Positions 1 to 64,000 of a DNA stretch of 64,000 nt are shown in pieces. This DNA comes from a virus. Numbering within the stretch: the first letter of the stretch is position 1; each line of letters opens with the position of its first letter. The stretch is from positions 1 through 64,000 of the IMG/VR virus record IMGVR_UViG_3300009173_000010, one strand, 5' to 3'. The notes beneath the pieces were generated by a model. That model did no database searches. It saw only the letters and a program-made list of their open reading frames with translations, and had not been told where the DNA came from. Made by a program: the position numbers and the translations under genes.

Positions 1-1
1 C

Positions 2-478
2 TCTGCTGTTGAATCAATAATGGAGCGATTGCGTGAAGGACAAACAGTTCTTGGAGAAGCAGATCACCCAGAAGAACTGACAGTTAACTTGGACAGGGTT
101 AGTCACATCATTCAAGAAATGTGGATGGATGGACCTAATGGATATGGTAAACTTAAAATAGTTCCAACTCCAATGGGTAACATTGTAGCAACATTGCTTG
201 AAAGTGGTGCAAAATTAGGCGTATCCTCTAGAGGCAGCGGTAACGTAAACGAAGGCGGAGAAGTATCCGAATTTGAAATTGTTACTGTTGATATAGTAGC
301 TCAACCAAGTGCCCCGAAAGCATATCCAAAGACTGTTTATGAAAGTCTTCAGAATTATGAAAAGGGACAAAATTTACATAACCTAGCAGAAGCAATGGTG
401 CATGATAAAAAAGCTCAAAAATATTTACAAGATGGTATTGTAAAATTTCTTGAGGAATTAAGAAAAGGAAGTAATTAG
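2..478 (+). CDS. gp21: Prohead core protease (T4 gp21-like), 5'-truncated by window edge
   Basis: GEADHP, RVSH, GVSSRGSG and DIVAQPSAP motifs; frame is open from position 2; upstream of scaffold and MCP. Confidence 0.93.
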   Translation, partial: SAVESIMERLREGQTVLGEADHPEELTVNLDRVSHIIQEMWMDGPNGYGKLKIVPTPMGNIVATLLESGAKLGVSSRGSGNVNEGGEVSEFEIVTVDIVAQPSAPKAYPKTVYESLQNYEKGQNLHNLAEAMVHDKKAQKYLQDGIVKFLEELRKGSN

Positions 479-487
479 GAGAAACAC

Positions 488-1567
488 ATGGCCGAAGCAC
501 TCAAAGAATTACTAGAGAGCGATCTCCTAGACGAAAATACAAAAGCCAGTATTCAAGAAGCATGGGAAAGTAACATAGCAGAGGCGAAAGAAGCAATTGC
601 TTCAGAACTTCGCGAAGAGTTTGCCAATCGCTATGACAGTGACAAGGCACAACTTGTCGAGGCTATGGATAACATGCTTAATGATACTATTAAGGCCGAA
701 ATCGAAGAGTTCAATGAAGAACGCAAAGGTCTACTACAGGCCCGAGTTGATTATAAGAATGCAGTAAAAATTCATACTGAGGCTTTAAATCAATTTGTAA
801 TGGATTCACTTAAGGGTGAAATCAACGAACTCAGAGAAGATCGCAACCAACAATTTAGTAACTTTAACAAATTGGAAGGTTTTGTACTAAAGCAACTCGC
901 AGGCGAGATTGCCGAATTCAACGATGATAAGAAGTCACTCGCTGAAGCAAAAGTTAAATTAATTACGGAAGGTCGTTCAAAATTAAATGAGGCGAAAGCC
1001 AAATTTATTAAGCGTAGTGCAAAAACTGTGGAAGCAGTTATTGAAAAAGTACTACGTAGCGAAATGACGCAATTAAGAGAAGATATTAAGTCCGCACGTG
1101 AAAACAACTTCGGACGTAAGATTTTCGAATCATTTGCCGCAGAGTATATGACATCATATCTCGCAGAAGGTACAGAAATCCGAAAACTCAATTTAAATAT
1201 TGAGAAACAACAAAAATCAATCAATACGCTAACTGAAGCAAAAGAAAATGCAGAAATTGCCGGAAGGAAACTTCAGGGCAAAATCAACCGTGATAAAGTC
1301 ATGGGTGAACTGCTAGGCCCTCTAGCAAAAGCAAAGCGTGAGATTATGGAAGAATTACTTGAAAGTGTTCAGACAAAGAACCTTAAAGGTAGTTTCCAAA
1401 AATACTTACCAGCAGTTTTGAATGAAATCGCTGTTAAGGACGATACTTCAAAGAAGGCTACGCTCACCGAAAGAACTGGTGATAAAGTAGTAGCAAAATC
1501 AGAAGAAACCTCTAGAGATGGTACAGCGCAGGTTGTTCATCTTAAGAAATTAGCAGGAATCAATTAA
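488..1567 (+). CDS. gp22: Prohead core scaffold protein (gp22-like)
   Basis: Acidic coiled coil, GRKIFESF motif, between protease and MCP, SD AGGAG, ends in LKKLAGI. Confidence 0.85.
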   Translation: MAEALKELLESDLLDENTKASIQEAWESNIAEAKEAIASELREEFANRYDSDKAQLVEAMDNMLNDTIKAEIEEFNEERKGLLQARVDYKNAVKIHTEALNQFVMDSLKGEINELREDRNQQFSNFNKLEGFVLKQLAGEIAEFNDDKKSLAEAKVKLITEGRSKLNEAKAKFIKRSAKTVEAVIEKVLRSEMTQLREDIKSARENNFGRKIFESFAAEYMTSYLAEGTEIRKLNLNIEKQQKSINTLTEAKENAEIAGRKLQGKINRDKVMGELLGPLAKAKREIMEELLESVQTKNLKGSFQKYLPAVLNEIAVKDDTSKKATLTERTGDKVVAKSEETSRDGTAQVVHLKKLAGIN

Positions 1568-1577
1568 GGAGAGAACA

Positions 1578-2762
1578 ATGGCAGAAAACCTTATGGAAAA
1601 TGCAAACTGGGGTGCCACTAAAGAGGCTCTTCTAGAAGGACTAGAAGGCCAGCGTAAGCAGACAATGAATGTGATCTTAGAGAATACTAAGTCACATCTT
1701 ACAGAAGCGGCTACCGCTGGTGCTACTGCCTCAGGCAACGTAGCAACCTTGAATAAGGTCATTTTACCAGTAATTAGACGTGTAATGCCAACAGTAATCG
1801 CTAACGAGATTGTTGGTGTTCAGCCTATGACTGGTCCAGTTGGACAAATTCACACATTACGTGTACGTTACGCAGACACTTTTAATAGTGCCGGTGGCGT
1901 AGACACCGCGGCAGGCGAAGAGGCATTAAGCCCATTCAAGATTGCCGCAGGCTATTCAGGATCGGCCGCTGACGATAAGGCAGCAGGTACAGCCGCTCTT
2001 GAAGGTAACGCGGGTAACCGTTTATCAATTCAGATCGTAAAAGAAACAGTAGAAGCGAAGTCACGCAAAATGTCCGCACGTTGGACTTTTGAGGCAGCGC
2101 AGGATGCTCAAGCAATGCACGGCATTGATGTTGAAGCAGAAATTCTTGCCGCACTAGCACAAGAAATTACTACTGAAATCGATCAGGAAATTCTATCATC
2201 TTTGCGTTCACTTGCAGGCGCAGATGTAACTTACACACAGGGTAGTGTAACAGGTACACCAACATACGTAGGTGACCGTCACGCCGCTCTTGCAATTCTA
2301 ATGAACCAGCAGGCTAACCTAGTAGCGGCTCGCACAAGACGCGGCGCGGCTAACTGGGCAGTTGTTCCACCAAATGGACTAACAGTTCTACAAAGTGCAA
2401 CAACTTCGGCATTTGCTCGTACAACAGAAGGCACATTCGAAGCACCAACAAACGTCAAGTTTGTAGGTACATTGAATGGTACAATGCGTATCTATGTTGA
2501 TACATATTACACAGAAGACGGTTCGTCAGCAGACATTCTAATGGGCTATAAAGGCTCAACAGAGACAGACGCGGCGGCATTCTATTGCCCATACGTACCA
2601 CTAATGAGTAGTGGTGTCGTAATGGATCCAGCAACATTCGAGCCAGTCGTGTCATTTATGTCACGTTATGGTTACAAAGAGTTAACTAATACAGCGAACT
2701 CCTTTGGTAACGCAGGCGACTATGTATCTGGTATTGCACTAGCAGGTCTTGCATTCGTATAA
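1578..2762 (+). CDS. gp23: Major capsid protein (gp23-like)
   Basis: IRRVMP, VGVQPMTGPVGQI, AKSRKMSARWT, AAAFYCPYVPL, SRYG motifs; SD AAGGAG. Confidence 0.97.
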   Translation: MAENLMENANWGATKEALLEGLEGQRKQTMNVILENTKSHLTEAATAGATASGNVATLNKVILPVIRRVMPTVIANEIVGVQPMTGPVGQIHTLRVRYADTFNSAGGVDTAAGEEALSPFKIAAGYSGSAADDKAAGTAALEGNAGNRLSIQIVKETVEAKSRKMSARWTFEAAQDAQAMHGIDVEAEILAALAQEITTEIDQEILSSLRSLAGADVTYTQGSVTGTPTYVGDRHAALAILMNQQANLVAARTRRGAANWAVVPPNGLTVLQSATTSAFARTTEGTFEAPTNVKFVGTLNGTMRIYVDTYYTEDGSSADILMGYKGSTETDAAAFYCPYVPLMSSGVVMDPATFEPVVSFMSRYGYKELTNTANSFGNAGDYVSGIALAGLAFV

Positions 2763-2785
2763 AACATTACGCATGTTTATAGTTT

Positions 2786-2814
2786 AGAAGCCCGGGTTTA
2801 CCCGGGCTTCTTTT
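2786..2814 (+). terminator. Intrinsic terminator after MCP
   Basis: AGAAGCCCGGG-TTTA-CCCGGGCTTCT followed by T-run. Confidence 0.88.
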
Positions 2815-2839
2815 ATGAGCGTTCACCTTCCTTAATAGA

Positions 2840-2845
2840 TAAATA
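2840..2845 (+). promoter_or_regulatory. Late promoter TAAATA (T4 late-promoter-like)
   Basis: TAAATA recurs just upstream of structural genes, e.g. 2840, 5196, 8232, 18501, 23108, 24962, 27779, 30471, 31359, 31912, 40038, 42578, 47606, 57432, 61608, 63280. Confidence 0.75.
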
Positions 2846-2875
2846 TAATTAAAGCATCGCATTAAGGTGAAATAA

Positions 2876-5161
2876 ATGGCACAAAGTTCAATTAGAAATT
2901 TAAATATTGATGGAAATTTAGTTATTTCCGGTAGTACCACACAGTTAGATGTGAATACAATTGTTGTTGATGATAATAATATTACTATTAATGATATTAC
3001 AACACCAACTGATGCAACTGCTAATCAGGGTGGATTAACATTAAAAGGTACAACCGATAAAACAATTAACTGGGTTGATGCAAATGATGCATGGACATTA
3101 AGTGAGCATTTAGATATAGCAGATACTAAAGGATATCGAATTAATAATGTTTCAGTATTAACTGCAACTACACTTGGTAGTTCTGTTATTAATAGTAGTT
3201 TAACAAGCATTGGAACATTAACTGAATTAACTGTTGATAACATTAAAATTGATGGTTCTAATATTGGACTACTAACTGATTTAGATTTAATTACTCTAAC
3301 AAACAATACTGTTACAGTATTAGGTGCCGTTCATGCTACAACATTGCATGGCGATGGCAATGCAGTTACAAATTTAAATACATCATCATTTTCGGCACCA
3401 GGAAGTAATGGCGATATAATTATAAATTCATCTGGTGGATTGGGTGCAATATCTACAGTTCCTTTGGCCCAAGGTGGTACAGGTGGCACAGATGCTGATA
3501 CAGCAAAAACTAATTTAGGTTTAGGTACTGGTAGTTCACCAACCTTTGGTAGTACAAACGGCGGCCATGGCGCCGTTCACATTGAAGCACATCCAGATGG
3601 CTCAACACTTAAAACGGCTGGCCTTTTGCAACGAAGTCTTCCACCGGCTGCCGGCTCTGGCCATAGATTTTTTACTGGTATAGGCGACGCAAATGGTAGT
3701 TATTTAATTTCACATAAAGTTACAAGCGATGCTGGTGTCGATTCCGGAACTGCAAAAGTTTATTTTTGGACAACAGATATTGGAAATAAAGTATACCTTG
3801 GTGGTACTTATCCTTCCGCAACAACAACGAATGCTTATATTAATGGTTTAGCATATCCAACAGCAGATGGTTCTAATGGTCAAGTTATGACTACAAATGG
3901 CGCAGGCACATTAAGTTTTACAAGTGTTTCTGGAATAGGCGCATTGTTGGCGTCAAACAATTTAAGTGATTTAGCAAGTGCCGCAACATCAAGAACTAAC
4001 TTAGGATTAGGTACATCAGCAACACAAAATTCGGGTGTGTTTGCACAAGTTGCTAATAATTTAAGTGATGTTACAGCCGCAACAACAAGAACTAATTTAG
4101 GTATTACAGCAACAGGCGCAGATACTGCTTATGCATTTAGAGCAAATAATTTAAGTGATGTTACAGCCGCAACAGCAAGAACTAACTTAGGCGTAACAGC
4201 AACAGGTGCTGATACCGCTTATAGTTTTAGAGCAAATAATCTAAGTGATTTAGCAAATGCCGCAACAGCAAGAACTAACTTAGGCGTAACAGCAACAGGT
4301 GCTGATACTGCATATAATTTTCGAGCAAACAATTTAAGTGATTTAGCAAATGCCGCAACAGCAAGAACTAACTTAGGGTTAGGTACAATTGCTACACAAG
4401 CCGCTAATGCTGTTGACATTGACGGTGGTGCAATTGATGGCGCAACAATTGGCGCTAACTCAGCACAACCTGCAACAGTTACAACATTTACTTCAACTGG
4501 TATCGATGATAATGCTTCTTCAACTGCAATGACAATTGCTTCTAATCAAGATACAACGTTCGCGCAAGGCATTAAAGTTGGTAATATAGCAGGTGCCGCA
4601 GGCGCAGGTAACATACGTTGGTCAGGCACAGACTTCCAAGGACATGATGGTAGTAATTGGCAATCATTAACAAGTGCCGCAACTGCTTCGGTAAGTGGTA
4701 ACATTGCAACATTTACAACAACACAAGCAATAACAGGTACATCATATGCTGATGTTCCTGGGTATACAACAGCAATTACAGTAACAAATTCAAATATTAT
4801 TAATGTACAAGTTAACGTTGATTTACTCGCGCCCGCCACTTCCTTCCTGTCTTATCTTAAATTGGTAAGAGTTATAGGTGGTACACCTACAGATTTATAT
4901 GAAGATGAAAGCGGCTCGTCGTCTAATGAAAATCCCAATCATTTTAATATTTCATATGCAGATGCCCATGGCCAAGCAAACGGTACTGTTATTACATATA
5001 AACTAATGGCAAAAGTATCGGGTAATACATTAACTGTTAATCCGTATGCAAACAATGCACAAATTTTCGTTTATGAAATTACAACAAGTCCAACCGCAGT
5101 TACATCAGTATGGGGCCAGACTGGCGACGTTACTTCAGCCGACTGGGGCTCGGTAGCATAA
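2876..5161 (+). CDS. Repeat-containing tail fibre/virion appendage protein
   Basis: Gly/Thr/Ala/Asn-rich; tandem NNLSD..AATARTNLG repeats; DGSNGQVMTTNGAGTLSF fibre-type motif; late promoter. Confidence 0.7.
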   Translation: MAQSSIRNLNIDGNLVISGSTTQLDVNTIVVDDNNITINDITTPTDATANQGGLTLKGTTDKTINWVDANDAWTLSEHLDIADTKGYRINNVSVLTATTLGSSVINSSLTSIGTLTELTVDNIKIDGSNIGLLTDLDLITLTNNTVTVLGAVHATTLHGDGNAVTNLNTSSFSAPGSNGDIIINSSGGLGAISTVPLAQGGTGGTDADTAKTNLGLGTGSSPTFGSTNGGHGAVHIEAHPDGSTLKTAGLLQRSLPPAAGSGHRFFTGIGDANGSYLISHKVTSDAGVDSGTAKVYFWTTDIGNKVYLGGTYPSATTTNAYINGLAYPTADGSNGQVMTTNGAGTLSFTSVSGIGALLASNNLSDLASAATSRTNLGLGTSATQNSGVFAQVANNLSDVTAATTRTNLGITATGADTAYAFRANNLSDVTAATARTNLGVTATGADTAYSFRANNLSDLANAATARTNLGVTATGADTAYNFRANNLSDLANAATARTNLGLGTIATQAANAVDIDGGAIDGATIGANSAQPATVTTFTSTGIDDNASSTAMTIASNQDTTFAQGIKVGNIAGAAGAGNIRWSGTDFQGHDGSNWQSLTSAATASVSGNIATFTTTQAITGTSYADVPGYTTAITVTNSNIINVQVNVDLLAPATSFLSYLKLVRVIGGTPTDLYEDESGSSSNENPNHFNISYADAHGQANGTVITYKLMAKVSGNTLTVNPYANNAQIFVYEITTSPTAVTSVWGQTGDVTSADWGSVA
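3955..4382 (+). repeat. Intragenic tandem repeats encoding (A)NNLSD(L/V)..AATARTNLG
   Basis: About five near-identical ~80-90 nt units visible in both DNA and protein. Confidence 0.85.
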
Positions 5162-5305
5162 CATACTATTAAACTTCATTCTCCCTAATAATCAATAAAT
5201 ACATGCAGTTGTTAATTGTTCAAGAGGGTGTAGGCACCCAATTGTTTTAAAATATCAGAAATATTTTATAAAATATTTACGACTATATATACGGGAGAAT
5301 AATAA

Positions 5306-6739
5306 ATGCCAAATTATGCAGTACAACGTCGACGTGGTACTACTGCCCAACATAGCTCATTTACAGGCCTAGAAGGTGAATTGTCAGTTGATACAACGAA
5401 GGACATTGTTGTTGTTCATGATGGTTCAACAGCAGGCGGCCGAGCAATGCTACGTGAAGACGTAGACAATCTAGCAAATGACGCTATCTCAGGTGATAAA
5501 GTTCATGGTGGTACTATTAGTGGTAGCGTAATCTTAGATGATGGCGCTAACGCAACAACACAATCAGCAGGTAATGCTACAACTTTACTTGCTACAACAG
5601 CATTTGTAACAACAGCAGTTGCAGGTGAAAACACACTAGCGGAGATGGGCGATGTTGCTCTTTCAACTCCAGCAGATGCCGCATTACTATTATACGACAC
5701 AGGCTCTTCAACTTGGAGAGATGCGGCTATGTCAGGCGATGCAACAATCAGCGACACTGGTGCAATTACAGTTTCTGGTTCTGCTACAGCAGATGCATGG
5801 TCAACAGCAAGAACATTGTCCTTTACAGGCGATGTAACTGGCTCAGGTTCAGTAGATGGCTCAGGCAACGTAGCAACCGCTTTAACAATCGCAGCAGATT
5901 CAGTTGCACTAGGTACCGATACTACTGGTAACTATGTGTTGTCAGTTGCAGACTCAGGCGGCGGCAATATTACAGTTACTAATGGTGTAGCAGAGGGTGG
6001 TGCAGTAACACTTAATACCGCACAAGATATCGCTACAGGTGATTCACCAACATTTGTTGGTTTAACACTTACTGGCGACTTAACTGTTGGTGGTACAACA
6101 ACTACAGTTAACTCAACTGTTGTTTCAATTGCAGACGCAATGATTCAGTTAGCATCAGGTAACTCATCCGCGACAGCCGCTTACATTGGTATGCAGGCAG
6201 AGCGCGGTAGCGGCTCGTTCGGAGATCCAGATGCATACTTTGTTTGGGAAGAATCATCAGATCGTTGGAGAGCAACAACTTCACCAGATGGTACAAATCA
6301 CACAGATGCAAATATGCAATGTGGTACACTAAATGGTACAGCAACAGCCGCTCTATATTCTGACTTAGCAGAACGCTATTCATCAGATGCAGTATACGAA
6401 GCCGGCACAGTTGTTAGTTTTGGTGGCGCAAACGAAGTTACACAAAGTACAGAAATGTATGATACTCGTGTAGCAGGCGTTGTTTCTACTAATCCAGCAC
6501 ATTTAATGAATGCCGAAGCAGGCACAAACGAAACTCATCCAGCAATCGCACTAAGCGGTCGCGTTCCAGTAAAAGTTATGGGTACAGTACGCAAGGGCGA
6601 CCTAATGGTAACATCAGCACAAACTGGTGTAGCAATGGCCGCAGACGAGCGTGTAACAGGAGCAATCATTGGTAAGGCTATTGAAGCACATACTGGTGAA
6701 GGTATTGGTGTTATTGAAGTTCTAATTGCAATGATGTAA
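5306..6739 (+). CDS. Tail fibre/spike-like protein with Mtd-N-like N-terminus and C-terminal chaperone/peptidase-G2-like domain
   Basis: N-terminal QRRRGTTAQHSSFTGLEGELSVDT; C-terminal SDLAERY...GVVSTNP...GRVPVKV...IIGKA. Confidence 0.7.
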   Translation: MPNYAVQRRRGTTAQHSSFTGLEGELSVDTTKDIVVVHDGSTAGGRAMLREDVDNLANDAISGDKVHGGTISGSVILDDGANATTQSAGNATTLLATTAFVTTAVAGENTLAEMGDVALSTPADAALLLYDTGSSTWRDAAMSGDATISDTGAITVSGSATADAWSTARTLSFTGDVTGSGSVDGSGNVATALTIAADSVALGTDTTGNYVLSVADSGGGNITVTNGVAEGGAVTLNTAQDIATGDSPTFVGLTLTGDLTVGGTTTTVNSTVVSIADAMIQLASGNSSATAAYIGMQAERGSGSFGDPDAYFVWEESSDRWRATTSPDGTNHTDANMQCGTLNGTATAALYSDLAERYSSDAVYEAGTVVSFGGANEVTQSTEMYDTRVAGVVSTNPAHLMNAEAGTNETHPAIALSGRVPVKVMGTVRKGDLMVTSAQTGVAMAADERVTGAIIGKAIEAHTGEGIGVIEVLIAMM

Positions 6740-6762
6740 TTTATACTTTTAACATATAGATT

Positions 6763-6790
6763 ATAAAGAGGGCTAATTAGCCCTCTTTAT
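6763..6790. terminator. Bidirectional terminator between convergent genes
   Basis: Perfect palindrome ATAAAGAGGGCTAATTAGCCCTCTTTAT with A/T flanks. Confidence 0.75.
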
Positions 6791-7460
6791 TTTTGAGTTT
6801 AATAATAGTTAAAGGTTCATTCGGATCATATTCGTACATTGTATTAAATGCTTTAATCCAAAGATCAAATTCTTTTTGTTGTTCAAGTGCTTCATGGTAT
6901 ATAACAGGAAGCATATACATATTAGTATTCTTCCATCGTATAGCATGATGTTTAATTAATTGTTTTAAATTTTCATTGTCAAATTTAATTGATTCAATTA
7001 CCTCGTCAAGCCATTTATGATTTTTAAATAAACTTAAAAACCAGATGTGTGTTTTATTGTTCTCATCATATTCAAGTTGTGTTACTTGTAAGTCATAATA
7101 TAATGCTCTTACAGGATGAATCTCTGGACGATATTTTATTAAAACTGTTGGAAATTTAAAATCTGCTTTTTTTGATTTATATGTGTCTTGTAATACAAGG
7201 TAATCATTTGCAAAATCATTTTTATTTTTATGATATTTGTCTACTTTAAAGTTAATAATCTGCCTTTTAATTTCCTGCAGAAGTTTTCGAGTTTTTTTAT
7301 CCGTAAACTCTTTTTTCCAATAATCTATAGCAAGGTACGCTGAACTGAATTTATTCTTATACTTTCCTTCTGAAAAGTATTTTGGGATAGTTCCAGTTAT
7401 GTCGAATGCCTTTATTTGCCTATGTAATTCTGCCTTTATTAGATTAATTATAGTTGCCAT
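6777..7460 (-). CDS. Hypothetical protein
   Basis: 227-aa ORF with SD AAGGAG and TAAATA upstream on the minus strand. Confidence 0.7.
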   Translation of the reverse strand: MATIINLIKAELHRQIKAFDITGTIPKYFSEGKYKNKFSSAYLAIDYWKKEFTDKKTRKLLQEIKRQIINFKVDKYHKNKNDFANDYLVLQDTYKSKKADFKFPTVLIKYRPEIHPVRALYYDLQVTQLEYDENNKTHIWFLSLFKNHKWLDEVIESIKFDNENLKQLIKHHAIRWKNTNMYMLPVIYHEALEQQKEFDLWIKAFNTMYEYDPNEPLTIIKLKNKEG

Positions 7461-7622
7461 TCATGGCTCCTTATACAATTTACAATTTACTATAAATATT
7501 TACAATTAATTGCTTGTTCGATAAAACTGGCTTTTAGTATTATAAGATCTTATAATTTAAAAAAGAATTCGTGTAAATACTACTGTTACACATTTGTAAG
7601 AATTGTAAATTGTGAGGGAAAA

Positions 7623-8204
7623 ATGGAAATCCAAAAACATCAGTTGTTCGCAACTGAAATCTATACCACTAACTTTGAAACATCAGATGATGTTAACAAA
7701 GTTATATTAGAACAGTTTGATGCAAGCAAAGAATATCATACTGTTTCACATCATAACACCATGAGGTATGAGAATACCTATGTTTCTGTACAACACGTTC
7801 CTGCTGTCCAAGCAATCTTAACATCTGCTGTAGCAGTAACAAGTGTTTTTACAAAACAACAATTTCAAATCAATGAAAATAATTGGTGGTTTAATATTAT
7901 GAAAGGTGGTGATGTTACTGATCCACATGGACATAGTCCTGGTCCTGTTTGGTCTGGCGTTTATTATGTCAAAGTACCCGCAGGGAGTGGAAAGTTATAT
8001 TTCACTTATAATCGTATGCATATTAAAGAACCAAATTTCTACAAGTATATTGGACATAATTTCCAAGATGTTGAAATTATTCCAGTCGAAGGTATGATGG
8101 TTATTTTTCCAAGTTGGTTAGATCATAGAGTTGGAATGCAACAAAATAATGAAGATCGCATTTCAATATCGTTTAATATGAGATACCCACATGGAATATT
8201 ATAA
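7623..8204 (+). CDS. 2OG-Fe(II) oxygenase (TIGR02466-like)
   Basis: WFN..HxH, WSGVYY, IFPSWLDHRV, RISISFN motifs. Confidence 0.88.
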   Translation: MEIQKHQLFATEIYTTNFETSDDVNKVILEQFDASKEYHTVSHHNTMRYENTYVSVQHVPAVQAILTSAVAVTSVFTKQQFQINENNWWFNIMKGGDVTDPHGHSPGPVWSGVYYVKVPAGSGKLYFTYNRMHIKEPNFYKYIGHNFQDVEIIPVEGMMVIFPSWLDHRVGMQQNNEDRISISFNMRYPHGIL

Positions 8205-8243
8205 TATCATACAATGCAAGTAATACTTCGATAAATACTTGTA

Positions 8244-8420
8244 ACAAGTGCTCTAATTAGTACTTGTGTCTCGTTCCGTAACAGGAACTCCATGCGTTTA
8301 TCTGCCCCCGCCTGAGACCGGGGAGGTTTAGAGAGGCATCTCTTAACTAAGCCTAGGATAAGTCAACATATGCAGTTGGCCTAGTCTAGAGTGATAAACA
8401 AGCCTATTTATAGACTTAAT
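8244..8420 (+). ncRNA. Candidate structured 5' leader RNA
   Basis: Several nested stems and a possible pseudoknot between late promoter 8232 and SD 8421 (see findings). Confidence 0.5.
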
Positions 8421-8435
8421 GGAGGTAATCATAAA

Positions 8436-11400
8436 ATGGCAAATATCAAAAACTTTGGTATTGCTGGTGTTTCAGCCGACGTTCAGATGGGTAAGAGTGG
8501 TGGCCGCTTAGTATATGATAGCGGTAATACACTATTCAAATTTACTACATCAGACGGTTCAACATTAGCAAAACTACGTGTCGCTGAACCATCAGGTACA
8601 ACTGATGCTGCTTCGAAAGGATACGTTGATGGTGTTGCTTCTGGCTTAGATGTTAAAGATTCGGTACGTGTTGCTACTACAGCGGCAGGTACTCTCTCTT
8701 CATCTTTTGCTAACGGCAGTACAGTTGACGGCATTTCACTAGCAACCAACGACAGAATTTTAATTCAAGACCAAGTAAGTGGTGCAGAAAACGGTATCTA
8801 CACAGTTAACGCTTCTGGCGCACCAACTCGTGCAACAGATTTCGACGCTGACAGTGAAGTAACCGCTGGTGCATTTACATTCGTTGAAGAAGGTACAACA
8901 AACGCTGATAACGGTTTTGTACTAACAACAGATGGTACAATCACAGTAGGTACAACAGCAATAGCGTTCGCTCAGTTCTCTGGTGCGGGTTCAATTATTG
9001 CTGGTGCAGGTTTAACTAAATCTGGTAGCACATTGAATGTTATTGCAGGTACTGGTATTACAGTAAATGCTAACGATGTGCAGATTTCTGCCTCATACGC
9101 TGGTCAAAATACAATAACAACCCTCGGTACAGTTGCTACAGGTACATGGAACGGCACAGGCATTGCAAATGCTTATGTTGACAATGACCTAACAATTTCC
9201 GGTGGTACAGTAGACAATTCAATAATTGGTGGTACAACACCAGTTGCTGGTACGTTTACAACACTAACAGCCAATACATCTCTTGTAGGTACATTGGGAA
9301 CAGCCGCACAAGGTAGCGTTACATCTTTGGGTACACTAACAGCACTCAACGTTGATAACCTTAACTTAAACGGTAATGCAATTACATCAACAGACTCTAA
9401 TGGTAACATTGACCTAACCCCACACGGTGTTGGTGAAGTTAACATTACTAAAGTTGATATTGACGGCGGCGCAATCGACGGCACAATAATTGGTGCTAAC
9501 TCAGCAGTCGCTGGTACATTCGGTGCCTTAACATCAACTGGTACATCAACACACGCATCAGTAGATATTAATGGTGGTGCAATTGACGGAACTAACATTG
9601 GTGCGGCTTCGGTTGGTACTGGTGCGTTCTCAACAATTAGTGCAACTGGTACAACAACTGGTGTTGCCGCTAATTATAGTGGCGCAGTAGGCGTTGACGG
9701 TAACTTTGATGTTGCTACTAACAAGTTCACCGTAGCCGCGGCGACTGGTAATACAGTTGTTGCTGGTACACTTGGTGTAACTGGTCTATCAACATTGGCA
9801 ACAGTTGATGTTGGTGGTGGTGCAATTGACGGTACAATAGTTGGTGCCGCTTCGGCAGCCGCTGGTACGTTTACAGCATTAACTGCAACAGGCACATCGA
9901 CACTTCCAGTTATTAATGGTAGTGGTGCGTGGACCAACACTGGTACACTTACAGCAGGTACAGTTGACATTAATGGCGGTGCTATTGACGGCACTAACAT
10001 TGGTGCTAACGCACAAGGCACTGGTCGTTTTTCATCGTTGCAAGCAGATACACTTGCTGGCGCATTGAATGCTTCTAGTCAAGCCATTACAAACGTTAAT
10101 ATTGATAGTGGTGCAATCGACGGTACTCCAATTGGTGCAAATTCAGTATCAACTGGTGCTTTCGGCGCATTAACATCAACTAGTCATGTTTCCTCAGGTA
10201 ACATTTCTGGTGTTGACGGTACATTCTCCGGTAACCTCGCAGTTACAGGTAATATTGTTGGTAGCGGCAATTTAACAATCAGTGGTGATACTGTTACAGC
10301 AAACGTAACAACTATTACTATTGAAGATCCACTAATGCTACTTTCAAGTAGTGCAGCCGATGCTGGTACAGTTGACGCTGGTTTTGTTGTAGAGCGTGGT
10401 TCTTCTGCTAACGTAGCATTGCTATGGGACGAATCAGCAGATGAGTTCGCGGCAATTTCTACAACAGATACAGGTACTACAGCAGGTAACGTTACAATCG
10501 CTGCCTATGCAGACTTCAAGGCCAAAGATGTTCAGGCCGGAGGTGCATTAACAGCAGCCGGTGCTACAACACTTAGTGGTGCTCTTACTGTTTCAGGTGG
10601 TGGTGCAGTTGCTCTAGGTGCAAGTGCCTTAACAGGTTCTGGTGCGTGGACACATACTGGTACACTTACAGCAGGTACAGTTGACATTAACGGTGGTGCA
10701 ATTGATGGAACAGCAATTGGTGCGGCTTCGGCAAGCACTGGTGCGTTCTCAACATTGAGTGCAACCGGTACATCAACACTAACAACTGTTGATATCAATG
10801 CAGGTAATATTGATAATACAGTAATTGGTGCAAGTACAGCAGTCGCTGGTACATTTGCGGCGTTGACAGCAACTGGCACATCAACACTTTCAACTGTTGA
10901 TATTAACGCTGGTGCAATTGATGGAACAGCAATTGGTGCAAATTCAGTATCAACTGGTGCGTTCTCAACAATTAGTGCAACTGGTGCAATCACTGGTGAT
11001 TTAACTGGTGACGTAGCAGGTAACGTAACATCAACTGGTACTTCAACTTTCACAACCGTAGATATTAACGGTGGTGCAATTGACGGTACTAATATTGGTG
11101 CTAACCAAGTAGGTACTGGACACTTCTCAACATTAGGTGCAACCGGTACATTAACTGGTGTTGCCGCTAACTTTAGTGGTGCAGTAGGCGTTGATGGCAA
11201 CTTTGATGTTGCTACTAACAAGTTCACAGTAAATGCAACTAGTGGTAACACACAGGTTGCTGGTACACTGGGTTCAACAGGTGCAATTACAGCATCAGCA
11301 GGCGTAACTGGTGATTTAACTGGTAACGTTGCTGGTAACGTAACATCAACTGGTACTTCAACTTTCACAACCGTAGATATTAACGGTGGTGCAATTGATG

Positions 11401-13685
11401 GTACAGCAATTGGTGCTAACTCAGCATCAACTGGTGCGTTCTCAACATTGAGTGCAACAGGTACAACAACTGGTGTTGCCGCTAACTTTAGTGGTGCAGT
11501 AGGCGTTGATGGCAACTTTGATGTTGCAACCAACAAAATGACAGTCGCAGCCGCATCTGGTAATACAACTATTGCTGGTACACTTGGCGTAACTGGTGCA
11601 ATTACTGGTGCTTTAACTGGTAACGTAACTGGTAATGTAACTGGTGACTTAACTGGTAACAGTGCTGGTACACATACTGGTGCAGTATCTGGTAACGTAA
11701 CATCAACTGGTACTTCAACATTTACAACTGTTGACATTAATGGCTGTGCTATTGATGGTACAATTATTGGTGCTAACGCAGCCGTAGCAGCCGATTTTAC
11801 AACAATGGATGCAACTGGTAATGTTACAATTGGCGGTACTCTAGCAGTAACCGGTAATACAACACTAACAGGCAACCTAACTATAAACGGTACAACAACA
11901 GATGTTTCAACTGTTAATACAGTAATTGAAGACGCTGTTATTATGGTCAACAATGGCGAATCTGGTGCAAGCGTTACAGGCGTTTTCTCTGGTATCTCAG
12001 TTGACCGTGGTTCGTCAGCAAATGCCCATATGGTATTTGATGATGGACAAGATCGTTGGGAATTCCTAACAGGCCACGACACAATTGCTTCAGCCTCACT
12101 TGGCAACGTAGCATTTGGTACAGTCGGTGCAGGTACATGGCAAGGTACAGCAATTGCTGACACATATGTTGCTAACGATCTAACAATTAGTGGTGGTACA
12201 GTAAACAACTCAGTCATTGGTGGTTCAACTGCCGCGGCTGGTACATTTACAACACTTGGCTTTGATACACTAGGTTCTGCTGTTGATATGGGGAACCAAA
12301 ATCTTACTAATGTTGACATTGATAGCGGTGCTATTGATGGTACAGTAATTGGTGCCGCTTCGGCAGCCGCAATTACAGGTACTACTATTACAGCAAGTTC
12401 CTCATTAGTAGGTACACTAGGTACAGCATCTCAAACTAATGTTACCGGTCTCGGTACAATTGGTACAGGTGTATGGCAGGGTACAGCAGTAGCCGCAGGC
12501 TTCGGTGGTACCGGTATTGATACTTCAAGTTCAACTGGCGCAGTTCGCGTAGACAGTGGTACTTGGTCTGTAGGTGATGTAAGCCTAACAGCAGACGTAT
12601 CTGGTACACTTCCAGTTGCAAATGGTGGTACTGGTATTACATCAGGAACAACTAATCAGTTCTTGAAGTTTACAGGTTCTACAACAATTGGTGCAGGCTA
12701 TGCAGAAGACCTCTATGCTAATGATGTTAAAGTCTTTAGTGCAAGTGGTGCAACAACCTCAGGTGCTGGTGAAGGTGTAAAACTAACCAACGCTTCCGGT
12801 AAGGCATACTTCCGTTCAGTGAATACAGCAGGCTCAGGCGACGTTGATCTATATCTCGGCGCTCAAGACTCTGGTGACGTTGTTATTGAAGGTACAGGTA
12901 ATGGCGTAGTTAAAGGCGATAACGATCTCGACTTAACAGTACGAGGTGGTGATTCCTCTGCCGCAGACGCTGGTGATTTAATTCTCTCCGGTGGCAACGG
13001 CACAGGCTCAAATGCCTCTGGTAATGTATACATCCAGGGCGGTTTGGGTGGTTCTGCTAACGGTAATGTACAAATTCGTGATGCAAATGGCTTAGAAGTA
13101 TTGAAATTCACAGAGACAGGAAGTGCTGTCAATGAGATGACAATTGCTAACGCGGCCACATCAGGTACACCAACCTTAAGCACAACAGGTAGCGACACAA
13201 ACATTACATTGCTTATCAGTCCTAAGGGTTCGGGCGTTATTAACGTTCCAGCATCTTATGCGGCACGAGCAGGTTTTGGCACAAACTCACTAGCAACAAA
13301 AGAATATGTTGATAATAATTCTTCAACAGAAACTTTTGCTAGACGTGCGTCGTTCACAGCCAATAGTTCAGCAAATGATTTTGCTGTTGGTACTATTAAC
13401 TCAGGTACAACAAACTATATTAATCGAGTAACAGTAGCCGTTACAACTGCTTTAAGCGGTGGTAGCGTATCTGGCGTTCGACTACATGATGGTACAGCGT
13501 ACTTGACCGCTCTAGATGATTGTGATACATCAGAAACAGGAACTTATGTTATTGATCTTCCAACATCAACAGCAACAGCCGCAAGTGCGGTACTTACAGC
13601 AAAAGTTGTTCAGAGCAATGGCACAACTGCCTCTGTTCCAACAGCAGGCGTTGTAGTAGTAACAGCACAGTGGGTGAAAGTATAA
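8436..13685 (+). CDS. Giant repeat-rich virion fibre protein (~1749 aa)
   Basis: SD GGAGGT before ATG 8436; DAASKGYVD and GLDVKDSVRVATT fibre motifs; more than 10 DINGGAIDGT.IGA repeats. Confidence 0.75.
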   Translation: MANIKNFGIAGVSADVQMGKSGGRLVYDSGNTLFKFTTSDGSTLAKLRVAEPSGTTDAASKGYVDGVASGLDVKDSVRVATTAAGTLSSSFANGSTVDGISLATNDRILIQDQVSGAENGIYTVNASGAPTRATDFDADSEVTAGAFTFVEEGTTNADNGFVLTTDGTITVGTTAIAFAQFSGAGSIIAGAGLTKSGSTLNVIAGTGITVNANDVQISASYAGQNTITTLGTVATGTWNGTGIANAYVDNDLTISGGTVDNSIIGGTTPVAGTFTTLTANTSLVGTLGTAAQGSVTSLGTLTALNVDNLNLNGNAITSTDSNGNIDLTPHGVGEVNITKVDIDGGAIDGTIIGANSAVAGTFGALTSTGTSTHASVDINGGAIDGTNIGAASVGTGAFSTISATGTTTGVAANYSGAVGVDGNFDVATNKFTVAAATGNTVVAGTLGVTGLSTLATVDVGGGAIDGTIVGAASAAAGTFTALTATGTSTLPVINGSGAWTNTGTLTAGTVDINGGAIDGTNIGANAQGTGRFSSLQADTLAGALNASSQAITNVNIDSGAIDGTPIGANSVSTGAFGALTSTSHVSSGNISGVDGTFSGNLAVTGNIVGSGNLTISGDTVTANVTTITIEDPLMLLSSSAADAGTVDAGFVVERGSSANVALLWDESADEFAAISTTDTGTTAGNVTIAAYADFKAKDVQAGGALTAAGATTLSGALTVSGGGAVALGASALTGSGAWTHTGTLTAGTVDINGGAIDGTAIGAASASTGAFSTLSATGTSTLTTVDINAGNIDNTVIGASTAVAGTFAALTATGTSTLSTVDINAGAIDGTAIGANSVSTGAFSTISATGAITGDLTGDVAGNVTSTGTSTFTTVDINGGAIDGTNIGANQVGTGHFSTLGATGTLTGVAANFSGAVGVDGNFDVATNKFTVNATSGNTQVAGTLGSTGAITASAGVTGDLTGNVAGNVTSTGTSTFTTVDINGGAIDGTAIGANSASTGAFSTLSATGTTTGVAANFSGAVGVDGNFDVATNKMTVAAASGNTTIAGTLGVTGAITGALTGNVTGNVTGDLTGNSAGTHTGAVSGNVTSTGTSTFTTVDINGCAIDGTIIGANAAVAADFTTMDATGNVTIGGTLAVTGNTTLTGNLTINGTTTDVSTVNTVIEDAVIMVNNGESGASVTGVFSGISVDRGSSANAHMVFDDGQDRWEFLTGHDTIASASLGNVAFGTVGAGTWQGTAIADTYVANDLTISGGTVNNSVIGGSTAAAGTFTTLGFDTLGSAVDMGNQNLTNVDIDSGAIDGTVIGAASAAAITGTTITASSSLVGTLGTASQTNVTGLGTIGTGVWQGTAVAAGFGGTGIDTSSSTGAVRVDSGTWSVGDVSLTADVSGTLPVANGGTGITSGTTNQFLKFTGSTTIGAGYAEDLYANDVKVFSASGATTSGAGEGVKLTNASGKAYFRSVNTAGSGDVDLYLGAQDSGDVVIEGTGNGVVKGDNDLDLTVRGGDSSAADAGDLILSGGNGTGSNASGNVYIQGGLGGSANGNVQIRDANGLEVLKFTETGSAVNEMTIANAATSGTPTLSTTGSDTNITLLISPKGSGVINVPASYAARAGFGTNSLATKEYVDNNSSTETFARRASFTANSSANDFAVGTINSGTTNYINRVTVAVTTALSGGSVSGVRLHDGTAYLTALDDCDTSETGTYVIDLPTSTATAASAVLTAKVVQSNGTTASVPTAGVVVVTAQWVKV

Positions 13686-13722
13686 GCGTTAATTCGCTAG
13701 TAGCGGATTAACTGCTACGAAT

Positions 13723-14178
13723 TTAAGGAGCCTCGGGGGAAACCCCGGGGTTTTCTTTTAATTCTCTTTGAAGAATAGAGGTAAGTTTGTTAACATTATT
13801 TTTATTATGAAGGATAAGTTTAGTTCCGGCATGTAATGGTTTCGGCCACGCTCCAATTTTAACCCAAGCATAACCATCATTTTCATCATTTAAAATAGGA
13901 TGGAATTCACTATTAATTATACTAACAAAACTTGCATATTTAAATGCTTCGTCGTTGCTAATAAAATTATCTAAAGGATATGTTTTAAGAATTTTTGGAA
14001 CGAAAATAAGTTCTTCTTTAATTTCTCGGGTTAATGCTATACCTAAAGATTCGCCCGGCTCGACCTTACCACCAAAAAAACTCCAGGTTAAAGGGTGCGA
14101 ACTTTCTGCACTTCGAAGTCCTAACATTACACGTTTTGTTTTTAAACTTAAAAATATGGTGCCTACGGCCTCAATCAC
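13723..14178 (-). CDS. NUDIX hydrolase
   Basis: Nudix box GGKVEPGESLGIALTREIKEE. Confidence 0.9.
   Translation of the reverse strand: MIEAVGTIFLSLKTKRVMLGLRSAESSHPLTWSFFGGKVEPGESLGIALTREIKEELIFVPKILKTYPLDNFISNDEAFKYASFVSIINSEFHPILNDENDGYAWVKIGAWPKPLHAGTKLILHNKNNVNKLTSILQRELKENPGVSPEAP
13728..13758 (+). terminator. Intrinsic terminator
   Basis: CCTCGGGG-GAAA-CCCCGGGG followed by TTTTCTTT; a second hairpin precedes it at 13691-13723. Confidence 0.7.
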
Positions 14179-14293
14179 TACTATGAACCTTTGTTTTAAA
14201 TGAACACTTGTTACAAGTATATATGCATTCTGTTGTTTCGTATAGAATTGTACCGCGACGGCATTGTGGACACTGAATTAGTGTTGGACGCAA
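14171..14293 (-). CDS. Small zinc-ribbon protein (start uncertain, TTG)
   Basis: CPQC...CNKC; fills the gap between gp15 and NUDIX. Confidence 0.4.
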   Translation of the reverse strand: MRPTLIQCPQCRRGTILYETTECIYTCNKCSFKTKVHSSD

Positions 14294-14298
14294 CTCAT

Positions 14299-15696
14299 TT
14301 AATTTACAATTTTCCAGAAACCTGGATAATATCTTCCTTGGTAAGAATTTGCCCATTCTATACCGTCCCATTTAAACTGTTCACCAGTAAAATTATTTTG
14401 AATATAAGTAGGGCCCGATGACCCTGACGAATCAAAATGCACTACCCACGCACCACCGTTGTATTGTATTAAATCGTTTTTGCTTGCTTGTAAATTTGCC
14501 CATGCATTGGTAACATCTGCGGCATCAGGCCCGCCAATATCATCTAAAATTAGATATCGCTGATTAACGGCGGCCGCAGGTAATGTACCATCACCTGGAT
14601 AATTGTTATGTGGATTAATTACTGCATTTACAGTAAGATCTGTTCCTGGCAATGTATCGGTATCAACCGTAAAATCAACGACGTTTGTTACTCCGGTTGT
14701 AGCGATAGTTCCAACAATGTCATTTGGATCTGTTTGTAATTCAGGATCAGATTGTAACCTTAATCTAACTTGTGTTACATTATTTGTTATACCACCATAT
14801 GGTAGTAAGTATTTTGCCCAATCAAATGCCGCGCCAGTTGAATCTTCATTAATACCAGCGTGAGTTAATAATTGTATTTGAGGGGGGGTTCCCGAAACCA
14901 CTTTGATTGAAGTATCTTCTGGTGTAACAATTTGCCTATTTAGATAAGTTGCATCACCAAAAAAGTCAAATGCTTCTGGATCATAATTAAGATCTATATC
15001 TTGTGTTCTAGTAGTAACTTGATGAATTAATTTTTGTTGTGTTATTTTGACCGGAGGACTAACCCAAACTGGCATTGTAAATGTTAATGACCCAACATCA
15101 ATTTGAGAATCAATACCTTGTGGGACACCTCTAGCAGACCAACTAATATCTGTTAGTTCAACTACAGTTAATGATGTCCAATCTAATATGTTTGTATTTG
15201 CTTGTAATTCAATTGCAGGATTAAACAGTACTAATATTTGTTCCATTAATTGTAATTTTTGATCGGTATTACTAGTCCATATATCAACTTGCATAGTTAA
15301 CGTATATGGTGTTGGCATTAATCTTTCGACGGTATACATATTACCAATTTCGTTTGTATATTTTCCTGTTTCTTGATCAAATTTTCGTTCTGTTACATGT
15401 TTTTGATCTGTATAAAATGGGTCAAGTGTTCGTGTTCTGTCTGGTTGTAGTGTTAATATATGAGATGTAATAAATGGACACGAGTTAACAACATTCTCAC
15501 TATTGTTTCGTAATATATGCCCAACCATTCTTTGCATATCAGCATATCTGCAAGGTACCTTTATAAATTTTTCTATGTCGTCTTTGCCCTTACCAGTTTT
15601 AATTAATAAGCCACCAAATAATCGCATAAATTGCAGAAGGTATCTGCGAAATTGCTCATCATAAAAGTATCCTGCTTCGTTATATCTAGTTGCCAT
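14299..15696 (-). CDS. gp15: Tail sheath stabiliser/terminator (gp15-like)
   Basis: YFYDEQFRRYLLQF, VPCRYAD, PTPYTL..QVDIW, QLMEQILVLFNP motifs. Confidence 0.85.
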   Translation of the reverse strand: MATRYNEAGYFYDEQFRRYLLQFMRLFGGLLIKTGKGKDDIEKFIKVPCRYADMQRMVGHILRNNSENVVNSCPFITSHILTLQPDRTRTLDPFYTDQKHVTERKFDQETGKYTNEIGNMYTVERLMPTPYTLTMQVDIWTSNTDQKLQLMEQILVLFNPAIELQANTNILDWTSLTVVELTDISWSARGVPQGIDSQIDVGSLTFTMPVWVSPPVKITQQKLIHQVTTRTQDIDLNYDPEAFDFFGDATYLNRQIVTPEDTSIKVVSGTPPQIQLLTHAGINEDSTGAAFDWAKYLLPYGGITNNVTQVRLRLQSDPELQTDPNDIVGTIATTGVTNVVDFTVDTDTLPGTDLTVNAVINPHNNYPGDGTLPAAAVNQRYLILDDIGGPDAADVTNAWANLQASKNDLIQYNGGAWVVHFDSSGSSGPTYIQNNFTGEQFKWDGIEWANSYQGRYYPGFWKIVN

Positions 15697-15697
15697 T

Positions 15698-16795
15698 TTA
15701 GAAATCCGACTTTGGTTTTACTGCTTTACTTATACCTTGTTTTGAAGGAATAGTAGCACCAGTATTGCCATCAATAATTAAATTAGTATTTTTTGTAAAT
15801 TTATGTAGAATTGCATTACCAGCCGCCCATATACCACGTTGATCGTCTTCGACTTTAAGCCAATGATTACCTGATTTTTTATATAATCGATGAGGAGTAT
15901 AATCTGTGCGTAAATAATATGCACCGTCGGTGGCGTTTGTTGGAAATGTTGCGCCACTACCAACAACAGATGCACCGTTATCGGGTACAGCATCTTCAAG
16001 AAATATACCTTTCTTTTTATCAGTTTCATTAAAATATAAATGAGCAGTATCAAATCCGTGTTTTGGAACTTCATTTTCTGCTTGTTCAAGTACTGCTTCG
16101 CTTATATCAATTTCACTACTATATGTACTAAGAATATTTTTTAAATCATCTGCATCATCGCCGTCGCCGAGAATATCTCTATATTCGACTGTATCTTGCA
16201 ATGCTTGGCACTTGACACGTATCATGTGTGGCCACCAATTTGCATCAAATCCGCCTGCTTCTCTTACAACATCTTCTACAACATAAAATTTGCGTATCGG
16301 ACCTGCTGAATTATCAAGTCCTGTATCATCAGCCAAGTGTGGCAATTCTAAAACATCGCCGCTCATTATTTTACGACCTAAAATAGTCATATGATCATTT
16401 AAATGAAATGTCATATAAATGTTATCAGCAGATAGAAACATACCAAATTGTGTTAAATCAAAATCATTATCTTGTGGTTGATATACGCCTCGCATATCAT
16501 AAACAATTTCATCATATTTGCGATCTCTATTTTCTAAGAATAATAAATCTTGTATTTTTGTTTCTGCAACAATGTTTTTAGGATCTGTTGATTTCTTTGA
16601 CGCATAGTTAGGTTTTGTTGCATCTGCTTTATTTACAGTTCCGTCTGGGTTAATTGTTTCGCCCTGGTCATAGACACCTATATACTTGTGTATAAAAACA
16701 CCAGTACCGCCAGCATAAATATGTTCGCCGACTAACCGATCTACAAATTTGTAGTCATTGCCCTTTTCAGGCCTCCATAATCATAGTCGTGGCAT
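15698..16795 (-). CDS. gp14: Neck/head-closure protein (gp14-like) with in-frame TGA at codon 5
   Basis: SD AGAGG and ATG 16795 read MPRL*LWRPEKGNDYKF, then open in frame into the listed ORF 15698..16495 (IQDLLFLENRDRKYD, FDLTQFG, GDVLELPHL). Confidence 0.75.
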
Positions 16796-16835
16796 ATAAT
16801 GTAACCTCTTTATTGTATTTACCGTTTTCTTTAGG

Positions 16836-16864
16836 TTGACAAATGGATAAATGTAGTTTATCAT
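16836..16864 (+). promoter_or_regulatory. Sigma70-like early promoter
   Basis: TTGACA-17 nt-TATCAT. Confidence 0.7.
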
Positions 16865-16895
16865 ATATAAGTACATAAAATCTCGTGGAGATATA

Positions 16896-18197
16896 ATGGC
16901 CATTTATAAAACAACTAAAAAATCTAAAAAACGTAGACCTCGTAAAAAAACAGACCTCGGCGAGTCCCCCAATTGGCCAGTATTTTTAGCCGACGGCCCT
17001 ACGGATATGGCTATATATTCATATCATTCGCATTCTATGCAATGGTATAACTATAATCATAAAGCCAAAGATTTGCGTAAAGATGTTGAATTGTATCTAA
17101 AAAAGAACAAATATTCTAAAAAAGACATTAATGCTTGGAAGGCCGCAGATGTTTGGCGTACAGGTGTTACTGTTTCAGGTTTATGTAAAATGATGAATGA
17201 AGGAATGATTGAGGTTCTACCTAATCCGTATAAACAAGATAATAAGTATAAACATTCTTATGATAAAACTTGGGAGCCTGTATCTGGACATATATGGATA
17301 CAAAACAAACTTGCTGAAATAATTGATCATGGTAAAAAAGCAATTGCTGAAAACAAAGTAGTTGAAAAAGAAAATAAATTAAAAGCACCCCCAAAAACAA
17401 TTCAAGAACGTATGCACGAAAAACTTTTAGAATTTTTAGAAGAAACCGAAGGTGCAATAGAAGATTTTTTATATGGTGACAAGCCTTTTGTATCAGATTA
17501 TAGTATGTATAAACATCTTACAAGAGACGCATTGCCTCCTAAAATAGCATCGCAAATTGTTAAAATATATGAAGGCGAGGCCGAAGAATACCAAGAATTA
17601 GCAAAGCCTTGCACAGAATCACAATTAAAGAAAATGACTGAGCAGGATCAAGATTATCATATGCAACTGTTAGAAGGACATTCTCATACGACAAAACCTC
17701 AAGCAAAAAAAATTGCTACGTTTTATGAAACCCTTATTGCTGATGTTAATATGTATATTGATTCTGCTAAAGTTTCGAGAACACCTCGTAAGAAAAAAGC
17801 ACCAACAAAAGAAAAGTTAATAGCAAAACTTAAATTTAAAACAAATGATGAAAAATATAGGATAGCAAGTATTAATCCAATAGATATTATCGGTGCTGAT
17901 GAATTATGGGTGTTTAATACTAAAACACGTAAACTTGGAAAGTATATAGCATTGAATACCGATCCTATGGGACTTAAAAGAGATGGTTCGGGACTATCAG
18001 TAAAAGGTACTACAATTTTAGGTTTTCATGTTGAACAAAGTATTCAGAAGACTTTGCGTAAGCCTGAAGAACAATTAAAAGAATTTACAAAATCAGGAAA
18101 AGTAAAACTTCGAAAGTTTCTCGAAAAAATTAAGACTACAGATATTAAATTAACCGGTAGAATTAATAACGAGACGATTATACTCAAAGCCAGTTAA
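16896..18197 (+). CDS. Conserved phage hypothetical protein (basic)
   Basis: 433-aa ORF, SD GGAG; C-terminal LWVFNTKTRKL...QKTLRKP...GRIN region typical of large myophage proteins. Confidence 0.75.
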   Translation: MAIYKTTKKSKKRRPRKKTDLGESPNWPVFLADGPTDMAIYSYHSHSMQWYNYNHKAKDLRKDVELYLKKNKYSKKDINAWKAADVWRTGVTVSGLCKMMNEGMIEVLPNPYKQDNKYKHSYDKTWEPVSGHIWIQNKLAEIIDHGKKAIAENKVVEKENKLKAPPKTIQERMHEKLLEFLEETEGAIEDFLYGDKPFVSDYSMYKHLTRDALPPKIASQIVKIYEGEAEEYQELAKPCTESQLKKMTEQDQDYHMQLLEGHSHTTKPQAKKIATFYETLIADVNMYIDSAKVSRTPRKKKAPTKEKLIAKLKFKTNDEKYRIASINPIDIIGADELWVFNTKTRKLGKYIALNTDPMGLKRDGSGLSVKGTTILGFHVEQSIQKTLRKPEEQLKEFTKSGKVKLRKFLEKIKTTDIKLTGRINNETIILKAS

Positions 18198-18233
18198 ATA
18201 CATATAGAAATGTATTTGAAGGAGATGGGTCTA

Positions 18234-18503
18234 ATGGGACACTTGAAAGATGCCGCGATCGCGGCGAATCGTAAATGTAACTTTTCTTATTACTGCTATC
18301 ATGCTTGGATAGCATGCCGAGCAGGAACCTTGTTGGGATATTTGTCACTAATGTCATATGTCCATGCTTTTTTTCCGTTCGTATATGCTAAGTTCGGCCT
18401 GGCTGAATTAATTATTCGTAATACTAATAATATACGTAGGTCTATACCCGATTGGGAAGGCTGGAAAGAGTTAGATAATTGGGATGATGAGAAATACAAA
18501 TAA
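18234..18503 (+). CDS. Small protein, possibly DUF6356-like
   Basis: SD AAGGAG; HLK...YH...VHAFFPF pattern; start uncertain. Confidence 0.5.
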   Translation: MGHLKDAAIAANRKCNFSYYCYHAWIACRAGTLLGYLSLMSYVHAFFPFVYAKFGLAELIIRNTNNIRRSIPDWEGWKELDNWDDEKYK

Positions 18504-18564
18504 ATAATACTATGAAAAAACTTCTACTAATTATCATTGATAAGTCCGTAGTAAAGGAATAATA

Positions 18565-21500
18565 ATGTTTAACTTGAACGATAGATATATCGTTTCGAGT
18601 GGTGAATTTGTTCTGTCAGGTGTACAAGCAATTGTAAAATTGTCCCTTCTTCAAAAAGAACTTGATAAGAAGAATGGGTTAAATACTGCCGGTTATGTAA
18701 CAGGATACAGAGGATCGCCGCTCGGAACAGTAGATAAGGAGTTTCTCGCCCAGAGAGACCTTTTAACTAAAAACAACATTACTTTTCATCCTAGCATTAA
18801 CGAAGATATTGCAGTTGCAACATTGCAAGGTACACAGCAATTAGGCATTGTATCCAAGGCTACTGTTGACGGCGTATTTGGATTCTGGTATGGCAAAGGC
18901 CCGGGTGTTGATAGATCCGGAGATCAATTTAAGCATACAAGTTTTTTTGGTACTTCGCAATATGGTGGCTGTTTAGCATTTGCTGGTGACGATCATTCAA
19001 ACAAAAGTTCTACTATCCCCCACGAGACTGGCCCCACGTTTAAAACGTGGCGTATACCCGTTATAACGCCCGCTACAGTGGAGGATGTTATCCGGCTGGG
19101 TCTAATGGGTATCGCTATGAGTCGATACAGTGGATTATGGTCTAGTATGAAGATTATTTCTAACTTAGCAGATGCGTATCAAACTGTTAGTATTAATTTA
19201 GATAGTTGGAAGCCAAATATCCCTAATAATCCTCCAGTGGTGTTTGATGTTCATGCACGGTGGCCTGATTTAGGTGTTGAGCAAGAAGCACGTATTACAG
19301 AACAAAAACTTCCTGCATTGCAAGAATTTATGCGGTATAATATGTTTGATAGTTATAACTTGCCAAAAGAAACGCATATGCGATTTAGTAGTGATAATCG
19401 CGTTGGCATTGTTGCTGTCGGAAAAAGTTATGTTGATACGTTAACTGCAATGCAAAAACTTGGAATTACAACAGATGATGTTGGTTTATATAAAGTTGGA
19501 ATAGCCTGGCCATTGCACGAAGAACACCTCATAAATTTTTGTACATCATATCATGATATTCTTGTTGTCGAAGAAAAATCTGGATTAGTTGAAGATCAAT
19601 TGTATAAACTTTTATATAATAAACAACATAAGTGTAATTCTAGTAGAGATCAAATAAAAATACATGGTAAGAATTTATTACCGCAAAATTTAGATTTTGA
19701 TGCATATGAAATAGCAAAAGCATTACAAGAATTATTTGATAAAACCGGCGGTGTTTGGGGTTGGGGTATTGGAAATGCTGACGGCGGCAAGAAAGCATTA
19801 GACGTAAAACTAGACGATAGTTACGAATCAGTAGAAAAAAGAGAACCGCATTTTTGTAGTGGTTGCCCACACAATTCAAGTACAGTATTACCAGAAGGTA
19901 GCAAAGCATTAATAGGCATTGGTTGTCATTATATGACAGCGTGGATGCCTGACAGGCCAAGTGTTACGTTAATGCCTATGGGCGGCGAAGGCGCAAACTG
20001 GATTGCGGCACAACATTATCAAGAAGCCAAACACGTATTTGTAAACTTAGGTGACGGTACATATTTTCATAGTGGATTGTTAGCAATTAGAGCAAGCGTT
20101 GCCGCTGATAGTACTATTACATATAAAATATTATATAATGATGCAGTAGCAATGACAGGCGGCCAGCCAATAGATGGTGACCTCTCGGTAGCACGTATAT
20201 GTGAACAAGTAATGGCAGAAGGGGTTAAAGACGTAGCAGTAGTTACAGTCGATGGTTATGCTAATGAAATTTTGCCGCGCGGAGTTACATTACATTCAAA
20301 AGACGAATATATACAGTTGCAAAAAAGTTATACAAAAATTAAAGGCACTAGTGTAATAGTATTTGATCAACAATGTGCTACAGAAAAAAGAAGAAAACGA
20401 AAACGAGGCTTACAACCACTAGCAGAAGAATTTGTATGGATTAATTCAGCAGTATGTGAGAACTGTGGTGACTGTTCAACACAATCAAATTGTCTAAGTA
20501 TAATTCCAACAGAAACTAAATTAGGAACAAAACGACAAATAGATTATGATAACTGTAACTATTCTTACGATTGCTTAGAAGGATTCTGTCCTTCGTTTGC
20601 TACAATTAAAGGACGTAAACCAGCAGTAGAACTTGTTAAACCAAAGTTCCCAAAGTTAGTTAATTATTTGCATCCAAAAATTTCAAAGCCGGAACGTTAT
20701 AATATACTTGTTGCTGGTATCGGCGGCACTGGCGTTATTAGCACTAGTCAAATGATGTGTGTTGCCTCACATATCGATGGCATAAAAGTTATCTCAACAG
20801 ATCAGACCGGGTTAGCACAAAAGTACGGAGCAGTAACATCTACAATTAGTTTAGGAGAGAAAGCATTTGGCAGAATGTTTCCAAAATCCTGTGATGTAGT
20901 AATAGGCATAGATCCACAAGTTACAGCAATGGAAGATTCAATGCGTTTTATTGGGCCGAATACAACAGTTATTCTTAATAAAAGTTTGGCGGCCAATGCT
21001 GAGATAATAAGAAATAGAGATTGGAAGTTAGAACTTGATGATATTGTTAATGTATTAAAAACACAATGTAAGGAAGTAATTATTATAGATGCTTCTAATT
21101 ACGCTAAAAAAATAACTGGTAATGCTGTAATGGTTAATATGTTGATGCTTGGTTACGCATATGAAAAATGCTTGTTACCATATAGTGAAAAAGCAATGAT
21201 AAAAGCAATTGAAGCAAACGGTGTCGCAGTAGATAGTAATAAAAATGCGTGGATGATTGGCAGGCAATCTGCTACAGTCGAAGGCCATGGCGCAATTGAA
21301 CGTTCTTTGAATCCAGAGGTAAAAGATACTTTTTATAGTGCAATGTATCATAGGCACGAATTGTTAAAGAAATATCAAGACGAAGAATATGCTAACATTT
21401 ATTTAGACATAGTTACGAGAGCAAAGTTAAAAGAAGATTTCTTAAATTCAGGCACTCACAGTCATTTTAATACAGAATTTTCCGAAGCAGTAATGCGTAA

Positions 21501-21918
21501 TTTATACAAGTTAATGGCATACAAAGATGAATATGAAGTAGCCCGTATTTGGAGTGCAACACCTGAAATTAACAAATATAAAACAATTAAATTTCATATG
21601 TGCTTGCCTTGGAATCGAAAGTCACAAAAGAAAACAAGAATAGGCACGTGGGCAAAATATGTATTTGCTGTATTACAACATGGTAAAAAACTTAGAGGTA
21701 AAATATATGATCCTCTTGGATTTACATATGAACGAAGGCTGGAAAGAAAAATAAGAGATTGCTATATTTTGTTGGTTGAAGAGTGGATCAAAAATATTAA
21801 GACGGATAACTATAGTAATACAGAAAGACTAGCAAAACTCCCTGATAACATTAGAGGATATGGACATATTAAGTTAGCAAGTATTTGTAATTGTGAATTA
21901 TTTAAGGACGTAATATGA
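18565..21918 (+). CDS. Fused indolepyruvate:ferredoxin oxidoreductase family protein (IorA+IorB)
   Basis: GYRGSPLG, GDDH..KSST, FCSGCPHN, GIGCHYM, NLGDGTYFHSG...YNDAVAMTGGQ (TPP), CENCGDC and C..C..GFCPSF (Fe-S), GIGGTG, GLAQK, LMAYKDEYEVAR, IRGYGHIK. Confidence 0.93.
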   Translation: MFNLNDRYIVSSGEFVLSGVQAIVKLSLLQKELDKKNGLNTAGYVTGYRGSPLGTVDKEFLAQRDLLTKNNITFHPSINEDIAVATLQGTQQLGIVSKATVDGVFGFWYGKGPGVDRSGDQFKHTSFFGTSQYGGCLAFAGDDHSNKSSTIPHETGPTFKTWRIPVITPATVEDVIRLGLMGIAMSRYSGLWSSMKIISNLADAYQTVSINLDSWKPNIPNNPPVVFDVHARWPDLGVEQEARITEQKLPALQEFMRYNMFDSYNLPKETHMRFSSDNRVGIVAVGKSYVDTLTAMQKLGITTDDVGLYKVGIAWPLHEEHLINFCTSYHDILVVEEKSGLVEDQLYKLLYNKQHKCNSSRDQIKIHGKNLLPQNLDFDAYEIAKALQELFDKTGGVWGWGIGNADGGKKALDVKLDDSYESVEKREPHFCSGCPHNSSTVLPEGSKALIGIGCHYMTAWMPDRPSVTLMPMGGEGANWIAAQHYQEAKHVFVNLGDGTYFHSGLLAIRASVAADSTITYKILYNDAVAMTGGQPIDGDLSVARICEQVMAEGVKDVAVVTVDGYANEILPRGVTLHSKDEYIQLQKSYTKIKGTSVIVFDQQCATEKRRKRKRGLQPLAEEFVWINSAVCENCGDCSTQSNCLSIIPTETKLGTKRQIDYDNCNYSYDCLEGFCPSFATIKGRKPAVELVKPKFPKLVNYLHPKISKPERYNILVAGIGGTGVISTSQMMCVASHIDGIKVISTDQTGLAQKYGAVTSTISLGEKAFGRMFPKSCDVVIGIDPQVTAMEDSMRFIGPNTTVILNKSLAANAEIIRNRDWKLELDDIVNVLKTQCKEVIIIDASNYAKKITGNAVMVNMLMLGYAYEKCLLPYSEKAMIKAIEANGVAVDSNKNAWMIGRQSATVEGHGAIERSLNPEVKDTFYSAMYHRHELLKKYQDEEYANIYLDIVTRAKLKEDFLNSGTHSHFNTEFSEAVMRNLYKLMAYKDEYEVARIWSATPEINKYKTIKFHMCLPWNRKSQKKTRIGTWAKYVFAVLQHGKKLRGKIYDPLGFTYERRLERKIRDCYILLVEEWIKNIKTDNYSNTERLAKLPDNIRGYGHIKLASICNCELFKDVI

Positions 21919-22331
21919 AGTTGCAAGGATTACATCATTTTGCGTGGAAGTGCCGAAACGCAGATGAAACGATACATTTTTATTCACATATCTTAAAACT
22001 TCCACACGTTCATACTATCGAAAAGGATCATGTTCCGAGTACAGGAGCATATGCACCTTATAAACATATTTTCTTCCAAATGGAAGATGGCAGTAATATT
22101 GCTTTTTTTGATTTAGGTGATAATAAAGGAACCACAACAGATTGTGATGATTGGGTAGTGCATTTTGCTTTTAATGTTAGTACAAAAGAAGATGTTGATA
22201 ATTGGTGTCAATATTTAAAAAATAATAATATAGATGTTATAGGCCCTACTAATCATGATGATTGGATTTATAGCATTTATTTTTTCGATCCTAATGGATT
22301 GAGATTAGAGATTACAACACAGATAAACTAG
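21915..22331 (+). CDS. VOC/glyoxalase family protein
   Basis: LHHFAWKC, HFAF, SIYFFDPNGLRLE; ATGA overlap with IOR. Confidence 0.9.
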   Translation: MKLQGLHHFAWKCRNADETIHFYSHILKLPHVHTIEKDHVPSTGAYAPYKHIFFQMEDGSNIAFFDLGDNKGTTTDCDDWVVHFAFNVSTKEDVDNWCQYLKNNNIDVIGPTNHDDWIYSIYFFDPNGLRLEITTQIN

Positions 22332-22347
22332 TATATGGAAATATTAA

Positions 22348-23106
22348 ATGACAGGCGGCCGAATAAAAGATTCAAGTAGTGTAAAAATAACACAGTTTTG
22401 TGATGGGAGCGCATATTTAATTCATGCGGAAAGAGTTCGAAAATCACGCGGAGAAGAATTACCTGAGCAATTGAGAACAGATCCGTTAATGTACCAAGGC
22501 GTTAGCGATAAATTTTTAGAATATAACGAACCAATATATCCTTATAAAGAGGCATATGGTTTAGATTTTGAAGCAGAAGTTGGTGTAATTTTAGATGATA
22601 CCCCAATGGGGGTATCTGTATCCGAAGCAACAGAATATATTAAATATGTTACAATTATTAATGACATTAGTTTGCGTAAATTAATACCTGCAGAATTAGC
22701 AAAAGGTTTTGGATTTTTACAAGGAAAACCTCATAGTTCCCTTGGATTAAAATGTATTCCTTTGCGTTTTTTAAATGGCACTTGGAAAGAACATGATGCT
22801 GTATTAGATGCAGACTTGGTTATTAATTATAATGGTGAGGAATTTGGTAGAATTAATACTGCAAATATGGATTTTAATTTTGCACAACTAATTTCACATG
22901 CGGCAAAAACTCGTCCATTGTCTTCAGGAACATTGATAGGAAGCGGCACTGTAAGCTCTCATGATCTTTCTGACGGTTATGGTTGTTTATTAGAACGCAA
23001 TGTAGTTGAAAGCATTAATGAATTTATGAATCCCGGCGATACAATTAAAATGTATATAGTTGGATATGAAGATACATTAATTATAGATCAACAAGTTGCT
23101 TTCTAG
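22348..23106 (+). CDS. Fumarylacetoacetate hydrolase family protein (probably N-terminally shortened)
   Basis: DGSAY, PLMYQG, DFEAEV, NDISLR, GFGFLQGKP, GSGTVS motifs. Confidence 0.88.
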   Translation: MTGGRIKDSSSVKITQFCDGSAYLIHAERVRKSRGEELPEQLRTDPLMYQGVSDKFLEYNEPIYPYKEAYGLDFEAEVGVILDDTPMGVSVSEATEYIKYVTIINDISLRKLIPAELAKGFGFLQGKPHSSLGLKCIPLRFLNGTWKEHDAVLDADLVINYNGEEFGRINTANMDFNFAQLISHAAKTRPLSSGTLIGSGTVSSHDLSDGYGCLLERNVVESINEFMNPGDTIKMYIVGYEDTLIIDQQVAF

Positions 23107-23134
23107 GTAAATACTACTGTATAGAGGGACACAG

Positions 23135-23887
23135 ATGCCACGAAAACCTACTTTAGCACGAAATGAAGTTATTCAGCGTTTAACAACACGTCTCGGCGGC
23201 GGCATGGTTGATGTGGAATTAGATCCAGATCATTATAATGTTGCTATCGATAGAGCAATTGATCGCTATAGACAGCGATCATCTAATGCTACCGAAGAAA
23301 GCGGAATGTTTTTAACGTTGCAACCAGACATAACAGAGTATATTCTACCAAATGAAGTATTAGAAGTACGTAAGTTATATAGACGTGCTATAGGCAGTGA
23401 TTCTGGCACAGGCGCTGGAATAGATCCATTTGATATGGCATTTACAAATCTTTATATTTTGCAAGCAGGCCGCGTTGGCGGCGTCGCTTTATATGATGCA
23501 TTTACTCAATACCAAGAAGTTGTAGGTAGAATTTTTGGTAGCGAAACAAATTTTATGTGGCATCCTAATACACACAAGTTAGAAATTATTCGAAGAGTAA
23601 AGAATGAAGAAAGCATTCTTTTACATGTTCATAACGAAAAACCAGAGAATGAAGTATTAAGAGATCGTAGAAGTAGATTATGGTTAGAGGATTATGCTTT
23701 GGCAAATTGTAAAATTATGTTAGGAGAAGCAAGAGGAAAATATCAATCCTTACCTGGTGCAGCCGGCGGCGTAGCCTTAAATGGCGAGACTTTAAAACAA
23801 GAAGGCCAAGCCGAGTTAGATCGGCTCGAAATGGAAATTACTCGTTACGGAGACGGCGGCGAACCACCTACTTTTATAATCGGTTAA
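23135..23887 (+). CDS. gp13: Neck protein (gp13-like head-tail adaptor)
   Basis: RLGGGMVDVELD, WLEDYALA..K..LGEARGKY..LPG..GGVALNG. Confidence 0.88.
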   Translation: MPRKPTLARNEVIQRLTTRLGGGMVDVELDPDHYNVAIDRAIDRYRQRSSNATEESGMFLTLQPDITEYILPNEVLEVRKLYRRAIGSDSGTGAGIDPFDMAFTNLYILQAGRVGGVALYDAFTQYQEVVGRIFGSETNFMWHPNTHKLEIIRRVKNEESILLHVHNEKPENEVLRDRRSRLWLEDYALANCKIMLGEARGKYQSLPGAAGGVALNGETLKQEGQAELDRLEMEITRYGDGGEPPTFIIG

Positions 23888-23896
23888 GGAGTTCAA

Positions 23897-24166
23897 ATGT
23901 TACCAACCGATTCCCGGGCCGAATGGCCCTATATAAATAAACCTCCCCAATATGGCACTATGGATGATCTGTCCACTGCTGATTTACTACAACTTGAAAA
24001 ATTAATTTTAAATACATTAAAAGGAAATACAAATAGAGGACCAACGTATGGTGAGTTTTCTATTGTAGGACTTAATGGTTGGTTAAACGAGTGTCGTAGT
24101 ATTTTACAAAAACGTAAGTATAAAAGTTCTTATAAAATATTAAAAAATATGGTGTTAACTGCTTGA
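23897..24166 (+). CDS. Hypothetical protein
   Basis: SD AAGGAG, 89-aa ORF in operon order. Confidence 0.6.
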   Translation: MLPTDSRAEWPYINKPPQYGTMDDLSTADLLQLEKLILNTLKGNTNRGPTYGEFSIVGLNGWLNECRSILQKRKYKSSYKILKNMVLTA

Positions 24167-24191
24167 CATAGACTAAGAATAATGTTATTAT
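24163..24191 (+). promoter_or_regulatory. Sigma70-like promoter with extended -10
   Basis: TTGACA-17 nt-TATTAT, preceded by TGn. Confidence 0.65.
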
Positions 24192-24197
24192 AATATT

Positions 24198-24887
24198 ATG
24201 ATTATTGGGTTATCTGGATTAGCAGGTAGTGGTAAAGATACAGTAGCATCTTTTATTGCTGAAAAGCACGAATTTGATAGAGTAAGTTTTGCCGGCGCCT
24301 TAAAAGATGCTACGGCCGCAGTTTTTTCCTGGCCGCGAGAATTACTTGAAGGCGACACAAATGAAAGTAGAGATTGGCGAGAACAAGTAGACACTTATTG
24401 GAGTGCAAAGTTTGGTTATGCTGTTACTCCTCGGACAATTCTTCAACAGTTTGGTACAAATGTATGCAGAGAACATTTAAATGATAATATCTGGATTTAT
24501 TGTGTAGAGAAAAAATTACAAGAAAATAACAAAAATAAATTAAATACAGTAATTACAGATGTGCGGTTTCCAAATGAAATAAAAATGATTAAACAGGCCG
24601 GCGGAAAGTGTTTTCATGTTAAACGTGGCCCAGAGCCTAAATGGTGGCACTTGGCAAAGGCAGCAAATGGGTTAGAAGAAAATTTTAAAAATGATGTCAT
24701 GTTCGAAGGAGATAGTGCTGTAATTTCTAATAAATTAGAGATTGAATATAATCTCCATATTAGTGAGTGGGCCTGGGTCGGGTCTTCGTTTGATAGTGTA
24801 ATAAATAATAATAGTACATTAGAGGCGTTAGATGAAAAAGTAACCAATCTATTAGCCGTTTATGATTTCTTTGGCAAGGATATATAG
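24198..24887 (+). CDS. Deoxynucleoside monophosphate kinase (T4 gp1-like)
   Basis: IIGLSGLAGSGKDT P-loop, FAGALKD, PRTILQQFGT, ITDVRFPNE, HISE. Confidence 0.92.
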   Translation: MIIGLSGLAGSGKDTVASFIAEKHEFDRVSFAGALKDATAAVFSWPRELLEGDTNESRDWREQVDTYWSAKFGYAVTPRTILQQFGTNVCREHLNDNIWIYCVEKKLQENNKNKLNTVITDVRFPNEIKMIKQAGGKCFHVKRGPEPKWWHLAKAANGLEENFKNDVMFEGDSAVISNKLEIEYNLHISEWAWVGSSFDSVINNNSTLEALDEKVTNLLAVYDFFGKDI

Positions 24888-25015
24888 TCAGCCAGTAATT
24901 AACGTAATATAGAATGATGAAAGGCAACCGGCTATATAGTCGGTTTTATAATGATTTCCAATAAATACTGTTAACAACTTATATAAGTTATTATTAAGTT
25001 TAAGGGGAAAGATAA

Positions 25016-27715
25016 ATGCCAACATTAGTATCACCGGGCGTATCGGTTAGCGTAATCGATGAGTCCTTTTACGGATCCGCTGGTTCCGGTACTATACCTT
25101 TAATTGTATTCGCAACGGCTGCCACTAAGGCACACCCAAGCGGCACAGGTACAGCAACTGGTACAACAGCGATCACAGATGAAGTAAAACTTATTACTTC
25201 ACAACGAGAACTAATTCAAACATATGGCGATCCTTCCTTCAGGTCGGTTAGCGGAACACAAATTCATGCTGATAATCAGAATGAATATGGTCTATTAGCG
25301 GCACATAGTTACCTAGGAATTGCAAACAGAGCATATATGCTTCGTGCAAATCTTGATTTAGGTCAACTAGGTGCGGCTTCGACTGCTCCAGCCGGCGCAC
25401 CTGTTAATGGTACACACTGGTTAGATTTAACAACATCTACGATGGGCGTTTTTTCTTACAATGCGGGAACAGCAACTTGGGTTGCACAAACTGCATCTAA
25501 GTTAAACGCATCCACTGAGGTTGATGCTGGTACCGGTGCACCGTTAAATAGTATCGGCCTGGACGGAGCGTTCGCATGGGTTGCAACTGTAGGTGGCAAT
25601 GCTCATAATAGAATCTGGAACAAAGTAAGTGGTGTTTGGTATCACTTAGGTACAGATACTTGGAGAGCAGCCGCATCAAAAGACTTTCAGTTTGCCGCAC
25701 ATACTGCCATACCAACTGTAAAATCAACAGAAGGTGGCGGCGGTGCATTAGCAACCGGCGATGTATGGATTAAAACAACAGAATTCAATAACGGTACAAA
25801 AATGGTAGTGAAATCATATGATACATCTACCAAGAAATGGACCACAATTACTTGCCCAGTATTAGCAGATACAACCGCGGCTTGGACAAATTTTACAACT
25901 CCAGTTGCAGGTAACTTGTTTGCTAAGTACAATCACGAGCAAGGAGCACACACTTTAAAAGTTGCATCACATTCAATTTTACGATTTAATGGTAGTGCAA
26001 CACTAGCAGTTACAGGTAGTGCCAATCCAGCACCAACTGCAACGCACACAATGGTAATTAATGGTACAACCGTTACGTACTCATCGAGTGCAGATTCAGC
26101 AGTTATTAGGACGGCAGCACTTGTTAATTCGGCGGCGATCACAAATATTACCGCTAGTGTAGCAAGTAACAAACTAGTTATTACAAATACAGCAGGTAAG
26201 GACATTGTTCTTGCCGCGGGTTCAGGGACTTTGATTACTGATTTAGGTCTAACCGCAGGAACAAGTTCAAACTGGGTTGCACTCAGTTATGAGCCAAATT
26301 TAAATACTCCAGTTGGTGCCACACCTAATGGTACATTATGGTATGATAGCAGAATTACTACAGTAGATTTGCTTGAAACATATGATAATGCAGGTGTGAC
26401 AACATGGAGAACATTTAGTGGTACATTAACACCATCGGCATCAAAACCAACAACACCTTCTGCAGGTGATATATGGATTGATACAACTGACACTGAAAAT
26501 TATCCACTAATGTACAAATATAATGGTACAACATCTGTTTGGGATGTTATTGATAAGACAGACCAGACAACTAGCGAAGGTATTATATTTGGCGATTTCC
26601 GAGAAACTGCGTCTAGTTCATTGGAATCAGACGCACCAGTGCCAGCAACATATCCAGTTGGTATGTTGGGTTGGAACTTTATGGCTTCTGGCTATAATGT
26701 TAAGAAGTATAACTCAACTACTGCTAAATGGGTTAATGAATCCGGCACCAAAACAGCAGGTGATCCATATATGGGTCGTCATGCTACTAAGAAGGTTATT
26801 GTTAGAGCACTAGCGGCCGCACTTAACTCGAACCAGGATATTAGAGCAGAAACTAGATTCTTTAATCTAATTGCTTGCCCAGGTTTCCCAGAGTTAATTG
26901 ACGAAATGAAAACCTTGCACATTGATCGTAAGGAACAAACATTCGTTATTTGCGATGTTCCGTTTAGGCTTGCATCCTCTGGTACAGCAGTACAAAATTG
27001 GGCAACCAATGCGGCTAACGCGGCAGAGAATGGCGAAGACGCCCTACTAAGTTCAGGTCATGAACTAGGCGTATGGTATCCAGGCGGTTGCTTAGTATCA
27101 AATACTGATGGTACAAACGTTGTACAACCAGCATCTCATATTATGTTGAGACAGATGGCATACAACGATCAAGTAGCGTATCAGTGGTTTGCTCCAGCAG
27201 GTTATCAACGAGGCCTTGTGCAGAATGCAACAAGTGTTGGTTATATTAGTGCTGAACAAGAATATGTACCAGTAACACTAAACCAAGGTCAGCGTGATGT
27301 ACTTTATACAAATAAGGTTAATCCAATTGCATTTATGCCTAATAGAGGTTTAACTGTATTTGGTCAAAAGACACTTTATCCGTTAACAAGTGCATTAGAT
27401 CGTATTAATGTATCTCGTTTGGTTGCTTTTTTGCGTAAGCAGTATGATGATATGGCACAGCCATTCTTATTCGAGCCAAATGATACTTACACTAGAGATC
27501 AAGTACTAGAAGTATTCAATGGTTTTATGGCAGATCTTATTACAAAAAGAGCAGTATATGACTTCTTAGTTGTTTGTGATGATAGTAACAACACACCAAC
27601 AAGGATTGATCGTAACGAGCTTTGGATTGATGTAGCGATTCAGCCAGTTAAAGCAATTGAGTTTATTTACATTCCTGTAAGAATTAAGAATACAGGAGAG
27701 TCATTAACTACATAA
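25016..27715 (+). CDS. gp18: Tail sheath protein (gp18-like)
   Basis: LVSPGVSVSVIDES, WFAPAG..RG, RDVLY..KVNPI, GQKTL, ALDRINVSRL, FEPND, DVAIQPVKAIEFI. Confidence 0.96.
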   Translation: MPTLVSPGVSVSVIDESFYGSAGSGTIPLIVFATAATKAHPSGTGTATGTTAITDEVKLITSQRELIQTYGDPSFRSVSGTQIHADNQNEYGLLAAHSYLGIANRAYMLRANLDLGQLGAASTAPAGAPVNGTHWLDLTTSTMGVFSYNAGTATWVAQTASKLNASTEVDAGTGAPLNSIGLDGAFAWVATVGGNAHNRIWNKVSGVWYHLGTDTWRAAASKDFQFAAHTAIPTVKSTEGGGGALATGDVWIKTTEFNNGTKMVVKSYDTSTKKWTTITCPVLADTTAAWTNFTTPVAGNLFAKYNHEQGAHTLKVASHSILRFNGSATLAVTGSANPAPTATHTMVINGTTVTYSSSADSAVIRTAALVNSAAITNITASVASNKLVITNTAGKDIVLAAGSGTLITDLGLTAGTSSNWVALSYEPNLNTPVGATPNGTLWYDSRITTVDLLETYDNAGVTTWRTFSGTLTPSASKPTTPSAGDIWIDTTDTENYPLMYKYNGTTSVWDVIDKTDQTTSEGIIFGDFRETASSSLESDAPVPATYPVGMLGWNFMASGYNVKKYNSTTAKWVNESGTKTAGDPYMGRHATKKVIVRALAAALNSNQDIRAETRFFNLIACPGFPELIDEMKTLHIDRKEQTFVICDVPFRLASSGTAVQNWATNAANAAENGEDALLSSGHELGVWYPGGCLVSNTDGTNVVQPASHIMLRQMAYNDQVAYQWFAPAGYQRGLVQNATSVGYISAEQEYVPVTLNQGQRDVLYTNKVNPIAFMPNRGLTVFGQKTLYPLTSALDRINVSRLVAFLRKQYDDMAQPFLFEPNDTYTRDQVLEVFNGFMADLITKRAVYDFLVVCDDSNNTPTRIDRNELWIDVAIQPVKAIEFIYIPVRIKNTGESLTT

Positions 27716-27735
27716 CGTAGTTATTAACACCCATT

Positions 27736-27765
27736 AGAAAGGGGCCTTGTGCCCCTTTCTTTTTT
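27736..27765 (+). terminator. Intrinsic terminator
   Basis: AGAAAGGGGC-CTTGT-GCCCCTTTCT followed by T-run. Confidence 0.8.
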
Positions 27766-27827
27766 GGCGGTAAATTGATAAATAACTACAGTAGACACTT
27801 ATTCTAAAAGTGAGGAGATAAAATAAG

Positions 27828-28418
27828 ATGGTAACTCTTAATAAATTCGGTATTAATGTCGACGACAGCCAACGAGGTATTTTACAGCCAAAACTTAAAT
27901 ATAAGTTTCGCGTAGTATTCTTTAATTATGGCGGCGCCGGCGGTGGTCGAGAGTATACACAAAATGTTGTATCTGTTGATCGCCCAAAACTTTCATACGC
28001 TGAAGTTCCAATTCATTCGTATAACTCAATTGCATATGCTATGGGTAAGCACGAATGGGCAACAATGACTTGTGCAATTCGAGATGACGTTAGCAATGAT
28101 GTTGTCGGCCTAACTGGTCGTCAAGTTCAGCGCCAAGTTGATCATCACAACCAAACATCGGCACTTAGTGGTGCAGATTTTAAATTTGGTATGAGAATTG
28201 ACATTATGACAGGTGCGGCAAATTCTATTCTTGAGCAGTGGACCTTAGAAGGTTGCTTCTTGCAGAATGTTGATTATGACGGCGGCGATTACTCCGCAAG
28301 TGAACCATTGATTGTAACATTAACTGTGCGCTTTGATAATGCAACGCATTTTGGAGCAAATGGGTCCGATCAATTGACACCAGCAGGACTAACCCAACAG
28401 AATACGGGCACGGCATAA
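27828..28418 (+). CDS. gp19: Tail tube protein (gp19-like)
   Basis: Follows sheath; PKLKYKFRV, GKHEW, WTLEGCF..NVDY, LTVRFDNA. Confidence 0.85.
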   Translation: MVTLNKFGINVDDSQRGILQPKLKYKFRVVFFNYGGAGGGREYTQNVVSVDRPKLSYAEVPIHSYNSIAYAMGKHEWATMTCAIRDDVSNDVVGLTGRQVQRQVDHHNQTSALSGADFKFGMRIDIMTGAANSILEQWTLEGCFLQNVDYDGGDYSASEPLIVTLTVRFDNATHFGANGSDQLTPAGLTQQNTGTA

Positions 28419-28445
28419 TATTAATATTCGGAGGCATACAACCTA

Positions 28446-30473
28446 ATGGCTACCTATATAGATCCGAAGGGTTATAAACCTAAAGATAGTGGTAAATCAT
28501 TTGTTGTAGGCTCATCCGAAGCACCACGTGTTCACGGGTTTTCAGGAACGAAATGGCAAAAGTACGATTCGGCTCCTCGCTTTAAGAATCAATTTTTTGT
28601 ACATTTTCAGTTTAGACCTCAAGTGACATATTCGGGTGGTTTTGAAACTTTGAAGGGCGTTTCGTATAAAGTTATAACGTTTGACGCCCCAAAGTTTGAA
28701 ATCCAAAACGAAACAATGATGCAATATAATAAACGTCGCATTATTCCTACACAGATACAATTTAGCCCGTGCAATATTACTTGGCATGATACTAAAGATG
28801 CTCAGGTCCAGCAATTTTGGCAATTTATCTATAACTTTTATTTTAAAGATGGCATGAAGAAAAAGCCTGGCCTATATGAAATGTCAGCATCTACAAAGAT
28901 AGTTGAAGGCGCTGATGCAGGCGCAATTAAAACGCCGCTTCCACATGAACAGTTTGGTTATCATTTAGGTAATAAAGAAGAATATCCGAACTTGTTTAGT
29001 GCAATCTCATTATATCTTGTTGCAAATTCAAAATATACTCGTATAGATTTAGTAAATCCATATTTACAAGCATTTAATCATGATTCATTAAGTCAAGAAG
29101 ATCCAAATACTCTTATGACTTTAACAGCAACCTTTCAACCCGAAACAGTTGTTTATGTTGCTGAAAACAAAACCCTTAATGAGGCCGACGATTATAATGG
29201 AACAGTACGAGCATTACTGGGCATGAGCGATAAAAATACGGCTATTTTTAATCATTATAGTTATGATGATACAATACCAGAAGTAAAAAATGGCCCAAAA
29301 AATATTGCTATTGTTCGTGATTCGATTGGCATGGGAACAAACCCAACAGATGGAACACTTGAGAAGAAAATTGGTAGGCGGAGTGCAGGAATGGCAACAG
29401 ATAGTGGAGATTTAGATACTATGTTCTCACCCACTTTAGTCTCTTCATCAAAGGATTATATGCAATGGTGGCACACAGGCGATGTTGAAGAAATGGAAGT
29501 AATACTTCAAAACATTGGTGTTACAATAGCCGTTGACGATTTTTCATTTTTAACGCAGACAATGACAAATCTGTTTAAAGGTACAAAACCTCCACAACAT
29601 ATTGAAAAACTAGCAAAGTCATTACAAACAGCAGTAGCAACCGACCCTGCAATTGCATCTAATCCAGCAACATTGGGCGGTAATGCCGGTGCCGTTGATA
29701 CGACGCCGCCCTTCGCCTTAGAAAAAGCCAATGTTGCGGCCTTTGATGATTTAAATGCGGCGATGTCATCAGTTACTGATCCTGGCGTTGTGCCAAGTGA
29801 AAAAAGCACAGCCGCTTTAAAAACTGCTATTACTAATGTTAAGACAGCACCACCGGGTACAGTTGGCAAAGCACTTTCAACCGCTCTATCATATGGCCAA
29901 TCGTCAATAGCCGTTAACGTATCAGGCGCACGGGCATCATTAATGGGCGGAACAGTACCGTCTTTTAATGCTCCGGGACTGAGTAATATAGGATTTGGTT
30001 CGTTGTTGCCATCAGGGCTGTCTGGTTTAAATCAAACTTTGCAAACATTAAGTACAATAGCAAGTGTTGTAAATGTTGTTGCTGGCGGAAATTCTTTTGG
30101 TAAATTTTCAACTGGTGCAAGTACATTAGCAAATGTAGTACAAGGATTATCAACTGGTAATTTAAGACAGGCGGCATTATCGGTTGGTACGCAAACACAT
30201 TTTTCACCAAATATAGGAAAGGCAATCACAGTTATTGATATGGTAACAGCAAGCCAAGCAACGTCTCAAAGATTGGTAGGTTCTAATTTCAATAATAGCG
30301 TAGTTTCAAGTTCACGAGGCGCCGCCAAGCCGTGGGTTAATCCGGATTCATTAGGTAATAAAACAGTTAATACAACATTGTTAACAACACAAGGAAAAGT
30401 TGCTCCCACATCATTTAATAAAACATTCGGCCCAGCCACATCAACGCAAAATAAAAATATTCATCCTTGGTAA
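28446..30473 (+). CDS. Tube-like baseplate/tail-tube initiator protein
   Basis: PKFEIQ..MQYNKRRI...F.P.NITWHD tube-like domain plus a low-complexity C-terminus. Confidence 0.55.
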   Translation: MATYIDPKGYKPKDSGKSFVVGSSEAPRVHGFSGTKWQKYDSAPRFKNQFFVHFQFRPQVTYSGGFETLKGVSYKVITFDAPKFEIQNETMMQYNKRRIIPTQIQFSPCNITWHDTKDAQVQQFWQFIYNFYFKDGMKKKPGLYEMSASTKIVEGADAGAIKTPLPHEQFGYHLGNKEEYPNLFSAISLYLVANSKYTRIDLVNPYLQAFNHDSLSQEDPNTLMTLTATFQPETVVYVAENKTLNEADDYNGTVRALLGMSDKNTAIFNHYSYDDTIPEVKNGPKNIAIVRDSIGMGTNPTDGTLEKKIGRRSAGMATDSGDLDTMFSPTLVSSSKDYMQWWHTGDVEEMEVILQNIGVTIAVDDFSFLTQTMTNLFKGTKPPQHIEKLAKSLQTAVATDPAIASNPATLGGNAGAVDTTPPFALEKANVAAFDDLNAAMSSVTDPGVVPSEKSTAALKTAITNVKTAPPGTVGKALSTALSYGQSSIAVNVSGARASLMGGTVPSFNAPGLSNIGFGSLLPSGLSGLNQTLQTLSTIASVVNVVAGGNSFGKFSTGASTLANVVQGLSTGNLRQAALSVGTQTHFSPNIGKAITVIDMVTASQATSQRLVGSNFNNSVVSSSRGAAKPWVNPDSLGNKTVNTTLLTTQGKVAPTSFNKTFGPATSTQNKNIHPW

Positions 30474-30481
30474 ATATTAAT

Positions 30482-30886
30482 ATGAGTACACAATTAACAG
30501 GAGCAACCGGTTTAGTTAAATCTTTTGGTAAGACAAAAAAGTCTGAGCCAGGCAGTACATTTTTAAGTAATATTAATATGGGCGAAATGCAGATTAATGG
30601 AGCCGAGTTTGATATTGTTCGTGGTATACTTGAAGCAGATCATAATGTATCAAGCGAAGTCAAGAATGTTTTAGCAGTTCTTATGTTAGAAGCGGCAAAA
30701 GGCCTTAATATTAGTGTTACTGAATTGGTCGAATTAGGTAGCATAAATCCTAATAAAATTAGTATACCAGAAGTAGGTCTCGAGATGATTAATCGATTGA
30801 GACCGATTACGAGCCAAATTGGAATGAAAACTGTTAATGCCAAAGCATCTGATGTTGTGTACATTGACAGGAATATTATTTCATAA
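30482..30886 (+). CDS. Hypothetical (probable baseplate-region) protein
   Basis: TAAATA-N5-ATG start; overlaps the start of gp4. Confidence 0.6.
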   Translation: MSTQLTGATGLVKSFGKTKKSEPGSTFLSNINMGEMQINGAEFDIVRGILEADHNVSSEVKNVLAVLMLEAAKGLNISVTELVELGSINPNKISIPEVGLEMINRLRPITSQIGMKTVNAKASDVVYIDRNIIS

Positions 30887-31347
30887 TGGCCAAACAACCC
30901 AAGTTTGCAAGAGGGTTATTCACTCCTCAAAATCATAAAAAATATGTTGGTTTAAAACAGCCAAGATACAGATCTGGCTGGGAATTAGCATTTATGAGAA
31001 TGTGTGATGCTCATCCTAATATAGTTAGTTGGGCAAGCGAACCATTACGAATTCCATATATTAATCCAATGACAGGACGCAAAACAAATTATATTCCAGA
31101 TTTTGTAATACAGTATAGAGATCGGCATGGTAAAGCACATAATGAAGTAATTGAAATTAAACCATTTGCCCAGACTACAGACGAAAGAGCAGGTAGCCAA
31201 ACAGAAAAAGCAATGGCTTTAGTTAACAAGGCCAAATGGCAAGCCGCATACGAATGGTCAAGTCAACGTGGCCTACGATTTCGAGTATTAACTGAAAATG
31301 AAATTTTTATGAATCCTCAAAAAAAGAAATCTCGTAAACGTAGATAA
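30886..31347 (+). CDS. gp4: Head completion nuclease (gp4/TnsA-like)
   Basis: YRSGWE, WASEP..IPY, YIPDF, IEIKP, N.AKW.AA, FRVLTE. Confidence 0.92.
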   Translation: MAKQPKFARGLFTPQNHKKYVGLKQPRYRSGWELAFMRMCDAHPNIVSWASEPLRIPYINPMTGRKTNYIPDFVIQYRDRHGKAHNEVIEIKPFAQTTDERAGSQTEKAMALVNKAKWQAAYEWSSQRGLRFRVLTENEIFMNPQKKKSRKRR

Positions 31348-31377
31348 TGTTATATCTATAAATAATATGGGTAGTTA

Positions 31378-31914
31378 ATGATGACAAAAAAACTTGAAGA
31401 AGAATTTAATTTGCCTCCATTAAAAGAGGCCCTTGCTGATGCCGAAAATCATAACGGTTTGGAAACGCCTGATGATATATCTGAAGATGAAGAAGTAATT
31501 GAAAAAGAAAAACTTCCTATTGATGCTATTGAAATACAAACAGCATTACGAGCGGCAGATAAAATTGATCAAGCACTGCCAACTGTTAGAGGATTGGAAT
31601 CACATGATTTAGATATGGATTCATATGCTACACAGGCAGAACAAGCATTTAAAGACTTAATGGATTTAGGAATGAACGTAGAAACTCGCCATGCAGGCGA
31701 TATTTTTGCGGCCGCCCAACGTATGTTAAAGAATTCAATTGAAGCAAAAGCAAATAAAGCAGATAAAAAATTAAAAATGATTGAAATGCAACTTAAAAAG
31801 ATGAAATTAGATCAAGAAAAAAACGGAGATTCGGGCGCAATTCAAGGCAAAGGTTATGTGATTGCTGACAGAAATGATATTCTTAAAAGTTTTCTAGATC
31901 AAGAAAATGAATAA
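31378..31914 (+). CDS. Probable terminase small subunit-like protein
   Basis: Coiled coil, FKDLMDLGMNVE.RHA, C-terminal DRNDIL; late promoter; located upstream of the large terminase. Confidence 0.5.
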   Translation: MMTKKLEEEFNLPPLKEALADAENHNGLETPDDISEDEEVIEKEKLPIDAIEIQTALRAADKIDQALPTVRGLESHDLDMDSYATQAEQAFKDLMDLGMNVETRHAGDIFAAAQRMLKNSIEAKANKADKKLKMIEMQLKKMKLDQEKNGDSGAIQGKGYVIADRNDILKSFLDQENE

Positions 31915-31947
31915 ATAGTAAAAAGAACTCTTAAGAGGGAAAACAAA

Positions 31948-32484
31948 ATGAAAAAATTATCAGATTATTTGGCCGAGTCTGTTAAAGAATTTAATTATAA
32001 AATTAAGATTCTTGGTGAAGTAGAAGATGGCATGATGGATGCTATTGAAAATGAATTAAAGAAATACGATCTCAAATCAATGGGCTCACCAACAAGAACA
32101 ATGTTCCAGAAAAATCCTTTAGATTTTGAGGAAGGTGTATCAGGCGAAGTTAATATTGCTAGTTTTAAAACAGGTATTGCATTACCAAAAGATGCAGTAC
32201 GAGATGTTATTGCACATAAGTTAGGAATTCCGGAAAAATATTTAAAGATCCGATCAGAAAACGATCCACTTGAATATTCTCTTGTTGACAATGCAGTTGA
32301 TACTGAAATTACAGTAGGCGAAAGCGATCCTGCAGATTCAGCATTAATGAATGAATATGAAGCAGATGAACATAAAGCAGAAGATTATCATGGCAATGAA
32401 TTTAATACAAAATTTGTTGATGAATTAATGAAGTTAGTAAAAGATAGAGATCAACATGTATCTAAATACATGAAGGAAGAATAA
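31948..32484 (+). CDS. Probable virion/internal head protein
   Basis: MKKLSDYLAES N-terminus, late promoter, acidic. Confidence 0.6.
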   Translation: MKKLSDYLAESVKEFNYKIKILGEVEDGMMDAIENELKKYDLKSMGSPTRTMFQKNPLDFEEGVSGEVNIASFKTGIALPKDAVRDVIAHKLGIPEKYLKIRSENDPLEYSLVDNAVDTEITVGESDPADSALMNEYEADEHKAEDYHGNEFNTKFVDELMKLVKDRDQHVSKYMKEE

Positions 32485-32500
32485 TTCCGGAGTGGATGAA

Positions 32501-33805
32501 ATGACAAATAATGGAACTAAGTATAATGCAGATTTATATCGTGCATTGGATATTATAAAGAAGTATAATATGCCTAATCAACCTAAAGCAGTTGATGAAG
32601 CACCATATGGATTGATAAATCGTGCAAAAGATGCTGTAAAGGGTGGCGTCGGTGCAATGGTGGGCAAAGGACAGATGTCTAAAGGTAGAATAGAAGCAGG
32701 TCGATTGTCGGATGATTTAAATAAACAATATTTACAATTTTTAGGACAACGCGGACATAAGAATCAAAAGACTCAAACAGTTCAGGATATTACAGATTTC
32801 TTTTCTAAATTTCAAGTTGATCCGGCTTCGTATTTTGCAAAAGCAGGAGTTGCCGCAGGCGAGCCAACCACAGTACTTACAAAAAAACAATCCGATAATG
32901 TTGTATTACAAATTGGTCAAGGAATGGCGTCAAGCGGAAAAGTCCCACCAGGCATGGGCGCCGCAGAAGATCCAGCCACGGCCGGTAAAGCCGCAACTGA
33001 TACAGCACCAACATCAGCAGGCGCAAAGGCCGCAGGAGCGGCAGGAGCCGCAGGCGCAGCCGGCGCTTCATTTGGTAGAAAATCTGATGGTACAGCGGCC
33101 GCAACAGGCGGAGCAGGCGCAACAGGAGCCGCAGGCGGAGCAGGCGCAACAGGCGGAGCAGGCACAACAGGAGCCGCAGCCGAACCAGGCACAACAGGAG
33201 CCGCAGGCGAACCAGGAGCCGCAGGAGCGGCAGGAGCCGCAGGAGCGGCAGGAGCCGCAGGAGCGGCAGGAGCGGCAGGAGCCGCAGGCGAACCAGGAGC
33301 CGCAGGAGCCGCAGGAGCCGCAGGCGAACCAGGAGCCGCAGGCGAACCAGGAGCCGCAGGCGAACCAGGAGCCGCAGGCGAACCAGAAACGCCAGCCACG
33401 CCAGCCACGCCAGCACAAAAGTTTAATAATGGTGATGAAGTTAGTTATATAACTTCAAAAGGCAAACCACAAGATGGCATATTTGTACAATATTTAGATA
33501 CTAAAGATGCCGAAGGCGACCCACAAGCACAGGTTCGACAACCTAATCAAACAGATGCTCAAGCCTATGCAATTGATGCGGACAGTATCGGCCCTAAAGG
33601 TTCTCCACCAGTTAATAATGATGCGGCAAAAGCAAGTACACCAGCACAAAATAAGGTACTTGGCCAAGTTGAAAAATTAAATGACAGTGATCGCGTAAAA
33701 TTAAAAAATACTATTGGTAGAATTTTAACAAGCCAAGCAATGAAAGCAAGTCCTGGACGATTAGCCGCCAGCAAGAAGCCAGCCGGGGAGGTATCAGCAG
33801 GATGA
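32501..33805 (+). CDS. Virion protein with collagen-like Gly-X-Y repeat
   Basis: GAA/GAT/GEP triplet repeats; ATGA overlap with the next gene. Confidence 0.65.
   Translation: MTNNGTKYNADLYRALDIIKKYNMPNQPKAVDEAPYGLINRAKDAVKGGVGAMVGKGQMSKGRIEAGRLSDDLNKQYLQFLGQRGHKNQKTQTVQDITDFFSKFQVDPASYFAKAGVAAGEPTTVLTKKQSDNVVLQIGQGMASSGKVPPGMGAAEDPATAGKAATDTAPTSAGAKAAGAAGAAGAAGASFGRKSDGTAAATGGAGATGAAGGAGATGGAGTTGAAAEPGTTGAAGEPGAAGAAGAAGAAGAAGAAGAAGAAGEPGAAGAAGAAGEPGAAGEPGAAGEPGAAGEPETPATPATPAQKFNNGDEVSYITSKGKPQDGIFVQYLDTKDAEGDPQAQVRQPNQTDAQAYAIDADSIGPKGSPPVNNDAAKASTPAQNKVLGQVEKLNDSDRVKLKNTIGRILTSQAMKASPGRLAASKKPAGEVSAG
33033..33412 (+). repeat. 9-nt-based tandem repeats (GGAGC[CG]GCA, GGCGAACCA)
   Basis: Direct inspection; encodes GAA/GEP triplets. 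Confidence 0.9.
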
Positions 33806-36309
33806 AACTAACAGAATTAAAAAATAAAAAAATGTATCTATATGAGAGCGAACTTGGATCTGATTTAGATAATTTTACATCTGAACAAAAAGAAGTAATG
33901 CGTCAAGTTGAAGAAACATTGATGCCTTATATTAATGAGTATAAACGGTTAATTTTATCAGAAGCGGCAGTTACACCAGACCAAGTAAATGCTATTTTTC
34001 AACAAGCAGTTGATGGCCATATAGAAGCAACCGGTAATCCAGGTTTATTAAAGAAAAGTACACAAGCAATTGGTAAAAGTTTACCAGTTAAAGCGGTAAA
34101 AGCGGCCAATAAGGCACTTAACGACTTAGGTAAAAAGATTCAAGATACTGAACCAGTACAAAATTTTGATGCTTTAGTTGCTAAAAAGATTGGAGAAATG
34201 AAAGTTAAACTAGAAGACAGTCCAATGGGGGCGGCTCTAGTTAAACAAGTACAAGCATATGGTAAGTGGGGTAAAGAGAACCCAGGTAAACAAGCAATTA
34301 TTGTTGCTGTAATTACATTAGCAGGCGGCATGATCGCTGGCCCAGCCGGCGGCGCTATTGCTGGTTTTGTAATGAGAGCAGGTAACGATTTGATTGCAGG
34401 CGAAAAGTTAAGTACAGCAGTTGGTAGAGCAGGAAAAACAGCGGCAATTGGTGCTCTTGTTGGTTTTGCGGCCAATTGGCTTGGCGACGGTGTTATTTCT
34501 AATATTGAAATGGCAGGTATCGAAGACATTGAAGGAATGGAAGCGGCCATGAAAGCGATCAATGTTGAGGATGCAATGGCCGGAGTAACTGATCAATATG
34601 GTGATCTTGTTGCTGAATTAGATGGTGCTATGTCAATTCAATCGACGGGTAGTATTAATGCTTTCCATTATAGTTATGATATTATTATGCCACCTGATGT
34701 ATATGAACAATTTGAAGCCGCAAAAGCGGCAGTCTCGGCCACCGGCGGTAATTGGTCGCCAGAATGGTATACAGAAGTAGCAAAATATCATGAAATGATG
34801 GCAGGTTTGCAAAACGACCCTATCCAAGGAACAATGCGAGCGGCAGTAGATGCAATTAAATCGGCACAAGAAACAGGAATGTCAATTGATCAATTAGAAC
34901 AAGTTATAGGTCAATATGATAATCTCGACGGTTTATTAACTAATTTAGAAGCGGCACAAGGCCCTGTTGCGGCCGCGGCACAAGCGGCGGTTCAACAAGC
35001 AGATCAATTAAAGGCAGCCGCAACAAAAGCAGGCGAACCAGAAGAACCTGAAAAACCAGTTCCAGCCGAAATGATTCCAGCAGGTGCTGGAGAAGAAACT
35101 GCTAAAGAAAGTTTTGAAGAAAATGACGATCATTTATATGAACTTAATTTTGCTGGAATAAAAACAGCAATGGGTGGTGTGCTGGCCAAGGCCGCCGCTG
35201 CCGTAGCCGATGTTGGCGCAATATCAGTAGATGGTTTAGTAAACGCATGGAAAAAAGCAGGTTCACCAGAAGATTCAGCAAGTATTAGAAATATAGTAGT
35301 TGATGCTGGAATTGGCGCTGATACAGTTGATAATGCATTTTCATCAGCAGGAATTGACGTAAGTGCAGAACCAGAAGCAGGTGCAGATGCCGAAGCAGAA
35401 GCAGGTGCAGAAGCAGGTGCAGAAGCAGGCGCGGATGCCGAAGCAGAAGCAGGTGCAGAAGCAGGTGCAGAAGCAGGCGCGGATGCCGAAGCAGGCGCAG
35501 ATGCCGATGCCGAAGCAGGCGCAGATGCCGATGCCGAAGCCGGCGCCGAAGCAGGCGCTGAAGAACCAGCAGGCCCAGCAGACGATCAAGTATTGCAAGA
35601 TTTAGCACAAATGATTATTGATAATGGTATGGTACAAGTACCACAAGGCAATGTAACCCATGCAGGCCTTATGGCCCTAATTGGTGAATCAGTTAGTAAT
35701 GAAGAGTTAAATGATTTAATGGAGAGAATAATGAAAATCGATGAAATGTGTGGTGTTTGTGATCCAACAGGTCCTGAGGTAATGCCAGAACCTAAAACAA
35801 ATTACAATCTAAACATCACCCAAGATGATGGTAATACTCATAAAACTATGAATGTTACTAGTGATGCTCCTGATGAATTAATGAAAGTATTAAGTTTGGC
35901 GGGCGTTTCAACCGGCCATTCAGAACCAGATGGTGATGAAATTGTTGGCGTTGACCTTGATGGCGATGAGCCAGCAGGCCCACAAAGTATGGGCGACTTA
36001 GTACAGAAGTTAAACAACATTGGAAGCAATAGCGATGAACATGACCACGACGGTATGACACATTCACATCCAAATGATGGCGAGCACGACCATGATGATG
36101 ATGGCGAAGAGTATGAAAGTGTTGAACAAGACCCACGTAGTAAGCCAAAATATTGGTCCAGATCTGATTTACCGATACATGGCGCAGGCGAGAAAAAGCA
36201 ACCAAAGCAACGCACAGTAAGTGCAAGACAAGGCGACAATCCTTATCTTAATGCAGAATCGTTAGAGGAAAAATTCTCAAAAGCATACACAGACTATAAA
36301 AGCGAGTAA
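33802..36309 (+). CDS. Large acidic virion protein (probable internal/ejected protein)
   Basis: MKLTEL..YLYES N-terminus, hydrophobic Gly-rich helices at about aa 165-220, AEAG repeats, LSLAGV motif. Confidence 0.65.
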   Translation: MKLTELKNKKMYLYESELGSDLDNFTSEQKEVMRQVEETLMPYINEYKRLILSEAAVTPDQVNAIFQQAVDGHIEATGNPGLLKKSTQAIGKSLPVKAVKAANKALNDLGKKIQDTEPVQNFDALVAKKIGEMKVKLEDSPMGAALVKQVQAYGKWGKENPGKQAIIVAVITLAGGMIAGPAGGAIAGFVMRAGNDLIAGEKLSTAVGRAGKTAAIGALVGFAANWLGDGVISNIEMAGIEDIEGMEAAMKAINVEDAMAGVTDQYGDLVAELDGAMSIQSTGSINAFHYSYDIIMPPDVYEQFEAAKAAVSATGGNWSPEWYTEVAKYHEMMAGLQNDPIQGTMRAAVDAIKSAQETGMSIDQLEQVIGQYDNLDGLLTNLEAAQGPVAAAAQAAVQQADQLKAAATKAGEPEEPEKPVPAEMIPAGAGEETAKESFEENDDHLYELNFAGIKTAMGGVLAKAAAAVADVGAISVDGLVNAWKKAGSPEDSASIRNIVVDAGIGADTVDNAFSSAGIDVSAEPEAGADAEAEAGAEAGAEAGADAEAEAGAEAGAEAGADAEAGADADAEAGADADAEAGAEAGAEEPAGPADDQVLQDLAQMIIDNGMVQVPQGNVTHAGLMALIGESVSNEELNDLMERIMKIDEMCGVCDPTGPEVMPEPKTNYNLNITQDDGNTHKTMNVTSDAPDELMKVLSLAGVSTGHSEPDGDEIVGVDLDGDEPAGPQSMGDLVQKLNNIGSNSDEHDHDGMTHSHPNDGEHDHDDDGEEYESVEQDPRSKPKYWSRSDLPIHGAGEKKQPKQRTVSARQGDNPYLNAESLEEKFSKAYTDYKSE
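35365..35562 (+). repeat. Tandem repeats encoding AEAG/ADAE
   Basis: GCAGAAGCAGGT and GATGCCGAAGCAGGC units. Confidence 0.85.
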
Positions 36310-36314
36310 CTACT

Positions 36315-36647
36315 GTGAAGTTTTTTGAGATTGTAAATGAGGATTGGGAATCTGATGCCGCAGAACGCGAAAAGCGTGAGCGCGGCCATGATGCCTTTGA
36401 TGCTTCACATGATCAAGCATTGTGGCGCCGCCGCCCAGCCGATCGTTCCCCAGAAGTAGGTGATCACCGAGTGTGGGGCGGCATGAGTGGCAGTCTTATT
36501 AAACAAGCAAAGCGGTTAGAACATATTGTAGACGAACTTGAAGGGTTTAATGTTGAAGAAGCAGATCCAATAGTATTAAAACGTTTTCGAGATGCTCTCA
36601 TGGATCTTAATGAAATTGAAATGGGCGACGACGATGAAAGCGAGTGA
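36315..36647 (+). CDS. Hypothetical protein (MKFFEIVNE N-terminus)
   Basis: GTG start, 110 aa, in operon order. Confidence 0.55.
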   Translation: MKFFEIVNEDWESDAAEREKRERGHDAFDASHDQALWRRRPADRSPEVGDHRVWGGMSGSLIKQAKRLEHIVDELEGFNVEEADPIVLKRFRDALMDLNEIEMGDDDESE

Positions 36648-38121
36648 GTTTATATTTTTAATTGAAAAAGGCTTATCACATGGTGATCTTGCTAAAAGAT
36701 ATGGAGAGTATCTTGATCAATTAATTACGTTTATTAATAACGGCGAGGAAGTTGAATTAGAAGGCGCCTCATGGAAGAAATATGGTAATTTTGTAACATT
36801 TGAGAAAGAAGACGCAAAAAAACTTGCTCAAGTATATTATGGCCAAGATGAGATACCAACGGACAAAACCAACGTGGAAGTGACCGATGCAGGACCTGAT
36901 CGAATTGTTCCTGTCGGCAACTATAAAACTTTAAGATTAACCATTCAAGGTACTAAAGATACAGTGCCGGTGGGTCATGTACATAAATCGGATAAATTTA
37001 AATCCGGTAAAGGATTTAATGCAGGTGATGTCGGCGAAGCATTTTTAGGTGCCGCGGCAACTGCTAAATTTAGATCACCTAATGTTGATATTACCGAAGA
37101 GGATATTATAAACGTTCTTAAATCGATGACGATTACCGAAGCCGCAAAAACTTTACAGGGCGAAGTTTGGACCGAGGTTAATCTCGGCCCTAATAACATT
37201 CCGAATTCTGACGCCGATGAGTTATACTTTAAATTAGTTTTGAATAGATCGGGTTTTACAGCAATTCAAAAAGCAATCAAATCAGGCACCTGGCATCCTA
37301 AAATGGCTGGATTGAATAGATCAGCAGTCATGTGGGCAAATACTAATCAAACTGTTACAAACGCAGTTAAAACAATAATTGAAAATGGCAAAAAAAATAT
37401 GGTAAAAGTTACATCAGATGGTACAATGGATCAAAAAGGCACTAAAGCAGATTTATTTTTAACTGTTGATGATATAACAATTAGTTTATTAAGTGCTAAA
37501 ACAGGTGATGTAAAACAGTTTGGCCAAGTTAGTGGAGATACATTTGAGGTTTTTCAAGAATATTTTAACAAGATTCTTGGAGTAGATATACCCGATACTT
37601 GGATTGACCAGTTAGAGGGAGTCGGCCGAAAAGAGAGTTTCGAGATTTTACAGAAAATATATGAAAAAGTATTTACTGAGTTAAAAGCCGAACTTGCAGG
37701 TAATACAAAGAAAGAAGTTACATTTTTAGACAGACTTTATTCAGGTATTAAGCATTTCGCCACAAACAACGACCCAAACGTTAGCATGGTTATTTTAAAA
37801 ACTACACCAAACGCACCCGGATATAAAGAATTATTCTTTGGTCCAGAGTTACATGAAGCAATGAAACAGTTTGATTTAAAGATAGATTATCAAGCAACCC
37901 CTCCAGTAATTAAAATCTTTGGCGTTCCGGTAGGATCGGATGCAAAAGAAGTATTCGCAGGCAAAGAAATGTTGGTTCAAATTAGATCGAATCTTAAACC
38001 TTCAGAAAGTTATTTAAGAAATACCATCGAAATGGGCGATCTATTAAAACATATTGCGGATGTTAAATATAAGATTGAGCGGGACGATCCCATCACTCAA
38101 ATAAACCCAACTAAACCTTAA
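36634..38121 (+). CDS. Hypothetical protein, possible PD-(D/E)XK-like fold
   Basis: MKASEFIFLIE start; GDVGE...KADL...LLSAK pattern. Confidence 0.55.
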   Translation: MKASEFIFLIEKGLSHGDLAKRYGEYLDQLITFINNGEEVELEGASWKKYGNFVTFEKEDAKKLAQVYYGQDEIPTDKTNVEVTDAGPDRIVPVGNYKTLRLTIQGTKDTVPVGHVHKSDKFKSGKGFNAGDVGEAFLGAAATAKFRSPNVDITEEDIINVLKSMTITEAAKTLQGEVWTEVNLGPNNIPNSDADELYFKLVLNRSGFTAIQKAIKSGTWHPKMAGLNRSAVMWANTNQTVTNAVKTIIENGKKNMVKVTSDGTMDQKGTKADLFLTVDDITISLLSAKTGDVKQFGQVSGDTFEVFQEYFNKILGVDIPDTWIDQLEGVGRKESFEILQKIYEKVFTELKAELAGNTKKEVTFLDRLYSGIKHFATNNDPNVSMVILKTTPNAPGYKELFFGPELHEAMKQFDLKIDYQATPPVIKIFGVPVGSDAKEVFAGKEMLVQIRSNLKPSESYLRNTIEMGDLLKHIADVKYKIERDDPITQINPTKP

Positions 38122-38172
38122 ATCTCCAATCATATAAATAAATTACAGTTGTATTTGTCAAGGAGGGTTCTT

Positions 38173-38433
38173 ATGCTTTTAAAGGAGTATCGTCTAACTA
38201 CAATGTCAGTGTATTATTGGATGCCTGACTATAATCATATACTGCAACAATTTATATGGCAGTACATGGATGTTCCACCTGCTTTTGCTCGATCATATCG
38301 TTTTTTAGATTTTTGGAAAGAAAATATAGAAGCAGTAATTGAAGAAGTAACAATCGCACATGGCGATCACAATCCATGGGATCTACAGGTTACTAATGAT
38401 TACCGTGTTGTGGATTTTGAGAAGAAATTTTAA
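38173..38433 (+). CDS. usg: Usg family protein
   Basis: LTT..YYWMPD..HILQQFIWQ..D..P.F...RFLDFW...IEA.I..V..AH; SD AGGAGG. Confidence 0.8.
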   Translation: MLLKEYRLTTMSVYYWMPDYNHILQQFIWQYMDVPPAFARSYRFLDFWKENIEAVIEEVTIAHGDHNPWDLQVTNDYRVVDFEKKF

Positions 38434-38441
38434 AGGATAAC

Positions 38442-40037
38442 ATGCCACAAGGTACAGACAGTAAATTAATTAAATCTGCTCATAAGTCGATAAAGTATAC
38501 TAAAGAAGAAATAACACATTTAAAAGAATGTATGGACAAGACAACGGGTCCTTTATACTTTATGAGTAATTTTATGTATATACAGCATCCGGTTCGCGGA
38601 AGGCTATTATTTGACCCATATGATTATCAGGTAGAATTGGTAGACAATTATCATGAGAATAGATTTAGTATTAATATGTGTGGACGACAGATGGGTAAAA
38701 CTACTGTTGCCGCAGGCTATTTGTTGTGGTATGCAATGTTCATTCCAGACAGTACAATATTAATTGCCGCACACAAATATCAAGGTTCTGCTGAAATTAT
38801 GCAACGTGTGCGTTATGCTTATGAGAGCGTACCGGATTTTATTCGGCCTGGTGTGACTAACTACAATAGAAATAGTATAGATTTTGATAATGGGTCGAGA
38901 ATACAATCATCAACAACTACAGATAATACTGGACGCGGTATGTCCTTGTCACTTATTTACTGTGACGAGTTTGCATTTGTGCAACCAAGAGTAGCACAAG
39001 AGTTCTGGACTTCCTTATCTCCAACATTAGCAACAGGTGGTAAATGTATTATTACATCTACACCTAATAGTGATGATGATCAATTTGCATCAATTTGGCG
39101 AGAAGCAAATAATACAATTGATGAACACGGCGACCATCAAAAATTAGGACGCAATGGATTCTCAGGTTTTAAAGTTACTTGGCAAGAGCACCCAGACCGT
39201 GATGACGAATGGGCAAAGGGGGAAAGATCCCGCGTTGGTGAAGAACGTTTTAGACGAGAGCATTTGTGTGAGTTTATTATTTACGATGAAACATTAATTG
39301 ATCCATTAAAGTTAGTTGGTTTAAAAGGAAGAGAACCAGTATTGAGAACTGGAGAAGTGCGTTGGTTTAAGAAACCGACGAAAGGCGGTATTTATCTTGT
39401 TGGCTTAGATCCAAGTTTGGGCACAGGCGGAAATTCAGCGGCCATTGAAGTTTATGATGGTACAACAATGGAGCAGATTGCGGAATGGCAACATAATAAG
39501 TCTCCAGTAAAACGCCAATTAAAAATTATGCAAGACATTTTAATGTATATTGCAAAAGAAACAGATTATAAAGAAGGTACACATTTAGAAACAGAAATTT
39601 ATTGGAGTGTAGAAAACAACACACTCGGTGAAGCCGCATTAACTGTTATTGAATATACTGGGGAAGAAAATTTTCCTGGACAAATGATAAGTCAACCAAA
39701 AGCAGGAAGCGCCACCCGACGATTTAGAAAAGGCTTTACTACTACAGCAAAGACAAAAATAGCAATGTGTTCGATGCTTAAAAATTTAGTAGAGTCTAAT
39801 AAAATAAAAATATATAGTAATAATTTAGTAAGAGAATTAAAGAATTTTGTAGCACACGGATTAAAATTTCAGGCAAAATTGGGGGAATCTGATGATTTAG
39901 TAGCGGCAACGTTATTGGTACTTCGAATTAGTCATCATTTAGCAAAATATGACGACAGAATTCACGAAAGAATGGCTCAAAACGCCGCTGATGACGATAC
40001 TGGCTTCGAACTGCCCCTCCCATTAGGTCTAATTTAA
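38442..40037 (+). CDS. gp17: Terminase large subunit (gp17-like)
   Basis: YDYQ, GRQMGKTT, GRG, YCDEFAF, TSTPN, GLDPS, VENN, DDLV. Confidence 0.96.
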   Translation: MPQGTDSKLIKSAHKSIKYTKEEITHLKECMDKTTGPLYFMSNFMYIQHPVRGRLLFDPYDYQVELVDNYHENRFSINMCGRQMGKTTVAAGYLLWYAMFIPDSTILIAAHKYQGSAEIMQRVRYAYESVPDFIRPGVTNYNRNSIDFDNGSRIQSSTTTDNTGRGMSLSLIYCDEFAFVQPRVAQEFWTSLSPTLATGGKCIITSTPNSDDDQFASIWREANNTIDEHGDHQKLGRNGFSGFKVTWQEHPDRDDEWAKGERSRVGEERFRREHLCEFIIYDETLIDPLKLVGLKGREPVLRTGEVRWFKKPTKGGIYLVGLDPSLGTGGNSAAIEVYDGTTMEQIAEWQHNKSPVKRQLKIMQDILMYIAKETDYKEGTHLETEIYWSVENNTLGEAALTVIEYTGEENFPGQMISQPKAGSATRRFRKGFTTTAKTKIAMCSMLKNLVESNKIKIYSNNLVRELKNFVAHGLKFQAKLGESDDLVAATLLVLRISHHLAKYDDRIHERMAQNAADDDTGFELPLPLGLI

Positions 40038-40048
40038 TAAATACATAT

Positions 40049-42436
40049 ATGAGTTCGAGTATAGAAAATATAGCCACCGAAGTTCGCAAGGTGATCAAAG
40101 GTACAGGCTTTCGTTTAGAAATGTTTTCTGAAAACGGAGATAAAACTCTTGACGATCGTGAAGCCAGAAGGTTCTTTTTAAAGCCTTCTAATGTTATGAT
40201 TACACTTGACGAAACTTTAAAAACTATAAAATTGCACAAACCAGATTCGGTAGAATTAGATGAAATTGAGAATTTACGTAAAACGTTGCAAAGTATTGCA
40301 ACTAAAAACAGATGGAATTTTGATCTACGAACGTTTGGACATACCTTAAAACCAAAGGATTATGTGCATCAAGCAGTTAAATCAATGAATGATGAGGAAT
40401 TAGCAATGAAAAATATGGCAGAGGGAATGTCTCCGATGTCAGGAAGTAGTAAATCTAGTTATCAGTTACATGATAACAAAGTAAAATTAATCGTGAGACA
40501 TACAAAATCAATTGACGAAGAAGTACGCGGTTCACGAAGCCGTCACATTAAGGCACTGTTTATCGAAAATGGCGCCGGAGAAAGATTTCAATATCCGCAT
40601 ATACATTTAGCAGGTGCGAGAGCAATGGCAAGACATGTAAGTATGGGAGGCATTACACATGATGATGTAGGAAGCCACATTACAGGATTGTCAGAGGAAT
40701 ATGCTCAAGTACAAAAGTTTTTGCGTTATGCACGATCACCTAAGTTTGTTAGTGAGGAAACAGGTGATGCTGTTGAAGCAGTCAAAGAACGTTATGCAAA
40801 TATTAAAGAACAATTAGTTGCACTCACTAGTGTTAAGAATTATGGTCAAGCAGTAGAATCAATTGATAATACAGTACGAGAAACTACTGATGAGAAAGTT
40901 ACAGAACTTAAAGATATGTTTACTACAAGAGAATTCCCTGAGTCTCTTGAAGAGTCACTACCGCTAATTTCCAAAATTATAGAATATCGTGTTAAACCAC
41001 AGCCATCAGTTGGCGATCAGTTAAAGGACATTGATTTACTTAAGAGCAAAGCCGAAGAAGCAGAGTTTCATACACCATCAGCAGGCCAAGATGAATATTC
41101 GAGTGCGAATATTATGAAGTTTGCAAGTGTAAGAGATGAGATCTCTTACAAAGTTAGAGAGTTATCAGCAATTATTAAGGATGACTTGTTATCAGCATTT
41201 TTGGCACGTACAGGTGAGAAAATGCAAGACGAGGGAGCAAGCATTTCGAGTGAAGAAGTTGATATAGTTAAAACTGTTATGCAACGAGCCGGAGATAAAG
41301 GGTTGTTTGCTAAAAAAGCCTCTGCTGATGCTGACGCAGGCCCAAGTATCGATGATGAGAATCCCGAAGAAATGCCGGATGATATGTATGCACCAGAAGG
41401 TAAGCAATTTGAAAGTTGGTTAGAAGATGTTGCTAGTGATAAAGCATTGTTTGAAACAGTTAAAATTTCAGAAGATGAGTTTGTAGACTTTAGTCGCGCA
41501 GTTGCTGATGCAAAACAACGTATGGCAAACTTGCCACGTATGAGTGACGGTTCACCATTAATCCGTAAGATTAAAGGTATGTGTGAAGAAGTTGCAAAGG
41601 AATATGATCTTAAAACAGAAGATGTTTATTCTGCATTAAGTGGTGAGGAAGTTATTAACGAAGGCGAGCCACGCCAATATAAAGGCGACGGCACTGATGC
41701 AATGGTAGTTAAGGACGGCGAAGTAAAAGTGATTGACGCCGAAGAATTAGACAGTGCATTAGTTGACGGTTGGGAATTAGCAGAATCAGTAATTCGTGAA
41801 GATAAGTTTTCAGAAACAGAAATTACTGTTAATAAAGATATTCCATTAGCAGGTGATAGTATTTGGATGAATTCTGAACATGGTATTGATGAACCAGTTG
41901 ATTCGGTTCATGTTTCGACTATTAGTGTTAGAACTGGCGATGAAGACGACGAGGATGATAATACCATAAGTGTTTATGTTGACCATGATGGTCCATATCA
42001 AATTTATACTGATTCGGGTTTTGAAAAAGCAATTAGTGACATTACTGGATATGATCTTGGCTTTAGTGAGCAAGGTATGCAGGAAGACGAACTTGCACAT
42101 CTAGAAGGTTATCTTGACAACACAGGGCAAGAAGAAGAGCTAGATGATTTAGGCCAAAATCTTGAATATGATGCAGACCCAGCCCTTGAAACGCGAAACC
42201 GTGTTAGACATTTAGCAGGTATAGATCCAGTTATTGAAGACGCCGAAACTGATGATGACGAAGAACAAATAGACGAAGCACAAAGCGAAGCACAAAAAGC
42301 CGCTTTCCAGAAAATGCTTGATGCTAAAAATGGCAAGAAGGAAGAAACTGACGATGATAATGACGACGATAATGACGACGAAGACGACGAAGTCTCAGAA
42401 ACATTAGATCGTGTTAAGCATTTAGCAGGCGTTTAA
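40049..42436 (+). CDS. Conserved acidic virion protein
   Basis: GERF.YP..HLAGARAMARH motif; leaderless late start; two R.(R/K)HLAG[IV] motifs. Confidence 0.7.
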   Translation: MSSSIENIATEVRKVIKGTGFRLEMFSENGDKTLDDREARRFFLKPSNVMITLDETLKTIKLHKPDSVELDEIENLRKTLQSIATKNRWNFDLRTFGHTLKPKDYVHQAVKSMNDEELAMKNMAEGMSPMSGSSKSSYQLHDNKVKLIVRHTKSIDEEVRGSRSRHIKALFIENGAGERFQYPHIHLAGARAMARHVSMGGITHDDVGSHITGLSEEYAQVQKFLRYARSPKFVSEETGDAVEAVKERYANIKEQLVALTSVKNYGQAVESIDNTVRETTDEKVTELKDMFTTREFPESLEESLPLISKIIEYRVKPQPSVGDQLKDIDLLKSKAEEAEFHTPSAGQDEYSSANIMKFASVRDEISYKVRELSAIIKDDLLSAFLARTGEKMQDEGASISSEEVDIVKTVMQRAGDKGLFAKKASADADAGPSIDDENPEEMPDDMYAPEGKQFESWLEDVASDKALFETVKISEDEFVDFSRAVADAKQRMANLPRMSDGSPLIRKIKGMCEEVAKEYDLKTEDVYSALSGEEVINEGEPRQYKGDGTDAMVVKDGEVKVIDAEELDSALVDGWELAESVIREDKFSETEITVNKDIPLAGDSIWMNSEHGIDEPVDSVHVSTISVRTGDEDDEDDNTISVYVDHDGPYQIYTDSGFEKAISDITGYDLGFSEQGMQEDELAHLEGYLDNTGQEEELDDLGQNLEYDADPALETRNRVRHLAGIDPVIEDAETDDDEEQIDEAQSEAQKAAFQKMLDAKNGKKEETDDDNDDDNDDEDDEVSETLDRVKHLAGV

Positions 42437-42447
42437 GGGATTGATCT

Positions 42448-42580
42448 ATGTTAGTCGAAGAAATACTTGAAGTATGTTGATGCCTTAAATAAACATTGGA
42501 AAGAACACCCAGAAGACTTTGGACCCAAAACAAAAAAGAGTGAAGCAATAAATCATCTTAAACATTTAGCAGGGATATAA
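42448..42580 (+). pseudogene. Frameshifted or deleted small head-protein gene
   Basis: MLVEEILE in frame 0; KYVDALN...LKHLAGI* in the +1 frame. Confidence 0.4.
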
Positions 42581-42588
42581 ATATTATT

Positions 42589-42942
42589 ATGAAACTCAAT
42601 GATTTATTAAACGAGACTATACAAGAGGAAGAGGAAACGCAATACATTGTATTAGACGTTGCCCGTCCTGGTCGTTCTTGGGTTGCAGATAGTAAAAAAG
42701 ATGTTGTTGATGCAATTTTAACTAATGCTATTAAGCAATGGCAAGTACTTGAAGCCGACGACAATGAAATTATTGCTGATTATCATCATGATACAATTTA
42801 CTCCGGTACTATTACACCAAAAGATAAATCACTAGAAAGAGTAAAAGAATTAATGTTTACAGTTAAGGATGATCTACCAGATCATTCAGCATTTCCAAAA
42901 GTTAAAGCAGATATGGAAATAGTTGATTCTGATGAGATTTGA
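42589..42942 (+). CDS. Hypothetical protein (MKLNDLLNE)
   Basis: TAAATA-N5-ATG; 117 aa. Confidence 0.65.
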   Translation: MKLNDLLNETIQEEEETQYIVLDVARPGRSWVADSKKDVVDAILTNAIKQWQVLEADDNEIIADYHHDTIYSGTITPKDKSLERVKELMFTVKDDLPDHSAFPKVKADMEIVDSDEI

Positions 42943-42989
42943 TCAGCCGGATATATTATTGTTAATTTGTTTATGTCACAAAAAAATGG

Positions 42990-43018
42990 TTGACATTTGT
43001 TGAATTAGATACTATACT
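42990..43018 (+). promoter_or_regulatory. Sigma70-like promoter
   Basis: TTGACA-17 nt-TATACT. Confidence 0.75.
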
Positions 43019-43083
43019 GTATCTAGTTAAGTATATAAAACTCAACTTAAAACTAACATTAGGCTAATACAGGAGAACTAATA

Positions 43084-44055
43084 ATGGCTACATTGGCAGA
43101 ACTAAGGGCAAAACTCGCGGCACAGGATCAGCGTCAGTCTGGACCTCGCGAAACAGATAACGCAATTTATGCGTTTTGGAATATCCCCAACGATACTACA
43201 GCAACGATGCGTTTTCTTCCCGACGGGGACGAAAGCAATACATTCTTTTGGCAAGAGCGTCAAATGATTCGTATTACTTTCCCTGGAGTAAAAGGGCAAG
43301 ACGAAGCAAGACCAGTTACGGTTAACGTACCGTGCATTGAAATGTGGGGAGAAACCTGTCCAGTACACGCAAAAATCCGTCCATGGTTTAAGGACCCGAC
43401 ACTTGAAGACATTGGTCGCAAGTATTGGAAAAAGCGTTCATACATCTTTCAAGGGTTTGTTGTAAATAATCCATTGGAAGGTGATGCAAAACCAGAGAAT
43501 CCAGTTCGACGCTTTGTTATTAATCCGTCTATTTTTAAGATTATTAAAGCGGCGTTAATGGATCCTGAAATGGAAAACTTACCAACTGATTATACAAGCG
43601 GTACAGATTTCCGACTTACTAAAACACAGAAAGGTCAGTATGCTGATTATTCAACTTCGAACTGGGCTCGTCGTGAGCGTACTTTGGGAGAAGAGGAACT
43701 TGAGGCAATTAATACACATGGTCTGTTCACACTTAATGATTATCTACCAAAGCGTCCAGACGCAAGAGGAGTAGAGGTAATCTATGAAATGTTTGAAGCA
43801 TCAGTTGATGGCGAACTTTATGATGCTAATAAATGGGGCGATTATTATCGCCCATATGGTGTTGATAATCCAAATAAAACAACTTCAAAACCTACTGTAA
43901 CTGTGTCAGCCGACACATCAAAGTCTGTTGAAGAGGTTGATACACCGGTACCTGATAAGGAAGAGGTTACAGAAACTGCTACTAATAATACTGAGAAATC
44001 AAGTGCAGAAGATATTCTTGCTATGATTCGTAGTCGTAAGAATGCATCTGAATAG
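43084..44055 (+). CDS. gp32: Single-stranded DNA-binding protein (gp32-like)
   Basis: RFLPD, CPV, YWKKRSY, GTDFRLTK, YADYSTS; located before uvsX. Confidence 0.88.
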   Translation: MATLAELRAKLAAQDQRQSGPRETDNAIYAFWNIPNDTTATMRFLPDGDESNTFFWQERQMIRITFPGVKGQDEARPVTVNVPCIEMWGETCPVHAKIRPWFKDPTLEDIGRKYWKKRSYIFQGFVVNNPLEGDAKPENPVRRFVINPSIFKIIKAALMDPEMENLPTDYTSGTDFRLTKTQKGQYADYSTSNWARRERTLGEEELEAINTHGLFTLNDYLPKRPDARGVEVIYEMFEASVDGELYDANKWGDYYRPYGVDNPNKTTSKPTVTVSADTSKSVEEVDTPVPDKEEVTETATNNTEKSSAEDILAMIRSRKNASE

Positions 44056-44106
44056 TAGTTATTGGGAGGGGGGAACCCCTCCCAATCATTCACATGGAGG
44101 ACGCAA

Positions 44107-45192
44107 ATGGTAAGACCGTACGATTTTTCTAAATTAAGAAAAAGTTTAACAAAAAACATTGATGGCTTAAGTCTCGGCTTCAATGATCCTAAGGACTGGA
44201 TTGACACTGGCAGTTATGCATTAAATTATCTTATTAGCGGAGACTTTTATAAAGGTGTTCCTCTCGGTAAGGTAACAATGTTTGCTGGCGAATCTGGATC
44301 CGGAAAAAGTTTAGTGGTGAGCGGTAATTTAGCCCGTAATGCACAAGCGTCCGATTGCTTTGTTGTTATGATGGATAGCGAAAATGCACTTGACAATACT
44401 TGGCTACAAGCACTTGGTGTAGATACAAGCGAAGATAAACTTCTAAAAATTAATGTATCTATGATTGATAGTGTTGCTAAAACATTATCAGAATTTCTTA
44501 AAGGATACAAAGAAGAAAACGGGGGCAAGCAATACGACGAATGCCCAAAAGTAGTAATTATTATTGATAGTTTAGGTATGTTGTTATCGCCAACGGATAT
44601 TAAACAATTTGAAGCCGGCGATCTAAAAGGTGATTTAGGACGCAAGCCTAAGGCGCTTACAGCATTAATTCGTAATACAGTTAATAATATTGCTCCATAT
44701 CCAATTGGATTTATAGTTACAAACCATACATATTCTTCTCAGGATATGTTTAATCCAGATGACAAGATATCAGGCGGCCAAGGGTTTGTGTATGCAAGTT
44801 CTATTGTTGTTGCTATGCGGAAATTAAAACTTAAGGTTGATGCAGATGGTAATAAGGTTTCTGAGGTTTTAGGAATTAGAGCCGCAATGAAAGTCATGAA
44901 AACAAGATTTTCAAAACCATTTGAATCAGTGCAAGTTGAGATTCCGTATGAGACAGGAATGAGCCCATACAGTGGATTAATTGATCTATTTGAAAAATCT
45001 GGTGATCTTGTTAAGCAAGGTAATAGGTTATTATATAAAGACAATACTGGAAAAGAACATATATACTTTAGAAAGGGATGGAATGCAGAGACATTACCGA
45101 TTATTTTGCAAGAAAAAGCAAATGGAGTAGTATTAGAACCGGTAATTGAAGTTGAGAATGATCCTATTTCTTCAGAAATAAATGAGGAATAG
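44107..45192 (+). CDS. uvsX: RecA-like recombinase UvsX
   Basis: DTGSYALN, GESGSGKS, DSENA, IDSLG, TNHTY, SGGQG, KTRF. Confidence 0.93.
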   Translation: MVRPYDFSKLRKSLTKNIDGLSLGFNDPKDWIDTGSYALNYLISGDFYKGVPLGKVTMFAGESGSGKSLVVSGNLARNAQASDCFVVMMDSENALDNTWLQALGVDTSEDKLLKINVSMIDSVAKTLSEFLKGYKEENGGKQYDECPKVVIIIDSLGMLLSPTDIKQFEAGDLKGDLGRKPKALTALIRNTVNNIAPYPIGFIVTNHTYSSQDMFNPDDKISGGQGFVYASSIVVAMRKLKLKVDADGNKVSEVLGIRAAMKVMKTRFSKPFESVQVEIPYETGMSPYSGLIDLFEKSGDLVKQGNRLLYKDNTGKEHIYFRKGWNAETLPIILQEKANGVVLEPVIEVENDPISSEINEE

Positions 45193-45232
45193 GTAAATAT
45201 CCACGATTGCATATATTATTGCGGAGAAAAGT

Positions 45233-45472
45233 ATGAGTGAATTACCTGATTTCTTTACAGAAATGTGGACGGCAATTAAAAATTATATCCCCCAAAAGGA
45301 TAGATATGATGCCGCAAGAAGAATCGTTGATGTTTATGATGGCCTCGGCGACGTTGAAGAGTTAAAAGATTATACAGGACAAGATGATTATTTAGATAAT
45401 GCATTAAGTGATTATTTTAATGAAGTAGAAGAATTTGAAGATTCGGACGAAGAAACGGATGACGAATATTAA
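45233..45472 (+). CDS. Small acidic hypothetical protein
   Basis: SD GGAG; lies between uvsX and uvsY. Confidence 0.65.
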   Translation: MSELPDFFTEMWTAIKNYIPQKDRYDAARRIVDVYDGLGDVEELKDYTGQDDYLDNALSDYFNEVEEFEDSDEETDDEY

Positions 45473-45957
45473 TGGCTAATTGGTATGAGAAAGTTTCAAG
45501 TAACATTAGTAATCTTCCTGATTGTATCGAGTATTACGAAGAACAATTAGTAGAAGCACGTAAGGAGATACCCATGCATGGGTCAATTGAAAAATCTTCA
45601 AGTGTGCTTCCTGCTATTGTTGAGACTCGTTTTTCTCAGTTACAAGAAATTGAAGCAATTCTTGAGCATCTTAATATTCAGTTACGAAGAATTAGAGCAC
45701 GAACCTTTAGAAAATTTTTAGAGAAATATGAACGGGCATTGACTAGTAGAGATGCCGGAGCGTATGTTGATGGGGAATCCGAAGTAGTTGATCAAACAGA
45801 ATTAATTAACCAGTTTGGACTTTTACGAAATCAATTTCTTGGTGTATTAAAAGCACTGGAAGCAAAGCAATTCCAAATTAATAATATTGTTAAATTGAGA
45901 GTTGCTGGTTTGGAAGATTCTGAAATTAATATATTTTATGGGAATCCAAATAAATAA
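45472..45957 (+). CDS. uvsY: Recombination mediator UvsY-like
   Basis: Helical; YVDGE, K.FQINNIVKLRVAG; synteny with uvsX. Confidence 0.75.
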   Translation: MANWYEKVSSNISNLPDCIEYYEEQLVEARKEIPMHGSIEKSSSVLPAIVETRFSQLQEIEAILEHLNIQLRRIRARTFRKFLEKYERALTSRDAGAYVDGESEVVDQTELINQFGLLRNQFLGVLKALEAKQFQINNIVKLRVAGLEDSEINIFYGNPNK

Positions 45958-45960
45958 CTA

Positions 45961-45989
45961 TTGACAAGTTGATAAACATAGTATATAAT
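45961..45989 (+). promoter_or_regulatory. Consensus sigma70 promoter
   Basis: TTGACA-17 nt-TATAAT, a perfect consensus. Confidence 0.85.
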
Positions 45990-46023
45990 GGTTTGACACA
46001 TTGTAATTAAAAGGAGTGTATAA

Positions 46024-46434
46024 ATGAAAATCAATTTACGTAGAGCCGCAACTTTGCAAGAGCAAATTCGTCAAGCGGTATCAGATGTTAATCTTGCTCA
46101 CGGCCAAGGTGAAGAGACCGCCGATTTAGAACAGAAATTAACCCATCTAGAAGAGGTTGAATCTGTATTGTATAGTTTGCGTGATAAAGTTGGTAAAGCA
46201 AACGTTGAAACGGGTGTTAGTACGCTATTAACAAAACGAGTCCAACTTAATAATTTAATCGGACGTTATGAGAAACTTGTACGTCACGGTATGGAATCTT
46301 TTCAATCAAAGTTATCAGATCTTCGCAAGGAGAGAGTAACAATTAGTGAAAAGATTTTAGAATTAAATGTTGGATCTTCGGTAGAGTTAACTGATACAGA
46401 TGAACAAATTCTTGCAAGAGAGAATATACTTTAA
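46024..46434 (+). CDS. Coiled-coil hypothetical protein
   Basis: SD AAGGAG; MKINLRRAATLQ...ILELNV. Confidence 0.75.
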   Translation: MKINLRRAATLQEQIRQAVSDVNLAHGQGEETADLEQKLTHLEEVESVLYSLRDKVGKANVETGVSTLLTKRVQLNNLIGRYEKLVRHGMESFQSKLSDLRKERVTISEKILELNVGSSVELTDTDEQILARENIL

Positions 46435-46444
46435 TATAAATAAC

Positions 46445-46572
46445 ATTGATGCATAGGCATCAATCGCGATACGCTAAACACTATAATGATGAAATTAGAA
46501 GTATTAAGTAAAAGATAACACGGTATGATTGTTAATTGTCACAGACGTAACAATAACGAGCGAGTGTTTAGT
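46445..46572 (+). ncRNA. Candidate structured 3'-UTR/small RNA
   Basis: 8-bp hairpin, 10-bp long-range stem and an internal hairpin, just before a terminator. Confidence 0.45.
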
Positions 46573-46582
46573 TAACTTTTAG

Positions 46583-46617
46583 GCGGGTGACTAGAAATAG
46601 TCACTCGCTTTTTTTTT
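46583..46617 (+). terminator. Intrinsic terminator
   Basis: GCGGGTGACTA-GAAA-TAGTCACTCGC followed by T9. Confidence 0.92.
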
Positions 46618-46633
46618 GGAGTCTTTATAATAT

Positions 46634-47596
46634 ATGGATATAACTTTGTTATGGATGATCCTAGGTTTTATGTTAGCCGCATATTCTGTTGTTGCTAATG
46701 ATAGTGTACAAACCTTAGGTCCATGGCTAGCATCAAATTCAGAAAAATTTAAATGGTATACTTTATGGGCCGCCGCTTCGATTGGTCTATTAATAACTAT
46801 GTGGTATGGGTGGTATATTAATGCAGGTGATATATCATTTGGTAGATTAAATAAAATACCATTTCAAGAAGTGCAATGGTATCATGCTACAGCACCAGCC
46901 ATACTTTTATTGTTAACGCGAATAGGCGTTCCAGTTTCAACCTCATTCCTAGTGTTATCGGCATTTGCTAGTACATTTGTATTGGAAAAAATGCTTGTAA
47001 AATCTGTTATGGGTTATGCATTGGCCGCAGTTGTTGCGTATTGTTTATGGATTGTTTTAGAACGATTAATTGATGAAAAACATGATAAAGTAAAAGAACA
47101 CCATAAAAGATATTGGCGTGTTGCTCAATGGGGCACAACTGGGTTTTTATGGTATACTTGGTTATCACACGATATGGCAAATATTGCTGTATTCCTCCCA
47201 CGAGCATTGTCTATAGAATGGATGCTTTTTATATCTGTTGTATTTGTAGTGTTCTTAGGATATACATTTCGAGAACATGGCGGCAAAATTCAAGAAATTG
47301 TTTTAGAAAAAACAGGCACTAGGTATGTTCGATCAGCAACAATAATTAATTTAGTTTATGCATTCATATTGTTATTCTTTAAAGAATTAAATGACATTCC
47401 TATGAGTACAACTTGGGTGTTTGTTGGATTGCTATGTGGACGAGAACTTGCTATATCAACTGTTATGGAAAATTATAAATTCAAGCACGTATTTCCAATT
47501 GTAGGAAGAGACTTTCTTAAAATGATGTTAGGATTAATAGTTTCAGTTGGAATAGTATTGGCAATACATTATGTAATTATACCTTACGGTTATTGA
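46634..47596 (+). CDS. Polytopic membrane protein, PiT/PHO4 phosphate-transporter-like
   Basis: About 9-10 TM segments; ANDSVQ and HDMAN repeats, PVSTS and PMSTT motifs resemble PiT signatures. Confidence 0.6.
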   Translation: MDITLLWMILGFMLAAYSVVANDSVQTLGPWLASNSEKFKWYTLWAAASIGLLITMWYGWYINAGDISFGRLNKIPFQEVQWYHATAPAILLLLTRIGVPVSTSFLVLSAFASTFVLEKMLVKSVMGYALAAVVAYCLWIVLERLIDEKHDKVKEHHKRYWRVAQWGTTGFLWYTWLSHDMANIAVFLPRALSIEWMLFISVVFVVFLGYTFREHGGKIQEIVLEKTGTRYVRSATIINLVYAFILLFFKELNDIPMSTTWVFVGLLCGRELAISTVMENYKFKHVFPIVGRDFLKMMLGLIVSVGIVLAIHYVIIPYGY

Positions 47597-47668
47597 TCAA
47601 TTGTATAAATAAAATAAAAGAAAATTTAGTTCTATTCCGAGCAAAATTTTTTTGACTGGAGAAAACAT

Positions 47669-48499
47669 ATGACACAACTTATTAATCCGGAGAAATTCAC
47701 GGATAGCGTGGGCCGTTTACGGTCCTTTTTTTTGAACAAAGGATTTCAAGAAGTACATACGCAAAATCGTTTAAGTATATTAGCGGCATGCGAAGATCCA
47801 ACAACTGTCTCAACATATAATTACGCCGGCCAAGTTTGGCCGTTACCGCAAACAGGACAGATGTGGTTAGAATACGAGTTACTTACTAAGCCTGAGGTTC
47901 CGGGCTTTTTTTGTGTCTCAACATCATATAGGCAAGAGCCTAATGCTATACCTGGTAGGCATGATCTTATATTTCCTATGTTTGAATTCGAAATGCCAGG
48001 GGATATTAATGACTTATATCGAATGGAATTGGATTTATGCGAAGCAGTAGGCTTTTCATCAATTGATGCAATTACATCAAAAGATTACACTGATTGGTCA
48101 GCGGAATTTGGCGTTGAAGAATTAACACATGCAGAAGAAACTGCAATGTATGAAAAGTACGGTAATGTACAAATGATTCGAAACTTTCCAAATTACACAA
48201 GTCCATTTTGGAACATGAAACAAAATGGTGATGGAACAGCCGCAAAAATTGATGTAATTATTTGTGGACAAGAAACAATTGGTTCTGCAGAACGGTCAGC
48301 AGATACAACAGAAATGCATGATATGTTTCACACAATTAGTGATGGGCAATATGCTAGTTTGTTGCATGGAACGTTTGGCAAGGACAGAGTTAACAAAGAA
48401 TTGGACGAATTTTTAAGTCATGATTTTATACCACGTGTAGGCGGCGGCATTGGAATGACTAGATTTATTCGTGCAATGGAAATGTGTAACTTGTTCTAA
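47669..48499 (+). CDS. Class IIb aminoacyl-tRNA synthetase catalytic core lacking an anticodon-binding domain (AsnRS/AspRS paralog; asparagine-synthetase-A-like)
   Basis: Motif 1 RSFF..GFQEVHT, motif 2 YRQE..GRH..FPMFEFE, ETIGSAER, motif 3 GGGIGMTR; only 276 aa with no N-terminal OB fold. Confidence 0.85.
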   Translation: MTQLINPEKFTDSVGRLRSFFLNKGFQEVHTQNRLSILAACEDPTTVSTYNYAGQVWPLPQTGQMWLEYELLTKPEVPGFFCVSTSYRQEPNAIPGRHDLIFPMFEFEMPGDINDLYRMELDLCEAVGFSSIDAITSKDYTDWSAEFGVEELTHAEETAMYEKYGNVQMIRNFPNYTSPFWNMKQNGDGTAAKIDVIICGQETIGSAERSADTTEMHDMFHTISDGQYASLLHGTFGKDRVNKELDEFLSHDFIPRVGGGIGMTRFIRAMEMCNLF

Positions 48500-48508
48500 A
48501 GAATTTGT

Positions 48509-48597
48509 TCCGGAGTGATGGAATTGGTAGACATGCTGGGCGGTTTACTCAGTGTCCTTGGCAGGGCGTGAAGGTTCGAATCCTTCCTCCGGAGCCA
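48509..48597 (+). tRNA. Atypical type-II tRNA, anticodon GTT (Asn), encoded CCA
   Basis: TCCGGAG/CTCCGGA acceptor, ATG-GAATTGGTAGA-CAT D arm, CTGGG-CGGTTTA-CTCAG anticodon arm, GTCCT-TGGC-AGGGC variable arm, GAAGG-TTCGAAT-CCTTC T arm, G73-CCA. Confidence 0.9.
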
Positions 48598-48766
48598 GTT
48601 TTTAATTTTAAGACTTAGGCTTCTTCGGCTTCTTTTTTTCTTTCTTGGGTTTGTCTCTATTTTTACTTTCCATCCTTGTTTTCCTATGGTTCGTGTTGTA
48701 TCTACATCTCCGAACTCGCCCATACTTTTACCAGTTTGTATTTGCCTACTATAATCGTATGGATCT

Positions 48767-49963
48767 TTACCGTTCATCGATCACTGTTGATAATAATTCT
48801 TCTTTGCTAGGTTTGTAGTTTTTAGACTTCCATTCGTCTCGTAACTTTGTTAGTAAAGCACCCATGTTAGGACCAGGTTTTACATCTGCACTAATTAAGT
48901 CTTTTCCTGTTACAGGAAATTCTGGTACTTGCCAACTTCTAATATGATTTGCAATAGCATCTTTGTCTTGTATTTTAGCAAGAGCATAAACAAAATATTG
49001 ATGAGTTTCATCAACTAAAAATTCTTCTGCACTTTGCTGTGTTAGAGGTGTATTTTTAAATTCAGTTAAAAAAGATAAAAGTTGCATTTCTGCATTTGAT
49101 AGTTTCCATGCATTACCTATCGCGTCTACATCTTTTATATTACGCATAAGACTTGCTAAAGGAACAATAGGACTTTGCATTGTACTAACTTTTTCTGCTA
49201 GTGCAATATCATCTAATGGTAGATTAATATTTTTTGTAACGCCTGTTTTTTCTAAATGTACTAATATGTCTTTTACATTGTTACCTAACAGTATCTTTTG
49301 CATTTCCATCCATATACGTTCACCAGAAATTTGTGTTAAACCTTTAACATTGCTTTTTATAGCATCTAATGTATCTTTCTCCCAAGTAGGATTATTAATG
49401 CGTCCTTGGAATCTAAAGTAGCGCAAAATTCTTAAATAATCTTCTTGTATACGTTGTTCCGGTTCACCTACAAATTTACTTACTTTATCTTGTAAGTCAT
49501 TTGCTCCATTAAAATAATCATATACTGTACCGTCTAAATCTAATGACATAGCATTGTATGTTAAATCTCTGCGTTTAGCATCTTCTTCCCAACTACGTAT
49601 AAATTCAACAGTAGCGTGTCTACCAGTATGTTCTGCGTCTGCACGTAACGTTGTAATTTCTAATTGTTCTTTATTAATTACAGCGGTAATTGTTCCGTGC
49701 TGTAATCCTGTTGGAATATACTTAATATTGCCCTTTTCAAACATTTCAACCATTTCGTCTGGTGTAGCATCTGATGCTAAGTCTGTATCTTTGGGCAATT
49801 TGCCAAGCATTAGGTCTCGAACTGCACCACCAACAATACGTAGTTCAAATCCGTTTTTATGAAAAAGGTTACCGAGTGAAACTACACCAGCAGTAAGAAT
49901 TTGTTTAAATTCGTCACTATCTAGTTTTTCTTGTGCCTCAACTAAAAATTCTAATGCTCTCAT
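48767..49963 (-). CDS. cca: CCA-adding tRNA nucleotidyltransferase (class II)
   Basis: VGGAVRD..D.DLA, HGT, EITTLR, DAKRRDLTYNAM, RIQEDYLRILRYFRF, SGERIW, FPVTGKDL. Confidence 0.92.
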   Translation of the reverse strand: MRALEFLVEAQEKLDSDEFKQILTAGVVSLGNLFHKNGFELRIVGGAVRDLMLGKLPKDTDLASDATPDEMVEMFEKGNIKYIPTGLQHGTITAVINKEQLEITTLRADAEHTGRHATVEFIRSWEEDAKRRDLTYNAMSLDLDGTVYDYFNGANDLQDKVSKFVGEPEQRIQEDYLRILRYFRFQGRINNPTWEKDTLDAIKSNVKGLTQISGERIWMEMQKILLGNNVKDILVHLEKTGVTKNINLPLDDIALAEKVSTMQSPIVPLASLMRNIKDVDAIGNAWKLSNAEMQLLSFLTEFKNTPLTQQSAEEFLVDETHQYFVYALAKIQDKDAIANHIRSWQVPEFPVTGKDLISADVKPGPNMGALLTKLRDEWKSKNYKPSKEELLSTVIDER

Positions 49964-50050
49964 ACATATATTTACCAAGATATATATTTGTAATGATTGA
50001 CAAACTGTTATTTTCTGTTATTATTATATAACATAATAAGGAGAATAACA

Positions 50051-50311
50051 ATGTCCCAAGATAATATTATACAATTAAATCCAAATAAATCTGTTTTAGA
50101 TACTGATGATTTGGATACTATTGTAGCCGAGGTAATTGATTACATTGGCGAGGTTGCTGATAACCGCAATCTTCCGTTAAATGATGAATTTGCCAGAGAT
50201 ATGGCTATTGCTATGAGGTTTGTAAGAGCTGGATTTGCCCGTCAAATGGGTGCAGAAACTGACGTAATCCAGGAAGAAATGACAAAATTAGCCGATTTTA
50301 TGCTAAAATAA
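50051..50311 (+). CDS. Hypothetical protein
   Basis: SD AGGAG; TTGACA promoter at 49997. Confidence 0.65.
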   Translation: MSQDNIIQLNPNKSVLDTDDLDTIVAEVIDYIGEVADNRNLPLNDEFARDMAIAMRFVRAGFARQMGAETDVIQEEMTKLADFMLK

Positions 50312-50345
50312 TTTAAAAACCCTTATATTTCAATGACTTATATGA

Positions 50346-50373
50346 TTGACAAACCAAGATATCATGCTATAAT
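50346..50373 (+). promoter_or_regulatory. Sigma70-like early promoter
   Basis: TTGACA-16 nt-TATAAT with TGn extension. Confidence 0.7.
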
Positions 50374-50400
50374 GTATACATAATGAGAAATGAGGGAAAT

Positions 50401-50745
50401 ATGTTTAAATTGTTTCAGGTTCATCTTACAGATGAAGAGGTTGCCCAGGTTAATGCTACTGGACATGATTCAGTTCCTAAGCAGAAAGCCCGGTTGCAAG
50501 CCAGTGTTTTTGGTGATCCGAGCGAAGCAATTGCTGGCGGATTTTTTGAGCACGTTGCCAACATTGATGCATTGACGTTAGAGGGCGTATTCCATATTGG
50601 GAATCAAGGCCCAGAAGAGAAAATTGAACGGCTTGGCCCAATGTCCTCAACGAGCGTTGGCGATATAGTCGAAGACCCAGACGGAAAACAGTGGGTAGTT
50701 GCTAAGTGTGGTTTCGATCCAATTGAGGAGAAAATAGTATGTTAG
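50401..50745 (+). CDS. YodL-like hypothetical protein
   Basis: C-terminal STSVGDIV...WVV..CGF pattern; start at 50383 or 50401. Confidence 0.5.
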   Translation: MFKLFQVHLTDEEVAQVNATGHDSVPKQKARLQASVFGDPSEAIAGGFFEHVANIDALTLEGVFHIGNQGPEEKIERLGPMSSTSVGDIVEDPDGKQWVVAKCGFDPIEEKIVC

Positions 50746-50879
50746 AGATTTTGTTGTTTTTAATACTGCTAGTTTTAGTAGTTGCATTTTTGCCAAATAT
50801 CGCAAAATTTATTGTATCGTTAATATTGATATCATGTGCAATAATTGGCTTAATAGTTCTTGTTAGTGTTTTTATTTAA
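50739..50879 (+). CDS. Small membrane protein (46 aa, not in ORF track)
   Basis: SD GAGGAG; MLEILLFLILLVLVVAFLP...; two hydrophobic segments. Confidence 0.55.
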   Translation: MLEILLFLILLVLVVAFLPNIAKFIVSLILISCAIIGLIVLVSVFI

Positions 50880-50889
50880 GGAGTCTAAC

Positions 50890-51048
50890 ATGATTAGATT
50901 TATTGCAGGTTTGTTCTTGTGTATGGGTGCCGTTGGCGGCCTTGAACAGGATACAATGACGTTCGCCCAGTTCTTTATGTTTGCTGGTATTGGTTTAGGC
51001 TTAATGTTTTGGGCAGTGCCAACGTTGGCCGCACAAGCCAGTGACTAA
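50890..51048 (+). CDS. Small membrane protein
   Basis: SD AAGGAG; two hydrophobic segments. Confidence 0.6.
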   Translation: MIRFIAGLFLCMGAVGGLEQDTMTFAQFFMFAGIGLGLMFWAVPTLAAQASD

Positions 51049-51298
51049 CGAAATTAATTTTGTCCATCCGAGCATTTCTGATAAAGATATAGAACTGTTT
51101 GGTTTTGATGATATTGAAAATGTTCCGATTCAGGAGCATTGGATCATGGCCCATATTATGGTTGAGGCAGGCCTATTTACTAGTATAAGCAATGCTCGCA
51201 AAAATGGTTGGAACACGCCTATACCAAAAGGCTTCTGGCAGAAAAAAGTTGGCAAGATGAGAAAGTTGATAAGTATACTAAATGAGTTGGAAGGATAG
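51041..51298 (+). CDS. Stand-alone S4-like RNA-binding domain (TyrRS C-terminal type)
   Basis: IMVEAGLFTSISNARK...GK pattern. Confidence 0.5.
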   Translation: MTNEINFVHPSISDKDIELFGFDDIENVPIQEHWIMAHIMVEAGLFTSISNARKNGWNTPIPKGFWQKKVGKMRKLISILNELEG

Positions 51299-51299
51299 T

Positions 51300-51854
51300 A
51301 TGCGAATTATAGAGGTAGATCAAGAGAACGTGGTTAATAAGGCTTTGGCGTTTGCTAAAGATGCCCACGAATCCATCGGCCAGAAACGAAAGTACACTGG
51401 CGAGGATTACATTGTCCATCCAATAGAAGTTTCACAGATTGTTAAATCGGTTGGCGGATCCGAAGCAATGCAAGCGGCCGCCCTTTTGCACGATACCGTT
51501 GAAGACACAAATGTCACGAATGCGGAAATTGTTGAGCATTTCGGTCCTGCGATCGCTAAACTAGTAAATGAACTAACTGATATAAGTAAACTCGAAGATG
51601 GAAATCGAGCCCTTAGGAAAGAAATGGACAGAGAGCATTCTGCTAGTGCTAGTGCTGATGCACAAACGGTAAAATTGGCTGATTTGATCAGCAACAGCAA
51701 AAGCATCGTAAAACACGATCCAAATTTTGCTAAAGTTTATATTAGAGAAAAAGAGGCTCTTTTGCAGGTGCTAGATAAGGGCAATTCTCGTTTACACGCA
51801 ATCGCGACGAAACAAGTTGCAGATGCGAAAGAAACCCTAAAAATATCAGGGTAA
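51300..51854 (+). CDS. HD-domain (p)ppGpp hydrolase-like protein (SpoT-HD/Mesh1 family)
   Basis: AH..QKRK.TGEDYIVHP, AALLHDTVEDT, LTD, VKLADLISN. Confidence 0.88.
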   Translation: MRIIEVDQENVVNKALAFAKDAHESIGQKRKYTGEDYIVHPIEVSQIVKSVGGSEAMQAAALLHDTVEDTNVTNAEIVEHFGPAIAKLVNELTDISKLEDGNRALRKEMDREHSASASADAQTVKLADLISNSKSIVKHDPNFAKVYIREKEALLQVLDKGNSRLHAIATKQVADAKETLKISG

Positions 51855-51919
51855 TCTGTTGTATTTTTGCAACAATCCAAGAAATCTTGCATTTAACCGT
51901 CAAAATAGCCCAGTTAAGG

Positions 51920-51947
51920 TTGACAGATCACCCAGATGTGTTATTAT
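51920..51947 (+). promoter_or_regulatory. Sigma70-like early promoter
   Basis: TTGACA-16 nt-TATTAT with TGTG extension. Confidence 0.65.
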
Positions 51948-52002
51948 TATACTATAGTTAATGAGAACTATTTAATTCACCAACCAACCGAAAGGTAATT
52001 AT

Positions 52003-53046
52003 ATGTCCGCTCAAATGGTAAAGGTTTTTGGAGAGTATCGTAACACTCCAATTGAGGGTGTAGTTTTTCCTCTTACAAAAGGTTTCACAGAAGGCAAGAA
52101 GCATAATTTCATCACTGTTGATGGAACGCCGGTTGCTGGATTTCCCAATCGCTTTATTCGAGTCAGGGTTGCTGACAAAAACGCTTTTTCGTTTGTTGGT
52201 AAAGACGTACCTGCTGGTACAGTAGACCCAACTCTAGTTTCAAAAGAAACCGAAGCAGAAGCAATTGAACGAATTCGTGAGCGTTTCGAAATTCTAAATG
52301 AGATGACCGAAGCAACAATGGAAGGTACCGTACGAGGTATGGTTGTAACAGGCCCTCCGGGTGTTGGTAAGTCATTTGGTGTCGAAAGTACGCTCGAGAA
52401 GCATCACACTTTTAATAAACTTGCTGGCAAGAAGGCCAAGTATGAGGTTATTAAAGGAGCAATGACTCCGTTGGGCCTTTATGCTCTATTATTTAAGAAC
52501 AGTGATCCGGGCATGGTGCTGGTACTTGATGATTGTGACACAGTTCTTTGGGACGAGTTGTCACTAAACATCCTTAAGGGTGCGTTGGATTCAGGTAAGC
52601 ATCGTAGGATTTATTGGAACGCTGATTCATCTAAATTGCGGAATGAAGGTATTCCGGATCATTTTGAGTTTAAGGGTTCGATTATCTTTATTTCAAACTT
52701 GAAGTTCGATGCTCATATGAAGGGCAACCGGATGGGCAAAATCAAAGATCATTTAGAAGCAATTATTTCTAGGTGTCATTATTTGGATCTAACATTGGAT
52801 ACAATGCAAGACAAGATGCTTCGTATTCATCAGATTGTTGGTGACGGGATGCTGGATGATCATAAACTTTCCGACGACGAAGAAAAAATGATTGTTAAGT
52901 ACATCGAAGATAATAAGGAAAAACTGCGCGAAGTGTCATTGCGAATGGTACTCAAAATTGCAGACTTGTTTAAAATGGCTCCTAACAATGAGAAGTGGAA
53001 GCGTCTAGCAGAAACGACTTGCATGGTTAGGAAGATTATGAGTTAA
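52003..53046 (+). CDS. AAA+ ATPase
   Basis: Walker A GPPGVGKS, Walker B VLVLDDCD, ISN, SR arginine finger. Confidence 0.85.
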   Translation: MSAQMVKVFGEYRNTPIEGVVFPLTKGFTEGKKHNFITVDGTPVAGFPNRFIRVRVADKNAFSFVGKDVPAGTVDPTLVSKETEAEAIERIRERFEILNEMTEATMEGTVRGMVVTGPPGVGKSFGVESTLEKHHTFNKLAGKKAKYEVIKGAMTPLGLYALLFKNSDPGMVLVLDDCDTVLWDELSLNILKGALDSGKHRRIYWNADSSKLRNEGIPDHFEFKGSIIFISNLKFDAHMKGNRMGKIKDHLEAIISRCHYLDLTLDTMQDKMLRIHQIVGDGMLDDHKLSDDEEKMIVKYIEDNKEKLREVSLRMVLKIADLFKMAPNNEKWKRLAETTCMVRKIMS

Positions 53047-53065
53047 CTTGCCGAGCGGGCAGGTG

Positions 53066-53096
53066 GGGGTCGGTCTCATTGCCGGCCCCTTTTTTT
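53066..53096 (+). terminator. Intrinsic terminator
   Basis: GGGGTCGGT-CTCATT-GCCGGCCCC followed by T7. Confidence 0.85.
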
Positions 53097-53135
53097 AACT
53101 TGACATTAAGGGCAATTTCATATAAACTTACTGTA

Positions 53136-53318
53136 ATGGAAAAAGTAATAGTTTATACAAGTTCGAATAGTATTTCTTGTATAGGAGAGGACAATGTGGG
53201 TTCTCATCCTATTGTTTATTATCGTGTAAGCAAAAAATCACCGGAAGCAATATGTGGATATTGTGGTGTAATATTTAGGTACGACAAAGATGCCGACAGC
53301 AAAACTCGTTATCCGTGA
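53136..53318 (+). CDS. zf-CHCC zinc-finger protein
   Basis: SC.G....SHP.VY...CGYCG. Confidence 0.7.
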   Translation: MEKVIVYTSSNSISCIGEDNVGSHPIVYYRVSKKSPEAICGYCGVIFRYDKDADSKTRYP

Positions 53319-54744
53319 CGAAGTAAACATTAAATTTGAAAACGTTGACCCGTCTACGAGGCGTAAGTTATCAGCGGCCGTCAAGTTTATGCTACCATAT
53401 GCATACCATATGCCTGCGTATAAGTTAGGACGCTGGGATGGTATGATACGTTTCTGCGATGTAGGTGGTAGGACATACCTTAATTTGTTAGATACATTGC
53501 TACCAATACTACAGCAATCGGGATACGAATTAGACATAGAGGATCATAGGCAACAATGGAATTTTAAGTTTGATCAAATTGATGAGAATGTATTAAGTGA
53601 TATTACGTGGCCTAAGGGGCATGTTAATGAGGGAGAGGCTATTGTTCTACGAGACTACCAAGTAGATGTTGTTAATAACTCGCTGTCACACTTACAAAGC
53701 CTACAAGAGGTTGCTACAGGTGCTGGCAAAACGATTATAACTGCTACGCTAAGTAAGTTAGTAGGAGAATACGGGCGTAGCATTGTTATAGTACCTAACA
53801 AGAGTTTAGTAACGCAGACAGAAGAGGATTATATTAATATTGGCCTCGACGTGGGTGTATTTTATGGTGATCGTAAAGAGTTTGGCCGCCAACATACTAT
53901 TTGTACATGGCAATCTTTGAATGTTCTACTTAAAAAGAGCAAAAAGAAAACAGCCGGAATTGATATACAACAATTTATTGAAGGCGTTGTATGTGTAATG
54001 GTAGATGAAGTACATCAAGCAAAAGCAGATGTGCTAAAAGAATTACTTACAGGCGTCTTTGCAAATATTCCTATTCGTTGGGGACTAACAGGTACAATAC
54101 CAAAAGAGGATTACGAGTTCTGTAGTCTTAAAGCAAGTTTGGGCGAGGTAATTAATTCTATTAGTGCCCACGAATTGCAAGAAAGAGGTGTGCTGAGTAA
54201 TTGTGAAGTTAAGGTATTGCAGTTAAAAGACGATGTTGAGTATCCAAATTATCCAAGTGAATTAAAATATTTGGTATCTGATCCTAAGCGTATTGATTAT
54301 CTTTCTGGTGTAATAGGTGATATTGCAGAAACAGGAAATACTTTAGTCTTAATTGGACAAATTAAAACTGGAGAAATGTTAATTGAACGATTACCAAAGG
54401 CTGTATTTGTAAGAGGAGCGACTAAAAATGAAGACCGTAAAGAAACTTATGACGAAGTTGCAACAAGCGATACGAAACTTATTGTTGCAACCTACGGCGT
54501 GGCCTCTGTGGGAATCAATATTCCTAGGATTTTTAATCTTGTTCTTATTGAGCCCGGTAAGTCATTTGTAAGAGTTATTCAAAGTATAGGTAGAGGCATA
54601 CGTAAAGCACACGATAAAAACTTTGTGCAGATATGGGATGTTACTAGCAATTGTAAATATAGTAAAAGGCATCTAACGACACGTAAAAAGTATTATAGAG
54701 AAGCACAGTATCCGTTTGATATTGAAAAAGTGTCATTTAAATGA
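53290..54744 (+). CDS. uvsW: UvsW-like SF2 helicase
   Basis: WDG, LRDYQ, ATGAGKT, DEVH, GLTGT, GINIP, QSIGRGIR. Confidence 0.92.
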   Translation: MPTAKLVIRDEVNIKFENVDPSTRRKLSAAVKFMLPYAYHMPAYKLGRWDGMIRFCDVGGRTYLNLLDTLLPILQQSGYELDIEDHRQQWNFKFDQIDENVLSDITWPKGHVNEGEAIVLRDYQVDVVNNSLSHLQSLQEVATGAGKTIITATLSKLVGEYGRSIVIVPNKSLVTQTEEDYINIGLDVGVFYGDRKEFGRQHTICTWQSLNVLLKKSKKKTAGIDIQQFIEGVVCVMVDEVHQAKADVLKELLTGVFANIPIRWGLTGTIPKEDYEFCSLKASLGEVINSISAHELQERGVLSNCEVKVLQLKDDVEYPNYPSELKYLVSDPKRIDYLSGVIGDIAETGNTLVLIGQIKTGEMLIERLPKAVFVRGATKNEDRKETYDEVATSDTKLIVATYGVASVGINIPRIFNLVLIEPGKSFVRVIQSIGRGIRKAHDKNFVQIWDVTSNCKYSKRHLTTRKKYYREAQYPFDIEKVSFK

Positions 54745-54793
54745 TTGCACTTTTAAAAAAAAGATGTTATAATAACAATCGTAGGAAGAGTGT

Positions 54794-55297
54794 ATGCAAA
54801 TATTAACAGTAGAAAATGAACCGTATAGTTTAAATAATTTACCTGACGAAATTGACGATGTAAGATATTGTGTTCTCGATGTAACAGACCCAACATTTAT
54901 TGATTACTATTTCTTACCTTTGATATTTTTGGAGAGTTTTAGTTCTCCGGCAGTAGTTTTACAGATCGGCGAGTTTCAAATTCAAATGCCGTTAGATTGG
55001 AATATTTTAGTAGGCGATCCAGGCCAAGGAATGTTAGAAGTATTACCTTTAACAAATTTAAATGATAGAGGTTTTGAAACGTTATTATACAACCCATTGA
55101 AAGGATATATGCCTAGTTGGGCACCTGTACAAATCGTAAACGTGTTTGTTGAACTTAAATGGTATTTTCCAAAATTAAAATTTGGCCATTTATTAGCAAT
55201 GCCATTGCAAAATAAGTTTAATCCATTATGTGCATTTTTTATAAAAGAAACAAACAAAATTCCAGATCAAATTGACATCGGTGATGTAATAACATGA
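54794..55297 (+). CDS. Conserved hypothetical protein
   Basis: 167-aa ORF; TTGCAC-17 nt-TATAAT promoter at 54745. Confidence 0.7.
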   Translation: MQILTVENEPYSLNNLPDEIDDVRYCVLDVTDPTFIDYYFLPLIFLESFSSPAVVLQIGEFQIQMPLDWNILVGDPGQGMLEVLPLTNLNDRGFETLLYNPLKGYMPSWAPVQIVNVFVELKWYFPKLKFGHLLAMPLQNKFNPLCAFFIKETNKIPDQIDIGDVIT

Positions 55298-55311
55298 AGA
55301 AATAATTGACA

Positions 55312-55797
55312 ATGAAAGTTGATATGTTTAAAGACATACTTCCTGCAATTAATAAGGGAGATAGAAATTTTTATAATAAGTTGCCTCCTGAAATGAAGAA
55401 AAGCAGTCAAGTAAATTTTTGGATGATACATCGTTGGGCAACGTGTACACACCGAAACAAAGAACATTATCTAATGTTTATTAATGAACTATGTAATGAT
55501 CATTACAGCGATATAAGTAACCATCCAGAGTTGCAATGGTTGTTATTAAGTGTAATAGGCATCGGTCCTGAAAAATATTTTGGACAATGGGTTGGAACCC
55601 CAAATAGTAGAACTAAGGAAAACGCTATCGATAAATTTCTATTAGATGTATATCCAACTATAAACGATGAAGAATTAACTTTGTTAAAGGAAATGAACAC
55701 AAAAGATGACCTCCAAGACCTTGCCTGTAAACTCGGATACAACGACAAGCAAATTTCTGATATCTTTAATGACAAACGTAGAAGTAAAAAGAAGTAA
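55312..55797 (+). CDS. Possible clamp-loader small subunit (gp62-like)
   Basis: MIHRW..INE..N...HPELQWLLL...QWV pattern and size; replication context. Confidence 0.5.
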   Translation: MKVDMFKDILPAINKGDRNFYNKLPPEMKKSSQVNFWMIHRWATCTHRNKEHYLMFINELCNDHYSDISNHPELQWLLLSVIGIGPEKYFGQWVGTPNSRTKENAIDKFLLDVYPTINDEELTLLKEMNTKDDLQDLACKLGYNDKQISDIFNDKRRSKKK

Positions 55798-56476
55798 CGG
55801 ATTTAAATGTAAATTTTGTAACCGAGAATTTAAAAGTGTTAAAACTCTCGGTAACCATACCTGTGAACAAAAACGAAGGCACATGGGCCAGGATGAAAAG
55901 TATGTGCAATTAGGATTTAGAGCGTTTCAGCGTTTTCATCATTTAAATTCAACTGCGGTTAGACCAAAAGATAAACCGTTTGATGAGTTTCGCAAATCAC
56001 AATTTTATTTAGGATTTACAAAATTTGGAAAGTTTGCACAAGACGCAAATTGTTTAGATTTTGAAGTATTTGTCGATTGGCTTATTAAGCATGAAGTTAA
56101 AATGGATGATTGGGCCAAAGATGCCGCATACGAATTATATGTAAGAGATCATTCTAAAAGAGAAAGTGCAGATGTTGCAATGGAACGTAGTATTAAGTTT
56201 ATGCAAAAATGGGCAGAACAATCTGGAAAACTATGGTATTATTTTTTTAGAGAAGTAAATCCAAATTTATTTACATACTGGATTAGGACAGGGAGAATTT
56301 CACCATGGGTTGTATTTAATTGTCAAAGTGGTACGAGTATGTTAGGACAACTTAATGATGAACAAATGTCATTAGTAGCAGATGCATTAGATCCCGGAAC
56401 GTGGAGTCATAAATTTCAAAATGATCCAAACGAAGTTGAATTTGTACAAAAAGTTTTAACAGAGGCCGGCCTATGA
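55769..56476 (+). CDS. Conserved protein with N-terminal zinc finger
   Basis: CKFC...H.C motif; coupled to the DnaE-like gene. Confidence 0.7.
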   Translation: MTNVEVKRSNGFKCKFCNREFKSVKTLGNHTCEQKRRHMGQDEKYVQLGFRAFQRFHHLNSTAVRPKDKPFDEFRKSQFYLGFTKFGKFAQDANCLDFEVFVDWLIKHEVKMDDWAKDAAYELYVRDHSKRESADVAMERSIKFMQKWAEQSGKLWYYFFREVNPNLFTYWIRTGRISPWVVFNCQSGTSMLGQLNDEQMSLVADALDPGTWSHKFQNDPNEVEFVQKVLTEAGL

Positions 56477-57036
56477 AATTACCTGATATTGATGTTGATT
56501 TAAAAAATAGAGATGATGTGTTAACGGTATTAAAACATATTCCAGCAAGTATTACTGATGATAAAAAGCATAACACTGGCGTATATTTTAATAGCATACC
56601 AGTAAATCCATTGACAGGATCCTCAACTATTGATTATAAAATGGCTGAGGAGCGAGGATATTTTAAGTTAGATCTTTTGAATGTTAATCTTTATAAAGAT
56701 ATCAATGATGAGAAACATTTAGATAGTTTAATGAATAAAGAACCAATGTGGGAGTTGCTTGACCATAAAGATTTTGTTGAACAGTTATTTCATATACACG
56801 CTCATTATAAAATAGTATCTCAGTTAAAGCCACGAACAGTTGAACAATTAGCATCTGTGTTAGCAATTATAAGACCATCTAAGCGTTATTTGTTAAATGA
56901 AGAGTGGGATACAATAAACAAGGAAGTTTGGATTGCACCAATTGACGGTGGATATTATTTCAAAAAATCTCATTCGATTGCTTATGCAGTTGCGATTGTA
57001 GTACAAATGAATTTAATAGTGGAACAATGTAGTTAA
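56473..57036 (+). CDS. Miniature DnaE (DNA polymerase III alpha) catalytic-core-like protein
   Basis: PDIDVD, KHNTGVY, GYFKLDLL, LAIIRP, YYFKKSHSIAYA all within 187 aa. Confidence 0.82.
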   Translation: MKLPDIDVDLKNRDDVLTVLKHIPASITDDKKHNTGVYFNSIPVNPLTGSSTIDYKMAEERGYFKLDLLNVNLYKDINDEKHLDSLMNKEPMWELLDHKDFVEQLFHIHAHYKIVSQLKPRTVEQLASVLAIIRPSKRYLLNEEWDTINKEVWIAPIDGGYYFKKSHSIAYAVAIVVQMNLIVEQCS

Positions 57037-57413
57037 GTTTTATCTATCTTACGTACTAATTGTACTGTTCGTCTCTTAATACGTTTTCTAACTATGTTAT
57101 GCAGACTTGTAATTGGCCCAAACAAAAATTCAACATCTTTACTTATATAGTTTCGTAAGCAAAAACGAAATTGTTCCATTTCGTACGGAAGGAATAAATT
57201 TATTGGCGTAATACGATTACTTTCCCACCACCAAGTATCACCTACGTGTAAGAACTTTTTCTTAAGATCGCTATCTCCAATTAAATCAAAAGAATAGATA
57301 CTAGTAATGTGAGAATTATGATTTTGTATAATGCCGATAATTTCTTTACTGGCATATTTAATACCAGTTAAGAATGGATATTTTTCGATCAATTGTTTTA
57401 TGTCATCATTCAT
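57033..57413 (-). CDS. Conserved hypothetical protein
   Basis: 126 aa; YPFL, GIIQN, WWWESNR..PI. Confidence 0.7.
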   Translation of the reverse strand: MNDDIKQLIEKYPFLTGIKYASKEIIGIIQNHNSHITSIYSFDLIGDSDLKKKFLHVGDTWWWESNRITPINLFLPYEMEQFRFCLRNYISKDVEFLFGPITSLHNIVRKRIKRRTVQLVRKIDKT

Positions 57414-57463
57414 TGCTATTACTTATTCCGATAAATACTTTATGAGTGTTGGAGTGAAAGCAA

Positions 57464-58255
57464 ATGGCTGTTAATAATATTTACACATATAAAATAAATC
57501 ATTCTTTAACATTAACAGACGGAGGATTAAGCGGAACTATGTACAATGACGTAATAAAAGTACACAAAGGAATTGATGATAAAATATCATTTCAAGTGTT
57601 TGATGAAAATCGCAGGCCCGCTAATATTTCTTTGTTAACGTTATATTTAAATGTTATGAATGCAAATACTGGCGACTTAGCAGTACAAAAAGTGCCAACG
57701 ATTACCGATGGATCCAATGGAAAATTTGATGTACTTTTTTCATGGACAGATACAGTTAATTTAGATCAAGGATTTTATGAATTCAGTGTAACGTCAACAG
57801 ATTTAAATGATGAACAAAACGTTATGTATGTTGATACATCTCAAAATGCTATAGGTGCGATTGAACTTATTGAGGGAGTTATACCAACACCTTCGGCTAG
57901 TGCAATAGTAACAACGTTTGTTTTAAATGGTACACGATATGAAAGTGCCGGAATTGATGTTAGTCCAACAAAAAATTATCAAACTAATTTACATACTTGT
58001 GCCCTTTATGCTACAACTTGGGCAGGAAGTTTTTGGGTTGAAGGCAGTCTCGATCTAGACGCCCCAACGAATTGGTTTATAGTGGATTTATATCCTAACA
58101 ATGCTACAGCAGACCATTTAACGTTTTCAACATCATCGCCATTAACTGGAATTGATGCTAGTAACTTTAGATTATCATGTAATTGGCTTAGGTTTGTTTA
58201 TGAACATGATGCTGGTAATACTGGCACAATAGATAAGGTATTACATAGAAGTTAA
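57464..58255 (+). CDS. Probable virion structural (baseplate BppU-like) protein
   Basis: Late promoter, beta-rich, Thr/Asn-rich. Confidence 0.5.
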   Translation: MAVNNIYTYKINHSLTLTDGGLSGTMYNDVIKVHKGIDDKISFQVFDENRRPANISLLTLYLNVMNANTGDLAVQKVPTITDGSNGKFDVLFSWTDTVNLDQGFYEFSVTSTDLNDEQNVMYVDTSQNAIGAIELIEGVIPTPSASAIVTTFVLNGTRYESAGIDVSPTKNYQTNLHTCALYATTWAGSFWVEGSLDLDAPTNWFIVDLYPNNATADHLTFSTSSPLTGIDASNFRLSCNWLRFVYEHDAGNTGTIDKVLHRS

Positions 58256-58258
58256 ACA

Positions 58259-58831
58259 ATGATACAGAACTTTTACAAGGACCCTGATATAGAATTTGAT
58301 ATTGGGAAACTTCAGAAAGACTTACAACTCATCGATGATAGAGTGGCACGGCAATCTCCTCTCATCGAATGTGATATTAATGCAATTTGTTTAACTCAAA
58401 TTCCTGGTGACCCGAATTCAATTACTGGTGGTAATGTAAGAGGACTATTTTGGACCAAGCCTGATAGTACAGGCGTCGAAGTTCAACGTGAAGAAGTAAT
58501 TGATGAATCACAATATACTGAATTTGTTAAATTATTTGAAGATACTTATTATAAAGAAGTCTACGATACATTATTAACCAAATATAAATTAGGTAGAGTT
58601 AGGTTACTTTGGAAGTTACCTCGTACTACATTAAGTTGGCATCGAGATCCGGAAAAGAGATTGCACATTCCTATTATAACTAACCCTGGTGCATTAATGG
58701 TTATTGATAATGAGGTAATGCATATGCCAGCAGATGGTAAAGTATGGATTACTGATAATACAAAGTACCATAATGCGTTTAATGGCGGCGAAGTGGATCG
58801 TGTTCATTTGGTAGCCACAGTAATTGGTTGA
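58259..58831 (+). CDS. Asp/Asn beta-hydroxylase-like 2OG-Fe(II) oxygenase
   Basis: WHRD...RLHIPIITNP...HNAFNGG..RVHLV. Confidence 0.8.
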   Translation: MIQNFYKDPDIEFDIGKLQKDLQLIDDRVARQSPLIECDINAICLTQIPGDPNSITGGNVRGLFWTKPDSTGVEVQREEVIDESQYTEFVKLFEDTYYKEVYDTLLTKYKLGRVRLLWKLPRTTLSWHRDPEKRLHIPIITNPGALMVIDNEVMHMPADGKVWITDNTKYHNAFNGGEVDRVHLVATVIG

Positions 58832-58863
58832 CAAATTGCACTTTTTCTTATACTATAATATAG

Positions 58864-59856
58864 ATGTTTGCTGACAATTTAAGATCAACAATTCTAACAA
58901 GAATTCCTGGTAAGAAAGCAAGTCCTGGCGGCTGGATGTCGTTGAATTGCCCTATGTGTACTGCAATGGGTGAAACTCGTCCTGACATACGTAAACGAGG
59001 CGGTTTTAACATGACTGCTGATAATTCAATTGTGTTTAACTGTTTTAATTGTGGATTTAAAACAGGCTGGAAACCTGGAGGTATTTTAGGTAGTAAGTTT
59101 GTTGAATTGTTAAAAGGGTTGGGCATAACGGATACTACAGTAAACAAATTAAAAATTCAAAGTTATAATGAACGAGAAATTAATCCAATATTTAATACAA
59201 AAATTGAAGAGATAAAATTAGATTGGGAAGAAAAAGCATTACCAAAAGATGCAAAACCAATAGATGAGAATACACCAGAGTATATTTTAGAATATTTGCA
59301 ATCTAGAGGAGAAGGAGTATATAGTAGTTGGAATTATTATTGGACACCTAATACCTATATGAATTTAAATGAACGTATAATTATACCATGCTATTTTAAG
59401 AAAAAAGTTGTTGGCTGGATTACAAGACATGTATATCCAAATAAAACTGATAGACCAAAATATTATGTTCAAACACAAAAAAATTATATGTTTAATTTAG
59501 ATCAATTATATACAACAGAACGCAAGTATGCTATACTAGTTGAAGGACCATTTGATGCTATCGGTATCGATGGAATTGGTTTACTCGGCTCAAAAATAAA
59601 TCAAGTACAAGCAGATTACTTAAATACATTTAATAGAAAATTTATTTTAGTTCCGGACAGGGACAAAACAGGTGAACGATTAATTGAGGAAGCACTTCGT
59701 TATAATTGGGGAGTTAGTTTTCCACAATGGGATGATGAAATAAAAGATGTTGCCGATGCAGTTAAGAAATATGGAAGAATTTTTACATTAAAGAGTATAT
59801 TAGAGTCAGTTGAGAATAATCCAACAAAGATTGGGATTAAGAAAAGGATAGCATAA
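58864..59856 (+). CDS. DNA primase (gp61-like)
   Basis: CPMC/CFNC zinc finger; TOPRIM VEGPFDA, PDRD, KDVADA. Confidence 0.88.
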   Translation: MFADNLRSTILTRIPGKKASPGGWMSLNCPMCTAMGETRPDIRKRGGFNMTADNSIVFNCFNCGFKTGWKPGGILGSKFVELLKGLGITDTTVNKLKIQSYNEREINPIFNTKIEEIKLDWEEKALPKDAKPIDENTPEYILEYLQSRGEGVYSSWNYYWTPNTYMNLNERIIIPCYFKKKVVGWITRHVYPNKTDRPKYYVQTQKNYMFNLDQLYTTERKYAILVEGPFDAIGIDGIGLLGSKINQVQADYLNTFNRKFILVPDRDKTGERLIEEALRYNWGVSFPQWDDEIKDVADAVKKYGRIFTLKSILESVENNPTKIGIKKRIA

Positions 59857-60218
59857 TGGGACATATAGGAGATTTGTTTAAAAGAGTAGATGAGTTACAA
59901 AAAGAAATTGATGTTATGAAAGAAGAAAATCAAAATTTAAAAGATTTAATTAAAGATAAAACTGGTGTAGATGTTAATGCAACAAGTGATGAGAAGACTG
60001 ATAATATTGACGGCGTTCCAGTTCCAAAGCCTGTTGTAACAACTAAACCTAATTGCCCAGTTAATTTGAATTATAATCAAGGATTAATTGCTGGAAGAAT
60101 TATGCAACATTTGCGACGGAAAGCATTGAGTGTAACACAGTTATTCAATTTGATAGAAGATAAATTAATAAAAGATCCAAAATTTATATTAGATATAAGG
60201 CGACAGAAGAAAAATTAA
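59856..60218 (+). CDS. Hypothetical protein
   Basis: TAATG overlaps on both sides. Confidence 0.65.
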   Translation: MGHIGDLFKRVDELQKEIDVMKEENQNLKDLIKDKTGVDVNATSDEKTDNIDGVPVPKPVVTTKPNCPVNLNYNQGLIAGRIMQHLRRKALSVTQLFNLIEDKLIKDPKFILDIRRQKKN

Positions 60219-61600
60219 TGGTAAAAGAATTTAAAGAAGATCTCCAAAAACTCTTTTTGGGGTTTTTAATTAGTGATAAAGAGTTATATGTTAGAGTGCA
60301 ATCATTAGTTGTACCTACATATTTTAATAATAAATTAAGACCAACGGTTGAATTTATTAATAAACATGCTGATGAATATAACAGTATGCCTACTATTGAT
60401 CAGATTAAAGCAAAAACAGAAATAGGATTAGAATTAGATGCTGAGGTTACAGCAAGGCATAAAGAATGGTTTTTAGATGAGTTTCAAGATTTTGCAAAGT
60501 TTAAAGCACTTGAGCAAGCAATTTTAGCAAGTGCTGATGATATTGAAAAGGGAGAATATTTCTCTGTAGAAAAACGTGTTAAGGAAGCAAGTAGCGTAGG
60601 GTTGGCAAAGAATTTAGGTACAGATTATTTTGCAAATCCAAAAGAAAGATTACAGAAGTTAAAAGATAATAATGGGCAAGTAAGTACAGGATGGACATCA
60701 ATTGATAAAAAATTATTTGGTGGATTTAATAAAGGTGAGTTAAGTATTTTTGCTGGCACATCTGGTGCAGGCAAAAGTTTATTTTTGCAAAATCTTGCAT
60801 TGAATTGGGTGCAAGCAGGTTTAAATGTTGTTTATATTACACTTGAACTTAGTGAAGAATTGGTTGCAATGCGTATTGATAGTATGGCAACTGGGTTAAG
60901 CAGTAGAAGTTTATTTAAAAGTTTAGATGATGTTGATTTAAAAGTCCGAATGATGAAAAAGTCCTCAGGTAATTTACAACTTGTATATTTGCCAAGTGGT
61001 GTTAATACTGGGCAAATTAAAGCATTCCTCAAAGAATTAGAAATACAACACGGTAAGCAAGCACAAGCAATATTAATAGATTATTTAGATCTAATGATGC
61101 CAAATGATAAACGAGTAAGTCCAAGTGATTTGTTTGTTAAAGACAAATATGTTGCAGAAGAATTACGTAATTTAGCAGTAGACCTTGATACATTATTAAT
61201 AACAGCGTCTCAGTTAAACAGAACAGCAGTTGAGGAAATTGAATTTGATCATAGTCATATTGCTGGCGGACTAAGTAAAGTACAAACAGCAGATAATGTT
61301 ATTGGTATTTTCACAAGTGCGCCAATGCGTGAACGAGGGCGTTATCAAGTACAGTTTATGAAAACACGTAGTAGCAGTGGTGTAGGGCAACGAGTTGATC
61401 TGGGATTTAATTTAGAAAGTTTGCGTATTGAAGATTTGTCTGATGAAGACCAGGAAGATGATAATACAACTCCGATATATAAAAATGTATTACGTACAAG
61501 TAATGTTACTGATGATAAAGAAGTAAATGGTAAAACTGTTGAAACAAAATCAGCAGATATTCGTAAAATGATATCTAATATGAATAAGCTCAATAAGTAA
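60218..61600 (+). CDS. DnaB-like replicative helicase (gp41-like)
   Basis: STGW, GTSGAGKS, TLELSE, IDYLDLM, TASQLNR, KTR. Confidence 0.93.
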   Translation: MVKEFKEDLQKLFLGFLISDKELYVRVQSLVVPTYFNNKLRPTVEFINKHADEYNSMPTIDQIKAKTEIGLELDAEVTARHKEWFLDEFQDFAKFKALEQAILASADDIEKGEYFSVEKRVKEASSVGLAKNLGTDYFANPKERLQKLKDNNGQVSTGWTSIDKKLFGGFNKGELSIFAGTSGAGKSLFLQNLALNWVQAGLNVVYITLELSEELVAMRIDSMATGLSSRSLFKSLDDVDLKVRMMKKSSGNLQLVYLPSGVNTGQIKAFLKELEIQHGKQAQAILIDYLDLMMPNDKRVSPSDLFVKDKYVAEELRNLAVDLDTLLITASQLNRTAVEEIEFDHSHIAGGLSKVQTADNVIGIFTSAPMRERGRYQVQFMKTRSSSGVGQRVDLGFNLESLRIEDLSDEDQEDDNTTPIYKNVLRTSNVTDDKEVNGKTVETKSADIRKMISNMNKLNK

Positions 61601-61635
61601 CTCAGCATAAATATATATAATCAGGAATTGTTAAA

Positions 61636-61878
61636 ATGAAAATAAAAAGTATTTTAAATGAAATAGATAGTATTTTACCGCAGAAAAACAAGGCATTGAT
61701 AGTCGAAAGCCGCGCAAGCCACGTTATTACTTCTGCATCAAATATTATGAATATGATTTCTGAGAATTATGATACTGATACAGCAGAAAAATTACAAAAA
61801 AAGTTTTTAAATGCAATCCGCACAGGCAATGTAGATAAATTTAGTAATGCTTTAAAAAGGATTAATAATGAAGGTTAA
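61636..61878 (+). CDS. Small late protein
   Basis: TAAATA upstream; MKIKSILNE. Confidence 0.65.
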   Translation: MKIKSILNEIDSILPQKNKALIVESRASHVITSASNIMNMISENYDTDTAEKLQKKFLNAIRTGNVDKFSNALKRINNEG

Positions 61879-63259
61879 TGAACTTATACTTAATATTAAA
61901 CAAAAACGTAAGTTCCGTGGACCTCGAATCCCTCGTAAAAAAGGTATAGAATTCCATAAACTTGCAAAAGTACGCAGGGCTATTAAAGATGATATGGAAA
62001 TGGCCGGCATTACCGAAGCAGAAGCGGAAGGTAAAAATCTTCATTTAACTCATTTTGAAGATAGTTTAATACATGGTGGTTATAAAGGTGCCGAAGATGC
62101 ATTAAATATTGCCGCAGGCCTACTAGATATGCTCGAAGGTAGTGCCACCGAAAGCGTAAACATTACAACTAAGTGGGATGGAGCACCTGCTATATTTGCA
62201 GGTATTAATCCTGAGACTGGTAAGTTTGTAATGGGCGACAAAGGATTGTTTGCTAAAACTCCTCGCATAATGGACACACCAGATGCTATTGACCAAAACA
62301 AAGCAGACAGAACAAATAAAGGCGAAGCAGTTGATTTAAGTGGGTTGCGTAGTAAATTAAAAGAAGTATTAGAGCATCTACCTAAAGTTTTTCCGCCTGA
62401 TTATCGAGGTATTTTACAAGGCGATTTATTGTTTACATCTGATATTAAACAGGTAAAAGAGATTGATGGAGAAAAATATCTTACATTTACTCCAAATAGT
62501 TTAACTTATGCTGTTCCGGTTGGCAGTGATATAGCAAACCAAATTGAGCAAGCAACAATTGGTATTGTTTTTCATACAAAGTATGATGGTGATACTATTC
62601 CTACAATGAAAGCAAGTTTTGGCGCAAGCGTTGATGATTTAAAACCAAGTTCAGATGTTTGGTTCCAAGATGCTAAAATACATGACGTAAGTGGGCAAGT
62701 AACATTAACAAAAGAAGAAACTAATAAGATTAGTTCAGCAATTAATACCGCGCATAAAAGTCTTCTCGGAGCCGGCCAGAAAGTTTTTCAGTTTCTTGAG
62801 AGCGAAGAAATGGGTAAAGATTTTAAGAAATCTTTAGAGTCAACAATTAATGCTAGTATTAAATCTGATGGTACTATCCCTGAAAATCCTTTAGCATTTG
62901 CATCAAGTCATGTTGCTCGTTTTGAAGATAAGTATGAAAAAATAATTTCTGGTTCAAAAAGACAAGATACTGTTGATAGGAAAACAGAAGAACTTCAAAA
63001 AGGCCTAGACTTTTTTGAAGCAAATAAAGAAAACTTTACACAATTATATCATGTATGGTTATCGTTGTTTGCTGTAAAATCCATGTTTGCAGAAAAAATG
63101 AGCAAAATTAAAGCAATGGATACATTTAAAATTATGCCAGATGGCTCTATCGAAGTACGAGACCCAGAGGGTTTTGTAGCAGTTGACCATATTGGTAATG
63201 CTGTAAAGATTGTTGATCGTTTAGTCTTTAGTGCTGAAAATTTTCAAAAGTCGTTTTAG
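61868..63259 (+). CDS. DUF6267-like protein with ligase/nucleotidyltransferase-like motifs
   Basis: HLTHFED, TKWDGAPA, QGDLLF, PEGFV, VKIVDRL. Confidence 0.65.
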   Translation: MKVNELILNIKQKRKFRGPRIPRKKGIEFHKLAKVRRAIKDDMEMAGITEAEAEGKNLHLTHFEDSLIHGGYKGAEDALNIAAGLLDMLEGSATESVNITTKWDGAPAIFAGINPETGKFVMGDKGLFAKTPRIMDTPDAIDQNKADRTNKGEAVDLSGLRSKLKEVLEHLPKVFPPDYRGILQGDLLFTSDIKQVKEIDGEKYLTFTPNSLTYAVPVGSDIANQIEQATIGIVFHTKYDGDTIPTMKASFGASVDDLKPSSDVWFQDAKIHDVSGQVTLTKEETNKISSAINTAHKSLLGAGQKVFQFLESEEMGKDFKKSLESTINASIKSDGTIPENPLAFASSHVARFEDKYEKIISGSKRQDTVDRKTEELQKGLDFFEANKENFTQLYHVWLSLFAVKSMFAEKMSKIKAMDTFKIMPDGSIEVRDPEGFVAVDHIGNAVKIVDRLVFSAENFQKSF

Positions 63260-63290
63260 AATCGAAAACGCCAATCAGATAAATACTATT

Positions 63291-64000
63291 ATGGAATTAG
63301 AATTTATCAATGAACTCTGTGAAAGCAGATTAGTAAGGCAAAAAAAGCAGATAAAGAAATTTACTGCTAAAGATGCCGCTGATCTAGTTTTCCTTTATGC
63401 CTGTACTATAACAATTCTTAAAAATGAATTCAAATATGCTCCAACGGGTATGGCTTATGCACATAAGACTCGTATGTATTCTAACTGGAATGTATTCCGT
63501 ACCAACGGTACAGATATGTATGTTTTGTTATGCGGTCTAGTCGGTACAGATGATACAAATACATTAATGGCAGACCAAGAAGCCAGCCAAATTTTTCGTA
63601 ATTCATTGAATGTTAACCAACCTCAGTTGAAACAATGGTTAGCATATTCTGCTAAAGGAAAAGTTAATGCCCAAGTTGATGGTCAATTTCTATTTAGATT
63701 TGAGAAACAATTGCGTGTAGATAATGCACAATATAAAGCGATTCGTAGATTAGCATCAGATTGGTCTAACTTAAAGCATGGACAAAAAACATTAATTATT
63801 ACGCGATGTATGCAAGCCTTTCGTATACGTGCCCGTAGATCGGAATTATATCCAGTCTTAATGAAATTATCTAAAGAGAAGAAATTTATTCCAGTTAATA
63901 AGAAAGGTAAAGTCGTTGCCCCACGTGATATGGAATTAGCACAACCAGCCGGAACAAAAGGCGGTATGAGTACACGGTCTAAGATTGCTATTGGTATAGG
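63291..64000 (+). CDS. Late (virion) protein, 3'-truncated by window edge
   Basis: TAAATA-N5-ATG; MELEFINELCESRL...; frame appears open to the window end. Confidence 0.65.
   Translation, partial: MELEFINELCESRLVRQKKQIKKFTAKDAADLVFLYACTITILKNEFKYAPTGMAYAHKTRMYSNWNVFRTNGTDMYVLLCGLVGTDDTNTLMADQEASQIFRNSLNVNQPQLKQWLAYSAKGKVNAQVDGQFLFRFEKQLRVDNAQYKAIRRLASDWSNLKHGQKTLIITRCMQAFRIRARRSELYPVLMKLSKEKKFIPVNKKGKVVAPRDMELAQPAGTKGGMSTRSKIAIGI

Follow-up and report, generated by a model that had tools for sequence, protein, structure and literature searches.

Two-subunit oxidoreductases of the Pyrococcus furiosus type (IorAB; TIGR03336/TIGR03334) have been described as converting arylpyruvates to arylacetyl-CoA (PMC5109826, citing Mai and Adams 1994). 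Proteobacteria encode single-polypeptide enzymes of the indolepyruvate ferredoxin oxidoreductase (IOR) family (NF009589/PRK13030, NF009588/PRK13029). The canonical HmgA (cupin fold, PF04209) and fumarylacetoacetase (TIGR01266; 1qco) carry out the same reactions as are proposed below for a phage-borne pair. Two further structures are relevant: 9u42, an Acinetobacter VOC-fold protein deposited with a Zn ion under the molecule name 'Glyoxalase' and the entry title 'Homogentisate 1,2-Dioxygenase from Acinetobacter', and 3lzk, a Sinorhizobium meliloti FAH-family 'probably aromatic amino acid degradation protein', which is a structural-genomics entry with a predicted function. No publication for 9u42 was found in the literature search.

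The locus described here belongs to an uncultured marine jumbo myovirus distant from T4, in which a metabolic cassette lies between the neck and the tail genes. It carries a very large iron-sulfur oxidoreductase of the IOR kind, which is very rare in phage collections and has not previously been noted in phages. The window, i.e. the whole stretch of DNA that was analysed, comprises 64,000 nucleotides and includes the following features.

13723-14178, minus strand: NUDIX gene, phage flank
14299-15696, minus strand: T4 gp15-like gene, phage flank
15698-16495, minus strand: phrog_11591, phage flank
16896-18197, plus strand: phrog_11903 (E 2e-58), conserved backbone gene and upstream boundary of the slot, which it also precedes in the related contigs L002-L005
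18210-18503, plus strand: orf97, small conserved ORF (97 aa) heading the module; sub-threshold match to PF19883 (DUF6356; 21.3 bits, cut-off 24.4)
18501-18506, plus strand: TAAATA within ATAAATA (18500-18506), resembling the core of a T4-type late promoter, 59 nt before the IOR ATG
18565-21918, plus strand: fused single-polypeptide 2-oxoacid:ferredoxin oxidoreductase, IOR family, 1117 aa (NF009589, PF02775, PF01558, PF20169)
21915-22331, plus strand: single-module VOC metalloenzyme, 138 aa, probable ring-cleaving dioxygenase (PF00903, Glyoxalase/VOC)
22348-23106, plus strand: FAH-family hydrolase, 252 aa, catalytic domain only (PF01557, FAA_hydrolase)
23135-23887, plus strand: head-tail adaptor Ad2 (phrog_211; E 1.5e-31), downstream boundary of the slot
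24198-24887: dNMP kinase, phage flank
25016-27715: tail sheath, phage flank
27828-28418: tail tube, phage flank

Authenticity of the cassette

A sequence-only reading of this DNA had proposed an ameliorated three-gene operon for aromatic 2-oxoacid catabolism, flanked by phage genes and similarly AT-rich. The three reading frames, the FAH-family assignment of the third and the phage genes on both sides (gp15-like, phrog_11591 and phrog_11903 upstream; Ad2, dNMP kinase, sheath and tube downstream) were all confirmed. The GC content of the IOR, VOC and FAH genes was 0.36, 0.32 and 0.34 (0.376 in the window) and their GC3 was 0.25, 0.22 and 0.18, as compared with 0.17-0.33 in 11 other phage genes, thus the composition of the cassette matches that of the phage.

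In principle, the cassette could be an assembly chimera or bacterial contamination within the viral bin, since the record is a linear fragment of 20% CheckV completeness and the enzymes are of bacterial type. However, both junctions were bridged by contigs of three marine runs from three studies. In runs X1 and X5 one 16,685-nt contig each covered 16540-25000 with 1 mismatch, and in run X8 the overlapping contigs corresponded to 16540-21540, 21513-22277, 22250-22583 and 22558-25000. At least 98% of the sampled words of the cassette stretch were present in 8 runs from 8 studies. The synteny was kept in four further viral contigs, the GC3 was phage-like and the identity to the best bacterial homolog was about 42%, which makes such an artefact extremely improbable. 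The cassette consists of genuine phage-borne metabolic genes, fully ameliorated and long resident, as is also reflected by their conserved slot and by purifying selection.

The IOR protein

The 1117-aa protein scored 1142 bits (cut-off 816) on NF009589/PRK13030, 'indolepyruvate ferredoxin oxidoreductase family protein'. It is collinear with the proteobacterial enzymes over its full length (profile positions 16-1145 of 1170) and shares with them the domains PF02775 (TPP_enzyme_C), PF01558 (POR) and PF20169 (DUF6537), but it is 30-50 residues shorter, with several small deletions. In an alignment of 54 sequences (22 phage-clade and 32 bacterial) the GDG496-498...N525 motif, E80 and eleven common cysteines (431, 434, 454, 604, 631, 634, 637, 643, 664, 670 and 675) were invariant in 54/54, therefore the TPP and Fe-S motifs of the fused enzyme are indeed intact.

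The chemistry of IorAB is presumed to be the same, and regions homologous to both subunits could be recognized (TIGR03336, E 2e-38, residues 45-671; TIGR03334, E 2e-23, residues 712-896). However, the phage protein is far under the equivalog cut-offs (132 vs 651 bits and 84 vs 206 bits, respectively), is fused into one chain and has an extra C-terminal DUF6537 domain. The classical ferredoxin pattern is 2 x CxxCxxCxxxCP; in contrast, the ferredoxin-like region of the phage IOR has 7 conserved Cys in a different arrangement.

In the phylogeny the phage sequences formed a clade of their own (22/22 rows on one side of the branch, SH-aLRT 100, stem 0.76), which was recovered with LG+C20 as well (17/17, 7 rows removed). 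The identity to bacterial homologs was 36-43%, with 40-42% for the best matches, hence near-identity to a bacterial chromosome is absent; moreover, the phage gene has no adjoining Lrp/AsnC regulator, unlike some of its proteobacterial relatives. The omega values for IOR were 0.12, 0.16 and 0.15 in unsaturated pairs (dS 0.35-0.71), i.e. the gene is under purifying selection and there is no neutral decay. The IOR identity between the window and L003 or L004 (58-61%) falls inside the range of the backbone genes (43-78%). The suspicion that such an enzyme is unusual in phages was borne out: no PHROG family matched it, and among 50,697 GenBank phage records full-length matches occurred only in a mislabelled bacterial contig from Acinetobacter, which is present there as two records.

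The VOC and FAH proteins

The start codon of VOC overlaps the stop codon of IOR (ATGA at 21915-21918), in agreement with the suggested translational coupling. The best sequence and fold match of VOC was 9u42 (phmmer E 3.5e-29; Foldseek TM 0.90, 38% identity, AlphaFold model pLDDT 95.8). The His/Glu motifs are conserved in the alignment, the common motifs being HH, DHVPST, PYxHxF, WVxHxAF, NH and SIYFFDPNGxRLExT, but the 138-aa phage protein has no counterpart of the C-terminal extension of 9u42 (182 aa). Bacterial orthologs nearer to the phage VOC than 9u42 (46-58%) are unannotated VOC proteins. The omega of VOC was 0.09 (L003 vs L012). The fold is unrelated to that of canonical HmgA.

In the case of FAH, the top Foldseek match was 3lzk (42% identity, TM 0.88-0.89, model pLDDT 92; profile E 9e-88), with diketo-acid, fumarylacetoacetate and fumarylpyruvate hydrolases ranking next. 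The conserved acidic metal-binding residues are common to both proteins, and D73, E75, E77, D106 and K127 were invariant in 28 sequences. As compared with the bacterial FAH proteins of about 330 aa, the N-terminal domain of about 80 aa (PF18288) is missing. The canonical fumarylacetoacetase 1qco was also a fold match (TM 0.79, 20% identity), but on TIGR01266 the phage protein reached 25 bits against a cut-off of 375.

VOC is a probable ring-cleaving dioxygenase related to a VOC-fold homogentisate 1,2-dioxygenase, homogentisate being assigned from a single PDB title at 38% identity, and FAH is a probable hydrolase of the ring-fission product. In view of the title of 9u42 and the match of FAH to 3lzk, the two proteins probably catalyse the lower part of tyrosine breakdown.

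Viral relatives

The viral search returned 9 loci, and at least five related viral contigs carry IOR. In L002-L005 it was found (55-57% identity) in the same slot of a NUDIX/gp15/phrog_11591/phrog_11903-slot-Ad2/dNMK/sheath backbone, while in L006 (46%) and L007 (37%) it occurs in other phage contexts. The slot of L004 contains a Trx-like gene and IOR, followed directly by Ad2 (78% identical to that of the window), and those of L002, L003 and L005 contain an aminotransferase and IOR (+VOC+FAH). In L003 the aminotransferase, IOR, VOC and FAH genes each overlap the next, by 1, 4 and 29 nt, again with ATGA between IOR and VOC. VOC and FAH accompany a saccharopine-dehydrogenase-like (SacDH-like) gene in L017-L019 and the same PRK07036 class-III aminotransferase (omega 0.01-0.06) in L011-L015, in each case without IOR. 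A search of the sequence available for G010 and G011 gave no VOC match. The single 4.5-kb unit that had been proposed could not be maintained: G006 (322.6 kb, 90% complete) has VOC-FAH-aminotransferase without IOR, and L004 has IOR without the pair. The cassette is composed of two separable, differently distributed modules, IOR and the mobile VOC+FAH pair.

Bacterial gene neighbourhoods

The three families had been expected to occur together in proteobacterial loci. IOR was within 10 kb of VOC in 0/80 bacterial VOC loci, and both VOC and FAH were within 7 kb of IOR in 0/80 IOR loci; the trio was never together in the 160 bacterial loci examined. PAH, HPPD and AsnC adjoined the bacterial fused IOR in two of five loci (L105, L107) and in 2/80 of the larger set (L153, L176), an AsnC regulator in 27/80, and a Glu/Leu/Phe/Val dehydrogenase in L108 of the five-locus set and in 4/80. 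These neighbours, together with 9u42 and 3lzk, fit amino-acid catabolism. An aromatic substrate, however, is not established for IOR itself, because the Acinetobacter homolog adjoins a leucine/isovalerate cluster; the substrate could equally be branched-chain.

Within 2.5 kb of bacterial VOC a FAD aromatic-ring hydroxylase was present in 17/80 loci and a 335-aa FAH in 10/80, typically in the order IclR-FAH-VOC; HPPD and PAH were near it in 0/80. Canonical HmgA, and fumarylacetoacetase above the cut-off, were each found in 0/5 of the bacteria with the VOC-FAH pair, two of which (G002 and G005) encode PAH and HPPD. The idea that VOC is a simple HmgA substitute failed in a complementarity test on 121 genomes of one bacterial order, since strong canonical HmgA was present in 9/22 VOC-positive and 14/99 VOC-negative genomes.

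Upstream region and transcription

orf97 has counterparts (62-66% identity, tblastn) at the head of the VOC-SacDH-FAH modules of L017-L019, and in the window TAAATA is present at most 50 nt upstream of orf97. Its GC3 is 0.40, above that of the 11 other phage genes. The TAAATA reported ahead of the cassette is present and overlaps the orf97 stop codon. The hexamer occurred at -50..-1 of 15/62 genes as compared with 5.9 +/- 2.3 (max 12) in composition-matched shuffles, though the copy ahead of IOR falls beyond the counted window; exact TATAAATA was not enriched across the window (8 found, 9.5 expected). As for the proposed late promoter, the enrichment upstream of the genes of this phage stands, but it concerns a 6-mer, and late-promoter control of the cassette is weakly supported by this motif. 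In RNA run X11 at least 8 contigs matched IOR, VOC, FAH and Ad2 with 0 mismatches, one of 1,240 nt spanning 21831-23070; an RNA library can include DNA, and contigs give neither strand nor level. The set is intact and probably transcribed.

Discussion

The three enzymes are of bacterial type, probably for the breakdown of amino-acid carbon skeletons. With moderate confidence, we favour two auxiliary metabolic modules in one variable slot, co-expressed with structural genes and breaking down such skeletons. IOR, as an enzyme using thiamine diphosphate and Fe-S clusters, would oxidatively decarboxylate the 2-oxoacids of hydrophobic amino acids (arylpyruvates, branched-chain 2-oxoacids or both) to acyl-CoA and CO2, reducing host ferredoxin or flavodoxin; ferredoxin (Fer2) and flavodoxin were not found in the phage records. 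VOC would act as an O2-dependent ring-cleaving dioxygenase, most likely on homogentisate, and FAH as a C-C hydrolase converting maleyl- or fumarylacetoacetate to a C4 dicarboxylate and acetoacetate. HPPD, maleylacetoacetate isomerase and phenylalanine hydroxylase were absent from the phage records searched, including G006, thus no complete pathway is phage-encoded. Class-III aminotransferases do not belong to the usual aromatic aminotransferase class.

Since IOR and VOC-FAH are separable, their co-location could reflect an insertion hot spot for independent morons unrelated in purpose. IOR might then act on branched-chain or general 2-oxoacids, and VOC-FAH on another dihydroxy-aromatic or diketo compound, e.g. 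hydroquinone, a gentisate-type compound or a host or environmental toxicant. The varying slot cargo of the relatives, the pair without IOR in G006, the separation of the families in bacteria, the leucine/isovalerate cluster, the ring hydroxylases in place of HPPD beside VOC and the co-occurrence of HmgA and VOC in genomes agree with such a by-product. On the other hand, the genes are tightly coupled both in the window and in L003, one aminotransferase family accompanies IOR as well as VOC-FAH, and each module separately indicates amino-acid or aromatic catabolism; we regard unrelated purposes as possible, but less likely than a shared one.

That IOR mainly supplies reduced ferredoxin or flavodoxin to phage Fe-S or radical-SAM enzymes, the 2-oxoacid being secondary, is unlikely. 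In L003, L004 and L005 there are radical-SAM genes 3-5 kb upstream of the slot, in L006 such genes are close to IOR, a thioredoxin-like gene directly precedes IOR in L004, and small Fer4-type frames exist in G010, an IOR carrier, and in G006. However, G006 has its Fer4 frame without IOR, a scan of 63 ORFs of the window (12 of them at E <= 0.01, 51 at E <= 1e-4) gave no radical-SAM match, the carriers Fer2 and flavodoxin are missing as stated above, and the association with the aminotransferase and VOC-FAH would be left unexplained. OFOR reactions are reversible in principle, and the coupling of the aminotransferase to IOR in L002, L003 and L005 would suit reductive carboxylation of acyl-CoAs to amino acids for phage protein synthesis. 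This direction is very unlikely, as the companion VOC is of an O2-dependent dioxygenase type, FAH belongs to a type of hydrolase that serves catabolism, the bacterial relatives have catabolic contexts, and sufficiently reduced ferredoxin would hardly be expected in an aerobic surface-ocean host.

If the reading of two catabolic modules is correct, amino acids, most evidently Tyr and Phe, would be deaminated with the help of host enzymes (sister phages having their own class-III aminotransferase) and their skeletons irreversibly degraded. This would set free nitrogen from the amino groups, carbon for the TCA cycle, acyl-CoA and low-potential electrons during infection, from which the phage may benefit.

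Organization of the cassette and its virus

The IMG/VR record is a 72.8-kb linear virus sequence, estimated by CheckV to be 20% complete, and the window comprises its first 64 kb. The gene set is that of a T4-distant myovirus (prohead protease, gp23 capsid protein, gp15, head-tail adaptor, sheath, tube, terminase, UvsX-like protein and helicases). Judged by the tail sheath, the cultured phages closest to it are jumbo phages (PA5oct and Phosso, about 42% identity; the GAP32 group, 37%), with which an expected genome of several hundred kb fits. The three cassette genes proposed in the sequence-only reading were all recovered, and the translational coupling of IOR and VOC was borne out by an ATGA overlap:

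18210-18503, +, orf97, conserved 97-aa ORF located 5' of IOR
18565-21918, +, IOR, fused indolepyruvate:ferredoxin oxidoreductase family
21915-22331, +, VOC, single-module protein of 138 aa (PF00903)
22348-23106, +, FAH, 252 aa

They belong to an unbroken plus-strand block that extends from the divergent intergenic region at 16496-16895 as far as the sheath gene; the gaps within the module measure -4 to 61 nt. A 16-codon hydrophobic mini-ORF, MKKLLLIIIDKSVVKE, occupies 18512-18562, between a TAAATA motif and the start of IOR. It ends with a stop codon at 18560-18562, and a further in-frame TAA (18563-18565) shares its last base with the A of the IOR ATG at 18565. The mini-ORF may be a leader peptide or a mere chance occurrence.

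Further host-like genes of the window are the following:

30886-31347, TnsA-like endonuclease among the tail genes
38149-38433, Usg-like protein just before the terminase
48767-49978, -, CCA-adding/poly(A) polymerase-family enzyme
51282-51854, HD_4 (RelA/SpoT-type hydrolase) domain protein

Within 47669-48597 there is also a gene for a 276-aa class-II aminoacyl-tRNA-synthetase-like protein (PF00152, D/K/N type), followed 10 nt later by the only tRNA gene of the window, tRNA-Asn(GTT) (48509-48597); a similar synthetase-like gene of 290 aa is present in the viral locus L018 (9637-10509). The 477-aa protein at 5306-6739 carries an N-terminal Major-tropism-determinant domain (PF18454, E 5.5e-13), a fold used by targets of diversity-generating retroelements. 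In the tail/baseplate block a collagen-triple-helix repeat protein (32492-33805, PF01391) lies at a local peak of GC content (0.505 at 33001-34000 vs 0.376 for the window).

Phage origin of the cassette

The cassette really is phage DNA. It consists of host-type genes with phage flanks on both sides, it recurs in related phages and it is under purifying selection, which places it among the phage auxiliary metabolic genes. Chimeric assembly at the junctions is argued against by contigs of three marine runs (X1, X5 and X8), which bridge both of them: a single 16,685-nt contig in each of X1 and X5 spans 16540-25000 with one mismatch, and in X8 the same stretch is tiled by four overlapping contigs (16540-21540, 21513-22277, 22250-22583 and 22558-25000). 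At least 98% of the sampled words of the 8.5-kb stretch 16500-25000 were present in each of 8 runs (marine or seawater); these come from 8 studies and are not all independent, since any of them may be the source of the record.

No match to 16500-25000 was obtained by megablast among GenBank phages. A single-protein pattern search of viral contigs yielded 18 pattern matches, none of which was confirmed. An alignment-based search detected 9 IOR loci in IMG/VR. Four of these (L002-L005; IOR identity 55-57%, GC 0.34) have a common backbone in the order NUDIX(-), gp15(-), phrog_11591(-), phrog_11903(+), a variable slot, Ad2, dNMP kinase and sheath. In L006 (46%) and L007 (37%), which are other phage contigs, the IOR gene lies in different surroundings; annotation covered L002-L007, and L008-L010 have a GC content of 0.50-0.70. 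The 111-kb phage contig of L007 also encodes SpoVR and a family-B DNA polymerase (7194-9113) with an intein-splicing-domain match (PF14890). The IOR of the window is 58-61% identical to those of L003 and L004, inside the 43-78% range of seven flanking backbone genes, and its GC3 (0.25) equals that of the phage genes, in agreement with the proposed phage-like, AT-rich composition.

Neither near-identity to a bacterial chromosome nor neutral decay was seen. The best bacterial IOR homolog found by protein search was at most 42% identical. In the LG+G4 tree, which included a spurious 1789-aa L010 frame (branch 7.4) arising from a longest-ORF shortcut, a branch with SH-aLRT 100 had all 22 phage-clade rows on the same side, and this was true of all 17, with equal support, under LG+C20+F+G4, where L010_b, L007_v, L008_b and four near-duplicate rows were left out; in these trees the AT-rich rows differ in amino-acid composition, the branch of L007 is long and bacteria are represented by their best-scoring matches only. 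The phage clade comprises 196 member sequences in 16 clusters at 90% identity (P0001-P0016), 46-92% identical to the IOR of the window, the 92% relative being located on a 78-kb contig. Omega values of the unsaturated IOR pairs were 0.12 (L002-L003), 0.16 (L002-L004) and 0.15 (L003-L004), that of VOC was 0.09 (L003-L012) and those of the aminotransferase found in related loci 0.01-0.06, while pairs with the window have dS > 1 and an unreliable omega. Such an enzyme had been called unusual in phages; there is no PHROG family for it, and an index-level literature search brought up no publication describing a phage gene of the IOR family.

Two separable modules

The proposal that IOR, VOC and FAH form a single unit was not supported, as the content of the slot between the phrog_11903 gene and Ad2 varies among relatives:

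Window: orf97, IOR, VOC, FAH
L003: class-III aminotransferase, IOR, VOC, FAH (FAH truncated at the contig end; successive genes overlap by 1, 4 and 29 nt)
L002 and L005: aminotransferase, IOR, then contig end
L004: thioredoxin-like protein, IOR, with Ad2 directly next

The cassette is thus composed of two modules, IOR and VOC-FAH. The latter follows IOR in two of the four close-clade loci with a visible downstream side (the window, L003, L004 and L006). An alignment search of viral contigs with FAH gave 9 loci, of which five (L011-L015) are identical copies, one is the L003 contig and three are L017-L019, arranged as follows:

L011-L015: VOC, FAH, aminotransferase
L017-L019: NUDIX(-), gp15(-) ... 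orf97 homolog, 249-aa ORF, VOC, saccharopine-dehydrogenase-like gene, FAH

No IOR was found in the 322.6-kb phage record to which L013 belongs (G006, CheckV 90%), and no VOC elsewhere in the phage records G010 and G011 or in those of L004 and L005, which are 2-35% complete. The aminotransferases of L003 and L012 belong to the same equivalog (NF005447; 713 and 671 bits, cut-off 618).

The unannotated marine relatives of VOC (70-82% identity) and FAH (about 60%) are far closer than the bacterial ones of IOR. The VOC proteins of the window and L018 are 74% identical and the backbone genes of the same pair only 42-50%, pointing to exchange among phages or, alternatively, to very strong constraint. 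At the position of the window's 1764-aa ORF (8391-13685, upstream of the NUDIX gene; no Pfam match, only phrog_30390), L003-L005 carry radical-SAM genes. Further nitrogen- or amino-acid-related genes are seen in related jumbo-phage contigs (L018 4230-5186(-) and 10918-11850; L006 2201-4916; L012 1-1511 and 11271-15060): a GlnII-like glutamine synthetase adjacent to the VOC-FAH slot, a gene for coproporphyrinogen oxidase, an M17 leucyl aminopeptidase together with an SbmA/BacA-type transporter, and also TctA, DnaJ, peptide deformylase and ClpB.

Bacterial counterparts

The three families had been said to occur together in proteobacterial loci, and the loci examined did not support this. Among 80 bacterial VOC loci (46-58% identity, +/-10 kb) IOR was present in none and a FAH homolog in 11, adjoining VOC in about 8 of these. 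Four of the five VOC-bearing bacterial genomes have one or two fused IORs (40-43%) elsewhere in the genome; in one of them (G002) the contig that bears VOC at 3.705 Mb has its IORs at 0.67 and 4.52 Mb. A metagenome scan listed 80 further IOR loci (36-46% identity, median GC 0.63, +/-7 kb where available, 60 with at least 4 kb of flank). Among these matches a phage-type VOC occurred in one (L122, 4.6 kb away across unrelated genes), a weak FAH match in another and both in none; all were of bacterial type, with no new phage-clade locus among them. It is the phages, not the bacteria, that brought IOR and VOC-FAH together.

The oxidoreductase

The IOR belongs to the NF009589/PRK13030 family (1142.4 bits, cut-off 816), with a full-length collinear match of residues 2-1109 to profile positions 16-1145 of 1170, and contains the domains PF02775, PF01558 and PF20169. 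In all 54 sequences compared, the motif GDG-X(26)-N (G496-D497-G498...N525) and E80 are invariant. Going by TPP enzymes in general, we take these to be the thiamine-diphosphate/Mg site and the Glu of the N-terminal pyrimidine-binding domain. Equally invariant (54/54) are the Fe-S ligand candidates C431, C434, C454, C604, C631, C634, C637, C643, C664, C670 and C675, and the cluster bound by each is a matter of prediction from the sequence. The scores are below the cut-offs of the canonical two-subunit enzyme (TIGR03336, 131.9 vs 650.9 bits; TIGR03334, 83.5 vs 205.8 bits), hence on profile scores the phage protein is a homolog of IorA/IorB and not a member. No solved structure was found in the PDB by sequence at E <= 0.001, and a profile search gave marginal gamma-subunit matches only (E 0.03-0.09).

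Fused enzymes of this type have reportedly been assigned to branched-chain or aromatic substrates in fitness and GapMind work. The bacterial IOR neighbourhoods are those of amino-acid catabolism, mixed between aromatic and branched-chain, and a divergent Lrp/AsnC regulator accompanies IOR in 4 of 5 fetched loci and in 27 of the 80 metagenome loci listed. Phenylalanine hydroxylase (PAH) and HPPD are close to IOR in the fetched loci L105 and L107 and, among the metagenome matches listed, in L153 and L176. A Glu/Leu/Phe/Val dehydrogenase is directly 3' of IOR in L108, with kynureninase nearby, and likewise in 4 of the 80 metagenome loci listed. In an Acinetobacter contig labelled 'phage MD-2021a', IOR adjoins a leucine/isovalerate cluster (acyl-CoA dehydrogenase, two carboxylase subunits, enoyl-CoA hydratase, lyase-like 'leuA_2' and isovaleryl-CoA dehydrogenase). 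The aromatic 2-oxoacids proposed in the sequence-only reading are candidate substrates alongside branched-chain ones. Since both kinds of context occur, the substrates of the family seem to be 2-oxoacids of hydrophobic amino acids, and by analogy the phage enzyme would use aryl or branched-chain ones. The generic reaction converts arylpyruvate and CoA to arylacetyl-CoA, CO2 and reduced ferredoxin, for which the Pyrococcus enzyme is cited (PMC5109826).

The 'Acinetobacter phage MD-2021a' entry is a 378.6-kb GenBank record (CAKLQF020000001.1), of which the 21 kb inspected (218671-240042) holds ordinary bacterial catabolic genes only (fadD, fadR, pcaIJ and a liu-type cluster). The record seems to be a bacterial contig under a wrong label.

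The VOC and FAH proteins

VOC matches the structure 9u42 over the whole module (phmmer E 3.5e-29, residues 3-134; profile E 1e-43), and its AlphaFold model (pLDDT 95.8) was superposed on it by Foldseek with a TM score of 0.90, rmsd 2.0 and 38% identity. The entry title of 9u42, homogentisate 1,2-dioxygenase of Acinetobacter, is the sole functional label of this VOC type, and from it ring cleavage of homogentisate by VOC is predicted. Residues H7, H8, H51, H83, H114 and E132 are invariant in 27 sequences and identical in the 9u42 alignment, so that all invariant His/Glu motifs of the family are common to 9u42; by analogy with glyoxalase I, the metal binders are presumably among these positions.

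The FAH protein (PF01557, 101.6 bits) has D73, E75, E77, D106 and K127 invariant in 28 sequences. Its best match is 3lzk (profile E 9e-88, 42% identity, TM 0.88-0.89; model pLDDT 92), titled a probable aromatic amino-acid degradation protein, followed by 2,4-diketo-acid, fumarylacetoacetate and fumarylpyruvate hydrolases. It scores 25.4 bits against canonical fumarylacetoacetase (TIGR01266, cut-off 375.3). The bacterial proteins of the 3lzk subfamily (327-383 aa) carry an N-terminal PF18288 domain (FAA_hydro_N_2), whereas the phage FAH does not. No paper on 9u42 or 3lzk was found in an index-level search.

Independently of the title of 9u42, genomic context suggested a homogentisate role. The bacterial pairs are IclR-FAH-VOC units, and a FAD aromatic-ring hydroxylase lies within 2.5 kb of VOC in 17 of 80 loci. 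In five pair-bearing genomes (G001-G005, from which L058, L075, L029, L050 and L076 derive) neither canonical homogentisate dioxygenase (HmgA; 0/5, Caulobacter control positive) nor canonical fumarylacetoacetase above the cut-off (0/5) was detected. As two of them, G002 and G005, possess PAH and HPPD beside IOR, homogentisate would have no known route there unless the IclR-FAH-VOC unit handles it. Complementarity of HmgA and VOC was not found among 121 genomes of one order, where strong HmgA occurred in 9 of 22 VOC-positive vs 14 of 99 VOC-negative genomes, and HPPD was beside VOC in none of the 80 loci. Because HmgA co-occurs with VOC and HPPD is never next to it, the substrate of VOC may be homogentisate or a related para-dihydroxy aromatic compound.

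Missing steps and expression

HPPD, maleylacetoacetate isomerase and phenylalanine hydroxylase were not found in the phage records G000, G006, G008, G010 and G011, nor flavodoxin and plant-type ferredoxin (Fer2) in G000, G006, G007, G010 and G011, all but G006 being fragments; Fer4 was represented by two small frames only, in G010 and G006. On these records, the remaining pathway steps and the electron acceptor must come from the host.

The cassette had been placed under a phage late promoter. TAAATA is indeed enriched just upstream of genes (15/62 vs 5.9 +/- 2.3; ATAAATA, 9 vs 2.5 +/- 1.6), and occurs upstream of orf97 and Ad2 and at 18501-18506, 59 nt before IOR, but the exact 8-mer of the late-type motif showed no window-wide enrichment. 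From these motifs a late-type promoter is plausible. In 16300-25100 neither sigma-70-like sites (32 vs 39.3 +/- 6.6) nor terminators (6 vs 4.2 +/- 2.0) were enriched; an 11-of-12 sigma-70-like site is located at 16836-16864 and no terminator-like site lies between the cassette genes.

The cassette is probably expressed. In a metatranscriptome (X11) containing 41% of the sampled words, at least 8 contigs without mismatch fell on IOR, VOC, FAH and Ad2, and a 1,240-nt contig among them extends from the 3' end of IOR across VOC into FAH; DNA carry-over could account for such contigs. No X11 contig lay on 16784-18487 (phrog_11903, orf97) and the first IOR contig starts at 18608; the idea that this gap marks a transcript start downstream of TAAATA was dropped, as absent contig cover is no evidence.

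Implications

The cassette is a real, conserved phage gene set. We infer its substrates and physiological pay-off, and the best reading is that of two auxiliary modules for the catabolism of amino-acid carbon skeletons. In the first, IOR would act as an acyl-CoA-forming oxidoreductase; in the second, VOC would cleave the ring and FAH hydrolyse the product, most likely on homogentisate. A more far-reaching version, which we regard as rather unlikely, holds that marine jumbo phages chained an aminotransferase, an oxygen-tolerant giant IOR, a homogentisate dioxygenase of VOC rather than cupin fold and a fumarylacetoacetate-type hydrolase trimmed of a domain into an operon seen in no bacterial locus examined, through which aromatic, and perhaps other hydrophobic, amino acids would lose their nitrogen and their skeletons would become fumarate, acetoacetate, acyl-CoA and reduced ferredoxin during infection. 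If this were true, viruses in the ocean would reprogramme aromatic amino-acid catabolism, a target not recognised before, and the existence of a second class of homogentisate dioxygenase, of VOC type, would gain independent support from genetic evidence.

The gene set is not a one-off, as the phage clade holds at least 16 clusters and 196 sequences and many seawater runs contain it. The phage versions are trimmed (IOR 1117 aa vs about 1150-1170, VOC 138 vs about 180, FAH lacking the N-domain), which makes them compact candidates for the biochemistry of a fused OFOR family without a solved structure and of a VOC-type dioxygenase. The known auxiliary metabolic genes of phages mainly concern photosynthesis, nucleotide, phosphate and sulfur metabolism and steps of central carbon metabolism. 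With a conserved 3.35-kb TPP/Fe-S oxidoreductase, and likewise with a two-gene module for ring cleavage and hydrolysis that is shuffled with aminotransferase and dehydrogenase partners in several jumbo-phage lineages, the processes manipulated by marine viruses would extend to amino-acid catabolism and the generation of low-potential electrons.

Follow-up and report, generated by a model that had tools for sequence, protein, structure and literature searches.

Introduction

Does a phage enzyme that comprises the catalytic core of a class IIb aminoacyl-tRNA synthetase, and no anticodon-binding domain, charge the odd tRNA encoded directly behind it, or does the pair serve another purpose? The question is raised by a locus in a marine T4-like phage, of whose 72.8-kb record we analyzed the first 64 kb (the window). 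An earlier note on this DNA had described a candidate aminoacylation module consisting of such an enzyme, a dedicated chimeric tRNA, and a CCA-adding enzyme. The locus is laid out as follows:

47604–47611, + strand: late-promoter-type motif TATAAATA, 57 nt 5′ of the open reading frame ATG at 47669
47669–48499, + strand: stand-alone class IIb (Asn/Asp-type) synthetase catalytic core, 276 aa
48500–48508, + strand: spacer of 9 nt from the enzyme stop codon to the tRNA 5′ end
48509–48597, + strand: non-canonical tRNA, 89 nt, anticodon GUU (ARAGORN)
48767–49978, − strand: probable CCA-adding enzyme gene, convergent with the enzyme–tRNA pair (Pfam and NF009814)

Results

The Enzyme and the tRNA Form a Conserved Two-Gene Unit

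The TAAATA at 47606, read previously as a late promoter ahead of the 276-aa frame, falls inside TATAAATA, which we take to be the T4-type late-promoter consensus. The 64-kb window contains seven copies of this motif on the + strand and one on the − strand, and it occurs within 150 nt upstream in 23 of 69 distinct upstream regions of enzyme relatives. In metatranscriptomes from three studies, transcript contigs start at 47643–47647, and metatranscriptomic read depth is about zero at 47544–47604, which hints weakly at a transcript 5′ boundary upstream of the enzyme. Parts of the enzyme–tRNA locus are present in metatranscriptome contigs of four studies, and the enzyme–tRNA junction is spanned by two such contigs. 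The unit is probably transcribed late.

The co-occurrence anticipated by the earlier note is seen in homologs, with a tRNA downstream of the enzyme at 76 of 84 related loci (median gap 7 nt, mostly 4–11), including those of Prochlorococcus phages P-SSM2 (enzyme PSSM2_198), P-SSM5, and P-SSM7 (enzyme PSSM7_129) and of many uncultured relatives. Conversely, scanning IMG/VR with the tRNA only returned 80 loci, 74 of which have the enzyme immediately before the tRNA in the same orientation; five of the other six have no upstream sequence and one is an unrelated tRNA. Most of these loci (63 of 80) were new, and the enzyme is present at 57 of those 63. None of the IMG/VR tRNA-scan loci showed a cassette-type tRNA lacking the enzyme, and seven of 83 close relatives have the enzyme with no tRNA nearby; in five records with such an unaccompanied enzyme (3%–26% complete), the tRNA was not found elsewhere. 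Any other neighboring gene is conserved at 13 of 83 loci at most, and therefore the enzyme–tRNA pair moves as a unit. The pairing is not due to chance, and together these data support a conserved, co-transcribed two-gene unit of enzyme and odd tRNA, although the tight linkage could partly mirror a shared promoter rather than biochemical dependence. We found no paper on the enzyme–tRNA pair in the literature.

The gene facing the pair matches the Pfam PolyA_pol head domain (E = 6.4e-35, 120.7 bits) and scores 224.3 bits against NF009814 (cut-off 290). Its convergent position was described correctly, but the late promoter attributed to it was not recovered: there is no TATAAATA ahead of the gene, and a sigma-70-like TTGTTA-17-TATAAT is found instead at 50051–50023 (− strand). 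A homolog of the CCA enzyme within 3 kb is present at none of 83 related loci, and most cassette tRNAs (59 of 62) encode their own CCA, so that the place given to this enzyme in the aminoacylation module has to be withdrawn. The adjacent CCA enzyme is an unrelated neighbor outside the conserved unit.

The Protein Is a Free-Standing Catalytic Core Nearest to AsnRS

The 276-aa protein matches Pfam tRNA-synt_2 (class II D/K/N; PF00152) with an E value of 1.4e-11 and 44.4 bits, above the gathering score of 25, enzyme residues 16–269 aligning with profile positions 31–291 of 308. All three class II motifs that had been noted earlier are there (motif 1, GFQEVHTQ; motif 2, FCVSTSYRQE...GRH...FEFE; motif 3, PRVGGGIGMTR), and across the enzyme family the columns that bind ATP and the amino acid are conserved, as is the motif-2 loop (EPNxxPGRH). 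The reported absence of an N-terminal OB domain also holds. Upstream of the start, the open frame has room for 13 residues at most; the hhalign alignment to E. coli AsnRS (96%) begins at AsnRS residue 141; and the OB domain PF01336 was found in none of five whole records, two of them 100% complete, while the controls were positive in 14 of 14 cases. We also considered a split synthetase with a separately encoded anticodon-binding domain and rejected it, as the five records contain none and there is no conserved neighbor gene.

The AF2 model of the enzyme (pLDDT 96.8) predicts an antiparallel-sheet class II fold. Its best structural match is to AsnRS catalytic domains (VIA Z 27.9, rmsd 2.1, 248 residues), the top seven entries are all AsnRS (VIA Z 27.9–26.8), and the model aligns over ~245–250 residues with AsnRS, AspRS, and LysRS catalytic domains at VIA Z 23–28. 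At the sequence level, the single protein gave no phmmer matches against the PDB, and the family profile found AsnRS as its best match (2.5e-14). Scores against the curated AsnRS models TIGR00457 and NF003037 are 24.9 bits (cut-off 414) and 19.1 bits (cut-off 342.6), respectively, and none of the family members scored reaches the curated AsnRS cut-offs. Opposite Lys198-Gln199 and Asp233 of AspRS, the family carries Leu-Glu and Glu (Leu67-Glu68 and Glu106 in the phage protein), as does AsnRS; these positions presumably discriminate between side chains in the pocket. We place the protein, as an isolated catalytic core, in the Asn/Asp branch of class IIb synthetases, with AsnRS as its nearest relative. 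Family proteins are acidic, with a median pI of 4.7.

The tRNA Combines a Type II Body with tRNA-Asn Features

ARAGORN reports tRNA-Asn(gtt) as the sole tRNA both in the window and in the 72.8-kb record. It has a type II body with a long variable arm, G73, a U1-A72 pair, and an encoded CCA, and its anticodon loop reads C32 G33 G34 U35 U36 U37 A38, bearing out the earlier description of a non-canonical, chimeric tRNA(GUU). Rfam returns tRNA-Sec alone and below threshold (24.7 bits, gathering score 47); elsewhere in the family, RF00005 gives no match for the identical tRNA of L004/L006 in G006 and 51 bits for that of L013. Our family covariance model (R1) scores the window tRNA at 89.4 bits (E = 5e-18), and 18 of 23 pairs show compensatory changes among 31 relatives. 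When the window tRNA is folded as a single sequence, the structure of lowest energy is not the cloverleaf (z −1.39), which is assigned here because of covariation. Cloverleaf features of elongator tRNAs, such as the T-loop and the D-loop GG, are present.

Across the family, G34 (62/62), U35 (62/62), U36 (61/62), G73 (62/62), and U1-A72 (61/62) are essentially invariant, and C2-G71 is found in 49 of 62 tRNAs. According to PMC9976931, G34 U35 U36, G73, and U1-A72 are bacterial AsnRS identity elements together with an amidotransferase determinant, G73 is an antideterminant against LeuRS and TyrRS, and C2-G71 one against SerRS. In contrast, the rest of the loop is off the norms for decoding, as suspected: U33 occurs in 44 and a purine at 37 in 10 of the 62 tRNAs, versus 37 of 37 for both in the ordinary tRNAs at those loci, and the complete canonical CUGUUAA loop is found in nine of 62. 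The variable region measures 13–38 nt in 60 of 62 tRNAs and the D stem is 3 bp, departing from bacterial tRNA-Asn, which has a type I body with a short variable loop and a 4-bp D stem. Comparative analysis supports a chimeric tRNA, in which a Leu-like type II body carries the acceptor end and anticodon of tRNA-Asn. One record (G007) contains both a cassette-type tRNA and a canonical 75-nt tRNA-Asn. At another locus (L018) the cassette tRNA has a GUC anticodon and the enzyme pocket residues are unchanged, so that coupling between amino-acid pocket and anticodon receives no support.

The Enzyme Family Extends beyond the tRNA Link

The family is large, with 8000 or more protein clusters and no fewer than 595 loci in IMG/VR, and has so far been seen only in viruses, the genome scans having covered viral records. 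A search of the ESM Atlas returned only the enzyme's own viral family, and the distant single-protein queries P0106 and P0064 returned nothing in IMG/VR. Among more distant viral enzyme loci, 66 of 80 do not have the cassette tRNA, and the tRNA-less members include giant-virus contigs and jumbo phages; two 100%-complete jumbo phage genomes encode the enzyme and a canonical tRNA-Asn only. In a quick IQ-TREE phylogeny, the cassette tRNA is missing from 54 of the 56 rows that fall outside the main clade, and tRNAs of the family type lie near two out-of-clade enzymes, 217 nt (L251) and ~1 kb (L247) away. On these comparisons, the enzyme family is older and broader than its link to the tRNA.

The tRNA-less relatives keep the same conserved active-site columns. 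The columns that mark the tRNA-linked clade are M1, T2, Q3, L4, P7, T11, P110, W143, I170, G189, and L231; all 11 are peripheral, there is no active-site change, and we rejected an enzyme adaptation specific to this clade. The earlier suggestion of an enzyme tailored to its tRNA is weakened by the many distant tRNA-less loci with the same conserved active-site columns.

Discussion

A Proposed Minimal AsnRS-Type Enzyme with a Private tRNA

We tentatively favor, at somewhat less than even probability, the reading in which the enzyme is a minimal, anticodon-blind AsnRS-type synthetase that charges tRNA-Asn-type acceptors and has a private tRNA in this phage clade. The enzyme would use ATP to activate asparagine and would attach it as an ester at the 3′ terminus of acceptors of the tRNA-Asn type. 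As it has no anticodon-binding domain, it would presumably recognize the tRNA by its acceptor end (G73, U1-A72) rather than by the anticodon. The cassette tRNA would be its private substrate. G73 and, in most cases, C2-G71 should exclude host LeuRS, TyrRS, and SerRS from the type II body, and the altered loop and body may shield the tRNA from host AsnRS or from tRNA-cutting defenses. The resulting Asn-tRNA(GUU) could then feed late protein synthesis at AAY codons through its unusual loop, or alternatively another step that consumes Asn-tRNA.

Several observations count against this reading. An invariant anticodon is not explained by a domain-less enzyme and would be explained by host AsnRS or the ribosome; the tRNA link is missing in most distant family members, and no active-site change sets the clade apart. 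The acidity of the proteins and the GUC tRNA at L018, with its unchanged enzyme pocket, are also set against it. To our knowledge, all characterized domain-less class IIb paralogs, namely AsnA, archaeal Asn synthetase, and EpmA, are tRNA-independent.

Alternative Readings of the Pair

The main alternative, somewhat less probable, is that the locus is an asparagine-supply cassette, in which the enzyme is a tRNA-independent, ammonia-dependent Asn synthetase that converts Asp to free Asn and is analogous in function to the archaeal AsnRS-like synthetase. The tRNA would then be a helper, an additional tRNA-Asn for which host AsnRS, or ND-AspRS with GatCAB, does the charging, and it would accompany the enzyme because the promoter of the enzyme gene drives its expression. 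There is precedent, since AsnA and archaeal Asn synthetase are core-only relatives of AspRS/AsnRS (PMC3532385; PMC2330236), and the archaeal chains, at 285–294 residues, are similar in length to the 276-aa phage protein. Indeed, archaeal Asn synthetase A (3rex) fits almost the whole AF2 model (Z 24.4, rmsd 2.6, 244 residues), although this is ~3.5 Z units under AsnRS. The mostly tRNA-less viral family, spread over bacterial and eukaryotic viruses with the same conserved columns, also agrees with such a role, as does the coincidence of the invariant tRNA positions with the set read by host AsnRS, anticodon plus G73 (PMC9976931). However, the sequence comparisons point elsewhere: hhalign to E. 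coli AsnA gives 3.3%, the enzyme scores 17.7 bits (cut-off 322) and 16.8 bits (cut-off 389) against the archaeal Asn synthetase models (NF005052-5), and the archaeal AsnA models find weak matches in no more than 11 of 50 and 13 of 51 members, none of which comes close to a cut-off and all of which rank after those to AsnRS and ND-AspRS. Furthermore, asparagine supply leaves unexplained the type II body, variable N33, and pyrimidine-37 of the tRNA, its retention beside a canonical tRNA-Asn in one phage, and why this tRNA type is never found without the enzyme.

We regard as unlikely a third reading, in which the enzyme acts on or with the tRNA outside normal decoding, by forming an amino-acid adduct in the anticodon loop, by having the charged tRNA carry its amino acid to a protein, envelope, or nucleic-acid acceptor away from the ribosome, or by aminoacylating a protein as EpmA does. 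A possible analogy for the first is GluQRS/YadB, a truncated GluRS paralog that attaches an amino acid on Q34 of tRNA-Asp. In the cassette tRNAs, positions 33 and 37 are free of the constraints seen in the ordinary tRNAs of these loci, while 34–36 are invariant. Hhalign to EpmA reaches 93.8% over 241 columns, and EpmA models are matched by 37 of 51 tRNA-less family members, although the best member (E = 1.8e-9) stays below the EpmA/GenX cut-offs of 264 and 287 bits, and the predicted fold is closer to AsnRS than to EpmA (Z 27.9 versus 23.9). No transferase or acceptor gene is conserved nearby, some family tRNAs retain the fully canonical loop, and the invariant U1-A72, G73, and CCA suggest ordinary 3′-end chemistry.

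Equally improbable in our judgment is a bolder reading, a natural virus-borne orthogonal pair in which a minimal class IIb synthetase, blind to the anticodon, would charge a purpose-built tRNA that, with its free N33 and pyrimidine-37, is not primarily a decoder. The invariant GUU would label the tRNA for recognition by a partner acting downstream, and the aminoacyl-tRNA would feed either a late-infection reaction away from the ribosome or a specialized low-efficiency or recoding event at AAY codons. A role in aspartate/pyrimidine metabolism, such as ATP-driven chemistry on aspartate or carbamoyl-aspartate with an incidental tRNA link, is very improbable: the apparent fusions with dihydroorotate dehydrogenase (P0003) and OMP decarboxylase (P0040) speak for it, as does a DHO_dh-like gene upstream at four of 83 loci, but the fusions are only two among 12 longer forms scanned, from 150 representatives among the matches listed, and may be gene-calling read-through, pyr-like neighbors are far rarer than the tRNA (4/83 versus 76/84 loci), and the alpha-amino-acid binding columns are AsnRS-like.

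Significance

A gene pair that is very common in the ocean and unstudied may be a natural self-contained enzyme–tRNA system. If the minimal AsnRS-type enzyme does charge the cassette tRNA, it would be, so far as we know, the first member of class IIb shown to function with no anticodon-binding domain. Natural examples of linked synthetase–tRNA pairs isolated by their scaffold are rare, and this one would sit in some of the ocean's most abundant viruses. It would offer a compact candidate pair for genetic-code engineering and a handle on phage Asn-tRNA supply or on evasion of tRNA-directed defenses, and it would explain a cyanophage gene annotated only as "tRNA ligase" (the name in a 2010 comparison). 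If the enzyme is an Asn synthetase instead, synthetase cores would have been recruited to make asparagine a third time, in this case specifically in viruses, and the odd tRNA would still be unexplained.

Comparison with Known Systems

The phage enzyme shares with AsnRS the catalytic fold, motifs 1–3, the best profile, hhalign, and structural matches, and AsnRS-like residues opposite AspRS Lys198-Gln199 and Asp233. It differs in having no OB domain, in its length (276 aa versus 420–470), and in its distance from the curated model (24.9 versus 414 bits). The archaeal AsnRS-like Asn synthetase (3p8t, 3reu; Pyrococcus) and E. coli AsnA are likewise stand-alone class II cores that are about as large and have no tRNA-binding domain; compared with the archaeal enzyme, the phage protein is nearer in sequence and predicted fold to true AsnRS and AspRS, and we know of no Asn synthetase that is linked to a dedicated tRNA.

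EpmA/GenX (the EF-P lysine ligase) and GluQRS/YadB are also truncated, without an anticodon-binding domain, and transfer an activated amino acid to a non-standard acceptor. Unlike EpmA, the phage enzyme has no linked EF-P-like acceptor, and its pocket is of the Asn/Asp type and not of the Lys type; GluQRS belongs to class I, whereas the phage enzyme belongs to class II. In the PylRS–tRNA(Pyl) system, pylS and pylT are adjacent genes, the tRNA scaffold is unusual, and the enzyme is blind to the anticodon. The likeness to it is one of how the phage pair might work, charging by the phage enzyme being predicted; PylRS is of subclass IIc and allows a new amino acid to be inserted at a stop codon, whereas the phage pair is of subclass IIb, has a sense GUU anticodon, and probably uses a standard amino acid.

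Finally, changes in the anticodon loop of some phage tRNAs have been proposed as a means of evading the anticodon nucleases of the host (van den Berg et al., 2023; PMC10264068). These tRNAs resemble the cassette tRNA in having a loop that is off the host norm outside the anticodon, and are otherwise ordinary, with no dedicated enzyme, whereas the cassette tRNA has a re-engineered body and is linked to a synthetase-like gene.

The Enzyme Is an AsnRS-Like Core from a Virus-Wide Family

By gene content, the window is a piece of a T4-like myovirus genome (prohead protease, major head protein, tail sheath and tube, terminase, gp32-like SSB, UvsX, UvsY, helicases and primase). The source virus record measures 72.8 kb, with a completeness rating of 20%, and seawater metagenome runs contain DNA near-identical to the window. 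The pair studied here consists of:

47669-48499, + strand, enzyme ORF of 276 aa, matching Pfam tRNA-synt_2 (class II D/K/N) at E 1.4e-11
48509-48597, + strand, cassette tRNA, an 89-nt tRNA-Asn(gtt) called by ARAGORN

The Pfam match is confined to the catalytic domain, and PHROG 29758 ("unknown function") matches the enzyme at E 5e-118. An OB-fold domain has no room, because the open frame extends just 13 residues upstream of the start, and PF01336, found in 14/14 control genomes, is absent from the window's whole record and those of four relatives, two of them 100% complete. The lack of an OB anticodon-binding domain, claimed in the earlier note, therefore holds.

Among solved structures, the family profile ranks eukaryotic and archaeal AsnRS (2.5e-14) and archaeal-type AspRS highest, with archaeal Asn synthetase (8e-7) and EpmA (3e-5) lower; hhalign gives 96% for E. 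coli AsnRS (243 columns, residues 141-452), 93.8% for EpmA, 85.6% for AspRS (partial) and 3.3% for AsnA, and no family member reaches the NCBIfam cut-offs. AlphaFold2 models the protein with high confidence (pLDDT 96.8, pTM 0.93), and in structural ranking (Foldseek and VIA-align) AsnRS catalytic domains come first (Z 27.9-26.8), followed by archaeal and eukaryotic AspRS (26.5-25), archaeal Asn synthetase A (24.4-23.9), EpmA (23.9-23.4) and then LysRS. At sites that we take to separate Asp from Asn, the aligned family has QTGQMWLE and MFEFE where E. coli AspRS reads QSPQLFKQ and QIDVE; it resembles AsnRS, whose equivalents are QSSQLYLE and VEAE or VSGQLNGE and MLEPE.

Clustering at 50% leaves 656 representatives of the family; at 90% there are at least 8000 clusters. 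A wider scan centered on a distant member gave 80 loci, including giant-virus MAG contigs and 200-500-kb contigs, and all its proteins are stand-alone cores of 270-323 aa. The top BFVD match is a Pithovirus LCPAC304 protein (A0A481Z9R2; 46% identity, TM 0.96). The stand-alone core occurs in this virus and in GVMAG contigs (loci L242, L244, L248, L252, L260 and others), where giant-virus copies adjoin mRNA-capping, BTB and HSP70 genes; the range of the family therefore takes in viruses infecting bacteria as well as eukaryotes. The enzyme is an AsnRS-like, domain-less member of a virus-wide family. Two family representatives are apparent fusions of the synthetase-like domain, to dihydroorotate dehydrogenase (P0003) and to OMP decarboxylase (P0040). 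In four loci (L073:2100-2798 and three others), the upstream region holds a DHO_dh-like gene; these sequences could reflect a pyrimidine link or gene-calling read-through.

The tRNA Is Constrained and Non-Canonical

The cassette tRNA is the sole tRNA that ARAGORN finds in the window and in the whole record. As the earlier note had read from the sequence, it begins nine nucleotides past the enzyme stop and is non-canonical. Its anticodon loop is C-G-GUU-U-A (G33 and U37), and a 3-bp D stem and Leu/Tyr-like D loop accompany a long variable arm. The acceptor stem UCCGGAG/CUCCGGA (U1-A72) is followed by G73 and an encoded CCA. Rfam returns only a sub-threshold tRNA-Sec match.

A covariance model built from 31 sequences has compensatory changes in 18/23 pairs. 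Among 62 distinct family tRNAs, U1-A72 is present in 61, G73, G34 and U35 in all 62, U36 in 61, encoded CCA in 59 and C-G at pair 2-71 in 49. Position 33 is U in 44, A in 9, C in 7 and G in 2, and position 37 is U in 50, A in 9, C in 2 and G in 1; ordinary tRNAs of the same loci, aligned to the same model, have U33 and purine-37 in 37/37. The one GUC case (L018:3868-3966; loop CUGUCGA, G37) adjoins an enzyme with pocket residues unchanged from the family. The variable region measures 6 nt in 2 tRNAs, 13-18 nt in 33 and 27-38 nt in 27, the longest class folding as a ~10-bp hairpin. Its sequence ...TGTACTGCAATATATTTA... is conserved across loci though their other stems differ, and ARAGORN misassigns these tRNAs, for example to Asp(atc), Asn(att) or Ile(aat).

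Long-arm tRNA loci: L034, L039, L044-L047, L051, L054, L055, L059, L062, L069, L078, L079, L082 and others

One 158-kb record carries a cassette-type tRNA plus a canonical 75-nt tRNA-Asn (loop CUGUUAA). According to PMC9976931, the bacterial Asn identity set is the anticodon and G73, and U1-A72 is the determinant of tRNA-dependent amidation; G73 also acts against LeuRS and TyrRS, and C2-G71 against SerRS. The tRNA is real and constrained, and it bears Asn identity marks.

Enzyme and tRNA Form a Conserved Unit

By blastn, the Prochlorococcus phages P-SSM2, P-SSM5 and P-SSM7 have homologs labeled "tRNA ligase", and an 85-89-nt "tRNA-Asn" follows each of them within 7-9 nt. At least 595 enzyme loci are present in IMG/VR. 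In a set of 84 (the window, the three named phages and 80 from IMG/VR), the covariance model places the tRNA downstream of the enzyme in 76 (median gap 7 nt, range -5 to 161); of the other eight, one has zero downstream sequence and one just 210 nt, and the whole records of five of the eight, which are 3-26% complete, gave no such tRNA when searched. Conversely, a DNA pattern built only on the tRNA matched 80 loci: in 74 the enzyme lies immediately 5' of it in the same orientation, five have fewer than 135 nt of upstream sequence, and one, L138, is an unrelated tRNA (G1-C72, A73); 63 loci were new, 57 of them with the enzyme. The co-occurrence among homologs that the earlier note had singled out for checking is thus found in both directions, and the two genes constitute a conserved, mobile, co-located unit.

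A quick maximum-likelihood tree (129 rows) groups the tRNA-linked rows into what is essentially a single clade (SH-aLRT 98; 71 rows, tRNA in 65), and 54/56 rows outside it are without tRNA, the exceptions having true family-type tRNAs 217 nt (L251) and ~1 kb (L247) downstream. Only 14/80 wider-scan loci, eight already seen, carry a family-type tRNA. Two complete jumbo phage genomes encode the enzyme and, within their tRNA clusters, a canonical tRNA-Asn, and both are without a type II GUU tRNA. The tRNA-linked and tRNA-less groups of enzymes share 85 conserved columns, all catalytic ones included; 11 columns, peripheral only, are specific to the tRNA-linked clade.

At title and abstract level, literature searches turned up nothing on the pair. 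Sullivan et al. (2010) have "tRNA ligase" (T4-GC 194) in one table, and passages of Sullivan et al. (2005) leave a synthetase unmentioned. The RefSeq coordinates of P-SSM2 tRNA-Asn PSSM2_199 (NC_006883.2, 5825-5910, inside CDS PSSM2_205) look stale: both ARAGORN and the family model put this tRNA at 3813-3902, directly after PSSM2_198, in agreement with locus-tag order.

Neighboring Genes and Expression

46634-47596, + strand, 320-aa PHO4-like membrane protein (sub-threshold PHO4 phosphate-transporter match, 29 bits vs cut-off 33.7)
47604-47611, + strand, TATAAATA late-promoter-type motif upstream of the enzyme ORF
48496-48777, - strand, 93-aa ORF, antisense across the entire cassette tRNA, overlapping the CCA gene stop by 11 nt
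48767-49978, - strand, CCA-adding enzyme gene, supported by a PolyA_pol head-domain match and a sub-threshold NF009814 match
49997-50051, back-to-back sigma-70-like promoter matches, + TTGACA-16-TATTAT (11/12) and - TTGTTA-17-TATAAT (10/12)
51282-51854, + strand, 190-aa HD_4/HD-domain phosphohydrolase (E 2.4e-21)

The earlier note had included the CCA-adding enzyme, with its own late promoter, in the module. Neither part survives: TATAAATA is absent upstream of this gene, where a sigma-70-like match lies instead, between it and the next + strand gene, and a homolog of the gene lies within 3 kb in 0/83 related loci. The tRNA is the only conserved neighbor, any other being common to at most 13/83 loci; a homolog of the PHO4-like gene adjoins in 4/83. 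The 93-aa ORF has no PHROG match; it could be an artifact, or a small gene that terminates antisense inside the tRNA. The HD_4 protein may be a phage alarmone hydrolase, as this Pfam family takes in RelA/SpoT-type (p)ppGpp hydrolase domains. In several phage loci, ARAGORN finds phage-encoded tmRNA genes, with tag peptides ending ...ALAA, beside tRNA clusters ~1-2.7 kb upstream of the pair (+ strand in L025, L027, L045, L046, L055; - strand in L054, L062, L064).

The window has seven TATAAATA copies on the + strand and one on the - strand, and the motif lies within 150 nt upstream in 23/69 distinct upstream regions of relatives, P-SSM2 and P-SSM7 among them. Parts of the enzyme-tRNA region are present in four metatranscriptome runs from four studies, as contigs that give neither strand nor level and may reflect DNA carry-over. 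Contigs from three runs start at 47643-47647; where a run also covers the upstream gene, as two do, depth falls to about zero at 47544-47604. Contigs 48089-49073 and 48398-48548 bridge the gene-tRNA junction.

Possible Functions of the Pair

It is plausible, though short of probable, that the enzyme charges tRNA-Asn-type acceptors via their acceptor end, and that in the tRNA-linked clade the cassette tRNA would be its private tRNA. Two points favor direct dependence: this tRNA type has not turned up apart from the enzyme, and the tRNA body looks built to evade other synthetases. That the enzyme is instead an Asn synthetase is rather unlikely, and this reading stays alive because the family elsewhere has no tRNA, the enzyme is unchanged within the tRNA-linked clade, and the invariant tRNA positions are exactly those read by host AsnRS. 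A non-ribosomal or loop-directed role is improbable; the release of positions 33 and 37, which argues against an ordinary decoder, leaves room for it. To our knowledge, the domain-less class IIb paralogs described so far are tRNA-independent, which likewise keeps the Asn-synthetase reading alive.
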